Source: an uncultured Clostridia bacterium | GTDB taxonomy: Bacteria > Bacillota > Clostridia > TANB77 > CAG-508 | Length of the DNA: 33,103 bases | NCBI GenBank assembly: GCA_948505485.1 | Contig: CAOPQH010000002.1 | Span: 1-33,103 of the forward strand | Direction of reading: 5' to 3' | Shown: in pieces, positions 1-33,103 of the stretch | How positions within the stretch are numbered: position 1 is the stretch's first letter | Layout of the letters: each line of letters starts with the position of its first letter | Translations under genes and position numbers: made by a program | Notes under the pieces: generated by a model | Database searches by the model: none | The model's input: only the letters and a program-made list of their open reading frames with translations | What the model was told of the DNA's origin: nothing

Positions 1-1036
1 TTTTTACAAATCCAATTTATGAATTTATCAATAATTTTGTGTAAATGGTTATTTTCTTTTTCTAAACCTTTAATTTTGCTTTTATATTTCCATTCTATAT
101 CAAATTCTTTTTCTTTATATTCCTTCTTAATTTGTTCTACTTCATTATGTAAATTTGCATTATCACTTATTATTTTATTTCTTTCTTTTTGGTAGTTTTC
201 TGCTTCTTCTATAACCTTTGTTTGTCTTGATAATTCCTTATGCAAATCCATATTATCTTGATATAAATTTTGGATTAAGTTATCTTTTGGTTTTATGATT
301 TCTTCTAAAATTTTTTCATCTCTTTTCTTTGATAATCTATTTATATTAATATCAGTAATGTCTGGAACATCTGGCAACTCTAATTTCATATTTTTTAAGA
401 TTTCTTTTGTCTGTTTAAAATTTGTTATCTTTTTGTATTCTTCAACAGAATAATGATGTCTATTAGTTTCTTCTTTTGGCAAACCTCTTTGCAAATCAAA
501 TCCATTTTGTATCATATACTTGTAAAAAGCATCTTGTAATTGTCTATAACTATCTTTTGCTTTCCAAAATTCACTACAAGCAAGTTTATCAATAGAATTT
601 CCTTTTTTATCAGTTGTATGAACTACTGGCAAAAAAATTAAGTGCATATGAGGTGTTTGTTCATCTCTATGCACTTTGGCAGATATTATATATTGTTCTC
701 CTAAATTTTTATATTCTACTACAAATTTATATGCAGTTTGAAAAAATCTTTTTGTTTCTCTCTCGCCTATTTTTTCAAAAAAATCATGATCTGATGTTAT
801 TATATATTCACAAGCTATATTACTTACAGTTTTTATTTGTCCTTTCAAATTATATTCTTTTCTTATTTTATCAAATTCTTTTTCGTAACTATATTGTGGT
901 GATTTTATTGAATAATTCAAATATGATTTTTCTTTATCTATATTATCATTTGAATAATTTTTATTTCTTCTTTCATTGTGTCTAAATATCCCTTTCAAAT
1001 TTTCTCTTTTGTATTTCTTATTATTGCATAGCTCAT
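1..1036 (-). pseudogene. mob: MobV-family (Mob/Pre) mobilisation relaxase. The C-terminus runs off the window, and there is an apparent 1-nt frameshift after codon 12.
   Basis: Absent from the ORF track because it has no stop in the window. Hand translation of the minus strand: ATG at 1036, preceded by AAGGAGGTA, gives MSYAIIRNTKEK then TGA at 997-995. The -1 frame continues NLKGIFRHNERRNKNY...AKVHRDEQTPHMHLIFLPVV, followed by a K/E-rich coiled-coil tail open to position 1. The MSYA N-terminus, RHNER and HxDExxPHxH match the MobV relaxase motifs as I recall them. Confidence 0.75.
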
Positions 1037-1094
1037 TTTTTACCTCCTTGCTCGTGCTAATAAACACGACTAAATTTTATATTTTTCTCCTTTT

Positions 1095-1130
1095 TTGAAT
1101 TGTGTTGTAACACAACTACAATACTTTTTT
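1095..1130 (-). promoter_or_regulatory. Candidate oriT (nested inverted repeat upstream of mob)
   Basis: aattgtgttgtaacacaactacaat contains the ttgtgtt/aacacaa inverted repeat. The minus-strand reading TAGTTGTGTTAC resembles the pMV158-type nick region TAGTGTG/TTA as I recall it. The position is about 60-90 nt upstream of the relaxase start. Confidence 0.3.
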
Positions 1131-1222
1131 AACGCTATTCGCTAAAAGTATTTGTTGTGGCAGGGAAAATTTATTTTTCCCCACACCCCTTTACCTAAAA
1201 AATATTTACATATTTTTTAGCT

Positions 1223-1307
1223 TTTAGTTAAAGTCACTGCATAAGACATCTGTAACAAGGATAGCTTGAACAGCTGTCTTAAATTGCTATTTGCAACTTT
1301 AACTAAA
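1223..1307. repeat. 85-nt long imperfect palindrome (candidate single-strand origin or structured RNA of the mobile element)
   Basis: The perfect 12-nt arms tttagttaaagt (1223-1234) and actttaactaaa (1296-1307) enclose a second stem, aagacatctgt/acagctgtctt, with one mismatch. Confidence 0.6.
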
Positions 1308-1351
1308 AAAAATCAGCTACATAAGTAGTTCATCTACTTGAGTTGCTGATT
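1303..1351 (-). terminator. Rho-independent terminator downstream of ORF 1356-1880
   Basis: Stems aatcagc/gctgatt and aagtag/ctactt. On the minus strand the hairpin is followed by a run of 8 T (plus-strand A run 1303-1310). Confidence 0.6.
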
Positions 1352-1355
1352 TTAT

Positions 1356-1880
1356 TTATACAAATGCATCTGCATTTGCATATAATTTAGTAAAGTCAAA
1401 GTTTGTATAATCTCTTCCCTTATAGTTCGATTTCTTATTGCTATTCGAACTATTATTATATATCTTTTTATTTTTTATATTATTTATTATATCTTTGTCA
1501 TTCTTATCTATAGGGCATAGTTGTTTTTGACTATCTGAATAGTTACTTTCTTCAATACCCTCTTGAATTTTTTGACTATACCTATTGATGTTTTCGACTA
1601 TAGGTATAATTTGTCTTTGTTCTATTTCTTTACTATCTGTTTTGTATTTTAACTTAATATTTACATATCCTTTATCTTTTAGTGAACTTATAATTTTAGA
1701 TACTCTTTCGTGTGTTACTTTTACAATGTTTGCAATATATTTATTACTTGCAAAGCAACTTTTAGTTTCTTCACTTAAATACAGAATTATTGCAAGTATT
1801 ATTTTTTCTTTATCTGATAAATCTTCATTTAATAAGATTTCTGCTGAAATCCATAATCCTTTTAATTTTTGCATTTGCAA
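1356..1880 (-). CDS. Winged-helix/HTH DNA-binding protein, possibly the replication or partition organiser of the mobile element
   Basis: 174-aa ORF with RBS AAAGGAGGA. The N-terminal 80 aa (LSDKEKIILAIILYLSEE..CFASNKYIANIVKVTHERVSKIISSLKDKGYV) looks like a wHTH domain. The C-terminal half is low-complexity and N/K-rich. Confidence 0.5.
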   Translation of the reverse strand: MQMQKLKGLWISAEILLNEDLSDKEKIILAIILYLSEETKSCFASNKYIANIVKVTHERVSKIISSLKDKGYVNIKLKYKTDSKEIEQRQIIPIVENINRYSQKIQEGIEESNYSDSQKQLCPIDKNDKDIINNIKNKKIYNNSSNSNKKSNYKGRDYTNFDFTKLYANADAFV

Positions 1881-1959
1881 TCCTCCTTTCGTTTGGTTTT
1901 ATTCGCTCCACGTTCAATTTTGTGGCTTTTTAAATTGTTTTTAGTATAAGTTTAGGTCA

Positions 1960-1996
1960 AAAAAATAAAGCCTTAAAATTTTACTTTTAAAGCTTT
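1960..1996 (-). terminator. Terminator downstream of ORF 2008-2283
   Basis: Hairpin aaagccttaaaa/ttttaaagcttt, followed on the minus strand by TTTATTTTTTT. Confidence 0.5.
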
Positions 1997-2007
1997 ATTA
2001 AAATATT

Positions 2008-2283
2008 TTATTTAATTACCAATCCCAACTTCACAACAGGATTTCTTTCACTCAAGAAAACTCCTTTTATTTCAATACTTTCTGGAATCGCACAAGCATT
2101 GCTCACACCAACTTGTCCATTTTTCTTACCGTTCTTTAGTGTTACATCCGTGTGTACTGTACTTTTACTTATTCCGTACTTTTTTGCTGTTCCACGAACT
2201 GTATCTTTTGAATCTATTATATAATGTGCAAGTGTTACTGCACGTTCTTCTATTGATATTCCTTTCATAAAGAAAACCCCCAT
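2008..2283 (-). CDS. Small HTH protein with a SpoIIID-like N-terminal half; the C-terminal half is unrelated
   Basis: Residues MKGISIEERAVTLAHYIIDSKDTVRGTAKKYGISKSTVHTDVT resemble the SpoIIID HTH (KSTVHKD motif, from memory). The likely true start is the internal Met at 2268. After DVT the similarity is lost. Confidence 0.45.
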   Translation of the reverse strand: MGVFFMKGISIEERAVTLAHYIIDSKDTVRGTAKKYGISKSTVHTDVTLKNGKKNGQVGVSNACAIPESIEIKGVFLSERNPVVKLGLVIK

Positions 2284-2450
2284 ATGAATACTTTTGTTTA
2301 ATTGTATTCGTATAAGGGTTGTATTAGAACTATTTCATTTTTCACTTTTATTTTTATATTGTTAATTTTTTGCATACAATAAATTATTTAGCATATTTTA
2401 TTTTTTTTTAGTTAATACTACTAATATATTTAAGTCTAAGGAGGATTTTA

Positions 2451-2885
2451 ATGGAAAATCAGAATTTGAATGTTTTAGATGAAGTTAATAAAGGTGCTAC
2501 TATGGGAATGGATGCAATTTCTTATGTATCTGACAAAGCAAAAGATGGAAATTTTAAAGATGTTTTAGATATTGAATACAATAAATACAAAAAGATTTCT
2601 AATAGAGTCAACCAACTATATAGTAATTATAGCAATAAAGAACCTCATGAAACAAATGCTATGAATAAAATGATGACTTGGTATGGTATACAAATGAAAA
2701 CTATGACTGATGATACAACTTCTAAATTGTCTGAATTATTAATGCAAGGTACTAATATGGGAATTATTGAGGGTAGAAGATTAATTAATCAAAATAATCA
2801 ACTTGCACAAGATGTTGAATCTATCTTAAATGATTTTGTTACTATGCAAGAAGATAGTGTAGAGACTTTAAAAAAATATTTATAA
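2451..2885 (+). CDS. Hypothetical all-helical protein (four-helix-bundle-like)
   Basis: 144-aa ORF with a strong RBS (AAGGAGGA, 7 nt upstream). It is the only convincing plus-strand gene. No family was recognised with confidence. Confidence 0.6.
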   Translation: MENQNLNVLDEVNKGATMGMDAISYVSDKAKDGNFKDVLDIEYNKYKKISNRVNQLYSNYSNKEPHETNAMNKMMTWYGIQMKTMTDDTTSKLSELLMQGTNMGIIEGRRLINQNNQLAQDVESILNDFVTMQEDSVETLKKYL

Positions 2886-2912
2886 AAGATGAAAAGTTAC
2901 TTTTCATCTTTT
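2884..2912. terminator. Bidirectional terminator between convergent genes
   Basis: Perfect 12-bp stem aaaagatgaaaa/ttttcatctttt with a 5-nt loop, flanked by A and T runs. Confidence 0.7.
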
Positions 2913-2920
2913 ATAAATTC

Positions 2921-4684
2921 CTATTTTTGTTTTAGCCTTAAATATCCTAATTCATTCCATACGTTATACGCTAGGTTTAATCTAAATAATACTTTTGGTT
3001 TTGCTCCTGCTCTGTTTTTATCTACAACGCATGCATAATATCTTACATCTGGATCTTTGAATTTTTCTAAATCAAAAAATTTTGTGTCTACTTCTTCTAA
3101 AGAGTATTCATAATCCTCTAAATTATCCCTATGTATTTGTTTTATTAAGCATAATGTATCTAATACCTCTTTTACTGTTCTACTAACAGCTAAATCATTT
3201 ATAGTTAAGTTTATTGGTAATGTATCTGTCTCTGTCAATTGTAAAGTTGCTCCTATGAAAATATTAAAATTTTGTGCTATATTAGAAAGAATTGTTGCTG
3301 TTTTCTTTAATTCCTCTCCTATTCCTATATTAGCTGTATCTGTTTTCATTGTATCATAGAAAACATATTCTATTTTTTCCTTATAGTAATAATTCATTAT
3401 TATCTTTTTTAACTCATCATTTGTGTGATCTGTAATATTTGCAAAATAGATTGAATTATTGATTTCTTTGTTTAGCCAATCAGTTGCATTTGTTACTTGA
3501 TTAAATTCTGTTGAAATTTTTTTCAATCTTTTAACAAATTGTTCTTGTGTTTCTTTTTCTTCTTTTATTATAAATCCTTTTTCATCAACTTTAACATCTT
3601 TAGGATCATCTGGTCTGAATTTAAATTCTAATAATTCTCCTTCTGTTTTTGATATTTTCTGTCCATGTAAATCTTGAATTGCTGTATTGTTTAATATTGT
3701 AGTTATTAAACATAATCTCATTTTTTCTTCTGACATTTCATTAGAAATAATTAATACTTTCTTTTTATGTACAAATGCTACCTGGCTTGCTAAATCTATT
3801 GTAAATCTACTTTTACCTGCATTTGATGGCATTGCAAATGCCATAGTTTCTCCTTTTCTCATGCCTTTAAAGACACTTGTTAATATTGGAAATGGTAAGT
3901 CTAATCCGTTTGTTAGGCTATTATCTCCTTTTAATAAAAAACTTGTTAAATTTTCATTTAACACTGCTTTTTTAAATTTGCTTGTAGCGCATACTTGTTC
4001 TACAGCACTTTCTACTTCTTCAACTGTCATTTTATCATATAATTCATAATTTGTAATATCTTTAACTATGTCTTTTAATTCTTTTATTGGTATTCTTAAA
4101 TAACTTCTTCTTAATGCAAATAATTTTTTTAATTCTATATAGTTTTTTTCTGTATCTACAGGTTGATTTCTTACCATACTTTCAAGTTCTTTTTTTAGTT
4201 GATTGCTTTCTAGTGTGTCTTTTGCAAAATTAAAATTATTTTTTGCTATCTCTGGTGCATATGCTTGCCCCTCTGTAAATAAAATACTTTTATAAATATT
4301 TAAAAGTATTTCTTCCTCAAATGCAACTTCATCATGTAGAAAATAATACATAGATATAGCTTTAGGATTGTTTAATAACATTCCTATATAATTTCTTTCA
4401 AGTTCTTTATTTTTTAGTTCTTTTGGGTATATGCCATCTGTTTCTTCTTTTATTTCTATCTTTTTTACTTTTTCTTTTTTCGTGTTATTCTCTTTTTGAT
4501 TTATTTCTTCTTTTTTAGTATCTTTAGATTTATTTTTTCTAAGTTCTCTAATTTCTTCTAGCGCACTATCATAATCTTCTTGTTTTAATAATTCTCTTAT
4601 ATTATCTATTTTCTTTTTATTTTTTCCATTTCCTTGCATTATGTCTAAATAATTATATATTTTCTCTAATTCTTCTTCTCCCAT
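2921..4684 (-). CDS. Divergent DnaB-like replicative helicase family ATPase with a K/E-rich N-terminal extension
   Basis: 587 aa. Has a DnaB N-domain-like segment (NYIGMLLNNPKAISMYYFL), Walker A AMPSNAGKSRF, a Walker B-like IEYVFYDTMK, and C-terminal VVDKNRAGAKPK resembling the DnaB arginine-finger region. It is longer and more divergent than a housekeeping DnaB. Confidence 0.6.
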   Translation of the reverse strand: MGEEELEKIYNYLDIMQGNGKNKKKIDNIRELLKQEDYDSALEEIRELRKNKSKDTKKEEINQKENNTKKEKVKKIEIKEETDGIYPKELKNKELERNYIGMLLNNPKAISMYYFLHDEVAFEEEILLNIYKSILFTEGQAYAPEIAKNNFNFAKDTLESNQLKKELESMVRNQPVDTEKNYIELKKLFALRRSYLRIPIKELKDIVKDITNYELYDKMTVEEVESAVEQVCATSKFKKAVLNENLTSFLLKGDNSLTNGLDLPFPILTSVFKGMRKGETMAFAMPSNAGKSRFTIDLASQVAFVHKKKVLIISNEMSEEKMRLCLITTILNNTAIQDLHGQKISKTEGELLEFKFRPDDPKDVKVDEKGFIIKEEKETQEQFVKRLKKISTEFNQVTNATDWLNKEINNSIYFANITDHTNDELKKIIMNYYYKEKIEYVFYDTMKTDTANIGIGEELKKTATILSNIAQNFNIFIGATLQLTETDTLPINLTINDLAVSRTVKEVLDTLCLIKQIHRDNLEDYEYSLEEVDTKFFDLEKFKDPDVRYYACVVDKNRAGAKPKVLFRLNLAYNVWNELGYLRLKQK

Positions 4685-4798
4685 TTTTCTCTCCTTGTAT
4701 ATACTTTGGATTTAAAATTAAGCTTAAATTTAAAATTTATCACATACCTAATATTATCTTTTATATTTTATTTATATAACAACTTTTATTAAAAATCA

Positions 4799-4829
4799 AT
4801 ACCATATAATATATTTTATTATATGGTAT
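4799..4829 (-). terminator. Terminator downstream of dprA
   Basis: Perfect 12-bp stem ataccatataat/attatatggtat, followed on the minus strand by TGATTTTTA. Confidence 0.6.
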
Positions 4830-4851
4830 CGTTTTTACTAAAAATCAAAAT

Positions 4852-5763
4852 CTATTCAATAAGTAAATTTTGAGTTTGAATCTCATTTCTATATTCTTTT
4901 AATATATCTGTGTATGATGTAATAACCTTTGCTCCTTGTTTTATTAATTCATTGGTTCCTTTTGAATTTTCAGAATTAATATTTCCTGGAACTACAAATA
5001 CATCTCTTCCTTGTTCTAAAGCAAAGTCTACTGTAATTAGCGTTCCACTTTTTTTCTTTGCTTCTACTACAATTACTGCATTACTCATTCCACTTATTAT
5101 TCTATTTCTTGCTGGAAAATTCATCTTTTCAGGTTTTACTCCTATAGGATATTCTGAAATTATACATCCATTTAATTCTAGTATTTTGTCCATAATCTTT
5201 TTATTTTCTTTTGGATATATTGTATCTAATCCATTACCTACAACTGCAATAGTTTTTCCTTTTGATAAAATTGCTCCTACATGTGAATAAGTATCAATTC
5301 CTTTTGCTAATCCACTTATTATATTTATATTTTCTTTAGATATATTATAAGAAAAATTTTGTGCAACCTTTTTACCATATTCACTACATTCTCTACATCC
5401 AATTATTGAAACTCCTATATTATTTAATATATCTTTATTTCCTTTATAATATAAAACTATAGGTGGATCATATATATTTTTTAATAGTTGAGGATATTCT
5501 TTATCTTCTATTGTAATAATTCCTATATTTTCTTTTATCATTTGTGACATATATAAATAAATATTATTTTTATAGCTTTTATTTAGTATTTCATTAACTG
5601 TTTTTTCTCCTATACCTTCAATTTTTAATAATTCTTTTTTGCTTAAATTCCAAATTGCTTTAGGGGTATTATATTTATTTAGCATCTTTTTTATTTTTAC
5701 ACTGCCTAAGTTTTTAATTAATGATAACCAAATCCAATATTTTTTGCTTTCTAAATCTATCAT
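4852..5763 (-). CDS. dprA: DNA processing protein DprA (Smf)
   Basis: 303 aa. N-terminal HhH/SAM-like region, then a Rossmann core with GLAKGIDTYSH and GNGLDTIYPKEN, which are typical DprA motifs. Confidence 0.85.
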   Translation of the reverse strand: MIDLESKKYWIWLSLIKNLGSVKIKKMLNKYNTPKAIWNLSKKELLKIEGIGEKTVNEILNKSYKNNIYLYMSQMIKENIGIITIEDKEYPQLLKNIYDPPIVLYYKGNKDILNNIGVSIIGCRECSEYGKKVAQNFSYNISKENINIISGLAKGIDTYSHVGAILSKGKTIAVVGNGLDTIYPKENKKIMDKILELNGCIISEYPIGVKPEKMNFPARNRIISGMSNAVIVVEAKKKSGTLITVDFALEQGRDVFVVPGNINSENSKGTNELIKQGAKVITSYTDILKEYRNEIQTQNLLIE

Positions 5764-6111
5764 TAAACCTTCTTTCTTGCCCCTATTTAATTTTTAACTC
5801 AAAATCATTTACAATTTTATACTCCATATCTGTTGTATGTATCTTAAAATTATCATATTCGCAAACATAACATAAGGTTTTCTACTTTACCTTTATTTTC
5901 ACAAAGTAATTGCTGACTTATCCGCTTTACCCATTTTCATGGTATCAACTACATATACTATGTAATGACAATTTCTCAACACAAATACATTATACTATAT
6001 ATTTTTTGAAAATGGAATATAAACATTCTTTTTTTATTTACTTATAGCTATATACTTTTTAATATTTTTTATACTCACTTCTGTTTATTTTTATAAAATT
6101 ATTAAAAATTT

Positions 6112-6603
6112 TTATTTATATTGTTGTAATTTTTCTTCTAACATTTTAAAATCACAACATCTATTAATTATTCTTTGTGGTAATTTTTTATTTATGACTC
6201 TATTGTATAAATTTTTAGCTCTATTTAGGATTATATTTGCATTTTTCTTTTCGTTACACCAATGTATTTGCTTATATAATAATGTTTTATATGTTTCATC
6301 TTGTTCATTTTCAACATCAATTTTTATACATTGCTCCATTGGAATTGGTATCATATTATTAAAGTTAATTGCTCCTAAACTTCCATTATCTATTTTTAAA
6401 AAGTCTATTGTGTTCTTCATTTTTAAGTGTTTCGGTTTAGGAGATGTGAATGGTGCAAAATATAATATTTCGTCTACTTTTAATACAATTCCTATAAATG
6501 GTCTTCTTGCTTTTTCATCATAGGATTTTGATATTCTTTTATCAAATTGGCTCATATATTTTACATATTCTTCTTTAACTATATAAAAATTTAATTTTTC
6601 CAT
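6112..6603 (-). CDS. toxN: Type III toxin-antitoxin toxin, ToxN/AbiQ-family endoribonuclease
   Basis: 163 aa. It aligns along its length with my recollection of Pectobacterium ToxN: FYIVKEEYVKYM vs FYTISSKYIEYL, RPFIGIVL vs KAFIGIVL, APFTSPKPKH vs APLTSPKKWH, MIPI vs MIPI, YKTLLYKQIHW vs YKRMLYKQLQF, CDFKMLEEK vs CNFSLLEEK. RBS AAGGAG. It lies directly downstream of the tandem repeats. Confidence 0.85.
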   Translation of the reverse strand: MEKLNFYIVKEEYVKYMSQFDKRISKSYDEKARRPFIGIVLKVDEILYFAPFTSPKPKHLKMKNTIDFLKIDNGSLGAINFNNMIPIPMEQCIKIDVENEQDETYKTLLYKQIHWCNEKKNANIILNRAKNLYNRVINKKLPQRIINRCCDFKMLEEKLQQYK

Positions 6604-6623
6604 TTATTGCTCCTTAATAAATT

Positions 6624-6645
6624 AGGATACCATTTCTGGTATCCC
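6624..6645 (-). terminator. Attenuator/terminator hairpin between the antitoxin repeats and toxN
   Basis: Stem ggatacc (6625-6631) / ggtatcc (6638-6644) with a 6-nt loop, followed on the minus strand by UAAUUUAUU and then the toxN RBS. This is the same architecture as described for toxIN. Confidence 0.55.
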
Positions 6646-6647
6646 TA

Positions 6648-6757
6648 CTTTTTTCGTTCTTCACTTTATGGTAGAAGTTCACCGCTTTTTTCGTTCCCCA
6701 CTTTATGGTAGAGGCTCACCGCTTTTTTCGTTCCTCACTTATGGTAGAGGCTTACCA
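6648..6757 (-). ncRNA. toxI: ToxI-like type III antitoxin RNA: three tandem 36-37-nt repeats
   Basis: Repeat units at 6648-6684, 6685-6721 and 6722-6757. Minus-strand unit: CGGTGAGCCTCTACCATAAAGTGGGGAACGAAAAAAG. Each unit is bounded by an A-run, and a partial AAAAAG precedes the first transcribed unit. It shares the GGTGA..CTACC.T.AAGTG....GAAA pattern with the 36-nt ToxI repeat as I recall it. Confidence 0.8.
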
Positions 6758-6800
6758 CTTTTTAAACAATAATCAAATTATTGTTTCTTTTATTATATTC

Positions 6801-6829
6801 ATTATAAATTATTTTATTACATTTGTCAA
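6801..6829 (-). promoter_or_regulatory. Consensus sigma-A promoter for the toxI-toxN transcript
   Basis: On the minus strand: TTGACA (6829-6824), an exactly 17-nt spacer, then TATAAT (6806-6801). A 10-bp perfect hairpin aaacaataat/attattgttt (6765-6787) lies between the promoter and the first repeat. Confidence 0.6.
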
Positions 6830-6899
6830 TTACTTTTACGTTAACTTTTGAGGTCCATTTGAAACCTCAAAGCAGTTTATACATAATGTTACACTGCTT

Positions 6900-7559
6900 T
6901 TATTCTATTTCTATACTTTCATCATTTTCTAATATTTCATATTCAACTTCATTTTTATCAAACATTTCTTTTACAAATTCAAAATCTACAGGATATTTAG
7001 GACTATCTGCATGTAGTGGTATTACTAATTTTGCATCAGTTTCTTTTGCAAATAATGAGGCTTCAAAAGCTCCCATTACTACTCCATAATCTGAAACTGG
7101 AATACATAAAACATCACATTTATATTCATTTTGGAAACAAATAGTATCGCTTGTTATATATACTCTCGTTTCGCCATCATCTATTATATATCCAATATTT
7201 TCAATAACCTTTGCTCCTGTTTTCATTATTGGTATATACCCATGTTCAGCATGTACTACTTCTATTTTTATTTTGTTTTCTACATTAATCATATCATTTT
7301 CTTTAACAATATTTATATCTAATGTTGGATGAGCATTTTTAACTTCATTACTTGAATAAACTTTAATATTTTTATCTAATTTTTCTAACACCTCTGTATT
7401 GCAATGGTCTCGATGTTTGTGTGTTATTAAAATTATATCTACAGTATTCCATATATCAAAATACTCCTCTTTATATTTTAAATTTCCTGGATCTACCAAT
7501 ATTTTCTTATCCTTTGTTTCTATTAATAAACATGATTGTGGAAATTTTGTAATTTTCAT
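6900..7559 (-). CDS. MBL-fold metallo-hydrolase
   Basis: 219 aa with the HxHxDH motif (ITHKHRDHCN) and later His/Asp ligands (HAEHG, PLHAD). Confidence 0.75.
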   Translation of the reverse strand: MKITKFPQSCLLIETKDKKILVDPGNLKYKEEYFDIWNTVDIILITHKHRDHCNTEVLEKLDKNIKVYSSNEVKNAHPTLDINIVKENDMINVENKIKIEVVHAEHGYIPIMKTGAKVIENIGYIIDDGETRVYITSDTICFQNEYKCDVLCIPVSDYGVVMGAFEASLFAKETDAKLVIPLHADSPKYPVDFEFVKEMFDKNEVEYEILENDESIEIE

Positions 7560-7709
7560 AATTTATCAAATCCTTTCTTTTATTAAACTTTATTAATTGT
7601 ATTTATTATTATCAAATATATCTAAAGAATATATATTGTTGTTTTCAATGTCATAAATTGTAACAATTTTTCTTTTATTCATACATCCCCTATTATATTT
7701 TATTTATTT

Positions 7710-7978
7710 TTAATCATTGACATTCCAGTCATTTGCAACTTTATACTCTATATCTTCCATATACGGAAAAATCTCTTTAACACGCTTTAATGTAAGCATT
7801 GACATTTTAGGCTGTGGATTTTTAGGATTGTCTGATAATAATTTTTGAGTATAACAATTTCTCGCTGTTTTAAACAATACATATCTATTATTTACATAGG
7901 TATAATATATTTGATACCCATTTTTTAAGTCTAGCCACATATTTTCAAATGTATATCCTTCCATAATTTCTCCTAACA

Positions 7979-7979
<1 letters not shown>
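7710..7979 (-). CDS. Hypothetical small protein translationally coupled to ligA
   Basis: The ATG overlaps the ligA stop (TAATG at 7977-7981). An alternative internal start lies 5 codons in, with an AGGAGA RBS. No family was recognised. Confidence 0.45.
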
Positions 7980-9976
<1,997 letters not shown>

Positions 9977-10090
9977 TTATTTTCTCCTTGTATAGTTTGA
10001 ACTTATTATATACAATTTTATAAAAAAAATAAAGTAAAATGTGTTAATAACTTATATTTTTTAATTATTATGTTTTATTTACTTAAAAAC

Positions 10091-10122
10091 AAAAAAGGAA
10101 CAAAACTTTTTTTGTTTTGCCC
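10091..10122 (-). terminator. Terminator downstream of the sortase gene
   Basis: Minus-strand GGGCAAAAC/GUUUUGUUCC stem (with G:U pairs), followed by UUUUUUG. Confidence 0.5.
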
Positions 10123-10140
10123 TTTTTTATTATTCTAATT

Positions 10141-10836
10141 TTATTGATCTTCATCAGCTTTTGCCCAGATTATAATTCTTGTGCTACTATCATCATTGCA
10201 TGTTGATAATGATATTTCTCTTGCGCCATTTGTATTTCTAGTCATATACTCTGTATCTTCTGGTGTTGTTTCATATTTATTGTATATAGTATATGTAAGT
10301 TTATTTCCATCTAAATCTGTTATATATATTTTATCTCCATTTGATAATTTTTTATTATTAGAGAAAAATAATCCATTTCTATAATTGTGTCCTACTATTA
10401 CAGTATTGCCTGGTTGGTTTGGTCCTGGTCCATATAAAACTGCAACTGCAACTTCAATTGATTTTTTTGTTACTTTTTCAAGTATTGGATATTTTACTTG
10501 AGTTTTTGGGATTTCTATTGTTCCTAAAACATTAAATCCTTTATATGTTACTTTTCTCTTTCCTGTTGTTGTTCCTGATGATTCAATTTGATTTAATGCA
10601 TTTGGATCTCCTTCTGTATTATCTGAGTCATCAGAATCTTGTATAGACATATCTTGTGCAAAAGAGTCTACAAATTCTTCTGTATCTTTTGATATAAAAT
10701 GTTTTTGATAAGCATCATATGCAAAAAATCCCACTAAACCTACTATTGCTATTATTACTACTACTAATAATGCTGTTAGAAGATTACTATATTTACTATC
10801 AAACATATTATTTACCTCCACTTTTGTATTATACAC
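10141..10836 (-). CDS. Sortase-family transpeptidase
   Basis: 231 aa. N-terminal membrane anchor (LLTALLVVVIIAIVGLVGFFAY), catalytic His (VIVGHN), a TLxTC-type Cys motif (ISLSTC) and a downstream Arg (STRIII). Confidence 0.75.
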   Translation of the reverse strand: MYNTKVEVNNMFDSKYSNLLTALLVVVIIAIVGLVGFFAYDAYQKHFISKDTEEFVDSFAQDMSIQDSDDSDNTEGDPNALNQIESSGTTTGKRKVTYKGFNVLGTIEIPKTQVKYPILEKVTKKSIEVAVAVLYGPGPNQPGNTVIVGHNYRNGLFFSNNKKLSNGDKIYITDLDGNKLTYTIYNKYETTPEDTEYMTRNTNGAREISLSTCNDDSSTRIIIWAKADEDQ

Positions 10837-10889
10837 CTATTTATATTATAACATATGTTATTAATTTTGTGTATAGTTTATTTGTAAAA

Positions 10890-11237
10890 TTATCCTACTA
10901 TTTTTTCTCCTAATGGCTTTCCTGCTAATAAATGGAAATGTAAATGCATGACCTCTTGTCCTCCATCTTTACCACAATTAACAATTACTCTATATCCTTT
11001 ATCTTTAAATTGTTGGTCTTCTGCTATTTTATTTATAACCATATATATTTTTCCAATTATTTTTTCATCATCTTCTTCAATATTAGCTAAACTGTCTATA
11101 TGTTTTTTAGGTATTACTAAAATATGAATTGGTGCTGCTGGTTGAATATCTTTGAATGCTAAAATCTCTTCATCTTCATATACTTTTTCTGATGGAATAT
11201 CTCCATTAATTATTTTACAAAATAAGCAATCTTTCAT
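10890..11237 (-). CDS. HIT-family (histidine triad) nucleotide hydrolase
   Basis: 115 aa with C-terminal HLHFHLL and N-terminal CLFCKI. Confidence 0.9.
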   Translation of the reverse strand: MKDCLFCKIINGDIPSEKVYEDEEILAFKDIQPAAPIHILVIPKKHIDSLANIEEDDEKIIGKIYMVINKIAEDQQFKDKGYRVIVNCGKDGGQEVMHLHFHLLAGKPLGEKIVG

Positions 11238-11281
11238 TTTTATTATTCCTTTCTAATTTTAAAAATCTAAAATTTGAAATT

Positions 11282-11370
11282 GGAAGTAGAAAGTCAGAGG
11301 TCGGATGTCAGATGTTGGAAGTTAGAACTAATAGTTCTATTTCACCGACTTCTACTTCAACTAACCTCTA
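11282..11370. repeat. Family A heptamer-array inverted-arm element, copy a (outside the r-protein operon)
   Basis: The left arm is an array of NGTYAGA-like units (gaagtaga aagtcaga ggtcgga tgtcaga tgttgga agttaga). There is a central hairpin tagaact/agttcta. The right arm is an array of TCTRAC-like units (cgactt ctactt caacta acctcta). It abuts the stop codon of the alaS-like gene. Confidence 0.7.
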
Positions 11371-13119
11371 TTATTCTAAAATTGCCTTAATACGCCTTAT
11401 ACCTGCTGAACTTGCCTCTTCTTTTTTGATTTTGAATTTTCCTATTTCACTTGTATTTCTTACATGAGGTCCTCCACATAGTTCTTTAGAAATATTTCCT
11501 ATTTTATATACAGTAACAATATCTGGATATTTTTCAATGAACATACATTCAGCGCCTGATTTTATAGCTTCTTCTTTTGTCATTTCTTCTATAGTAACTG
11601 GAAGCTCTGCTTGTATCCACTCATTTACTAAATCTTCTGTTTTTTTCTTTTCTTCATCTGTTAATTTATGGTCACAATTAAAATCAAATCTCATTCTTTC
11701 TGTTGTTATGTTTGAGCCACGTTGATGAGTATCTGGACCTAATACAACTTTTAATGCTGCATTTAATAAGTGTGTTGCTGTATGATATGCTACTGTAACT
11801 TCATTTTGTTCTGCTAATCCACCTTTAAATTTTTGTTCAGATCCTTGTCTTGATTTTTCTTGATGTTCTTTAAATAATTTGTCAAATTCTTGTATATCAA
11901 CTGTCAATTTATTTTCTTCTGCTAATTCTTTTGTAACTTCTGGAGGAAATCCATAAGTATCATATAATTTAAATACTACTTTTCCACTTATTAATTTTTC
12001 TCCATTTTGAATTGCTTTATTCATTTCTTTATTAAATTCTTTTTCGCCATATGCAAGTGTTTTAACAAATTTATTTTTTTCTTCTATTATTGTATTTTTT
12101 ATGATTTCGAAATTATTTTCTAATTCTGGATACATTTCTTTTAGATTCTGCACATAAATTTCAATTAATGTGGAAATTTCATTTAAGTCTATTTGCAATT
12201 TATTCATATGTCTAATCATTCTACGAATTAATCTTCTTAAAACATATCCTCTATCAACATTACTTGGTCTTCCTCCATCAGATATTATCATCATACTTGA
12301 ACGCAAATGCTCTGCAATTATTCTTCTACTTTCAATATAATCTATTTTTTGTAATTCAAATAGTTTGTCCATTACTGGTTTAAATAATTCTGTATCAAAT
12401 GGCGTTTCTTTTCCTTGTAATAACATAGCCATTCTTTCTAGTCCTAATCCTGTATCAACATTTTTCTGCTTTAATGGTGTTAATTCTCCATTTTCATCTT
12501 TAAAGAATTGCATAAATACATTGTTCCATATTTCAACATATTTACCACAGTCACAATCTGGATTACAATTTTCAGAGCATTTAGGTTTTCCTGTATCATA
12601 AAATATTTCTGTATCACTTCCACAAGGACCTGTTTCTCCTGCTATCCACCAATTGTCTTTTAAGAAATATATATTATTTTTAGATATTCCAGCTTTTTGC
12701 CAGTAAGTTGCTGTTTCTTCATCTTTTTGTAAGACTTCATTTCCTCCAAAAACTGTTATATATAATTTTTCTACTGGTATTTTCAATTCTTTAGTTAAAA
12801 AATCAAAACTCATTTGAATAGATTCTTCTTTAAAATAATCTCCTAAAGACCAGTTTCCTAGCATTTCAAAATATGTTAAATGTCTATTATCTCCAACTTC
12901 GTCAATATCAACTGTTCTGACACACTTTTGAAAATCTGTAAGACGATTTCCCTCTGGATGCTTTTGTCCAAGTAAATAAGGTACAAGAGGTTGCATTCCA
13001 GCTGTATTAAACAATACAGATGGGTCGTTTTCTGGAATTAGTGGTGCACTAGGTATAACTTTGTGACCATGTTTTTCAAAAAATTTTAAATATTTATTTC
13101 TTATATCTATTGCTTTCAT
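11371..13119 (-). CDS. alaS: Short alanine--tRNA ligase homologue (catalytic, tRNA-recognition and minimal editing core domains; no C-Ala domain)
   Basis: 582 aa. The N-terminus is typical of AlaRS (FNTAGMQP, YFEMLGNWSLGDYFK, GLGLERM). The C-terminal ~145 aa carries the HxxxH (HTATHLL) and CxxxH (CGGPHV) editing-site motifs. It ends right after the editing core, whereas canonical bacterial AlaRS is about 870 aa. Confidence 0.8.
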   Translation of the reverse strand: MKAIDIRNKYLKFFEKHGHKVIPSAPLIPENDPSVLFNTAGMQPLVPYLLGQKHPEGNRLTDFQKCVRTVDIDEVGDNRHLTYFEMLGNWSLGDYFKEESIQMSFDFLTKELKIPVEKLYITVFGGNEVLQKDEETATYWQKAGISKNNIYFLKDNWWIAGETGPCGSDTEIFYDTGKPKCSENCNPDCDCGKYVEIWNNVFMQFFKDENGELTPLKQKNVDTGLGLERMAMLLQGKETPFDTELFKPVMDKLFELQKIDYIESRRIIAEHLRSSMMIISDGGRPSNVDRGYVLRRLIRRMIRHMNKLQIDLNEISTLIEIYVQNLKEMYPELENNFEIIKNTIIEEKNKFVKTLAYGEKEFNKEMNKAIQNGEKLISGKVVFKLYDTYGFPPEVTKELAEENKLTVDIQEFDKLFKEHQEKSRQGSEQKFKGGLAEQNEVTVAYHTATHLLNAALKVVLGPDTHQRGSNITTERMRFDFNCDHKLTDEEKKKTEDLVNEWIQAELPVTIEEMTKEEAIKSGAECMFIEKYPDIVTVYKIGNISKELCGGPHVRNTSEIGKFKIKKEEASSAGIRRIKAILE

Positions 13120-13228
13120 ATAATCTCCTCTTAAAATGAATATTTTATATAAGTAATTATTCTATAATTTACTAGTTTTACTAATAAATTATACTTCATA
13201 AAATTTAAAAAAGCAAGAAAAATGTAAA

Positions 13229-13265
13229 AGTCAAATGGAGATTTAACTTAAATCTCCATTTGACT
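13229..13265 (-). terminator. Terminator of spoVT, with its stem overlapping the last codons
   Basis: Perfect 17-bp stem agtcaaatggagattta/taaatctccatttgact with a 3-nt loop, followed on the minus strand by a U-rich tract. Confidence 0.7.
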
Positions 13266-13802
13266 ACCTAAAAATGTTGCAGCAGATTGTGCTACTTTTT
13301 TCTCAACATCATTCATTTTTGTTTTTGACTCTTTTGACATTAAAATAACTGTACCAATTGTATCTCCATTAGAAATTATTGGATACACAACTTGTGAATT
13401 ATATTTTCTTTCATTTGTATCATTTTTTGTAATAGGCATAGATAGATCACTATTTTCTTTACTTGTATATACTTCTTTATCTTCCATTAATTGTTCTAAT
13501 TCTTCACTTATATCTTGCTCTAAAAATTCTTTTTTAGATCCTCCTGATACTGCAATTACTGTATCTTTATCTGTTATACAAGCTATATGTCCTGTTGTTT
13601 TTGATAATGTTTCTGCATAACCTGATGCAAATTCTGAAAGTTCTCCTATAGGAGAATATTTTTTTAATATTACTTGACCTTCTCTGTCTGTAAATATTTC
13701 TAATGGGTCGCCTTCTTTTATACGTAATGTTTTTCTTATTTCTTTTGGTATAACTACTCTACCTAAATCATCTATTCTTCTTACAACTCCAGTTGCTTTC
13801 AT
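13248..13802 (-). CDS. spoVT: Stage V sporulation protein T (AbrB-family N-domain plus GAF-like C-domain)
   Basis: 184 aa. MKATGVVRRIDDLGRVVIPKEIRKTLRIKEGDPLEIF is the SpoVT/AbrB swapped-hairpin domain. Length and C-domain fit SpoVT. Confidence 0.85.
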   Translation of the reverse strand: MKATGVVRRIDDLGRVVIPKEIRKTLRIKEGDPLEIFTDREGQVILKKYSPIGELSEFASGYAETLSKTTGHIACITDKDTVIAVSGGSKKEFLEQDISEELEQLMEDKEVYTSKENSDLSMPITKNDTNERKYNSQVVYPIISNGDTIGTVILMSKESKTKMNDVEKKVAQSAATFLGSQMEI

Positions 13803-13890
13803 AATATTCCTCCTTATTTTATTTTCATAATCTTATTATGTCAAATAAGGAAAATTTTATGCATTTTTTATTTTTAATTCATATGAATGT

Positions 13891-13919
13891 AAAAAAGTAG
13901 CAATGATTGCTACTTTTTT
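13891..13919. terminator. Terminator downstream of the KAP NTPase gene
   Basis: Perfect 13-bp stem aaaaaagtagcaa/ttgctactttttt with a 3-nt loop. It overlaps the stop codon. Confidence 0.7.
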
Positions 13920-15906
13920 ATTCTGTTATATTTTCTATTTTTTCTTCCTTCTTAGGTAAAAGTGTCATTTTATATTTTTCTAAAATATTTCCTAATTCTT
14001 TTGATAAGTCTTTTAGCATTACTATTTTTATGGTTGTCTCTTTTCCTTTATTATAGTCATCTATAACTTGTTTTAATTGTTTAATATTCTTCATTTCTGG
14101 CTCAATCTCTTTTGTATATTTATTTGCTCTATTTATCAATTTTTCTTTTATCATAACTATATCTTCATTACTTGCACATGAAATTCTTTGGAATAATTGA
14201 TATACATCATAATACTTAAATATAGGTATATCCATACATTCTTTATCAAATCTTTCATAGAATTTTTCCATTTTCATTGGAATACACTTGAATATATCTT
14301 CTGCCTTTTCTCTAAACATTTTGTCATGTAATTGCTCATTTAAATTGTTAAAGTGTTTTAATATATCATCCATATCTTCTGTAACTTCATCTATTGCTAT
14401 TTTATCTAATTCTTCTTCAACATTATCACAATATTCTGATGTTAATGATGATATATTCATTCCATTAAAAAATATATTTTTTAATTCTTTTATATCATAA
14501 GTTATAAGAGCTTTTCTTGAAAAATAACTAAAGTAAGCATATAATTTAACAATATCTATTGTTCTTAAATTTCCTGTTTGAACATCTCCTATTACTTCTT
14601 CTATTACTCCATCAAATTGATCATCAGATATCTTCCAATATTCTTCTGTAAGAAGCCTTTTATATCCTGGCAAATTTTCTGTATCTATTGTATTTCTTAT
14701 TGTTTCCATATTATCTCTAAAAATTTTTAGATCGAATATTCTTGTTCGTACATAGTATTCTATAAATTTAAAAAATCTGTATTCTGCTTTAAAATTATAG
14801 TAATAATTGCTATCAAATTCTCTAATATAGAATTGTCTATTATCCATCAATACTCTTGAAGAAACTAATATAGATCGATATTCTTCATTATCTTTAATAT
14901 TTACAAATTTGTCTTTTGTTATTTTTCCTGCTTTAATTTCAAATGAAACTGCTATTGTAAATATTAACATTGTTTGCATTACTCTGTTATTTGTATTTGG
15001 ATACGATTTATTAACCATTTCAAATACCTTTTTAAAGTCATTTAAGGCGTGTTTTAAAATCCTTAAATTTCTTGTCCCACTTTTATTAAATGTAGATATT
15101 ATTAATCCTGTATTTTCTCTTAAAAATCTTATTAAATCCGGATTATTTTCGTATCTCATAAGAATTCCATTTATTATATAATCAAATTTAGGTGCATACT
15201 CAAAAGTTTCTCCAATTAATTTTTCTTTGATTCTTTCGTAATCATTTGCTTTATCGAAAACGTATTCAATCTTGTCTCTTATTTTTTCAACCATTGGTTT
15301 ATCATTTTTTTCTAGGTCACCTTGCTTGTCTAAAAGATAAGTTGCAATAAAAGTTTTCATCTCCAAATTGCTACTTTTTAGTTTAGTTGATAATTCCTTT
15401 TCGTTACATATAAGTATTGTTTTTATATGATCATGTTCAACAAAGTTATTTATATATCCTAAAATATCTATAACATCTACATTAGCTCTTTCTAAGTCAT
15501 CAAAGCATAGAACTTTATCATCTGTTGAGAAAAATTGTGCATAATCAATCTTTTCTCCATTTTGAGATACTCCAAAGAAATTAGCCATATCTATACCAGT
15601 TTTAGCATATTCTGGTATTTTTGATATATCTTTTGAGTCCATGTATTTTCTTAAGTTTTTATCCATTAATTGAGTAGTTTCTATAAACAATTTTTTACTT
15701 ATTTCTTCTAAATTAGATATACCATATAAAGACATATATATTGTTGTATATTTTTTTCCATTTATTTGTATAGATTCAATTTTATTTCTTATTTTGTTAT
15801 TCCAAAAATGAGTTTTACCAGATCCCCATTCTCCATTTATCATTACAGCATAATCTGTGTAGTCTGACCTTACATAATCTAATATACTCTCAATTAAATC
15901 TTCCAT
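13918..15906 (-). CDS. KAP-family-like P-loop NTPase (solitary)
   Basis: 662 aa. Walker A GEWGSGKTHF lies near the N-terminus, Walker B VLCFDDLERA about 110 aa later, followed by a long helical C-terminal region. It has its own terminator and sits between comFC and spoVT. Confidence 0.6.
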   Translation of the reverse strand: MEDLIESILDYVRSDYTDYAVMINGEWGSGKTHFWNNKIRNKIESIQINGKKYTTIYMSLYGISNLEEISKKLFIETTQLMDKNLRKYMDSKDISKIPEYAKTGIDMANFFGVSQNGEKIDYAQFFSTDDKVLCFDDLERANVDVIDILGYINNFVEHDHIKTILICNEKELSTKLKSSNLEMKTFIATYLLDKQGDLEKNDKPMVEKIRDKIEYVFDKANDYERIKEKLIGETFEYAPKFDYIINGILMRYENNPDLIRFLRENTGLIISTFNKSGTRNLRILKHALNDFKKVFEMVNKSYPNTNNRVMQTMLIFTIAVSFEIKAGKITKDKFVNIKDNEEYRSILVSSRVLMDNRQFYIREFDSNYYYNFKAEYRFFKFIEYYVRTRIFDLKIFRDNMETIRNTIDTENLPGYKRLLTEEYWKISDDQFDGVIEEVIGDVQTGNLRTIDIVKLYAYFSYFSRKALITYDIKELKNIFFNGMNISSLTSEYCDNVEEELDKIAIDEVTEDMDDILKHFNNLNEQLHDKMFREKAEDIFKCIPMKMEKFYERFDKECMDIPIFKYYDVYQLFQRISCASNEDIVMIKEKLINRANKYTKEIEPEMKNIKQLKQVIDDYNKGKETTIKIVMLKDLSKELGNILEKYKMTLLPKKEEKIENITE

Positions 15907-15946
15907 AATAAAATTCCTTTCTTTTGTATTTTTCCAACTTATTTTC

Positions 15947-16597
15947 TTAATCTTTTGCTATTGTTAATATTCCTATCTTCTTCGCACCATTTTGTATTAA
16001 TACCTTACTACATTCATTTACTGTGCTCCCAGTTGTATAAATATCATCAAATATTAATATCTTTTTATTTTGCATATTTTTAAGATTTTTTATTTTATAT
16101 GCATCTTTAATATTGTTTAATCTATCTTCTTTATTTAATGTACTTTGAGCAACTATATTTTTTGTTTTATATAATACATTTTTTTCTAAATTTATAAAAG
16201 CTTTTTTACTTATTTCTCTTGCAATTAGTAAGCTTTGGTTATATCCTCTTTCTTTTTTTCTTTGTTTACTAATTGGTACTGGTATTATTATATCATAAGT
16301 TTTTATATTTTCTATAAGTTTTTCATTTTTTAAGATATAATTTGACAAAGTTCTATAAATATATGATTTTTTATTAAATTTATATCCTATTATTAGTTTT
16401 CTTATAATTCCTTCATATATAAAACTATACATATGTTCATCATAATATGTTTCTTGGTCGTCTTCATAATTATCTATTTGAAAAACTTCGTGATTTTTTA
16501 AATTTATTTCACACCTTTTACATAGCCATTTTGTGTTTAGTTTTCCACATATTCCGCATACTGGTGGATAAATTAAATCTAATATTTTTTCTAAAAT
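15947..16597 (-). CDS. comFC: ComF-family phosphoribosyltransferase (ComFC), probably starting at a non-canonical codon upstream of the tracked Met
   Basis: PRPP-binding motif ILIFDDIYTTGST. The reading frame stays open upstream of the Met at 16432 up to 16630. That stretch encodes ILEKILDLIYPPVCGICGKLNTKWLCKRCE, the CxxC..CxxC zinc finger expected at ComFC N-termini. No ATG, GTG or TTG lies in that stretch. ATT at 16597-16595 follows AAAGGGA by 5 nt. Confidence 0.65.
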   Translation of the reverse strand: MLEKILDLIYPPVCGICGKLNTKWLCKRCEINLKNHEVFQIDNYEDDQETYYDEHMYSFIYEGIIRKLIIGYKFNKKSYIYRTLSNYILKNEKLIENIKTYDIIIPVPISKQRKKERGYNQSLLIAREISKKAFINLEKNVLYKTKNIVAQSTLNKEDRLNNIKDAYKIKNLKNMQNKKILIFDDIYTTGSTVNECSKVLIQNGAKKIGILTIAKD

Positions 16598-16619
16598 GTT
16601 ATTCCCTTTCTTTCTGCCC

Positions 16620-18836
16620 CTATAAATTTTTTAACTTATATTCTAACCCTGTATTTCTTTTTTTACTGTCTACATTATTTATCATAAAATTCACTACATT
16701 TTCATTTCCTATTATAATCATTAATTTCTTTGCTCTTGTAAGCCCTGTATATAACAAATTTCTAGTTAATAATACTGGTGCTGATGGTGCTATTGGTAAT
16801 ATTACTACATCAAATTCACTACCTTGTGCTTTATGAATTGTTATGCTATAACTATGTTCTATTTGGTCTAACTCATTATATTGATACCAACATATTTTAT
16901 CATCATCAAACTTTATCTTAACTTGTTTTTCATGTTCATCTATTTTTAAAATTGTACCAATTTCTCCATTAAATACTCCGCTTCCCTTTTCTTCTTTTTC
17001 ATCTTTTTCCCAATAAATATCATAATTATTTTTTATTTGCATAATTCTGTCGCCTATTCTATAAATAACTCCTGTTGCCATCTTTTCTTGTTTATATTCA
17101 GATGCTGGATTTAGAGTTTTTTGTAAAACCTTATTTAATTCTTTAGTACCTAACATTCCTTTTTTGGTTGGTGTTAATACTTGTATATTTTGAAAAAAAT
17201 CATAGTCTCCATAATTTTGTAATCTTCCATTACATAGAGAAATAACTTGTTCTAAAATTTTTTCTTGATTGTTCTCTTTTATAAAGAAAAAATCTTGTTT
17301 CATATTGTCATCTTCGTCATTTTTAGAAATAAAACTTTCTCCATTATTAACTCTATGTGAGTTTAATACTATTTTACTTTGTGCAGCTTGTCTAAATATT
17401 TTGTCTAAATATACTGTTACTATTTTGTTTGAATTTATAATATCTTTTAAAACACTTCCTGGTCCTACTGATGGGAGTTGATCACTATCTCCTACAAAAA
17501 CTACTTTTGTTCCTTGGTATATTGATTTTAATAAATAATTCATTAAAAAAACATCTACCATAGATACTTCGTCTACTATTATTATATCACCATCTATTGG
17601 CATTCCTTCGTAATCGTTTTCTTTTTGATGTAAATAATCTTCATTTATTTTTCCTATTTCTAGTAATCTATGTAAAGTACTTGCCTCTTCTCCTGTAGTC
17701 TCTGTCATTCTCTTAGCTGCTCTTCCCGTTGGTGCTGCTAAAACTATTTTATTTCCTTTTTCTTGATATATATTTATAATACTTCTTATAATAGTTGTTT
17801 TTCCTGTTCCTGGTCCTCCTGTTATTACTGTTACATTATTTTCGTTTACTGACCTTATGGCTTCTTTTTGCTTTTCTGATAAATTTATATCTATGTTTTC
17901 TTCTGCTCTTTTTAGGGCAACTTCTATGTTTTTTATTTTCTTTATATTTTTAAAATTATTTAATCTTATAAGTCTTTGAGCTATTTCTTTTTCTGTTTTA
18001 TAAAAATTGTATAAATATATCCATTGTTCTTTTTCGTTTCTTTCTTCTATAACAATCTCATCTTTTACTTTTAAATTTATTATCGAATCTTCTATAATTT
18101 CTGCTTCTACTCCTAAAAGCTGACCTGTAAATTCTATTAAATTTTCCTTTAATACACAACAATTCCCATTATATGTTGCTCTAATTAATCCATATTTTAT
18201 CCCACTTTTCACTCTTTTTTGATTGTCATAACTCATTCCTAAATCTAAAGCCATTTTGTCTATTTGTTTAAAATCTATTCCTCTAGTTATATCTATAAGT
18301 ATATATGGATTAGCTTCTATTTCTTCTATTGCATTTACTCCTAATAAGTTAAATACTTTTTTGGCGTTCTCTGCGCCTATTCCAAATCTCTCTAAAAATC
18401 CTACAATTTGCCATACTTCCCAATTTTCTATAAAACTTTGTCCTATTTCTATTGCTTTGTCTTTTGATATTCCTTTTATTTGTGATAATTTCTCTGGATT
18501 AAATTTAAATACGCTTATTGTCTCTTCTCCAAATTTGTTAATTATTTTTTTAGCAGTTGCTGGTCCTATTCCTTTAATATTGCCGTTTGCTAAATATTTC
18601 TCTAATGCGCCTAATGTTTGTGGCATTAACTTCTCGAAAGTATCAACTTTAAATTGAACTCCATATTCTTTGTGTTCAACAAATTTTCCTATTACCTTTA
18701 ATGTGTCTCCAGAATTAATAAAAGGAAGATATCCTACTATTGTTGTTTCTTCTTCCTCTGTCTGAAATACTGCTATTGTATAACTATTTAGTTCATTTTT
18801 ATATATGATATCTTCTACTTCTCCTGTTAGTTCCAA
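16620..18836 (-). CDS. recD2: RecD2-type SF1B ATP-dependent DNA helicase (RecD/TraA family)
   Basis: 738 aa. N-terminal OB/HhH region, Walker A GGPGTGKTT, Walker B IIIVDEVSM, and C-terminal YSITIHKAQGSEF and LLYTGLTRAK motifs. Confidence 0.9.
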   Translation of the reverse strand: MELTGEVEDIIYKNELNSYTIAVFQTEEEETTIVGYLPFINSGDTLKVIGKFVEHKEYGVQFKVDTFEKLMPQTLGALEKYLANGNIKGIGPATAKKIINKFGEETISVFKFNPEKLSQIKGISKDKAIEIGQSFIENWEVWQIVGFLERFGIGAENAKKVFNLLGVNAIEEIEANPYILIDITRGIDFKQIDKMALDLGMSYDNQKRVKSGIKYGLIRATYNGNCCVLKENLIEFTGQLLGVEAEIIEDSIINLKVKDEIVIEERNEKEQWIYLYNFYKTEKEIAQRLIRLNNFKNIKKIKNIEVALKRAEENIDINLSEKQKEAIRSVNENNVTVITGGPGTGKTTIIRSIINIYQEKGNKIVLAAPTGRAAKRMTETTGEEASTLHRLLEIGKINEDYLHQKENDYEGMPIDGDIIIVDEVSMVDVFLMNYLLKSIYQGTKVVFVGDSDQLPSVGPGSVLKDIINSNKIVTVYLDKIFRQAAQSKIVLNSHRVNNGESFISKNDEDDNMKQDFFFIKENNQEKILEQVISLCNGRLQNYGDYDFFQNIQVLTPTKKGMLGTKELNKVLQKTLNPASEYKQEKMATGVIYRIGDRIMQIKNNYDIYWEKDEKEEKGSGVFNGEIGTILKIDEHEKQVKIKFDDDKICWYQYNELDQIEHSYSITIHKAQGSEFDVVILPIAPSAPVLLTRNLLYTGLTRAKKLMIIIGNENVVNFMINNVDSKKRNTGLEYKLKNL

Positions 18837-18927
18837 AACTTACCTCTTTTCCGTTAATTTCTAATTTAAAGTCTATCATAAGAGTTATGAATTTTCAATA
18901 AATTGTTATAATTTTATGGTTCTTATT

Positions 18928-19281
18928 TTATACATTATTTATATTTTCCATTGTTTCTTTAAATTCTTTCCATTCTACCACTTCTATGCATTTATAATCT
19001 TTAGATAATTTTTCTAAAATTTCTTTCGTGTTATCTTTTGAATTTAAATCTGTTACAATCACATTTCTTATGTACTCATCTTTTCCATATAATATCCTAA
19101 ATAATATTGATCTTAAAAACACTTCTATTTTATTTTCTTGATTTTTTACTGCTATTATCATATAGATTCCATCTGCTTTTAAGTTTGTATATGTGTATGT
19201 AAATATTATGTTTTTGATTATTTCAAATAATCCATATATTGCTAATGTCCAAATAATAGCATTTATTATAAATGTTGACAT
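18928..19281 (-). CDS. Hypothetical membrane-anchored protein
   Basis: 117 aa. N-terminal hydrophobic helix, RBS AGGAGG. No family was recognised. Confidence 0.45.
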   Translation of the reverse strand: MSTFIINAIIWTLAIYGLFEIIKNIIFTYTYTNLKADGIYMIIAVKNQENKIEVFLRSILFRILYGKDEYIRNVIVTDLNSKDNTKEILEKLSKDYKCIEVVEWKEFKETMENINNV

Positions 19282-19339
19282 CTTCTCATGCCTCCTTGTT
19301 ATGGATATTGTATGTGTATTTTAGAATTTTGTGAAAAAG

Positions 19340-19366
19340 CAAAAAAGAAGTCTTGTTATAAGACCC
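19340..19366 (-). terminator. Terminator at the end of the alpha operon (after rplQ)
   Basis: Minus-strand GGUCUU/AAGACU hairpin, followed by UCUUUUUUGCUUUUU. Confidence 0.6.
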
Positions 19367-19368
19367 CT

Positions 19369-19893
19369 TTATACTAATTCTATTATAACTTTTTCTGCTC
19401 CGTCTCCTCTTCTTTGCCCAGCTTTTATAATTCTTGTGTATCCACCTACTCTATCTGCATATCTTGGAGCTAATTCGTTAAATAATTTTGATGGTAAATC
19501 TACATTGTTACCTTCACTATCTTTAACTTTGTTAATTTTTCTCATTATTTTTCTTCTAGCATTTAATCTAGAAGGCATATCTTTTTGTCTACTTTCTGTA
19601 GTTTCTTCTTTTACTACTTTTAAGTACTCTTTTCCATTTTTGCTTTTTACTAATTCAGTAACTTTATTACCTTTAGAATCTAGTTTAGCTTTAATAACTT
19701 TTACATCTACCATTTCATAATTGTCTTTTTCTTTTACTGCTAATGCTATTATGCTATCTACTATTGATTTTACTTCTTTAGCTCTGGCTTCTGTTGTTGT
19801 TATTTTTTCATGCCACACTAAATCTGTTGCAAGTGTTTTTAACATAGACAATCTTATATCAGTAGTTCTACCTAATTTTCTATTTGTAGCCAA
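19369..19893 (-). CDS. rplQ: 50S ribosomal protein L17 with an internal insertion of about 50 aa
   Basis: N-terminal [36 protein letters not shown] and C-terminal [25 protein letters not shown] are canonical L17. The protein is 174 aa versus about 115-125 aa usually. Confidence 0.9.
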
Positions 19894-19951
19894 TTTATTT
19901 CACCTTCCTCATTTATTTGAATACTGGAAATATATATTATTCCAATTTATT

Positions 19952-20899
19952 TTAGTCTTCTTCCTTAGCAAAATCTAAGTTTAATGAATGTAATTTATTT
20001 GTTACTTCATCTAATGATTTTTTACCAAGATTTCTAACTTTCATCATATCTGTTTCAGATTTATTTGTTAAGTCTTCAACTGTAGCAATACCTGCTCTTT
20101 TTAAACAATTGAATGATCTTACAGATAATTCTAATTCTTCTATTGACATTTCTAAAACTTTTTCTTTTTTTGATTCTTCTTTTTCAATCATTATTTGAGT
20201 ATTTTTTGTTGCTTCTGATAAATCTATAAATAATTCTAGATGTCCTGTCATAACTTTTGCTGCTAAGCTTAATGCTTCATAAGCTTTTAAGCTACCGTCT
20301 GTCCAAACTTCTATTATTAATTTATCGTAATCTACCATTTGCCCAACTCTTGTATTTTCAACTTGATAATTAACTTTTTTTACTGGTGTATATATAGAAT
20401 CTATTGGAAGCATTGATATATCTTGGTCATCTTTTTTATTTTTATCAGATGAATTATATCCTCTTCCCATATCTGCAGTCATTTCTATAACTAAATGACC
20501 ACCTTCTGATACTGTTGCTATATGTAAATCAGGATTTAGTATTTCTACAGTTCCATCTGTTATGATATCTCCTGCAGTAACTTCTCCTTCTCCTTTAAAA
20601 TCAATTCTGATTGTTTTTTCTTCGTTTTGATCAAATTTTAATCTTACACCTTTTAAATTAATTATAAGTTCTGGTACATCTTCTACAACATTTGGTATTG
20701 TTGAAAATTCATGTAGTACGCCTTCGATCTTTACTCCTGTTATAGCACATCCTGGAAGTGATGAAAGTAAAATTCTTCTTAAAGAATTTCCTATTGTTAC
20801 ACCATAACCTCTTTCTAATGGTTCACAAACAAATTTTGCATAATTATTTGTTTCATCTACTTCTAGACATTCAATATTTGGCTTTTCAAATTCTATCAT
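19952..20899 (-). CDS. rpoA: DNA-directed RNA polymerase subunit alpha
   Basis: 315 aa. Contains [20 protein letters not shown] and the C-terminal-domain motif [15 protein letters not shown]. Confidence 0.97.
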
Positions 20900-20957
20900 T
20901 TTTCCCTCCTAATATTATAACTAAATATATAAATCAGTTTATATAGAAAATAAACTA

Positions 20958-21584
20958 TTATTTTGAGTAAAGCTCTACTATTAAATGTTCTTCAATTGGT
21001 ATATCAACATCTTCTCTTGATGCTAATCTAACAACTTTACCACTCAAAGTTTCTTCATTTTTTTCTAACCATTCTGGAACTGGTCTAGCTGAGTTTTCTT
21101 CAATATTTGCTTTTATTGTTGGATTGTCTTTTTTTATTTCTCTAACAGCTATGATATCTCCTGCTTTTATTAAATATGAAGCTATATCAACTTTCTTACC
21201 GTTTACTTCAAAGTGTCCATGATTTACTAATTGTCTTGCTTGTGCTCTTGAAGATCCAAATCCTAATCTATATATAACATTGTCTAATCTACTTTCTAAT
21301 ATTTGTAACAAGTTTTCACCTGTAACTCCTTTTTTATTTGAAGCCATTTCGAAATATTTTCTAAATTGTTTTTCTCCAACTCCATAATATGATTTTGTTT
21401 TTTGTTTTTCTCTTAATTGTGTACCGTATTCAGATAGTTTTGCTCTTTTTTGTCCATGTTGTCCTGGTGCATAATTTCTTCTAGAAATACTACATTTATC
21501 TGAATAACATCTTGCACCTTTTAAGAACAATTTTTGACCTTCTCTACGACAGATACGGCATTGTTCATCTTTATATCTTGACAT
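20958..21584 (-). CDS. rpsD: 30S ribosomal protein S4
   Basis: 208 aa. N-terminal Cys cluster, S4 domain ([22 protein letters not shown]). Confidence 0.97.
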
Positions 21585-21612
21585 TTTTGTTATTACTCCT
21601 TTCTTATATTTA

Positions 21613-21710
21613 CATGTTAGTGAAATAGATGTTAGTAAAGTAGATTATATATTTTAATTTTCTAACCTCTAACTTCTAACCTCTAATTTACAACTTCTAA
21701 TTTTCAGTCT
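21613..21710. repeat. Family A heptamer-array element, copy b (rpsK-rpsD spacer)
   Basis: The left arm contains atgttag and agatgttag units. The right arm is seven consecutive heptamers at 21661-21709: tctaacc tctaact tctaacc tctaatt tacaact tctaatt ttcagtc. Confidence 0.7.
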
Positions 21711-21724
21711 TTATTATATTTGTT

Positions 21725-22120
21725 TTATACTCTTCTTCTTTTTGGTGGTCTACAACCATTATGTGGTATTGGTGTTACATCCTTTATAGCACTTATTTCT
21801 AAACCTGCTGTTTGAAGTGCTCTGATTGCAGCTTCTCTACCAGACCCTGGTCCTTTAACAAATACTTCTACAGATTTTAATCCATGTTCCATAGCAGCTT
21901 TTGCTGCTGTTTCTGCAACTTGACCTGCTGCAAATGGTGTACTCTTTCTTGATCCTTTAAAACCTAATTCGCCAGCACTTCCCCATGATATTGCATTTCC
22001 TTGTGTATCTGTAATTGTAACTATTGTATTATTGAAACTAGAATGAATATGTGCAGCACCTTTTTCAATGTTTTTTCTATTTCTTCTAGCAACTGTTTTT
22101 CTTGTTACATTTTTAGCCAT
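21725..22120 (-). CDS. rpsK: 30S ribosomal protein S11
   Basis: Canonical S11 sequence. I place the start at the ATG at 22120 (MAKNVTRK), because the upstream MEENKT codons are themselves the GGAGGAG RBS. Confidence 0.95.
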
Positions 22121-22173
22121 TGTTTTATTCTCCTCCATTCAATTAAGATATGAGATTAAATTCTCTATATTTA

Positions 22174-22542
22174 TTATTTGCTCTTTCTACTTACTAATTT
22201 TCTTGGTCCTTTTCTTGTACGAGCATTAGTTTTTGTTCTTTGTCCTCTAACTGGAAGACCTCTTCTATGTCTTAATCCTCTGTAGCAACCAATTTCTGTA
22301 AGCCTTTTAATATTAAGAGCTACTTCTCTTCTTAAGTCACCTTCAACTTTATAAGATGAGTCAATAACTTTTCTTATGCTATTAACTTCTTCTTCAGTTA
22401 AATCTTTAATTCTTGTATCTGGATTTACTCCAGCTTTTTCTAATATTTTTCTAGAACTTGATACTCCTATACCATAAATATATGTAAGTCCTATTTCTAC
22501 TCTTTTTTCTTTAGGCAAATCTACTCCTGCTATACGAGCCAT
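22174..22542 (-). CDS. rpsM: 30S ribosomal protein S13
   Basis: [26 protein letters not shown] is canonical. The start is the ATG at 22542; the tracked TTG start at 22560 overlaps the GGAGGTG RBS. Confidence 0.95.
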
Positions 22543-22596
22543 ATTTTTTTGCACCTCCAAAACTTGATTTTATTATTATTTGTTTTGTCCTATTTT

Positions 22597-22708
22597 CTTA
22601 AAGGTGAAATGCACTAATTAAAAATTAGTCTTTAAGGTTTAGAACATATATATAAACACAAATTTGATATCGAAACTTTCGTTTCACAGCCGCTACCTAA
22701 TTTGTGTT
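22597..22708. repeat. Two stem-loops in the rpmJ-rpsM spacer
   Basis: H1 (22597-22636): cttaaag/ctttaag plus actaatt/aattagt. H2 (22655-22708): perfect 10-bp aacacaaatt/aatttgtgtt enclosing gatatcgaaactttcgtttc. The atcgaaa motif is shared with family B. Confidence 0.5.
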
Positions 22709-22719
22709 ATTAACTAAAA

Positions 22720-22833
22720 TTATCCTTGTCTTTGTTTGTGTTTAGGGTTTTCACAAATAACTCTAATCACACCTTTTCTTTTAATTATTTTACATTTATC
22801 GCATATTTTCTTTACTGATGGTCTTACTTTCAT
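22720..22833 (-). CDS. rpmJ: 50S ribosomal protein L36
   Basis: Too short for the ORF track. Hand translation gives [37 protein letters not shown], with RBS AGGAGGTG. Confidence 0.95.
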
Positions 22834-22904
22834 TTTTGCACCTCCTAAAATATTTATATTTATTTGGGTTAATTTTTACATTAATTTATTATATAAAGCA
22901 AATC

Positions 22905-22997
22905 AAAAGTAGTAAGATATTAATTTTTATTAATTAAGACGAAATCGTACTATGGTATATCGAGTTAAATTAATAAAATTGATATATTGCTGCTTTT
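22905..22997. repeat. Family B nested long palindrome, copy E1 (infA-rpmJ spacer)
   Basis: Outer stem aaaagtagtaag/tattgctgctttt, second stem atattaatttttattaattaa/ttaaattaataaaattgatat, apex gacgaaatcgtactatggtatatcgag. Confidence 0.7.
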
Positions 22998-23004
22998 CAT
23001 TTTT

Positions 23005-23223
23005 TTACTTTGCTCTCCAAGTTATACGTCCTCGTGTCAAATCATAAGGTGAAAGCTCTACTTTTACTTTATCCCCTGGTAAGATTTTTATATAATTCAT
23101 TCTAAGTTTCCCTGAAATATGAGCTAATATTTGATGTCCATTTTCAAGTTCAACTTTAAAATTTGTGTTTGGTAATGCTTCTACTACTGTTCCTTCTACT
23201 TCTATAACATCTTCTTTAGCCAA
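23005..23223 (-). CDS. infA: Translation initiation factor IF-1
   Basis: 72 aa, canonical S1-like IF-1 sequence ([25 protein letters not shown]). Confidence 0.97.
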
Positions 23224-23295
23224 GATATCGCCTCCCTTATAGATTTTTACATAATTGGCATTTTATACCAATAGCTTATATAGTATATAACAATT

Positions 23296-24066
23296 TTAAA
23301 GTATTGTCAATATTTTTGGCTCTTTTTCTGTAATTAAAATTGTATTTTCATAATGTGCTGCTAAGCTTCCATCTTCTGTTATAATTGTCCATCCATCATC
23401 TAATTGTAAAATATTAGGTTTTCCTTGTATTACCATGGGTTCTATGGCTAAAGTCATACCTGGTTCTAATCTTAATCCTTTCCCTGCTTTTCCGTAATTT
23501 GGAATACCTGGATCTTCATGCATTTCTCTACCTATTCCATGTCCCTGAAACTCTCTTACTACTGAATATCCTTGTGACTCAACATATTTTCCTATAGCAT
23601 GTGATATATCTCCAACCCTGTATCCTTTTTTGGCAAATTTTATTCCTTCGAAAAAAGCCTGTTTTGTAACTTCTACTAATCTTTGTGCTTTATTAGAAAC
23701 TTTTCCTACTATAAATGTTCTTGCTGCATCTCCGTTAAATCCATTTTTCATTGCTACAGTATCAACACTTACAATGTCTCCTTCTTTTATTATTCTATTT
23801 TTAGATGGAATTCCATGTATTACTTCATCATTTATTGATATACATGTTGATGCTGGAAAATCAGGTATACCGTTTATCCCTGATGGATAACCTTTTTCAG
23901 CAGGAATTGCTCCATTATCTATCATTACTTTTTCAGCAATTTTATCTAATTCTGATGTTGTCATTCCAGGCTTTATTTTTTCTTCTAACTCTTTGTATGT
24001 TAATGCTACAATTTTACATGCTTCTTCCATGTATTGTATTTCTTTACTTGACTTTATAGTTACCAT
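23296..24066 (-). CDS. map: Type I methionine aminopeptidase
   Basis: 256 aa with metal-ligand motifs (VSVDT, NGFNGD, GHGIG, EP, E). In the operon position after adk. Confidence 0.95.
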   Translation of the reverse strand: MVTIKSSKEIQYMEEACKIVALTYKELEEKIKPGMTTSELDKIAEKVMIDNGAIPAEKGYPSGINGIPDFPASTCISINDEVIHGIPSKNRIIKEGDIVSVDTVAMKNGFNGDAARTFIVGKVSNKAQRLVEVTKQAFFEGIKFAKKGYRVGDISHAIGKYVESQGYSVVREFQGHGIGREMHEDPGIPNYGKAGKGLRLEPGMTLAIEPMVIQGKPNILQLDDGWTIITEDGSLAAHYENTILITEKEPKILTIL

Positions 24067-24067
24067 T

Positions 24068-24733
24068 TTATTCTCCCTTTAAGAATTTTATTAAATCGCT
24101 TGCTACATCATTTCCTAATCTATTTACTTTTTTACTCACTTCTTCAGATCTTAATAGTCCTTTTTCTTTATAATATTCTACAAGTGGACTTGTTTGTTTA
24201 AAATATGTATCTAATCTATTTTTTATTGTTTCACTGTTATCATCTTTTCTTTTTATTAATTCACTTCCACATTTATCACAAACACCCTCTGTTTCTGGTG
24301 GATTTAATTCAAGGTTATATACAGTTTTGCAATCTTGATTTGAACAAATTCTTCTGTTTATAACTCTTTCTATAATTTCACTTTCTGGTGTTGTTAAATT
24401 TAATACTATTTTTACTTCTTTGCCTTTTTCTTTTAATATTTCATCTAATTTTTTTGCTTGATTAACTGTTCTTGGGAATCCATCAAGTATCATTCCCTTT
24501 TGTACATCTGGCTCTTCAATTCTGTTTTTTATTATTCCTATTGTAATTTCGTCAGGTACAAGTTCTCCCTTAGACATATATTCCTCTGCCGATTTTCCTA
24601 ACTCTGTTTTATTTTTAATGTTTTCTCTAAAAATGTCTCCTGTTGATATTTGTGGTATTCCTAATTTTTCTGATAAAGTTGATGCAACTGTTCCTTTTCC
24701 AGTTCCAGGTGCCCCTAGCATAATAATAATCAT
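24068..24733 (-). CDS. adk: Adenylate kinase (zinc-lid type)
   Basis: P-loop GAPGTGKGT and a lid with C..C...C..C (CSNQDC, CDKCG). Confidence 0.95.
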   Translation of the reverse strand: MIIIMLGAPGTGKGTVASTLSEKLGIPQISTGDIFRENIKNKTELGKSAEEYMSKGELVPDEITIGIIKNRIEEPDVQKGMILDGFPRTVNQAKKLDEILKEKGKEVKIVLNLTTPESEIIERVINRRICSNQDCKTVYNLELNPPETEGVCDKCGSELIKRKDDNSETIKNRLDTYFKQTSPLVEYYKEKGLLRSEEVSKKVNRLGNDVASDLIKFLKGE

Positions 24734-24798
24734 TATAACTTCTCTCCTTTTATAATTTAGATTATTAATTTAATAATCTTTATAATATCTACTAATAT

Positions 24799-24869
24799 TG
24801 ATGTCAGAAGTCTGAAGTCAGAGGTCGGAATATCTATTTAACTTACCTCTACTTCACTGACTTCTAATT
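24799..24869. repeat. Family A heptamer-array element, copy c (secY-adk spacer)
   Basis: Left arm tgatgtcag aagtctg aagtcag aggtcgga, right arm cttacct ctacttc actgact tctaatt. It shares the exact 14-mer agtcagaggtcgga with copy a and the exact 17-mer ttcactgacttctaatt with copy d. Confidence 0.75.
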
Positions 24870-24942
24870 AATAAACATTATAAAAATCATTATAGGGTGA
24901 TATGCTAAATACATATCTCCCCATAATAATATTGGTTTTGTT

Positions 24943-26259
24943 CTACTCTAAAAATCCTTTATAATGTCTCATTACTAATTGAGATTCTAATTGTTGTACT
25001 GTTTCTAATGCAACACCTACTACAATCAATATAGATGTACCACCAAATGCAATATTTAGACTTGTAAATCTTAATAACATTGGTAATATAGCTATAATAG
25101 CTAAGAAAAATCCACCAAACCATGTCAATTTACTTATTATAGAAGATAAGTATTCTGTTGTTGGTTTTCCTGCCCTTATACCTGGTATAAATCCACCATT
25201 CTTTTTTATATTGCTTGATACTTCTGCTGGATTAAATGTAGCATATGTGTAGAAGAATGTGAATCCCATTATTAATAACAAATAAACAAGTGCATTAGCA
25301 ATAGAATACCCAAGTCCTACACTTGAAGATGATGTAGCAATTGAAAATTTATATAATCCTGCTAAAAATCCTGTCTTAGTTGCTATGTCCTTTACAAATA
25401 TTTGTATTATCATAGCTGGAAATGTCATAAATGATGATGCAAATATTATTGGCATAACTCCTGCCATTGCTAATTTTAATGGTATATGTGTTGATTGTGC
25501 TCCTACCATTTTTCTTCCAACTACTTTTTTAGAATATTGTACTGGAACTCTTCTTTCCGCTTGTTGCACAAATACAACTCCGGAAACTAATATAAGCGCT
25601 CCTATTATTATTCCAATTGATAATAATAAACCTGTTGTACTAAATCCATCTGTTGGCATTATTAATCCCCATAATGTTGTAACAACAGAAGGCAATCCAG
25701 AAACTATACCTATAAATATTATCATAGATATTCCATTGCCAATACCTTTGTTTGTGATTTGCTCTCCTAACCACATAAGCAATGCTGTTCCAGCAATTAA
25801 TCCTATTACGACTAGTGCACCTGTCAAAAGCCCTGGTTTTATAAATATTCCTGAAGATTTATAAGATAAATAAATTCCTATACCTTCAACTAATGATAAT
25901 ACTATAGTTAAAATTTTTGTATATGCATTTATTTTTTGTCTTCCTACTTCTCCACCTTCTTTTGTTAACTTTTCTAAAGATGGAATTACCATTCCTAATA
26001 ATTGTATAACAATTGATGCAGTGATATATGGAGTAATAGACATTGCAAATATAGAAAATCTTGAGAAAGCACCTCCTGAAATCATGTCTATTAATCCTGT
26101 TATCCCTTCACTTGACATTGCATTGTTTAAAGCTACAATATCAACTCCTGGAACTGTTACATAGCATCCAAATCTAAACACTACTATTAATAATAATGTA
26201 TATAATAATCTTTTTCTTACATCTGGTGTTTTTAATGCATTTTTTATAGTTTTTAACAA
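24943..26259 (-). CDS. secY: Preprotein translocase subunit SecY
   Basis: 438 aa polytopic membrane protein. Has the canonical SecY N-terminus and the operon position after rplO. Confidence 0.97.
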   Translation of the reverse strand: MLKTIKNALKTPDVRKRLLYTLLLIVVFRFGCYVTVPGVDIVALNNAMSSEGITGLIDMISGGAFSRFSIFAMSITPYITASIVIQLLGMVIPSLEKLTKEGGEVGRQKINAYTKILTIVLSLVEGIGIYLSYKSSGIFIKPGLLTGALVVIGLIAGTALLMWLGEQITNKGIGNGISMIIFIGIVSGLPSVVTTLWGLIMPTDGFSTTGLLLSIGIIIGALILVSGVVFVQQAERRVPVQYSKKVVGRKMVGAQSTHIPLKLAMAGVMPIIFASSFMTFPAMIIQIFVKDIATKTGFLAGLYKFSIATSSSSVGLGYSIANALVYLLLIMGFTFFYTYATFNPAEVSSNIKKNGGFIPGIRAGKPTTEYLSSIISKLTWFGGFFLAIIAILPMLLRFTSLNIAFGGTSILIVVGVALETVQQLESQLVMRHYKGFLE

Positions 26260-26694
26260 TTAAATCACCTCAGCCTTTCCGCCAACGGCTTCTATTTTTT
26301 CTTTTGCTTGAGCTGTAAATCTATTGGCTTTTACATTTATTTTTTTATCTAATTTTCCTGTTGCTAGTACTACTATTCCATCATTTACTTTTCCAATTAT
26401 ACCTTCTGCTAATAATGTTTCTGCTGTAACATCTGTTGCTTTGCTTTTATTTAGCATTGTTAATGTTACCTCTGTATAATTTTTAGCATGAATATTAGTA
26501 AATCCTCTTTTTGGTAATCTTCTATATAAAGGAGTTTGACCACCTTCAAAGCCTCTTCTAACTCCTCCACCTGATCTAGCTTTTTGTCCCTTTTGACCTC
26601 TACCTGAAGTTTTTCCAAGACCAGATCCAATTCCACGTCCTACTCTTGTTCTTTTAACTCTTTTTTCAGCTGGTTTTAATTCATCTATTTTCAT
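26260..26694 (-). CDS. rplO: 50S ribosomal protein L15
   Basis: 144 aa with the G-rich N-terminal region ([25 protein letters not shown]). Confidence 0.97.
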
Positions 26695-26734
26695 TATATT
26701 TATTGCACCTCCTTAAAATTTAATTTTTAAATTT

Positions 26735-26839
26735 TAGATGTCTAATGCTAGATGTCTGACGTCAGATGTCAGATATTCGAAATTAAAATCTCTAATTCAC
26801 TGACTTCTAATTCACTGACTTCTAATTCACTGACTTCTA
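26735..26839. repeat. Family A element, copy d, with three perfect 15-nt tandem repeats (rpsE-rplO spacer, where rpmD normally lies)
   Basis: Left arm tagatgtctaatgc tagatgtctgacg tcagatgtcagat. The right arm is tctaattcactgact three times (26791-26805, 26806-26820, 26821-26835), abutting the rpsE stop codon. Confidence 0.8.
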
Positions 26840-27331
26840 TTATAATATTTCTTCTACTTTTTTACCTCTTTTTTGAGCTACTTTTTCAATTGTTTGCATT
26901 GATTTTAGTCCTTCTATTGTAGCATACACAACATTTCTAGGATTGTTTGTTCCTATAACCTTTGTTCTTATATCTTTGTATCCTGCAAGTTCTAACACTG
27001 GTCTAACACTTCCACCAGCTATAACTCCTGTACCTACAGCTGCTGGTTTTAGCATAACTTTAGCGCTACCAAATTTTCCTACAAATTCATGTGGTACAGT
27101 TGTTTCAACGATTGGTACTTCTACTAAATTCTTTTTAGCTTCTTGTATAGCTTTTTTTATTGCATCTGGAACTTCAGCTGCTTTTCCATTACCTACACCA
27201 ACATGACCATTCTCATCTCCGACAACAACAACAGCACTAAATCTAAAGTTTCTACCACCTTTAACAACTTTTGCAACTCTATTGATAGCAACTACTTTTT
27301 CTTTTAACTCTACTGTATTATTTTCTTCCAT
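26840..27331 (-). CDS. rpsE: 30S ribosomal protein S5
   Basis: 163 aa. Contains [24 protein letters not shown], which is canonical S5. Confidence 0.97.
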
Positions 27332-27430
27332 TGATTATTGTTCTCCCTTCTTTCATAATTTCCTTTTTTATATTTTTTGTATTTAATATCTGTAACATTG
27401 AATTCTTTTAGGAAATCTTGTTATCATATA

Positions 27431-27790
27431 TTAAAATTTTAATCCACCTTCTCTAGCAGCTTCAGCTAATTCTTTAACTACTCCGTGATATATATATCCA
27501 CTACGATCAAAAACAACTGTCTCTATTTTCTTTGCTTTTGCTTTTTTTGCAATTAAAGATCCAACTTCTTTAGCCGCTTCTTTATTGGCATGTTTTGACT
27601 TTACATCTTTGTTAAGTGTAGATACGCTAACTAATGTGTTTCCTTCTACATCATCTATGATTTGTGCATATAAATTTGTATTGCTTTTATATATACATAA
27701 TCTTGGTCTTTCTGCTGTACCAGATACTTTTCTTCTTACTCTTAAATGTCTTCTTGCTCTTTCAAATTTTCTATCTGTTTTTTTAATCAT
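27431..27790 (-). CDS. rplR: 50S ribosomal protein L18
   Basis: 119 aa. Contains [18 protein letters not shown] and a C-terminal GGLKF. Confidence 0.97.
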
Positions 27791-27835
27791 TTATATTACT
27801 CCTTTCATAAAATTTAATATTTATGATTTCTAAAA

Positions 27836-27956
27836 TTTTGATGAAATTGATTGGATTGTGCATTTTTGTTAGTTATTGCAATCAGAAGGCGTACATTGGT
27901 ACGTCGATGTTTGCAATAGATAACGAAAATATGCAAGATAATTGATTTCATCGAAA
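27836..27956. repeat. Family B nested long palindrome, copy E2 (rplF-rplR spacer)
   Basis: 17-bp outer stem ttttgatgaaattgatt/aattgatttcatcgaaa (3 G:T pairs). Second stem tgtgcatttttgtta/taacgaaaatatgca. Third stem ttattgcaa/ttgcaata. Apical 7-bp stem ggcgtac-attg-gtacgtc. Confidence 0.75.
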
Positions 27957-27961
27957 TTTAA

Positions 27962-28498
27962 TTATTTTCCAGTTTTACCCTCTTTACGCCTAATAACCTC
28001 ATCAGCATATTTAATTCCTTTTCCTCTATATACTTCTGGTGGTCTTTTTGATCTAACAACTGCTGCTGTTTGACCAACTAATTCTTTATCAATACCTTTT
28101 ACAATAATAGTATTTGGATTTGGTACATCAAATGTAATTCCTTCTGGTGCGTCAAATATAACTGGATGAGAATAACCTAATGTAAGGTTTAGTCCATTTC
28201 CTTGTTTTTGAACTCTATATCCAACACCATTTATTTGTAATTCTTTGCTAAATTGTTCTGTTACACCTATTATCATATTATTAATTAAAGTTCTTGTTAA
28301 ACCATGCAAACTTCTTGATGCTGGTTCATCATCTTTTCTTATAACTTTAATAATATTTTCATTTATTTCTATAGAAATATCTTTATGTATTTCTCTTTCT
28401 AATGTACCTTTTGGTCCTTTTACTGTAATTATATTATTATTCATTTTAACTTCAACTTCACTTGGTACTGTAATAGGTTTGTTTCCTATTCTTGACAT
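27962..28498 (-). CDS. rplF: 50S ribosomal protein L6
   Basis: 178 aa, [17 protein letters not shown], canonical L6. Confidence 0.97.
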
Positions 28499-28525
28499 TT
28501 CCTATATCCTCCTTTTCATCAAATT

Positions 28526-28924
28526 TTACCATATATAAGCTAAAACTTCTCCACCTACACCTAATTGTCTTGCTTCTTTATCAGTTTTTAATCCTTTTGA
28601 TGTAGAAATTATAGCTATTCCTAAACCATTTAATACTTTTGGTAATTCTTCTTTATTAGCATATACCCTTAATCCTGGTTTGCTTATTCTTTTTAATCCA
28701 TCAATAACTCTATTACCTTTTTCATCATATTTTAAAGTAACTCTAATAATTCCCTGACTCTCATCTTTTATTTCTTCAAAAGATTTTATATATCCTTCTT
28801 TGAATAAAATTTCAGCTATGGCTGATTTCATATTTGATGCAGGAATATCAACAACTTTATGTTTTGAGCTATTTGCATTTCTTATTCTTGTTAGCATATC
28901 TGCTATTGGATCTGTAGTATTCAA
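28526..28924 (-). CDS. rpsH: 30S ribosomal protein S8
   Basis: 132 aa, [14 protein letters not shown], canonical S8. Confidence 0.97.
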
Positions 28925-28947
28925 CTCTATTTCCTCCTTTTCTTTTC

Positions 28948-29072
28948 CGGAAGTCAGATGTCAGACAAACACTCTTACTTTAATCTTCTTCCTATAATAT
29001 TTTTAAATTAATTATTTTATAATATTTCATCAGAACATATTTTTTTGAATTCTATTTCACTTACATCTAATT
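28948..29072. repeat. Family A element, copy e (rpsN-rpsH spacer), with arms separated by an AT-rich insert
   Basis: Left arm ccggaagtcagatgtcagac (28948-28967). The right arm ttctatttcacttacatctaatt (about 29050-29072) resembles the copy a right arm ttctatttcaccgacttctactt. Confidence 0.5.
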
Positions 29073-29077
29073 TTTAA

Positions 29078-29251
29078 TTTTGATGAAATTGCTTATAATG
29101 TACTTTTTTAAAGAATCTTTTATAAATTTTATTATCTAAAATTGATTAAAAGTAGTAATATGTGCATTTTTATGAGATAATCAAGACGAAGTCGTACGTT
29201 TGTACGTCGAGGTTTGATTATCGAAATTAAAATGTGCAGATTGCTGCTTTT
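29078..29251. repeat. Family B composite, copy E3 (core palindrome 29148-29251 plus a displaced E2-type left arm at 29078-29091)
   Basis: Outer stem aaaagtagtaat/attgctgctttt (2 G:T). Second stem tgtgcatttt/aaaatgtgca (2 G:T). Third stem gataatcaa/ttgattatc (perfect). Apex gacgaagtcgtacgtttgtacgtcgaggt. The 14-mer ttttgatgaaattg at 29078-29091 is identical to the start of the E2 left arm. Confidence 0.7.
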
Positions 29252-29261
29252 AATCTATTTT

Positions 29262-29447
29262 TTACCAGCTTGCTTTTTTAACACCTGGAATCTCACCTTT
29301 ATGTGCTAATTCTCTAAAACATACACGGCAAATTCCATATTTTCTAATAAAACTGTGTGGTCTACCACATAATTTACATCTATTATATTCTCTTGTTTTA
29401 TATTTTTGTGGTCTTGCTTGTTTTATTTTCATTGCTTTTTTAGCCAT
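29262..29447 (-). CDS. rpsN: 30S ribosomal protein S14, type Z (zinc-binding)
   Basis: 61 aa with CKLCGR...CRVCFRE. Confidence 0.97.
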
Positions 29448-29476
29448 TTATTTTTCTCCTTCCTTAATTTAGGAAC

Positions 29477-30016
29477 TTAAGCTTTAAAAGGCATTCCTAA
29501 AAGTTTTAATAATTCTCTAGCTTCTTCATCAGTTTTTGCTGTTGTAACAAATATAATATCCATTCCTCTTAATTTATCAACTTTATCATACTCGATTTCT
29601 GGGAATATTAATTGTTCTTTTACACCTATAGAGTAATTTCCTCTACCGTCAAAAGAATTTACTGATACTCCTCTAAAATCTCTTACTCTTGGAAGTGCTA
29701 CATTGAAGAATTTATAAGCAAAATCATACATTTTCTCTGCTCTTAATGTTACTTTACATCCAATGTTTACACCTTCTCTTAACTTAAAGGCTGCAATTGA
29801 TTTTTTTGCTTTAGTTATTACTGGCTTTTGACCTGTAATTTGAACTAAATCATTCATTGCATTTTCTAAAGCTTTAGGATTCTCCTTTGTGTCTCCTAAA
29901 CCGATATTTATAACTATTTTTGCAAGTTTTGGTGCTTGCATTACAGATTTATATTCAAATTTTTTCATTAATGCTGGGATTACTTCTTTTTCATATTGTT
30001 CTCTTAATTTTTCCAT
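29477..30016 (-). CDS. rplE: 50S ribosomal protein L5
   Basis: 179 aa, canonical L5 (NVMQAPKL-like, GMDI.FVTTA). Confidence 0.97.
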
Positions 30017-30037
30017 TTATATTAATCCTCCTTTCTA

Positions 30038-30346
30038 TTATTTTAATTTTGCTCCGCATTTTTTACAAACACGCACTTTTTTATCATTTTCTATAATATA
30101 TCCTATTTTTGTAGCTTTACCACATTTTGAACATACTACATTAACTTTACCGTTTGGTATAGCACATTCTATAGGTATTATTCCGCCTTCTTCTCCTTGT
30201 TTTCTAGGTTTTACATGTTTTTTTCTAATATTAACACCCTTTACAATTACTTTTTCTGATTTTGGCATTACTTCTAAAACTTCTCCTGTTTTACCTTTAT
30301 CATTTCCTGATAAAACTTGAACAGTATCACCTTTTTTTATTTTCAT
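30038..30346 (-). CDS. rplX: 50S ribosomal protein L24 with a Cys4 (CxxC-19-CxxC) motif in the C-terminal part
   Basis: 102 aa. The KOW N-terminus KKGDTVQVLSGNDKGKTGEVL is canonical. The C-terminal VCSKCGKATKIGYIIENDKKVRVCKKCG is unusual. Confidence 0.95.
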   Translation of the reverse strand: MKIKKGDTVQVLSGNDKGKTGEVLEVMPKSEKVIVKGVNIRKKHVKPRKQGEEGGIIPIECAIPNGKVNVVCSKCGKATKIGYIIENDKKVRVCKKCGAKLK

Positions 30347-30399
30347 TATAGAGTTTCCCTCCTTTTTAGTTTTTTGGTTGATTTTTATTTAATTTAAAT

Positions 30400-30575
30400 C
30401 TATGCATCTTTAATCCTCAGAGCTAAAATGTCTACCGCACATTTTAGTTGAAGAAGCTACGACTAACTATTTGTAATATTCGTTCAGCCTAAGGGCTGTA
30501 CTCATTAACAAATGTTAAGCCTATGCATCTTTAATCCGTAATACTCAAATGTCTACTAGACATTTTCGTTAACGG
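30400..30575. repeat. Structured 176-nt spacer element: two ~55-nt direct repeats, each carrying a hairpin, flanking a central stem-loop
   Basis: The perfect 17-nt direct repeat ctatgcatctttaatcc occurs at 30400-30416 and 30521-30537. Each copy is followed, 8 nt later, by a hairpin (aaaatgt-ctaccgc-acatttt and aaatgtcta-c-tagacattt). The centre has atttgtaat/attaacaaat enclosing cagcc-taa-gggctg. Confidence 0.7.
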
Positions 30576-30576
30576 C

Positions 30577-30945
30577 TTAAAGAACTTCTGGGGCTAAAGA
30601 TAATATTTTCATATATTCTTTTTCTCTTAATTCCCTTGCAACTGGTCCAAATATACGTGTTCCTTTTGGTGTTCCGTCTTCTTTAATTATTACAGCTGCA
30701 TTTTCATCAAATTTAATATATGATCCATCTGCTCTTCTTAAACCTTTTTTTGTTCTTACTATAACTGCTTTTACTACTTCGCCTTTTTTTACAACGCCAC
30801 CTGGTGTTGCTGATTTAACAGAAGCAACTATAACATCTCCTATGTTAGATGTTTTTCTATATGATCCACCTAAACATCTGATACACATAATTTCTTTTGC
30901 ACCAGTGTTGTCTGCAACTTTTAATATTGTCTGTTGTTGTACCAT
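30577..30945 (-). CDS. rplN: 50S ribosomal protein L14
   Basis: 122 aa, [18 protein letters not shown], canonical L14. Confidence 0.97.
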
Positions 30946-30995
30946 GTTTATTTACCTCCCTTTAATTTTGTTAATAAACACCATAGTGTTAATCT

Positions 30996-31259
30996 TTATT
31001 TAATAACTGCTTTTTCTACAACTTCAACTACTCTCCATCTTTTATCCTTAGAAAGTGGTCTTGTTTCCATTACTTTTACTTTATCACCTATTTGGCAAGC
31101 ATTTTCTTCATCATGTGCTTTTAATTTATATGTTCTTTTAACTGTTTTTCCATATATCTTATGACTAACACTTGTTTCAACAGCTACTACAACTGTTTTA
31201 TCCATTTTATCAGATGTAACAGTACCAATCATAACTTTACGAAGATTTCTTTCTTCCAT
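30996..31259 (-). CDS. rpsQ: 30S ribosomal protein S17
   Basis: 87 aa, [14 protein letters not shown]...H..Y.K, canonical S17. Confidence 0.97.
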
Positions 31260-31302
31260 TTATGAATCCTCCTTCTTATTTTTCTAAGTTCTATATAATT
31301 TT

Positions 31303-31426
31303 GTGTCGGATATCGGATGTCTGTAAAATAGATGTCAGTTAATATATCTCTACTTCAGTTTTTACATATAACTTTTTTTGTATCTCTGACCTCTGATTTC
31401 TGACCTCTGATTTCTAACCTCTAATT
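31303..31426. repeat. Family A element, copy f (rpmC-rpsQ spacer), with 14-nt tandem repeats
   Basis: Left arm gtgtcgga tatcgga tgtctg..tagatgtcag. In the right arm, tctgacctctgatt occurs twice (31385-31398, 31399-31412), then tctaacctctaatt (31413-31426) overlaps the rpmC stop codon. Confidence 0.75.
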
Positions 31427-31637
31427 ATGCTTTTGATTCTGCAATTTTTCTTTCTGTTAATACAGTATTTATTTTTGCAATGTCTTTTTTAACTTCTTTA
31501 ATTTTCATTGGATTATCTAATCCATTTGTAGCTAAACTAAATTTTAATTTAAATAATTCTGATTTTAGTTCACCTAATTCTTTTTCTAAGTCTGGTGAAG
31601 ACATTTCTCTTATCTTATTTATCTTCATCATTATCAC
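31425..31637 (-). CDS. rpmC: 50S ribosomal protein L29
   Basis: The L29 helix-hairpin sequence ([24 protein letters not shown]) is present. The tracked start is GTG at 31637 inside the rplP 3' end. An ATG at 31631 or 31628 is at least as likely. Confidence 0.9.
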
Positions 31638-32061
31638 CCACCTTGTTTTCAGTTTCTCTTGCTACGAATTTTGTTTTTATTGATAACTTATTTCTTGCAA
31701 GTCTTAAGGCTTCTCTTGCAGTTTCTTCTGGTACTCCTGCTATTTCAAACATTATTCTACCAGGTTTAACAACTGCTACCCAATATTCTGGAGCTCCTTT
31801 TCCTTTACCCATACGAGTTCCAATTGGTTTTGAAGTTATTGGTTTATCTGGAAAAATCTTTATCCAAACTTTTCCACCTCTCTTTATATAACGAGTCATA
31901 GCTACACGGGCTGCCTCTATTTGATTTCCTGTAATCCATCCTGCTTCTAATGCTTGTATCCCGTATTCTCCATCTGTAATTCTATTTCCTCTTGTTGCTT
32001 TTCCTCTCATTCTACCTTTTTGCATTTTTCTAAATTTTGTTCTTTTTGGCATTAATGGCAT
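31615..32061 (-). CDS. rplP: 50S ribosomal protein L16
   Basis: 148 aa, [17 protein letters not shown], canonical L16. The start overlaps the rpsC stop (TAATG). Confidence 0.97.
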
Positions 32062-32717
32062 TATTTTTCTCCTCCTTCCACTTTCTTGGCTGGAAGAATT
32101 TCACCCTTATATATCCAAACTTTTACACCTATTTTTCCATATGTTGTATTTGCTTCTGCAAATCCATAATCTATATCAGCTCTTAAAGTTTGAAGTGGTA
32201 TTGTACCATCTTTATAGAATTCAGTTCTAGCCATATCAGCTCCACCTAATCTTCCAGATACTGCTGTTTTTATTCCCAAAGCACCTGCCTTCATAGATTT
32301 TTGCATACATTGTTTCATGGCTCTTCTGAATGAAATTCTTCTTTCTAATTGTCCAGCGATATTTTCTGCAACTAATTGTGCATCTATATCTATATTTTTT
32401 ACCTCAACAATATTTAAACTAATTTCTTTTCCAATTAATTTTGAAAGCTCAGTTTTTATACTTTCTGCTCCTGCTCCACCTTTTCCTATAACAATTCCTG
32501 GTTTAGCAGTATATACATTTGCTCTTACAAATTTTGCTGTTCTTTCAATTTCTATTTTTGAAATTCCAGCAGTATATAATTTTTTCTTTAAAAATTTACG
32601 GATTTTTTGATCTTCTACTAAATAATTCGCAAAATCTTTAGAATTTGCATACCATTTAGAATTCCAATCTTTTATTATCCCTACTCTAACTCCTGTTGGA
32701 TGTACTTTTTGTCCCAT
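32061..32717 (-). CDS. rpsC: 30S ribosomal protein S3
   Basis: 218 aa, [24 protein letters not shown], canonical S3. Confidence 0.97.
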
Positions 32718-32736
32718 TTATTTAAATCCTCCTTTC

Positions 32737-33090
32737 TTATTTGTCATCTCTTAACACTATTGTAATATGACTTGTTCTTTTTCTTATTCTAACTGCAGAT
32801 CCTTTTGCAGCTGGTCTTATTCTTTTTAATGTTGGTCCTTGATTTGCATAAATTTCAGCAACATATAAATTTTCATGTTTCATGTTGTGGTTATTCTCAG
32901 CGTTTGCTATTGCTGATTTTAATAATTTTTCTATTATTTTTGAAGAAGCTTTTGGTGTAAATTTAACTATAGCTAATGCTTCGTCTACACTTTTACCTCT
33001 TATTAAATCTGCAACAATTTTTACTTTTCTTGAAGATATTCTTGCAAATTTAAGAGTTGCTTTAGCTTCTATTACTGTTGTTTCTTCCAC
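32737..33090 (-). CDS. rplV: 50S ribosomal protein L22
   Basis: 117 aa. GTG start with GGAGGG 7 nt upstream. Contains [28 protein letters not shown], canonical L22. Confidence 0.95.
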
Positions 33091-33103
33091 GGATTTTCCC
33101 TCC

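Follow-up and report, generated by a model that had tools for sequence, protein, structure and literature searches.

Does a short stretch of clostridial DNA with a recognisable toxin gene also encode the matching antitoxin, as an RNA? The question was raised by a preliminary description of a minus strand locus that was made from the sequence alone and that proposed a complete ToxIN-like type III toxin-antitoxin system. We analyzed this locus within the whole 33,103 nucleotide stretch of DNA from an uncultured Clostridia bacterium (the window). The proposal held, as the toxin gave a full-length Pfam match, its modelled fold matched solved structures with TM scores of 0.78-0.82 and the repeats upstream of it aligned as homologues of ToxI. 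Together these data suggest, with high confidence, that a chromosomal type III toxin-antitoxin module of the ToxIN family is present here and probably also acts in abortive infection. It is an ordinary member, as a chromosomal location and about three repeats of ~37 nt are the norm for this family, and the conceptual gain from it is little.

Organization of the locus

The locus was intact and was made up of four parts that followed each other on the minus strand, a promoter, a repeat array, a hairpin and the toxN ORF. The sigma-70-type promoter TTGACA-17-TATAAT (6801..6829, minus strand) lay exactly where it had been claimed and matched at 12 of 12 positions. This was the sole perfect match in the 33-kb window, for which shuffled sequences predicted 0.02, and transcription would start at about 6794. 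The 5' leader between the promoter and the first repeat contained a perfect 10 bp stem-loop (AAACAAUAAU-UUG-AUUAUUGUUU, 6764..6786, minus strand), an inverted repeat with 100% complementarity that was seen in both the MFE and centroid folds and that may act as a 5' stabiliser or an operator.

An attenuator or terminator-like hairpin (GGGAUACC-AGAA-AUGGUAUCCU, 6624..6645, minus strand) was present between toxI and toxN as claimed, with a 4-nt loop and nine base pairs, of which four are G-C. It was the only minus strand terminator-like site in 5700-7000, where shuffles predicted 0.2. The hairpin is thus a predicted terminator of the kind expected in this family, where a palindrome resembling a Rho-independent terminator separates the repeats from the toxin gene, and 76/76 related loci having an array had a hairpin of 6 bp or more at the equivalent position. 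Termination efficiency is uncertain because the U-tract at this hairpin (AAUUUAUU) is weak. A Shine-Dalgarno sequence, AAGGAG (6610..6615, minus strand), was read from the sequence 6 nt 5' of the toxN ATG. An inverted repeat search also detected an 8-bp hairpin upstream of the promoter (UUUGAGGU-9 nt-ACCUCAAA, 6847..6871, minus strand). This hairpin lies at the left edge of the DNA common to related cassettes, with homology to nine relatives (L001-L009) starting at ~6852-6869, and may mark a boundary or terminate the gene upstream.

The toxin belongs to the ToxN/AbiQ family

The 163-aa ORF (6112..6603, minus strand) was confirmed as toxN, encoding a ToxN/AbiQ-family endoribonuclease toxin, by Pfam, PADLOC and PDB searches and by a fold model, and the sequence blocks that the preliminary description had matched to Pectobacterium ToxN proved to be real. 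Pfam PF13958 (ToxN_toxin) matched over model positions 1-159 of 159 with E=5.9e-51 and 173 bits, the cut-off being 25, and the PADLOC AbiQ model matched at 2.7e-40. Among PDB sequences the matches were ToxN_Bt (4e-22), ToxN_Ec (1.3e-20), ToxN_Pa (1.3e-19) and AbiQ (2.4e-12). The AF2 model of the window ToxN (pLDDT 91.6) had the predicted beta core with surrounding helices of the ToxN fold, and Foldseek gave TM scores of 0.82 (7d8o), 0.81 (2xd0), 0.78 (4ato) and 0.80 (4glk). The NCBIfam model search with the window protein gave no match. ToxN_toxin was the only Pfam match above threshold, with none to CptN or TenpN, and Foldseek scored CptN (4rmo) at only TM 0.59 with 17% identity as compared to 0.8 for ToxN.

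The catalytic residues of ToxN are Lys33 (or Arg), Thr52, Ser53 and Lys55, and Tyr110 and Gln117 are RNA-holding residues (PMC8860590). In the window protein T53-S54-P55-K56 aligned with the catalytic T52-S53-P54-K55, R34 stood at the Lys33/Arg position and Y105 and Q112 aligned to Y110 and Q117. R34, S54, K56, Y105 and Q112 were invariant across 22 relatives, T53 being the exception. The W57 position is Lys in the window ToxN. As identity to the characterised ToxNs was only 30-33%, any cleavage specificity is a guess. The exact window ToxN protein had no record in an exact-protein contig search.

Three tandem repeats form the putative RNA antitoxin

Tandem Repeats Finder detected an array at 6648-6763 with a period of 37, 3.2 copies, 90% matches and a score of 183. 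Three head-to-tail repeats of 36-37 nt bounded by A-runs had been claimed, and they were present at 6758-6649, within 1-2 nt of where they had been placed. A covariance model built from related loci detected exactly these three units in the window, with the next best match at E=0.09. On the minus strand the units are u1 (36 nt, GUGGUAAGCCUCUACCAUAAGUGAGGAACGAAAAAA, 6723..6758, 24.8 bits), u2 (37 nt, GCGGUGAGCCUCUACCAUAAAGUGGGGAACGAAAAAA, 6686..6722, 39.3 bits) and u3 (37 nt, 6649..6685, 31.1 bits), with A5 before u1 and A6 after each unit. These A-runs are at 6763-6759, 6728-6723, 6691-6686 and 6654-6649. The array is therefore a tandem array of the family type, on the same strand as the toxin gene and upstream of it, with unit lengths (36/37/37 nt) and copy number (3.2) inside the ranges of 31-62 nt and 1.9-5.6 copies given by Blower 2012 (PMC3401426 Table 2). 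The u1 loop is 1 nt shorter and u1 carries A at the conserved ToxI G5 position; G5 has been described as crucial to ToxI folding. Stem 2 of u3 is CUUC/GAAG, which is compensatory as compared to CCUC/GRGG in u1 and u2.

Comparable arrays were common in other genomes. A scan of GTDB species representatives detected at least 549 stretches encoding a ToxN relative, of which the 80 best-scoring loci were kept, and an upstream array of 34-41 nt units (59 nt in two), mostly of ~3.2 copies, was found at 74 of these 80. The suggestion that three repeats imply an altered assembly stoichiometry was not supported. The 2012 survey of toxIN found mostly chromosomal loci with a mean of ~2.8 repeats of ~38 nt (PMC3401426), and the same 3:3 triangular heterohexamer is formed by ToxIN_Bt with ~3 repeats and by ToxIN_Pa with 5.5 (PMC5086642).

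The repeat units are predicted to fold as ToxI pseudoknots

The window units were aligned with the actual ToxI_Pa repeat of pECA1039. The alignment was gapless across the 26-nt core (positions 1-26), showing that the ToxI skeleton given in the preliminary description was real. The nucleotides G5, A6, U12, A19, A20, G21 and U22 and two stem-1 G-C pairs, which are named as conserved in ToxI (PMC8860590), were kept in the units, the exception being A instead of G5 in u1. Pseudoknot pairing was then scored in 55 different types of repeat taken from ToxN loci, where 87% of cells paired as compared to 77% in shuffles; 0/500 shuffles reached the observed value and slid partners gave 24-50%. In the 14 window-type units 100% of cells paired, with a C-G to U-A compensatory change. 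A register shifted by one position, as given for the window-type units by a MAFFT alignment and by one model (R1), was rejected because it paired in 79% of cells as compared to 100%.

The core alignment, the hallmark nucleotides and the covariation indicate that each unit has a predicted H-type pseudoknot fold that is homologous to ToxI in sequence and structure. In window unit numbering, stem 1 would consist of G3-C16, G4-C15 and U5-A14 and stem 2 of C9-G27, C/U10-G/A26, U11-R25 and C12-G24, and a U13:U23:G22 triple would complete the fold. The natural covariation in related loci backs the ToxI pseudoknot, with its base triple, as published.

Comparison with known systems

The window locus shares its operon order of promoter, tandem toxI, hairpin and toxN with the prototype ToxIN_Pa (P. 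atrosepticum pECA1039, 2XD0/2XDD) and with ToxIN_Ec (7D8O). The fold of the window ToxN matched both (TM 0.81-0.82), the TSPK catalytic motif is shared and the 26-nt pseudoknot core has equal length and register. The differences from ToxIN_Pa were that the window ToxN is only 33% identical, that the prototype has 5.6 units as compared to three and that its units match each other at 98%, whereas the window units are non-identical (90%). ToxIN_Pa also resides on an enterobacterial plasmid, whereas the window locus is chromosomal in a gut Clostridium MAG lineage of ~25% GC. In addition, the linker is AAAUUC in ToxIN_Pa but A6 in the window, making AA^AU or GAAAU specificity unlikely for the window ToxN.

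ToxIN_Bt (B. thuringiensis pAW63, 4ATO) gave the best sequence match among the solved structures. Like the window locus it has ~3 repeats (3.1 x 34 nt, as compared to the 37-nt window unit), a Firmicute host, Arg at the Lys33 position and A-run linkers, which are consistent with A^AAAA cleavage (PMC5086642). However, protein identity was 30%, ToxN_Bt has TSRN where the window has TSPK, and the Bt-based Rfam model misses the window while the window-derived model misses Bt. AbiQ/antiQ of Lactococcus lactis (4GLK), which is known to act against phage by abortive infection and cleaves at A^AAA, falls in the same Pfam and PADLOC family and matched at TM 0.80, but its sequence match was weaker (E=2.4e-12) and its active-site nucleophile is Ser51, which is Thr in ToxN and in the window. 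The closest locus in an annotated plasmid collection was the uncharacterised toxIN of F. polymorphum plasmid pKKCOM1330A, with 47.5% amino-acid identity and 3.4 copies of a 37-nt unit that has the same skeleton and scored 34-35 bits with the window-derived model. This locus differs in being plasmid-borne and in that its annotated toxin ORF is much longer than that of the window.

Conservation and genomic neighbourhood

Conservation was assessed against nine relatives. Over its 109 positions the toxI array had 0-7 differences (median 1), whereas the promoter had 0-2 in 29 nt, the leader 0-1 in 42 nt and the hairpin with the RBS 0-1 in 46 nt. By comparison, six of the nine relatives had 22-36 differences over the ~146 positions of the 3' flank and the other three had more. 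In close relatives this amounted to ~1% divergence in the non-coding toxI region as compared to 16-25% in the 3' flank. Among intact copies toxN had a dS of 0.17-0.31 and a dN/dS of 0.06-0.16. Both toxI and toxN are under purifying selection. Such loci also decay, as toxN was disrupted in four close relatives by a stop (L006), frameshifts (L008), a frameshift (L009) and a deletion (L013), of which some may be MAG assembly errors; L008 also had a 4-nt deletion in the -35. Viral contigs held no close relative (best 50% identity).

The cassette had been described as sitting alone between dprA and an MBL hydrolase gene. The position was correct, with dprA and an MBL-fold gene flanking it, but the cassette is not cleanly alone, as 148 nt downstream of toxN there is the scar of a serine-recombinase element, and a phage/plasmid-type replication module lies just past dprA. 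The scar includes TACATAG (5958..5964, minus strand), a crossover-core-like sequence at the attL junction of a ~2.5-kb serine-recombinase element that is separate from toxIN, and a remnant of the left end of this element (5868..5957, minus strand). The recombinase gene is deleted in the window and a tblastn search across the window for a recombinase found none. The att sites were assigned by comparing attB in L004 with attL and attR in L002 and L003, making this a clean attB/attL/attR example of a minimal serine-recombinase element beside a defence gene. The possibility that toxIN is cargo of this element was rejected, as toxIN lies outside the attL-attR interval and is retained at the empty site in L004. 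The 244-nt conserved tail after toxN was also considered as a small RNA or a 13-codon ORF (MKMGKADKSAITL), but the attL junction and element remnant fit better. A conserved 23-mer from this shared 3' tail (5945-5923, in the scar) had no exact match in viral contigs.

No empty dprA-MBL site was found among 40 metagenome loci with MBL homologues, and 0/40 had ligA, toxN or dprA within 4 kb, indicating that dprA-MBL synteny is not conserved. The exact window MBL protein matched only on a 1.7-kb contig in the exact-protein search. The ~1-kb toxIN cassette appears to have been exchanged horizontally. A broader reading, which taken as a whole we consider doubtful, is that a self-contained, palindrome-bounded ~1-kb toxIN cassette is traded among gut Clostridium species and is linked to the recombinase element. 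The conserved 3' flank of toxIN would then provide the site (core TACATAG) at which a minimal ~2.5-kb element attaches, one made up of only a ~47-aa ORF and a large serine recombinase of 615-630 aa, and toxIN and the element would be functionally linked, for example by toxIN stabilising the landing pad. Separately, the same joint reading holds that the units, which are non-identical and conserved by position (A5 in u1, CCUC/GGGG in u2, CUUC/GAAG in u3), would form a defined heterotypic ToxI set and not interchangeable copies.

Proposed mechanism and alternative explanations

By homology with the characterised systems, one strong promoter would drive a transcript that begins with the 5' stem-loop, carries the three ToxI units and mostly ends at hairpin 6645-6624, with occasional read-through allowing ToxN to be translated. 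ToxN is predicted to cut the precursor within the flanking A-runs to give 36-37-nt RNAs, probably with a specificity like the A^AAAA of ToxN_Bt, and the A-runs bordering all three units are compatible with such processing. The single-stranded tails of each processed RNA would fill the active sites of a pair of adjacent ToxN molecules, producing an inactive cyclic complex that is expected to be 3:3 like those seen in the structures from Pa, Bt and Ec. If toxI synthesis dropped, for instance because a phage shut off host transcription or the DNA was lost, the labile RNA would decay and the freed ToxN would cleave A-rich RNAs and arrest the cell.

The same machine could instead be chiefly a selfish module that serves the addiction to, or stabilisation of, a variable mobile stretch of the chromosome, not a phage defence. 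We consider this unlikely. In its favour, ToxIN_Bt is reported to promote plasmid retention (PMC4615649) and the cassette occurs in at least three different gene contexts and is far less diverged than its flanks (toxN dS 0.19 as compared to 0.86 for ligA and 1.22 for a small ORF in the same genome pair). It also adjoins the serine-recombinase attachment site, with the replication module beyond dprA, although its place outside the attL-attR interval speaks against its being carried by that element. Furthermore, the characterised ToxIN_Pa, AbiQ and ToxIN_Ec are abortive-infection systems (PMC5086642). The addiction and phage-defence roles are not mutually exclusive.

Two further explanations would deny the locus a working antitoxin module altogether. 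An inactive relic, with an ORF intact by chance and no expression or toxicity left, would fit the disrupted toxN genes of the four relatives, the weak U-tract and the lack of G5 in u1. However, the window has a perfect promoter, a consensus RBS, a full-length ORF, a complete set of aligned catalytic residues and three complete units, and the low dN/dS of intact copies and the low toxI divergence relative to the flank show ongoing constraint. We consider a relic very improbable. That the repeats act in cis as a regulatory leader or attenuator, are a short coding repeat or are low-complexity sequence that arose by chance beside an orphan ToxN is hardly credible. A 48-aa ORF (6705-6851, plus strand) does overlap the array, and RefSeq annotates such an ORF over the pECA1039 toxI, but the repeats are homologous to the crystallographically defined ToxI down to the tertiary-contact nucleotides, the covariation keeps RNA pairing and not codons, arrays lie beside ToxN in most of the best-scoring loci and the covariance model matches nowhere else in the window. 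A type III module of the ToxIN family thus remains the reading we favour.

Visibility of the antitoxin to annotation

The claim that protein-only annotation would overlook the RNA antitoxin was borne out, as RefSeq places a 'hypothetical protein' CDS across toxI of the prototype pECA1039 and Rfam is blind to both the prototype and the window. The window repeats were unmatched by Rfam RF02519 (ToxI, gathering 50 bits) even at E<=10, and Rfam searches over 5800-7100 at gathering thresholds and at E<=10 gave chance matches only, such as NmsRb, snoRNAs and psbA. In a control RF02519 scored only ToxI_Bt (59, 47 and 40 bits) and missed ToxI_Pa, indicating that the model is Bt-specific and therefore that its failure in the window says little on broad ToxI membership. 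The practical value of this locus is in annotation, as its antitoxin RNA is unseen by protein-only pipelines and by a narrow Rfam ToxI model. A like array accompanies 74 of the 80 best-scoring loci, and many missed gut-MAG antitoxins would therefore be recovered with a broader covariance model. On the protein side, PGAP names relatives of the window toxin in other records.

Toxin assignment and cassette organization

The 163-aa ORF on the minus strand (toxN, 6603..6112) was searched against ToxN/AbiQ family profiles as the preliminary description had proposed and gave significant matches to Pfam ToxN_toxin (model positions 1-159/159, E=5.9e-51, 173 bits, cut-off 25 bits) and PADLOC AbiQ (2.7e-40). 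Matches to solved structures were ToxN_Bt 4ATO (4e-22), ToxN_Ec 7D8O (1.3e-20), ToxN_Pa 2XD0 (1.3e-19) and AbiQ 4GLK (2.4e-12), and identity was 30% to ToxN_Bt and 33% to ToxN_Pa. The AlphaFold2 model, made with 22 relatives in the alignment, had a mean pLDDT of 91.6. Its top PDB matches were chains of these same four structures (TM 0.78-0.82) as compared to a TM of 0.59 for CptN and ~0.3 for MazF. In ToxN, Lys33, Thr52, Ser53 and Lys55 are catalytic and the RNA is held by Tyr110 and Gln117 (PMC8860590). The aligned counterparts in the window toxin are R34, T53, S54, K56, Y105 and Q112, all invariant among the 22 relatives except T53; Lys33 is also replaced by Arg in some E. coli clusters (PMC8860590). 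In other records, PGAP labels this toxin's relatives 'type III toxin-antitoxin system ToxN/AbiQ family toxin'. The RNA is unannotated, and in pECA1039, the Pectobacterium atrosepticum prototype plasmid, a RefSeq 'hypothetical protein' CDS spans toxI (L082 354-575).

The minus-strand layout described previously was recovered in full, with promoter, repeats, hairpin and ORF all present in the region. The TTGACA-17-TATAAT promoter (6829..6801) matches at 12/12 positions, and this match is unique within the 33-kb window (0.02 expected from dinucleotide-preserving shuffles). The repeat array (6648-6763; Tandem Repeats Finder period 37, 3.2 copies, 90% matches, score 183) contains three units read from the sequence, u1 (6758..6723, 36 nt), u2 (6722..6686, 37 nt) and u3 (6685..6649, 37 nt). 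An A5 run lies ahead of u1 and an A6 run behind every unit, and therefore all three units are complete and bounded by A-runs. The array is followed by a 9-bp terminator-like hairpin with a weak U-tract (6645..6624), the sole minus-strand terminator-like site in 5700-7000 (0.2 expected), and then by AAGGAG in the Shine-Dalgarno position (6615..6610) and toxN, both read directly from the sequence.

A perfect, AU-rich 10-bp stem-loop (6786..6764, minus strand) lies between the promoter and u1, at ~+8 to +30 on the predicted toxI transcript. This additional feature was absent from the preliminary description and we did not find it described in the papers on ToxIN that were consulted. It is almost without change across nine close relatives carrying related cassettes (L001-L009) and may function as an operator or stabilise the 5' end.

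The toxI repeat RNA

The prototype sequences have a 36-nt unit, AGGTGATTTGCTACCTTTAAGTGCAGCTAGAAATTC, in 5.6 copies (pECA1039) and a 34-nt unit in 3.1 copies (Bacillus thuringiensis pAW63). The 37-nt window units were aligned to ToxI, as had been suggested earlier, and matched the ToxI_Pa core (positions 1-26) without gaps. G5, A6, U12, A19, A20, G21, U22 and, in stem 1, the two central G-C pairs are conserved in ToxI, where A-minor contacts and a U:U:G triple are formed (PMC8860590), and all are kept in the window units with the exception of G5 in u1. This unit has an A at ToxI position 5 and a loop 1 nt shorter; G5 is crucial for ToxI folding (PMC8860590). The same A and the shorter loop are shared by u1 of eight of the nine relatives (L001-L003 and L005-L009).

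Among the best-scoring 80 of at least 549 ToxN-encoding loci in GTDB species representatives, 74 had an upstream array, mostly of ~3.2 copies, with units 34-41 nt long (two arrays had 59-nt units). In the 55 distinct consensus units 87% of the cells of the proposed pseudoknot were paired as compared to 77% in shuffles, none of 500 shuffles reached 87%, and sliding the partners reduced pairing to 24-50%. Stem 1 varied across loci as GGU:ACC, GGC:GCC and AGC:GCU, and the position equivalent to the triple carried CG, GC, UG, AU and UA combinations. Every cell was paired in the 14 distinct window-type units, including a compensatory C-G to U-A change in u3; the register favoured by MAFFT and the covariance model paired only 79% of cells in these units and was rejected. 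A model built from related units matched the window exactly three times, each time inside the array. The Rfam ToxI model RF02519 did not match the window. As a control, RF02519 scored ToxI_Bt (the B. thuringiensis repeats) only and missed the prototype ToxI_Pa, and the failure in the window therefore reflects a narrow model.

Comparison with known systems

The locus has tandem repeats, then a terminator, then a toxin gene, the full set of published criteria for type III systems. The toxIN family of Blower et al. 2012 comprises 67 members, 57 of them chromosomal. Repeat length is 31-62 nt (mean 38.1), copy number 1.9-5.6 (mean 2.8) and mean toxin length 168 aa (PMC3401426); with 3.2 copies of 37 nt and a 163-aa toxin on the chromosome, the window locus fits the norm. 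The preliminary description had tied repeat number to assembly stoichiometry. This is unsupported, as ToxIN_Pa (5.5 repeats) assembles into a 3:3 triangular heterohexamer and so does ToxIN_Bt (~3) (PMC5086642). The ToxN of Pa cleaves at AA^AU, that of Bt at A^AAAA and AbiQ at A^AAA (PMC5086642), and the invariant A-run linkers suggest a Bt- or AbiQ-like specificity for the window ToxN. The earlier call of a type III ToxIN-like system was borne out by toxin family, repeats, terminator order and toxI homology, and the locus is a genuine and apparently intact ToxIN-family locus. It is another example of an already well known kind, and only the cassette exchange, the att-site scar and the positionally conserved but non-identical units go beyond the textbook picture.

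Constraint and decay

Divergence was measured between the window and L001-L009 (ToxN 79-98% identical). Differences numbered 0-7 per 109 positions in the toxI array (median 1), 0-2/29 in the promoter, 0-1/42 in the leader, 0-1/46 in the hairpin and RBS and 17-32/492 in toxN. The 3' flank had 22-36 differences per ~146 (16-25%) in six of the nine loci and was more diverged or gapped in L005, L006 and L007. Among intact toxN copies dS was 0.17-0.31 and dN/dS 0.06-0.16. The low non-coding divergence together with this ratio therefore indicates purifying selection on both the RNA region and the toxin gene. The units were orthologous by position across these loci (u1 CCUC/GAGG, u2 CCUC/GGGG, u3 CUUC/GAAG), so that u1, u2 and u3 are unlike one another yet each is conserved between species.

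The window toxN is intact. It is broken by a premature stop in L006, frameshifts in L008 and L009 and an internal deletion in L013, a further close relative, with the toxI array nearly unaltered in all four; in L008, 4 nt of the -35 are missing as well. Either these loci decayed recently or the MAG assemblies are in error.

Apparent exchange of the cassette

The cassette lies between DprA (4852-5763) and an MBL-fold hydrolase (Lactamase_B_3, 6900-7559), with NAD-dependent DNA ligase (ligA, 7979-9976) beyond (all by Pfam). All window genes are on the minus strand, and GC is ~24-31% throughout without a dip or peak at the cassette. The nearest genomes are gut MAGs that bear the label uncultured Clostridium sp.; several share DNA homology with the window only across ~6869..5868 and have different flanking genes. 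The upstream gene encodes a HAD-like hydrolase in L001-L003 and L009, MBL in L005, L006 and L008 and an AAA_21 fragment in L004, and downstream lies a recombinase, folD, a YjbR-like gene or dprA, placing the cassette (~5814-6871) in at least three gene contexts. Between the window and L004 dS was 0.86 for ligA, 1.22 for a small ORF and 0.19 for toxN, a synonymous divergence 4-6 times lower in the cassette than in these neighbours; against L005 it was 0.58 for MBL and 0.31 for toxN. The far higher dS of shared flanks and the varied contexts imply, from sequence comparison, horizontal exchange of the cassette among these related species. Imperfect palindromes bound it on both sides (6871-6847 and 5851-5813). 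An empty dprA-MBL site was not found, 40 metagenome loci with MBL homologues lacked conserved synteny, and no close relative was found on viral contigs.

Serine-recombinase scar downstream of toxN

Junctions were compared among relatives within the conserved 244-nt tail behind toxN. L004 (3640-3694) has an unbroken site, ...AATTGTCGT TACATAG CAAATTAGCAAG.... In L002 and L003 the left half is joined to other sequence, TACATAG YATATGTAGTTGATACC..., and the right half lies ~2.4-2.5 kb on, preceded by ...CATTTCTTCC TACATAG, at the 3' end of a gene for a 615-630-aa large serine recombinase (Resolvase, Recombinase and Zn_ribbon_recom domains). As read from these junctions, L004, L002 and L003 present the attB/attL/attR pattern of a minimal element with core TACATAG. 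The ~2.5-kb element (L002 3653-6020; L003 1756-4236) contains only the recombinase and a ~47-aa ORF, and its integration point is 148 nt 3' of the stop codon of toxN. The window retains the attL core (5964..5958) and ~90 nt of the left end (5957..5868), the right attB flank resumes at 5849..5814 (all minus strand), and tblastn found no recombinase in the window; its tail is therefore a scar. Longer remnants remain in L006, L007 and L009. We also considered toxIN as cargo of this element. This was rejected because the attL-attR interval does not include toxIN, which L004 has at its unoccupied site.

Several further features were observed. On a viral contig (L137 4001-7604), a large serine recombinase likewise comes after toxN, here a distant one with 37% identity. 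The AAA fragment upstream of toxIN in L004 (1713-2144) is the C-terminal part of an AAA_21/AAA_15 ATPase of a defence-associated type. The MBL-fold protein that accompanies toxIN in L005, L006 and L008 has faint matches to Anti-Pycsar Apyc1 (precomputed Pfam) and PADLOC RTasMBL (E=9e-4), probably generic MBL cross-hits. Just past dprA is a phage/plasmid-type replication module (1356-4684, minus strand) with a DnaD-like or replication-initiator protein (1356-1880; HTH_36, phrog_2880) and a 587-aa DnaB-like helicase with a Lys/Glu-rich N-terminus (2921-4684; phrog_19 E=2.7e-25, Pfam DnaB_C slightly under cut-off), and this module possibly belongs to an integrated element.

What the first reader, a model, noticed from the sequence alone, without database searches (positions are those of the whole stretch)
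26735..26839. Family A: inverted arrays of a degenerate heptamer (NGTYAGA ... TCTRACN) fill spacers of the r-protein operon
Six spacers contain the same kind of element: 11282-11370, 21613-21710, 24799-24869, 26735-26839, 28948-29072 and 31303-31426. Each has a left arm made of 3-6 units resembling GTCAGA/GTTAGA/GTCGGA. Each has a right arm made of the reverse-complement units TCTGAC/TCTAAC/TCTAAT. The arms can pair imperfectly. In several copies the right arm has recently amplified. Examples are three perfect 15-mers (tctaattcactgact, 26791-26835), two perfect 14-mers plus a diverged third (31385-31426), and seven consecutive heptamers (21661-21709). In three copies the array runs directly into the stop codon of the upstream gene. 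In the mRNA sense the 5' arm reads as repeated AGAAGU/AGAGGU, which are Shine-Dalgarno-like purine motifs, and the 3' arm as repeated ACCUCU/ACAUCU, which are anti-SD-like. They might therefore act as ribosome standby or sequestration sites, RNase processing signals, or binding arrays for an RNA-binding protein. That functional reading is speculative. The repeat family itself is directly visible.
Basis: partly seen in the sequence, partly recalled or inferred. Interest (0 to 1): 0.6.

Follow-up and report, generated by a model that had tools for sequence, protein, structure and literature searches.

The report
Gene-less heptamer-armed hairpin repeats between genes
The repeats are real copies of a small dispersed hairpin-forming element whose arms are runs of a 7-base word; they look like gene-less relatives of a cassette that, in sister gut bacteria, carries a small "23S rRNA intervening-sequence protein" gene, and nothing here shows that they regulate the ribosomal genes.

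Summary
Observation confirmed. The word (TCYRACN)x3 with up to 2 mismatches occurs 17 times in the window, against 0.01 expected. All six spacers carry it. One spacer (alaS to HIT) is not in the r-protein cluster, and two copies (E2, E5) are decayed.

The genome is a 1.34-Mb MAG, 86% complete, from the uncultured gut Clostridia order TANB77. It holds about 14 copies, all between co-directional housekeeping genes.

Every copy reads GTYRGA...TCYRAC, but that holds on both strands of any palindrome. The real polarity is one arm of 15-mers (AGARGTYRGTGAAAT) and one of plain heptamers, and it lies in either direction relative to transcription.

- Only 2 of 6 cores fold better than shuffles.
- G.U does not outnumber A.C between the arms (35 v 39).
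- None looks like a terminator.
- Arms differ between strains by 7, 14 or 15 nt.
- Most relatives have 15-40-nt spacers at the same sites.

The family is very patchy: 8 of 201 genomes in the order. In a congener (259 array hits) and in nine related alleles, the same arms bracket a PF05635 gene fixed between grpE and dnaK.

Best reading: a selfish or neutral foldback repeat that changes length by slippage and is related to IVS-type cassettes. The Shine-Dalgarno reading is unsupported. No RNA data could be obtained.

The parts
26791..26839 (-). E4 (S5 to L15 spacer), arm A. It is three perfect 15-mers, TAGAAGTCAGTGAAT, plus TAGAG, and starts directly after the rpsE stop codon.
   Evidence: period 15, 3.3 copies, 100%. 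Strain contig L193 has 2 copies instead of 3.
26735..26774 (-). E4, arm B: heptamers ATCTGAC ATCTGAC GTCAGAC ATCTAGC ATTAGAC ATCTAA. The loop is 26775-26790.
   Evidence: Core fold -28 kcal/mol, z = -3.6. The same arm and 3' flank are present in G022, with a remnant in G016.
11278..11370 (-). E1 (alaS to HIT spacer). The 15-mer-type arm is 11334-11370 and the heptamer arm (TCYRACN x 5-7) is 11278-11333.
   Evidence: Fold z = -1.8. Strain L276 has one extra heptamer.
21613..21710 (-). E2 (S11 to S4 spacer), in reverse polarity. The plain heptamer arm (AGAGGTT/AGAAGTT) is 21655-21710, at the mRNA 5' side. The 15-mer-type arm, read antisense, is 21613-21645.
   Evidence: Fold z = -0.2. The spacer is only 20-36 nt in G022 and G023.
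24799..24872 (-). E3 (SecY to Adk spacer). The 15-mer-type arm is 24833-24871 and the heptamer arm is 24799-24830.
   Evidence: Fold -24.3 kcal/mol, z = -4.5. In G022 the flanks are conserved and a 40-nt unrelated or decayed stretch sits in its place.
28945..29075 (-). E5 (S14 to S8 spacer), a decayed copy. The arm remnant TTAGATGTAAGTGAAATAGAAT is at about 29045-29072. The heptamer arm TCTGACATCTGACTTCCGG is 28945-28965, just before the rpsH ribosome-binding site.
   Evidence: Fold z = -0.7. Strain L191 has two more heptamers and a better 5' arm. A homologous decayed arm is present in G022.
31300..31427 (-). E6 (L29 to S17 spacer), in reverse polarity. The plain heptamer arm is 31384-31426 (14-mers AGAGGTCAGAAATC). 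The degenerate 15-mer-type arm, read antisense, is 31303-31345.
   Evidence: Fold z = -1.4. It is identical in two other strains and absent in G022 and G016.

Best explanation
The six spacers hold copies of a dispersed, gene-less foldback repeat. Each copy has two inverted arrays of one 7-nt word (GTYRGAN ... NTCYRAC). One arm is often built from a compound 15-mer, AGARGTYRGTGAAAT.

Shown:
- The family has about 14 copies in this genome.
- All copies sit in the narrow zone between a stop codon and the next ribosome-binding site of co-directional housekeeping genes.
- Copies lie in either polarity relative to transcription.
- Arms gain and lose whole units (7, 14 or 15 nt) between strains.
- Copies are present, decayed or absent at the same site in sister species.
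- The same arms, including the compound 15-mer, bracket a PF05635 ('23S rRNA intervening-sequence protein', four-helix bundle) gene fixed between grpE and dnaK. This holds in one congener and in nine related metagenomic alleles.

Inferred:
- The window's copies are non-autonomous relatives of that IVS-like cassette.
- They were spread by an unknown copy-and-paste step.
- Selection leaves them only where they break neither an ORF nor a ribosome-binding site.
- Replication slippage then reshapes them.

They must be co-transcribed with the operons and can form imperfect hairpins. RNase III, which is encoded in this genome, could cut such hairpins as it cuts IVS stems. Any effect on r-protein mRNA is most likely incidental rather than a selected regulatory function.
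For: - Non-random family.
- Other copies lie at tpiA>gpmI, porG>porD, tktN>tktC, rplA>rplJ and tig>clpP.
- Strain copy-number changes of -15, +14 and +7 nt.
- Turnover between species: the S5>L15 copy is shared by G000 and G022 with a remnant in G016, whereas 25 other congeners lack it there (many with 15-70-nt spacers). E2 and E6 are absent in G022, G016 and G023..
- Patchy distribution: in the genus only G000, G022 and G050 have more than 2 hits among 61 genomes. In the order, 8 of 201 genomes have any hit.
- No selection for pairing: G.U 35 v A.C 39; core fold z-scores of -3.6, -4.5, -1.8, -1.4, -0.7 and -0.2.
- Both polarities occur.
- Two copies sit in frame inside a 2629-aa ORF of G077.
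- Gene-bearing relatives: G077 (= G050, same genus) and G079 carry a PF05635 gene (137 and 134 bits) between an R arm and a Y arm in grpE-dnaK. Alleles of 65-98% identity are all at that locus and all have these arms.
- 21 of 24 array-bearing genomes of other phyla have PF05635 genes. 6 of 30 fetched loci have strict inverted heptamer arrays on both sides..
Against: - No transposase or other mobilising activity was identified.
- No target-site duplication or empty/filled polymorphism within the species was found.
- PF05635 has no known catalytic activity.
- Carriers G278 (100% complete, 50 exact hits) and G022 (100% complete) have no PF05635 gene. G078 (205 hits) has none detected..
- G000's own grpE-dnaK region is unassembled, so its status is unknown.
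- Five of 14 copies fall in the r-protein cluster (hypergeometric p = 1.4e-5).
- The S5>L15 copy has persisted across three species.
- Two copies are significantly stable hairpins.

The last three points would also fit a selected RNA role.
Confidence: 0.6

Rival explanations
1. The elements are selected intercistronic RNA hairpins. As part of the polycistronic mRNA they would serve as RNase III processing sites or 3'-exonuclease barriers, and so set the stability of segments of highly expressed operons.
For: - All copies lie inside co-directional operons of highly expressed genes.
- They are enriched in the r-protein cluster.
- E3 and E4 fold with z = -4.5 and -3.6.
- RNase III is encoded in the genome.
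- The S5>L15 copy is shared by three species.
- Other species carry unrelated hairpin repeats in the same spacers.
- IVS stems of the same build are RNase III substrates (PMC4990558).
Against: - Four of six cores fold no better than shuffles.
- There is no excess of wobble pairs over A.C mismatches.
- Sense and antisense folds are equally good.
- Both polarities occur.
- Arm length varies between strains.
- Most congeners have minimal spacers at these sites.
- The family is absent in 193 of 201 genomes of the order.
Confidence: 0.2
2. The arrays are simple-sequence repeats that arose in place. Heptamer microsatellites would have grown by slippage independently in each spacer, with no copying between loci.
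For: - Unit-sized copy-number changes occur between strains.
- There are perfect recent 15-mer and 14-mer duplications.
- Heptamer repeats are reported as the most over-represented long SSR class in intergenic DNA of many bacteria (Mrazek 2007, as cited in PMC4679880 and PMC4692102).
Against: - The same word is used at about 14 loci.
- The same compound 15-mer AGARGTYRGTGAAAT recurs at E1, E3, E4, E5, C11 and C49, and in the IVP cassettes of other species.
- All copies are inverted pairs of the same handedness (GTYRGA first): 14 of 14 here and 6 of 6 two-armed copies in G077.
- Copies fill sites that are 20-nt minimal spacers in relatives.
- Permuted words form almost no arrays.
Confidence: 0.1
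3. The purine arm would act as an array of Shine-Dalgarno-like sites and the pyrimidine arm as anti-SD mimics. Together they would hold, pause or sequester ribosomes between cistrons.
For: - The words GGAGGT/AGAGGT and ACCTCC/ACCTCT are present in the arms.
- Arrays start at stop codons and end 20-70 nt before start codons.
Against: - The purine-first order holds on both strands, so it is not tied to the mRNA.
- Many units are AGAAGT/AGATGT, with poor SD potential.
- The same word is used in genomes of unrelated phyla with very different GC content.
- Copies are translated through in frame in G077.
- The elements are not conserved across congeners.
Confidence: 0.05
4. The arrays are binding sites for a trans-acting protein on DNA or RNA. 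The candidate is the pentameric PF05635 four-helix-bundle protein or another repeat reader, and the binding would have a function in its own right, such as nucleoid, replication or RNA chaperoning.
For: - The PF05635 gene has stayed embedded in same-word arms while the protein diverged to 65% identity.
- Array-rich genomes of many phyla are rich in PF05635 genes.
Against: - G278 and G022 are complete genomes with arrays but no PF05635 gene.
- No binding data exist.
- A 7-bp period does not match the DNA helical repeat.
Confidence: 0.1

Closest known systems
Intergenic heptamer repeats. Examples are the cyanobacterial STRR sequences, the GGGAATC/GGGGAYT arrays of Xanthomonas and Nostoc, some as inverted pairs (Rehm et al. 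2015, PMC4692102), and the TAACTGA repeats of Beggiatoaceae (MacGregor 2015, PMC4679880).
   Same: - Tandem 7-nt units lie in intergenic DNA.
- Length varies between close relatives.
- Inverted pairs can form stem-loops.
- Copies occur inside r-protein operons at internal junctions (PMC4679880).
- Function is unknown.
   Different: - The word differs (GTYRGA/TCYRAC).
- The host is a 26%-GC gut Clostridia lineage.
- Every copy here is an inverted pair.
- One arm uses a compound 15-mer.
- A gene-bearing version exists in congeners.
23S rRNA intervening sequences that carry an S23p/PF05635 ORF (Coxiella, Leptospira; PMC4990558).
   Same: In the congeners' cassette a PF05635 ORF sits in the loop between terminal inverted repeats. 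The distribution is sporadic. RNase III is the known processor of such stems.
   Different: - The cassette is in an mRNA operon (hrcA-grpE-dnaK), not in 23S rRNA.
- The arms are heptamer arrays.
- The window's copies have no ORF at all.
- RNase III cleavage is untested.
REP/REPIN elements with their single-copy RAYT gene (Bertels and Rainey 2011, PMC3116915).
   Same: Dispersed intergenic hairpin-forming doublets coexist with one vertically inherited gene that is flanked by its own repeats. Lineages without the gene carry few copies, some of them decayed.
   Different: - The gene is a four-helix bundle, not a Y1 transposase.
- This genus has RAYT-like genes, but the one I examined is flanked by a different, GC-rich REP.
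- No Y1 transposase is found in G000.
Rickettsia palindromic elements and bacterial MITEs (BOX, RUP, Correia). This comparison rests on my own knowledge, not on a check made here.
   Same: These are small, non-coding, palindromic dispersed repeats that are tolerated between genes. In the congener G077 copies are also inserted in frame within an ORF.
   Different: There is no fixed length and no conserved internal sequence. Arms are tandem arrays that slip. No target-site duplication and no cognate transposase were seen.

Membership tests
Intergenic heptamer SSR arrays (STRR / Xanthomonas-type) | Tandem arrays of a 7-nt unit, far beyond chance | tested here: met
   17 matches v 0.01 expected. 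Permuted-word control 1.1 v 17. TRF periods of 7, 14 and 15.
Intergenic heptamer SSR arrays (STRR / Xanthomonas-type) | Intergenic location and length polymorphism between close relatives | tested here: met
   All copies are intergenic. Strain differences are -15, +14 and +7 nt.
IVS-type cassette (PF05635 ORF between inverted repeats) | PF05635 ORF in the loop | tested here: not met
   There is no ORF in any window copy, and tblastn with the congeners' IVP found nothing in G000. The feature is met in G077/G050, G079 and the metagenomic alleles.
IVS-type cassette (PF05635 ORF between inverted repeats) | Terminal inverted repeats forming a stable stem cut by RNase III | tested here: inconclusive
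   Arms are inverted, but only E3 and E4 fold better than shuffles. An RNase III gene is present. Cleavage cannot be tested here.
IVS-type cassette (PF05635 ORF between inverted repeats) | Insertion in 23S rRNA | tested here: not met
   All copies lie between protein-coding genes.
REPIN-RAYT system | A Y1 transposase (PF01797) gene flanked by the same repeat | tested here: not met
   G000 has no PF01797 hit. The RAYT-like gene of G022 is flanked by the GC-rich REP GTGCCAAAGGGGGCGTCCC, not by heptamers.
MITE | Terminal inverted repeats plus target-site duplication and a related autonomous transposon | tested here: inconclusive
   The ends are inverted. Possible 8-9-nt direct repeats flank E1 and E2, but this is AT-rich sequence and no empty site was available at strain level. 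No transposase was found.
Intrinsic transcription terminator | GC-rich stem followed by a U tract | tested here: not met
   None of the 9 terminator-like sites in 20900-33103 lies in a heptamer element.
Any curated RNA family (Rfam 15) | Match at the gathering score | tested here: not met
   There are 0 matches in the whole window.

The most novel reading that the evidence does not exclude
Heptamer-armed hairpins and the PF05635 four-helix-bundle gene may form a two-part system like REPIN-RAYT. A single-copy, vertically inherited gene would sit inside its own arms, here in the heat-shock operon between grpE and dnaK. That gene would maintain or disperse gene-less hairpins across the genome.

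On this reading, the window's copies are either served in trans by an unassembled grpE-IVP-dnaK locus or are an orphan population that is decaying. If true, this would give a partner and a mechanism to heptamer repeats (STRR, Xanthomonas, Beggiatoa) that have gone unexplained since 1990. It would also explain IVS ORFs.
Probability: 0.3. Interest if true: 0.8.

Novelty: new member of a known kind. Interest (0 to 1): 0.5.

Why it matters
Intergenic heptamer repeats have been noted in cyanobacteria, Xanthomonas and sulfur bacteria for decades, with no known function or origin.

This window shows a clean, low-copy family of them in an uncultured human or animal gut lineage, TANB77. Strain-level slippage and species-level turnover can both be read directly from the sequences.

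The same arms, down to a compound 15-mer, bracket a conserved PF05635 gene in sister species. That gives a concrete, testable candidate partner for this class of repeat.

For annotation, the practical message is that the expanded spacers of this r-protein cluster are repeat insertions, not conserved leaders or regulators.

Tried and rejected
- Rfam scan of the window: no match.
No transcript ends or processing could be checked.
- 'Orientation relative to transcription': I first took the purine-arm-first order as evidence for an RNA role. I dropped this on realising that it holds on both strands. The true polarity marker (15-mer arm) points both ways.
- Wobble-bias test for RNA-level pairing: negative.
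- Sense versus antisense fold energies: no consistent difference.
- RAYT/REPIN link: rejected.
- Terminator function: rejected.
- Internal promoter idea (CTGACA resembles a -35 box): promoter-like sites are no more frequent than in shuffles (55 v 64.7). I did not pursue it.
- IVP in G000: not found. The grpE-dnaK locus is missing from the assembly, because contig C95 ends at the grpE start.
- I tried to recover that locus through an exact HrcA look-up, a metagenome pattern scan and IVP-bearing contigs. These gave either too-short contigs or other species (hrcA 80% nt identity).
- Target-site duplications: no strain-level empty site was found.
- Weak PF05635 hits in the genus and in G000:C129 turned out to be DGR Avd genes next to reverse transcriptases or template repeats. 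They are unrelated to the arrays.

Full report
**What is there.** The window is contig C2 of a 1.34-Mb, 148-contig, 26%-GC assembly that is 86% complete. Earlier notes of this scan place it in the uncultured gut Clostridia order TANB77. All genes of the r-protein cluster run on the minus strand.

Read in mRNA sense, each of the six spacers has the same build:
- a purine-rich arm of units such as AGAAGTC, AGAGGTT and GGAGGTC;
- a short loop;
- a pyrimidine-rich arm of units such as ATCTGAC, CTCCGAC and TTCTAAC.

The flanking genes are:

| Copy | Flanking genes |
|---|---|
| E1 | alaS>HIT |
| E2 | rpsK>rpsD |
| E3 | secY>adk |
| E4 | rpsE>rplO |
| E5 | rpsN>rpsH |
| E6 | rpmC>rpsQ |

So one of the six is outside the r-protein cluster.

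**Is it more than chance?** Yes.
- Three units of TCYRACN with up to 2 mismatches match 17 times in the window. Dinucleotide shuffles give 0.01.
- GTCAGA occurs only 106 times in the whole genome.
- Genome-wide, 17 arrays score at least 16/18, against a mean of 1.1 for permuted words.
- Clusters exist at about 8 further loci. These include tpiA>gpmI, porG>porD, the two transketolase halves, rplA>rplJ, tig>clpP and upstream of polA.
- Five of 14 copies fall among the 24 junctions of the r-protein cluster, out of 913 co-directional junctions (hypergeometric p = 1.4e-5).

**Anatomy and polarity.** Every copy reads GTYRGA...TCYRAC. This is true on both strands of such a palindrome, so it says nothing about the mRNA. 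It does define the element's handedness, and the opposite type (TCYRAC first) was never seen. The count is 14 of 14 here and 6 of 6 two-armed copies in G077.

A real asymmetry exists. One arm is often made of a compound 15-mer, AGARGTYRGTGAAAT, and the other of plain heptamers. The 15-mer arm is on the mRNA 5' side in E1, E3, E4, E5, C11 and C49. It is on the 3' side in E2 and C16, and E6 is a degenerate case of the same. In G077 the ratio is 1:4. The elements therefore lie in both directions relative to transcription.

**Do they behave as selected RNA hairpins?** Only weakly.
- Core folds give z = -3.6 (E4), -4.5 (E3), -1.8 (E1), -1.4 (E6), -0.7 (E5) and -0.2 (E2).
- Sense and antisense fold energies show no consistent preference.
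- I aligned each 5' arm to the reverse complement of its 3' arm with a scoring scheme blind to wobble. This gave 394 Watson-Crick positions, 35 G.U, 39 A.C, 70 transversions and 35 gaps. Pairing is a by-product of both arms using the same word. It is not maintained.
- No terminator-like site lies in an element.
- Rfam has no match.
- RNase III is encoded in the genome.

**Dynamics.** Contigs from other samples that encode identical S5, S17 or HIT proteins show unit-sized changes:
- E4 has two instead of three 15-mers in L193.
- E5 has two more heptamers and a better 5' arm in L191.
- E1 has one extra heptamer in L276.
- E6 is unchanged.

Between species:
- Among 28 congeners, many have an S5>L15 spacer of only 15-70 nt.
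- G000 (145 nt) and G022 (130 nt) share the element and its 3' flank there.
- G016 keeps a 63-nt remnant.
- Several other species carry an unrelated G-rich repeat at the same place.

Across the whole operon, E2 and E6 are absent from G022, G016 and G023. E5 is decayed in G022. At least three other repeat families occupy operon spacers in these genomes.

**Distribution.**
- In 61 genomes of the genus, only G000 (30 overlapping hits), G022 (17) and G050 (259) have more than two hits.
- In 201 genomes of the order, 8 have any exact hit. Only G000 and G278 (50 hits) have several.
It returned 120 loci from many phyla (Verrucomicrobiota, Acidobacteriota, Bacteroidota, Cyanobacteria, Desulfobacterota, Patescibacteria), often as long arrays or inverted pairs.
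- Three small gut Clostridia MAGs carry more than 200 hits each.
- One of these, G077, is the same genome as G050 of the genus.

**The gene-bearing relative.** Earlier notes of this scan proposed that inverted heptamer arrays bracket PF05635 genes, so I tested that here.
- G077/G050 has one strong PF05635 gene (137 bits). It lies between grpE and dnaK.
- It is preceded by TAGAGGTTAGAGAAATAGAGGTTGGAGGTTAGAAATC and followed by ATCCAACCTCCAACTTCTAACCTCAAAACTCTAACCTCTA.
- G079 has the same arrangement.
- Homologues of 65-98% identity from metagenomes are all found as grpE-IVP-dnaK, preceded by hrcA or uvrA.
- Each distinct allele carries downstream TCYRAC-type heptamers and most carry upstream arm units; the L313 allele has only a trace upstream and a small hairpin downstream, and the L319 upstream units are degenerate (AGGTAGG type). 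The upstream arm often reads AGATGTCAGTGAAATAGAGGTCGGAGGTCGG, the same compound unit as in E4 and E1.
- The arms have thus stayed with the gene while the protein diverged to 65% identity. Gene-less copies, by contrast, decay between sister species.
- In 24 array-bearing genomes of other phyla, 21 have 1-12 PF05635 genes, against 1 of 14 control genomes.
- Of 30 such loci, 6 have strict inverted heptamer arrays on both sides and 3 on one side. One has GTCAGAG...CTCTGAC.

Against an obligatory link:
- G278 and G022 (both 100% complete) and G078 have arrays but no PF05635 gene.
- Weak PF05635 hits in the genus, including G000:C129, are DGR Avd genes.
- G000's own status is open. Contig C95 ends 92 nt after hrcA, at the first codons of grpE, and neither grpE nor dnaK is assembled.
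- The IVP contigs I could fetch belong to other species, with hrcA at 80% nt identity.

**Other tests.**
- The REPIN-RAYT idea fails. G000 has no Y1 transposase, and the RAYT-like gene of G022 is flanked by a different GC-rich REP.
- In G077, two copies sit in frame, without stop codons, inside a 2629-aa ORF. This resembles the in-frame insertions known for Rickettsia palindromic elements (my own knowledge).

**Reading.** The best-supported account is a DNA-level, selfish or neutral foldback repeat.
- It is related by its arms to an IVS-like PF05635 cassette.
- It survives only in the few bases between a stop codon and the next ribosome-binding site. That explains why arrays 'run into' stop codons.
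- It is reshaped by slippage.

Published parallels are the inverted GGGAATC heptamer pairs of Xanthomonas (PMC4692102), the TAACTGA repeats found inside r-protein operons of Beggiatoaceae (PMC4679880), and 23S rRNA intervening sequences. In the last, a 28-bp stem of terminal inverted repeats encloses the S23p ORF and is cut by RNase III (PMC4990558).

A selected role in mRNA processing remains possible (I put it at about 0.2). The Shine-Dalgarno reading has no support.

The enrichment in the r-protein cluster is unexplained. It could reflect either insertion into heavily transcribed DNA or tolerance there. Several unrelated repeat families show the same preference in this genus.

Noticed in passing
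window 29110-29261, 27791-27961, 22834-23004 (minus strand): A second, unrelated repeat family of about 150-170 nt fills the 5' part of the S14>S8 spacer, the L6>L18 spacer and the IF1>L36 spacer. Its core is ...TCGACGTACAAACGTACG...AAAAATGCACA.... Mean column identity is 68%. Copies also occur in G022 and G016 (S13>S11). It is probably the structured repeat noted earlier on another contig of this genome.
   Followed up: partly
window 30347-30576 (L14>L24 spacer): This 230-nt spacer has an internal duplication of a unit, GCCGTTAACGA...ACGGATTAAAGATGCATAG. Related units are present in the same spacer of G016 and G022.
   Followed up: no
window 26695-26839: rpmD (L30) is absent between rpsE and rplO here and in all 28 congeners examined. 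In 12 or more of them this junction is occupied by some repeat or hairpin of differing families.
   Followed up: partly
window 24880-24925 (minus strand): A separate strong hairpin, GGGGAGATATG...CATATCACCC, lies just after secY, upstream of E3. It is conserved in G022 and in strain L191.
   Followed up: no
window 6112-6829: A 37-nt tandem repeat (3.2 copies, 6648-6763) lies next to a 163-aa ORF.
   Followed up: no
G077 (=G050) C9:11422-14180: polA is split into a 312-aa ORF and a 604-aa ORF exactly at a heptamer array (GAAGTTGGAGGTCGGACAACGGAGGTCAGAGG). The array contains two CGG codons. Reading each CGG as four bases would join the two frames.
   Followed up: no
G077 C6:18230-26119: A 2629-aa ORF contains two heptamer-armed elements in frame, at 21624-21716 and 25618-25703. 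They are translated as ...EEKSDVGGQKEDVREKMSEDRSPTSDFRPPTSE... and ...EVEIRGKMLEVQPPTSNLQLPTSNFQPLTSK....
   Followed up: partly
G022 C50:6000-7400 (locus L214): A RAYT-like Y1 transposase gene lies between queA and tgt. It is flanked on both sides by a GC-rich palindrome, GTGCCAAAGGGGGCGTCCCTTTTGGCAC. This is a classical REP-RAYT arrangement in this genus.
   Followed up: partly
G000 C129:1380-1730 (locus L268): A 115-aa Avd-like ORF (PF05635, 18.7 bits) is followed by an AAC-rich stretch typical of a DGR template repeat. This is probably a diversity-generating retroelement.
   Followed up: no
window 11371-13119: The alaS product is only 582 aa (catalytic plus tRNA_SAD domains). It appears to lack the usual C-terminal part of bacterial AlaRS.
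   Followed up: no

Follow-up and report, generated by a model that had tools for sequence, protein, structure and literature searches.

The question raised by this locus is what three long, interrupted hairpins in the spacers of a ribosomal-protein (r-protein) gene cluster represent, and on which of the two DNA strands their structure is selected. The window, i.e., the whole 33,103-nt stretch of DNA from an uncultured Clostridia bacterium that was analysed here, has a G+C content of 24-31%, and the S10-spc-alpha r-protein cluster occupies its right two-thirds on the minus strand (Pfam labels taken from same-species contigs). Metagenome contigs of the same species are 99.2-100% identical to it, and a SpoVT gene was found among its proteins. 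The three hairpins, pointed out in an earlier note on this DNA, do exist: they possess inverted arms, fold as RNA beyond the level of shuffled sequences, and are matched by a covariance model. All are listed here on the plus strand. E1 (22900-23002), the most degenerate copy, lies in the infA / rpmJ (L36) spacer and has inverted arms of 46 nt (74% complementary); E2 (27832-27960) lies in the rplF (L6) / rplR (L18) spacer (arms of 52 nt, 75%); and E3 (29138-29261) lies in the rpsN/Z (S14) / rpsH (S8) spacer (arms of 36 nt, 81%). The distance from foot to stop codon (of infA, rplF, and rpsN, respectively) is 0-2 nt: 2 nt separate the base of E1 from the infA stop codon (23005-23007, minus strand) and the base of E2 from that of L6 (27962-27964, minus strand), while the base of E3 abuts the S14 stop codon (29262-29264, minus strand) with no gap. 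Of the extents proposed earlier, that of E3 needs correction: it had been drawn at 29078-29251, and the stretch 29078-29137 is outside the hairpin. It contains only a solo arm fragment, the 14-mer ttttgatgaaattg (29078-29091, plus strand), which is identical to the 5' end of E2 (at 27838) and which an inverted-repeat search pairs with 29024-29035. Since relatives show decayed tandem copies, this 14-mer probably is the remnant of a decayed neighbouring copy. The other shared arms were confirmed on reading: tgtgcattttt is present in E2 and E3, and the aaaagtagtaa/ttgctgctttt stem in E1 and E3.

The three elements also have an apical core in common, as had been claimed. The apex pattern CGTACNNNNGTAYRTCGA has three exact matches in the window, all on the plus strand, where 0.06 are expected, and the corresponding apical modules are GAAATCGTACTATGGTATATCGA in E1 (22941-22963, plus strand), GAAGGCGTACATTGGTACGTCGA in E2 (27885-27907, plus strand; the CAGAAG...TCGATG subtype), and GAAGTCGTACGTTTGTACGTCGA in E3 (29188-29210, plus strand). 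A covariance model built on 50 relatives and run over the 33 kb window recovered E1-E3 as the only copies, the remaining matches (20 bits or less) being plain terminator hairpins. The scores on the plus strand are about 2.4-fold those on the minus strand: 121 versus 51 bits for E3, 108 versus 44 for E2, and 67 versus 26 for E1. Variation within the species touches one of the pairs. In two strain contigs a G-to-T polymorphism in E2 closes a predicted G/A mismatch (27872/27920); the fold of the strain form pairs these positions and is the more stable one (-57.0 versus -53.1 kcal/mol), and the second polymorphism of these contigs in E2, at 27895, falls in the variable tetraloop.

The strand on which the hairpins fold best was determined from energies and from a recount of the imperfect pairs. 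As plus-strand RNA, E1, E2, and E3 fold with -26.5, -55.9, and -49.2 kcal/mol, respectively (z-scores of -5.2, -10.7, and -9.5 against dinucleotide shuffles), versus -13.1, -30.8, and -29.5 kcal/mol for the minus strand; the gain of 13-25 kcal/mol bears out the suggestion that they would fold better as plus-strand RNA. With DNA parameters the plus strand is still favoured, by a margin of 6-8 kcal/mol, and its advantage in folding energy is two to three times as large for RNA as for DNA. The plus-strand folds contain 18 G:T pairs (E1 5, E2 9, E3 4) and the minus-strand folds none, while E2 holds the lone C:A mismatch (27861/27931); the hand count given before, at least 9 G:T against 1-2 A:C, was therefore conservative. 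Base composition does not explain this bias: calculated from the base skews, the products P(G)P(T) and P(A)P(C) are the same for the plus strand of the window, which predicts parity of G:T and A:C. Deamination on the non-transcribed or leading strand predicts, in the established models of strand asymmetry, a bias in the opposite direction. On these two grounds a mutational origin of the G:T bias was rejected.

The same asymmetry pervades the family. In 50 low-GC copies there are 304 G.U pairs on the antisense strand (that of the element) versus 28 on the gene strand, i.e., 12% of the pairs as compared to about 1.3% (28/2143), and several wobbles are conserved by position (among them UG in 43 of the 50 copies and GU in 45). 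All 50 fold more stably on the antisense strand, with a mean difference of -23.4 kcal/mol, and this strand is favoured in 27 of 31 copies of the mid-GC group and in 50 of 55 of the high-GC group. Pairing is maintained as well: 93.2% of the cells are paired in the 50 low-GC copies versus 75.8% when shuffled and about 40% in slid controls, with no shuffle out of 500 attaining the actual figure; compensatory changes on both sides are seen in 30 of the 41 pairs. A single orthologous site, the S7|fusA junction in 11 species, gives 25 of 53 pairs with changes on both sides. Where G.U is common in a column of this site, the antisense strand has hardly any states other than G.U and Watson-Crick; antisense A.C, the counterpart of G.U in the mRNA, is rare there, as are other non-pairs. 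Variable columns of this kind indicate that selection acts on that strand. Thus, structural selection is on the antisense strand (in the window, the plus strand), and the structured element is selected copy by copy, its constrained strand being antisense to the gene whose stop codon it abuts. The idea that structure is under selection, originally drawn from three copies, is accordingly upheld by covariation both among the 50 copies and within one site.

Position and orientation are equally regular. Wherever orientation was assessable, the copy proved antisense to the gene with its stop codon at the hairpin base. This includes about 55 copies of the low-GC group situated between co-directional genes and 22 further model matches; among the latter, the 130-nt frame of the model enters the upstream gene by 1-10 nt in the 16 non-tandem matches with an assessable neighbour. 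In Bifidobacterium the 3'-side neighbour is a gene on the opposite strand in all assessable cases, and its stop codon adjoins the hairpin foot or, in several copies, lies inside it. Some copies are only about 30 nt from the start codon of the next gene. The low-GC copies are located in highly expressed operons (str, S10-spc-alpha, L11-L1, grpE-dnaK, and groESL), at the junctions S12|S7, S7|fusA, fusA|tuf, and L11|L1 of the str and L11 operons, at L23|L2, S13|S11, L14|L24, S14|S8, L6|L18, and infA|L36 among the r-protein genes, and at grpE|dnaK and groES|groEL among the chaperone genes, with a few copies at other sites (most junction proteins were identified by eye from sequence). The r-protein setting stressed in the earlier note thus holds in this lineage, but outside it the family is not confined to such operons: Bifidobacterium copies lie 3' of ldh, glgP, glnA, nusG, aconitase, araD, and other genes, and those of mid-GC Clostridia follow diverse genes.

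A separate observation concerns the 448-nt L23|L2 spacer of the S10 operon (1884-2332) on L144, a contig of the same species. It holds, at 2193-2319 upstream of rplB, a diverged and loosely paired apex-like hairpin in sense orientation (CCGGAGGCGTACTAAGGTAGGTCGAGG, 33 bits), the sole sense-oriented candidate, which folds with -29.2 kcal/mol on the sense and -19.9 kcal/mol on the antisense strand. The model match stops a few nucleotides short of the rplB ribosome-binding site, and a small GCGACG/CGTCGC hairpin sits immediately 3' of the L23 stop codon.

How far the family extends was gauged by scanning public genomes, one per species, with the pattern GAARNCGTACNNNNGTAYRTCGAKKT. At least 118 stretches matched, where we expect about ten chance matches in the scanned collection (our own estimate from information content), and among the matches listed 125 of 143 assessable ones form a hairpin tip with at least 20 enclosing pairs. 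The apical module is recovered in many genomes of several phyla. Carriers with the full architecture seen in the window are metagenome-assembled genomes (MAGs) of low-GC gut Clostridia; others are mid-GC Clostridia, Oscillospiraceae, and further Clostridia MAGs titled Eubacteriales, many Bifidobacterium species (60-65% G+C; cultured ones include B. primatium, B. callitrichos, and B. catulorum), and members of Fibrobacterales, Leptospirillia, Nitrospirales, Thermoleophilia, and Myxococcota. What they share is the module C-GAAG-GCGUAC-N4-GUACGUC-GAG, which caps long hairpins whose stems below the apex are unrelated from lineage to lineage. The tip consists of a conserved 7-bp GGCGUAC/GUACGUC helix, a variable tetraloop, a purine GAA/GA internal loop, and a closing C-G pair; conservation across phyla includes bases beyond those of the search pattern (the C before GAA, the G of GAAG, and the G after TCGA), and it is the centre of the hairpin that is conserved, not its ends. 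On the antisense strand the irregular features are purine-rich (the GAA/GA loop, tandem G.A/A.G, and tandem U.G/G.U); on the sense strand, pyrimidines prevail in the internal loops. There is a second loop, AAGGCG...CAACGNAG, that is recurrent in Bifidobacterium, with similar loops in Fibrobacterales and some other GC-rich copies. Mid-GC Clostridia carry the hairpin as an arm of a larger unit, about 220 nt long, that forms a three-way junction on the same strand: the two ends of the unit, 5' GGGAUAGGAAAAAA... and 3' ...UUUUUAACAUCCC, pair with each other, and there is a third helix, GCAAAAGGC/GCCUUUUGC, with covariation from locus to locus. Such units, of about 215-230 nt (317 nt in L058), were found in the MAG loci L028, L040, L058, L061, L110, L117, L120, L139, and L142, and a convergent gene has its stop codon close to their 3' end (about 10 nt apart in L040). 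A more branched form of the unit was noticed in L039, L051, L116, and L130.

The family is apparently widespread and uncatalogued. Rfam 15 gave no match in the window at the gathering score, and at E<=1 or E<=10 the elements and 12 related loci retrieved only spurious sub-threshold matches to miRNA and snoRNA hairpins; known RNA families (among them Clostridiales-1, r-protein leaders, 6S, raiA, and HEARO) were discarded accordingly, and the literature on the motif and on repeat families of Bifidobacterium or Clostridia yielded no description. As far as these comparisons reach, the view that this is not a named repeat family stands. By-eye resemblances to group II intron domain V, the kink-turn, hairpin-ribozyme loop A, SRP domain IV, the sarcin-ricin loop, the LexA Cheo box, and the 16S 3' region (9-mer GAAGUCGUA) were dropped after comparison. 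A small ORF on the mRNA strand was likewise rejected: some copies begin with ATGAAAAGCAGC, but the reading frames are not conserved. For a phage origin, 21 IMG/VR stretches carry the apex pattern, all of them GC-rich and none a long apex-centred hairpin; for a plasmid origin, PLSDB held no match to one Bifidobacterium copy and one window copy. A plasmid single-strand origin of the ssoA type, with CS-6 (TAGCGT) in its terminal loop, was set aside on the variable tetraloop and the same lack of a PLSDB match.

The outer stems of the window copies raise the possibility of unusually long intrinsic, perhaps bidirectional, terminators. The terminator-like stem-loops of low-GC Firmicutes, a few nucleotides from the stop codon with a 5' A-run and a 3' T-run (PMC1590033), recall the A-tract/T-tract flanks on the outer stems in the window and in some Bifidobacterium copies (L046, L082); moreover, the weak model matches in the window are plain terminators. 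A plain A-tract/T-tract terminator hairpin at 13891-13919, which overlaps the stop codon of the KAP NTPase gene and serves here for comparison only, does resemble the E1/E3 outer stem as had been remarked, but at 16.9 bits (E 0.54) it is not a member of the family. The related thought that a terminator had acquired extra modules in its loop is a fair anatomical description; as an account of origin it is a suggestion; the outer stems are conserved with the unit, and the GC-rich relatives are mostly without U-tracts. At least six T in 8 nt at the hairpin foot were found in 2 of 43 GC-rich copies on the antisense and 4 of 43 on the sense strand, a test that is uninformative in the AT-rich window, and since U-tracts are this rare the elements are not canonical intrinsic terminators. 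Nor do they mark the end of a transcription unit: E1-E3 are within the spc/alpha operon cluster, where read-through is required, and their relatives sit within operons too. The family members are five to ten times longer than terminator-like stem-loops and have conserved internal loops and an apex; terminators have no need for conserved purine loops or for 26 nt of apex common to several phyla. We regard this explanation as highly improbable.

Taken as a whole, the observations seem to us best explained, if only tentatively, by a maintained hairpin family that works as a strand-selective barrier at the level of antisense RNA, with an apex that docks a factor or nucleates folding. The element would act as RNA made from the antisense strand (plus in the window): antisense transcripts heading into a heavily used gene would form the complete hairpin of about 50 bp, with hardly an interruption, at the border of the coding region and might thereby be stopped, trimmed, or sequestered. 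The operon mRNA would form a much weaker hairpin, broken by C.A mismatches, that RNA polymerase, ribosomes, and RNase III could tolerate inside the operon. The apical module may nucleate folding, serve as the docking site of a conserved cellular factor, or both. Irregular motifs of this kind (purine loops, tandem G.A, tandem U.G) are typical of RNA, and they favour the RNA barrier together with the two- to three-fold larger energy gain for RNA and with the opposite strand that known systems of transposition as single-stranded DNA (ssDNA) would predict. Several points count against it. No antisense promoter was found (a consensus promoter scan 5' of the copies on the antisense strand gave 45 hits versus 44.7 expected, with no conserved -35/-10), and the U-tract is mostly absent in GC-rich copies. 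A barrier alone does not explain 26 nt of apex conserved across phyla, which points to a conserved binding partner; several copies within one operon seem redundant for insulation; and the asymmetry that persists with DNA parameters, at 6-8 kcal/mol, would also fit an ssDNA form. An independent sRNA gene was rejected on the background-level promoter scan. It is also possible, if doubtful, that we are dealing with a distinct and ancient class, an antisense-RNA or template-strand-DNA module at gene 3' ends whose GAA/GA apex is a predicted docking site, and by which the ends of heavily transcribed genes would be marked or insulated in Firmicutes, Actinobacteria, Fibrobacteres, and other phyla.

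A cis-acting mRNA element would also be expected to have a fixed orientation and to touch the stop codon; it would be an intercistronic or 3'-flank hairpin for exonuclease protection, processing, or coupling, with C.A mismatches selected to allow read-through and an antisense fold that is a by-product. The sense-strand RNAs of E2 and E3 fold significantly in their own right (z about -7.3), low-GC Firmicutes typically have high-stability stem-loops within 20-50 nt of stop codons (PMC1590033), and co-transcribed ERIC, REP, and Correia repeats modulate mRNA stability (PMC3184786, PMC1590033). The pair statistics nevertheless speak against selection on the mRNA: G.U makes up only that 1.3% of the sense-strand pairs, and the variable columns are C.A or Watson-Crick on this strand but almost never G.U, a pattern that obeys neither a rule of "must pair" nor one of "must mismatch". 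The pyrimidine-rich loops of the sense strand are a further argument against it, and in mid-GC Clostridia the hairpin lies beyond a terminator-like hairpin in sense direction and may therefore be outside the mRNA. We consider an mRNA element unlikely.

Whether the element is a resident or a mobile feature was judged from relatives. Comparison of orthologous spacers in related species gave a mixed picture for the presence or absence of copies: occupancy differs at some sites (at S13|S11, for instance, L041, L064, and L078 have a copy and the window has none), while at others same-site copies persist. The nearest relative of most copies is the same-site copy in another species, not a paralogue in the same genome, which points to a vertically maintained family with copies inherited at fixed sites. 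Tandem arrays and decayed copies do occur in relatives. No consistent target-site duplication flanks the hairpins, isolated 8-9-nt repeats being present at glgP copies only. Among the matches listed, no transposase or recombinase gene was seen near the 118 loci (8-kb), and no transposase-like family is shared by them; none was found among the 10 window proteins scanned either. A cut-and-paste MITE was rejected for want of consistent target duplications and of a transposase family common to the loci.

In a handful of cases the last codons of the upstream gene recur, as a diverged copy, after the element or after each member of a tandem pair: L026, L030, L056, and L143 (all Bifidobacterium glgP 3' ends) and L052 (S7|fusA). 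Examples are GCGAGCGGG, present on both sides in L030, and TTTTACCA, found after each L052 copy. This suggests that the element was duplicated together with the gene end; such gene-end copies are absent at most other sites.

A selfish, MITE-like palindromic repeat without host function could in principle produce the orientation bias too, if sense insertions, harmful as terminators or RNase III sites, had been lost as strong hairpins in essential mRNAs. The multiple copies, tandem arrays, solo-arm remnants, and varying site occupancy accord with this, as does the sole sense candidate (L144, 2193-2319, 33 bits), which is diverged and loosely paired. Against it, orthologous copies with compensatory changes are kept in many species; there are no terminal inverted repeats with target duplications; conservation is at the centre and not at the ends; and the copies are concentrated in the most highly expressed operons, not in dispensable DNA. 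The orientation lock is kept, moreover, after monocistronic genes, where a strong sense hairpin should do no harm. A purely selfish origin thus seems very unlikely.

A different account of the strand bias has the element act as ssDNA on the transcription-template strand, the leading-strand template for co-directional genes, read by a strand-specific DNA enzyme such as a REP-associated/IS200-like HUH tyrosine transposase or an attC-type recombinase; alternatively, the bias would spare the lagging-strand template from folding. Propagation and maintenance, not RNA function, would then explain the asymmetry, which does persist with DNA folding parameters; the weak strand would be the one exposed as lagging-strand template in co-directional operons, and the tandem arrays, decayed copies, and differences in presence between species accord with this account. 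For a link between orientation and replication, the GC skew of the 8-kb Bifidobacterium loci was uninformative: it is positive on the element strand in 27 of 34, a figure confounded by coding bias. The layout resembles that of attC sites, which are imperfect palindromes directly 3' of an ORF, with structure conserved over sequence, and of which only the bottom strand folds properly; in both cases arrays run along co-oriented genes and the fold is on the strand antisense to the ORF. However, the base of attC is conserved (R''/R' cores and extrahelical bases) and its tip variable, which is the reverse of our family, and the flanks of E1-E3 are core housekeeping genes, not cassettes, with no integrase gene seen. 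By reading, neither R'' (RYYYAAC) nor R' (GTTRRRY) is present at the bases of E1-E3, which are A/T runs that differ between copies. IS200/IS605-type elements have their active strand on the lagging-strand template, opposite to the strand favoured here. The absence of consistent target-site duplications and of a transposase or recombinase near the 118 loci (among the matches listed), the lack of plasmid or phage copies in PLSDB and IMG/VR, the inheritance of copies at fixed sites, and the two- to three-fold larger energy gain for RNA also weigh against ssDNA, which we take to be improbable as the active form.

In behaviour, the closest known systems are the REP/REPIN and ERIC repeats. REPs are intergenic palindromes found mainly 3' of ORFs, between unidirectional or convergent genes, that may overlap or supply the stop codon, pair into large hairpins, occur in tandem clusters, and are thought to act as single strands (PMC3733652), which speaks for the ssDNA account. 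The location downstream of ORFs, often touching the stop codon, is seen in the E1-E3 family as well. The differences are in the units, which in REP measure 20-40 bp with conserved arms, whereas here a single hairpin of 100-130 nt is conserved at its tip; in the unpaired GTAG/CGTC tag of REP, of which reading of E1-E3 shows no equivalent (E1 and E3 do have GTAG in the 5' arm, but it is base-paired there and varies between copies, alignment columns 21-24, and CGTC occurs only inside the apical helix); and in the inheritance of our copies at fixed sites. No RAYT (Y1 HUH transposase) gene was seen in the 8-kb loci or among the 10 window proteins scanned, and the families of the REP survey include no Firmicutes or Bifidobacterium (PMC3733652).

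As regards ERIC and Correia, elements of both kinds occur in both orientations, and ERIC has a conserved central core; the work of De Gregorio in 2005 reportedly found that the RNA folds of ERIC depend on orientation. ERIC/IRU sequences, imperfect palindromes about 127 bp long, occupy transcribed intergenic regions and are co-transcribed (PMC3184786), in which they are like our elements. ERIC and Correia differ by having terminal inverted repeats and TA target duplications, the E1-E3 family being without duplication, and from these as well as from NEMIS, RUP, and bcr1 the family is set apart by its strictly antisense orientation and by a module common to phyla instead of one family.

REP and ERIC are usually regarded as lineage-specific, semi-selfish DNA. 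Here a 26-nt module spans distant phyla, is locked antisense to the gene that it abuts, and occupies the same sites of the most highly expressed operons across species. If the antisense strand is the active form, the module could represent a general, unrecognised device at gene ends that might control antisense transcription or handle the template strand, the apex offering a sequence-defined handle for finding its partner factor. In practical terms, the element accounts for the oversized spacers in these r-protein operons, and the covariance model can be used to annotate such elements in gut metagenomes.

Other repeats in the window are unrelated to the hairpins. Tandem repeats of 14-15 nt with GTCAG/CTGAC cores occupy r-protein spacers at 24799-24871, 26791-26839, 28950-28975, and 31385-31426 and constitute a separate repeat family; one of them, TCTAATTCACTGACT, is repeated 3.3 times with 100% identity between S5 and L15, a spacer in which no ORF of at least 60 aa (and no L30 gene) was called. 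The L14|L24 spacer (30346-30577) contains a duplicated unit of about 90 nt (AAAATGTCTAGTAGACATTT...GGATTAAAGATGCATAG), in place of which a related species (L127) has a hairpin element. Outside the r-protein cluster, a type III toxin-antitoxin locus is located at 6112-6763 on the minus strand: the ORF at 6112-6603 belongs to the ToxN family (Pfam ToxN_toxin, E 6e-51), and the 37-nt tandem repeat directly upstream of it (6648-6763, 3.2 copies, 90% matches) probably is the ToxI antitoxin RNA array.
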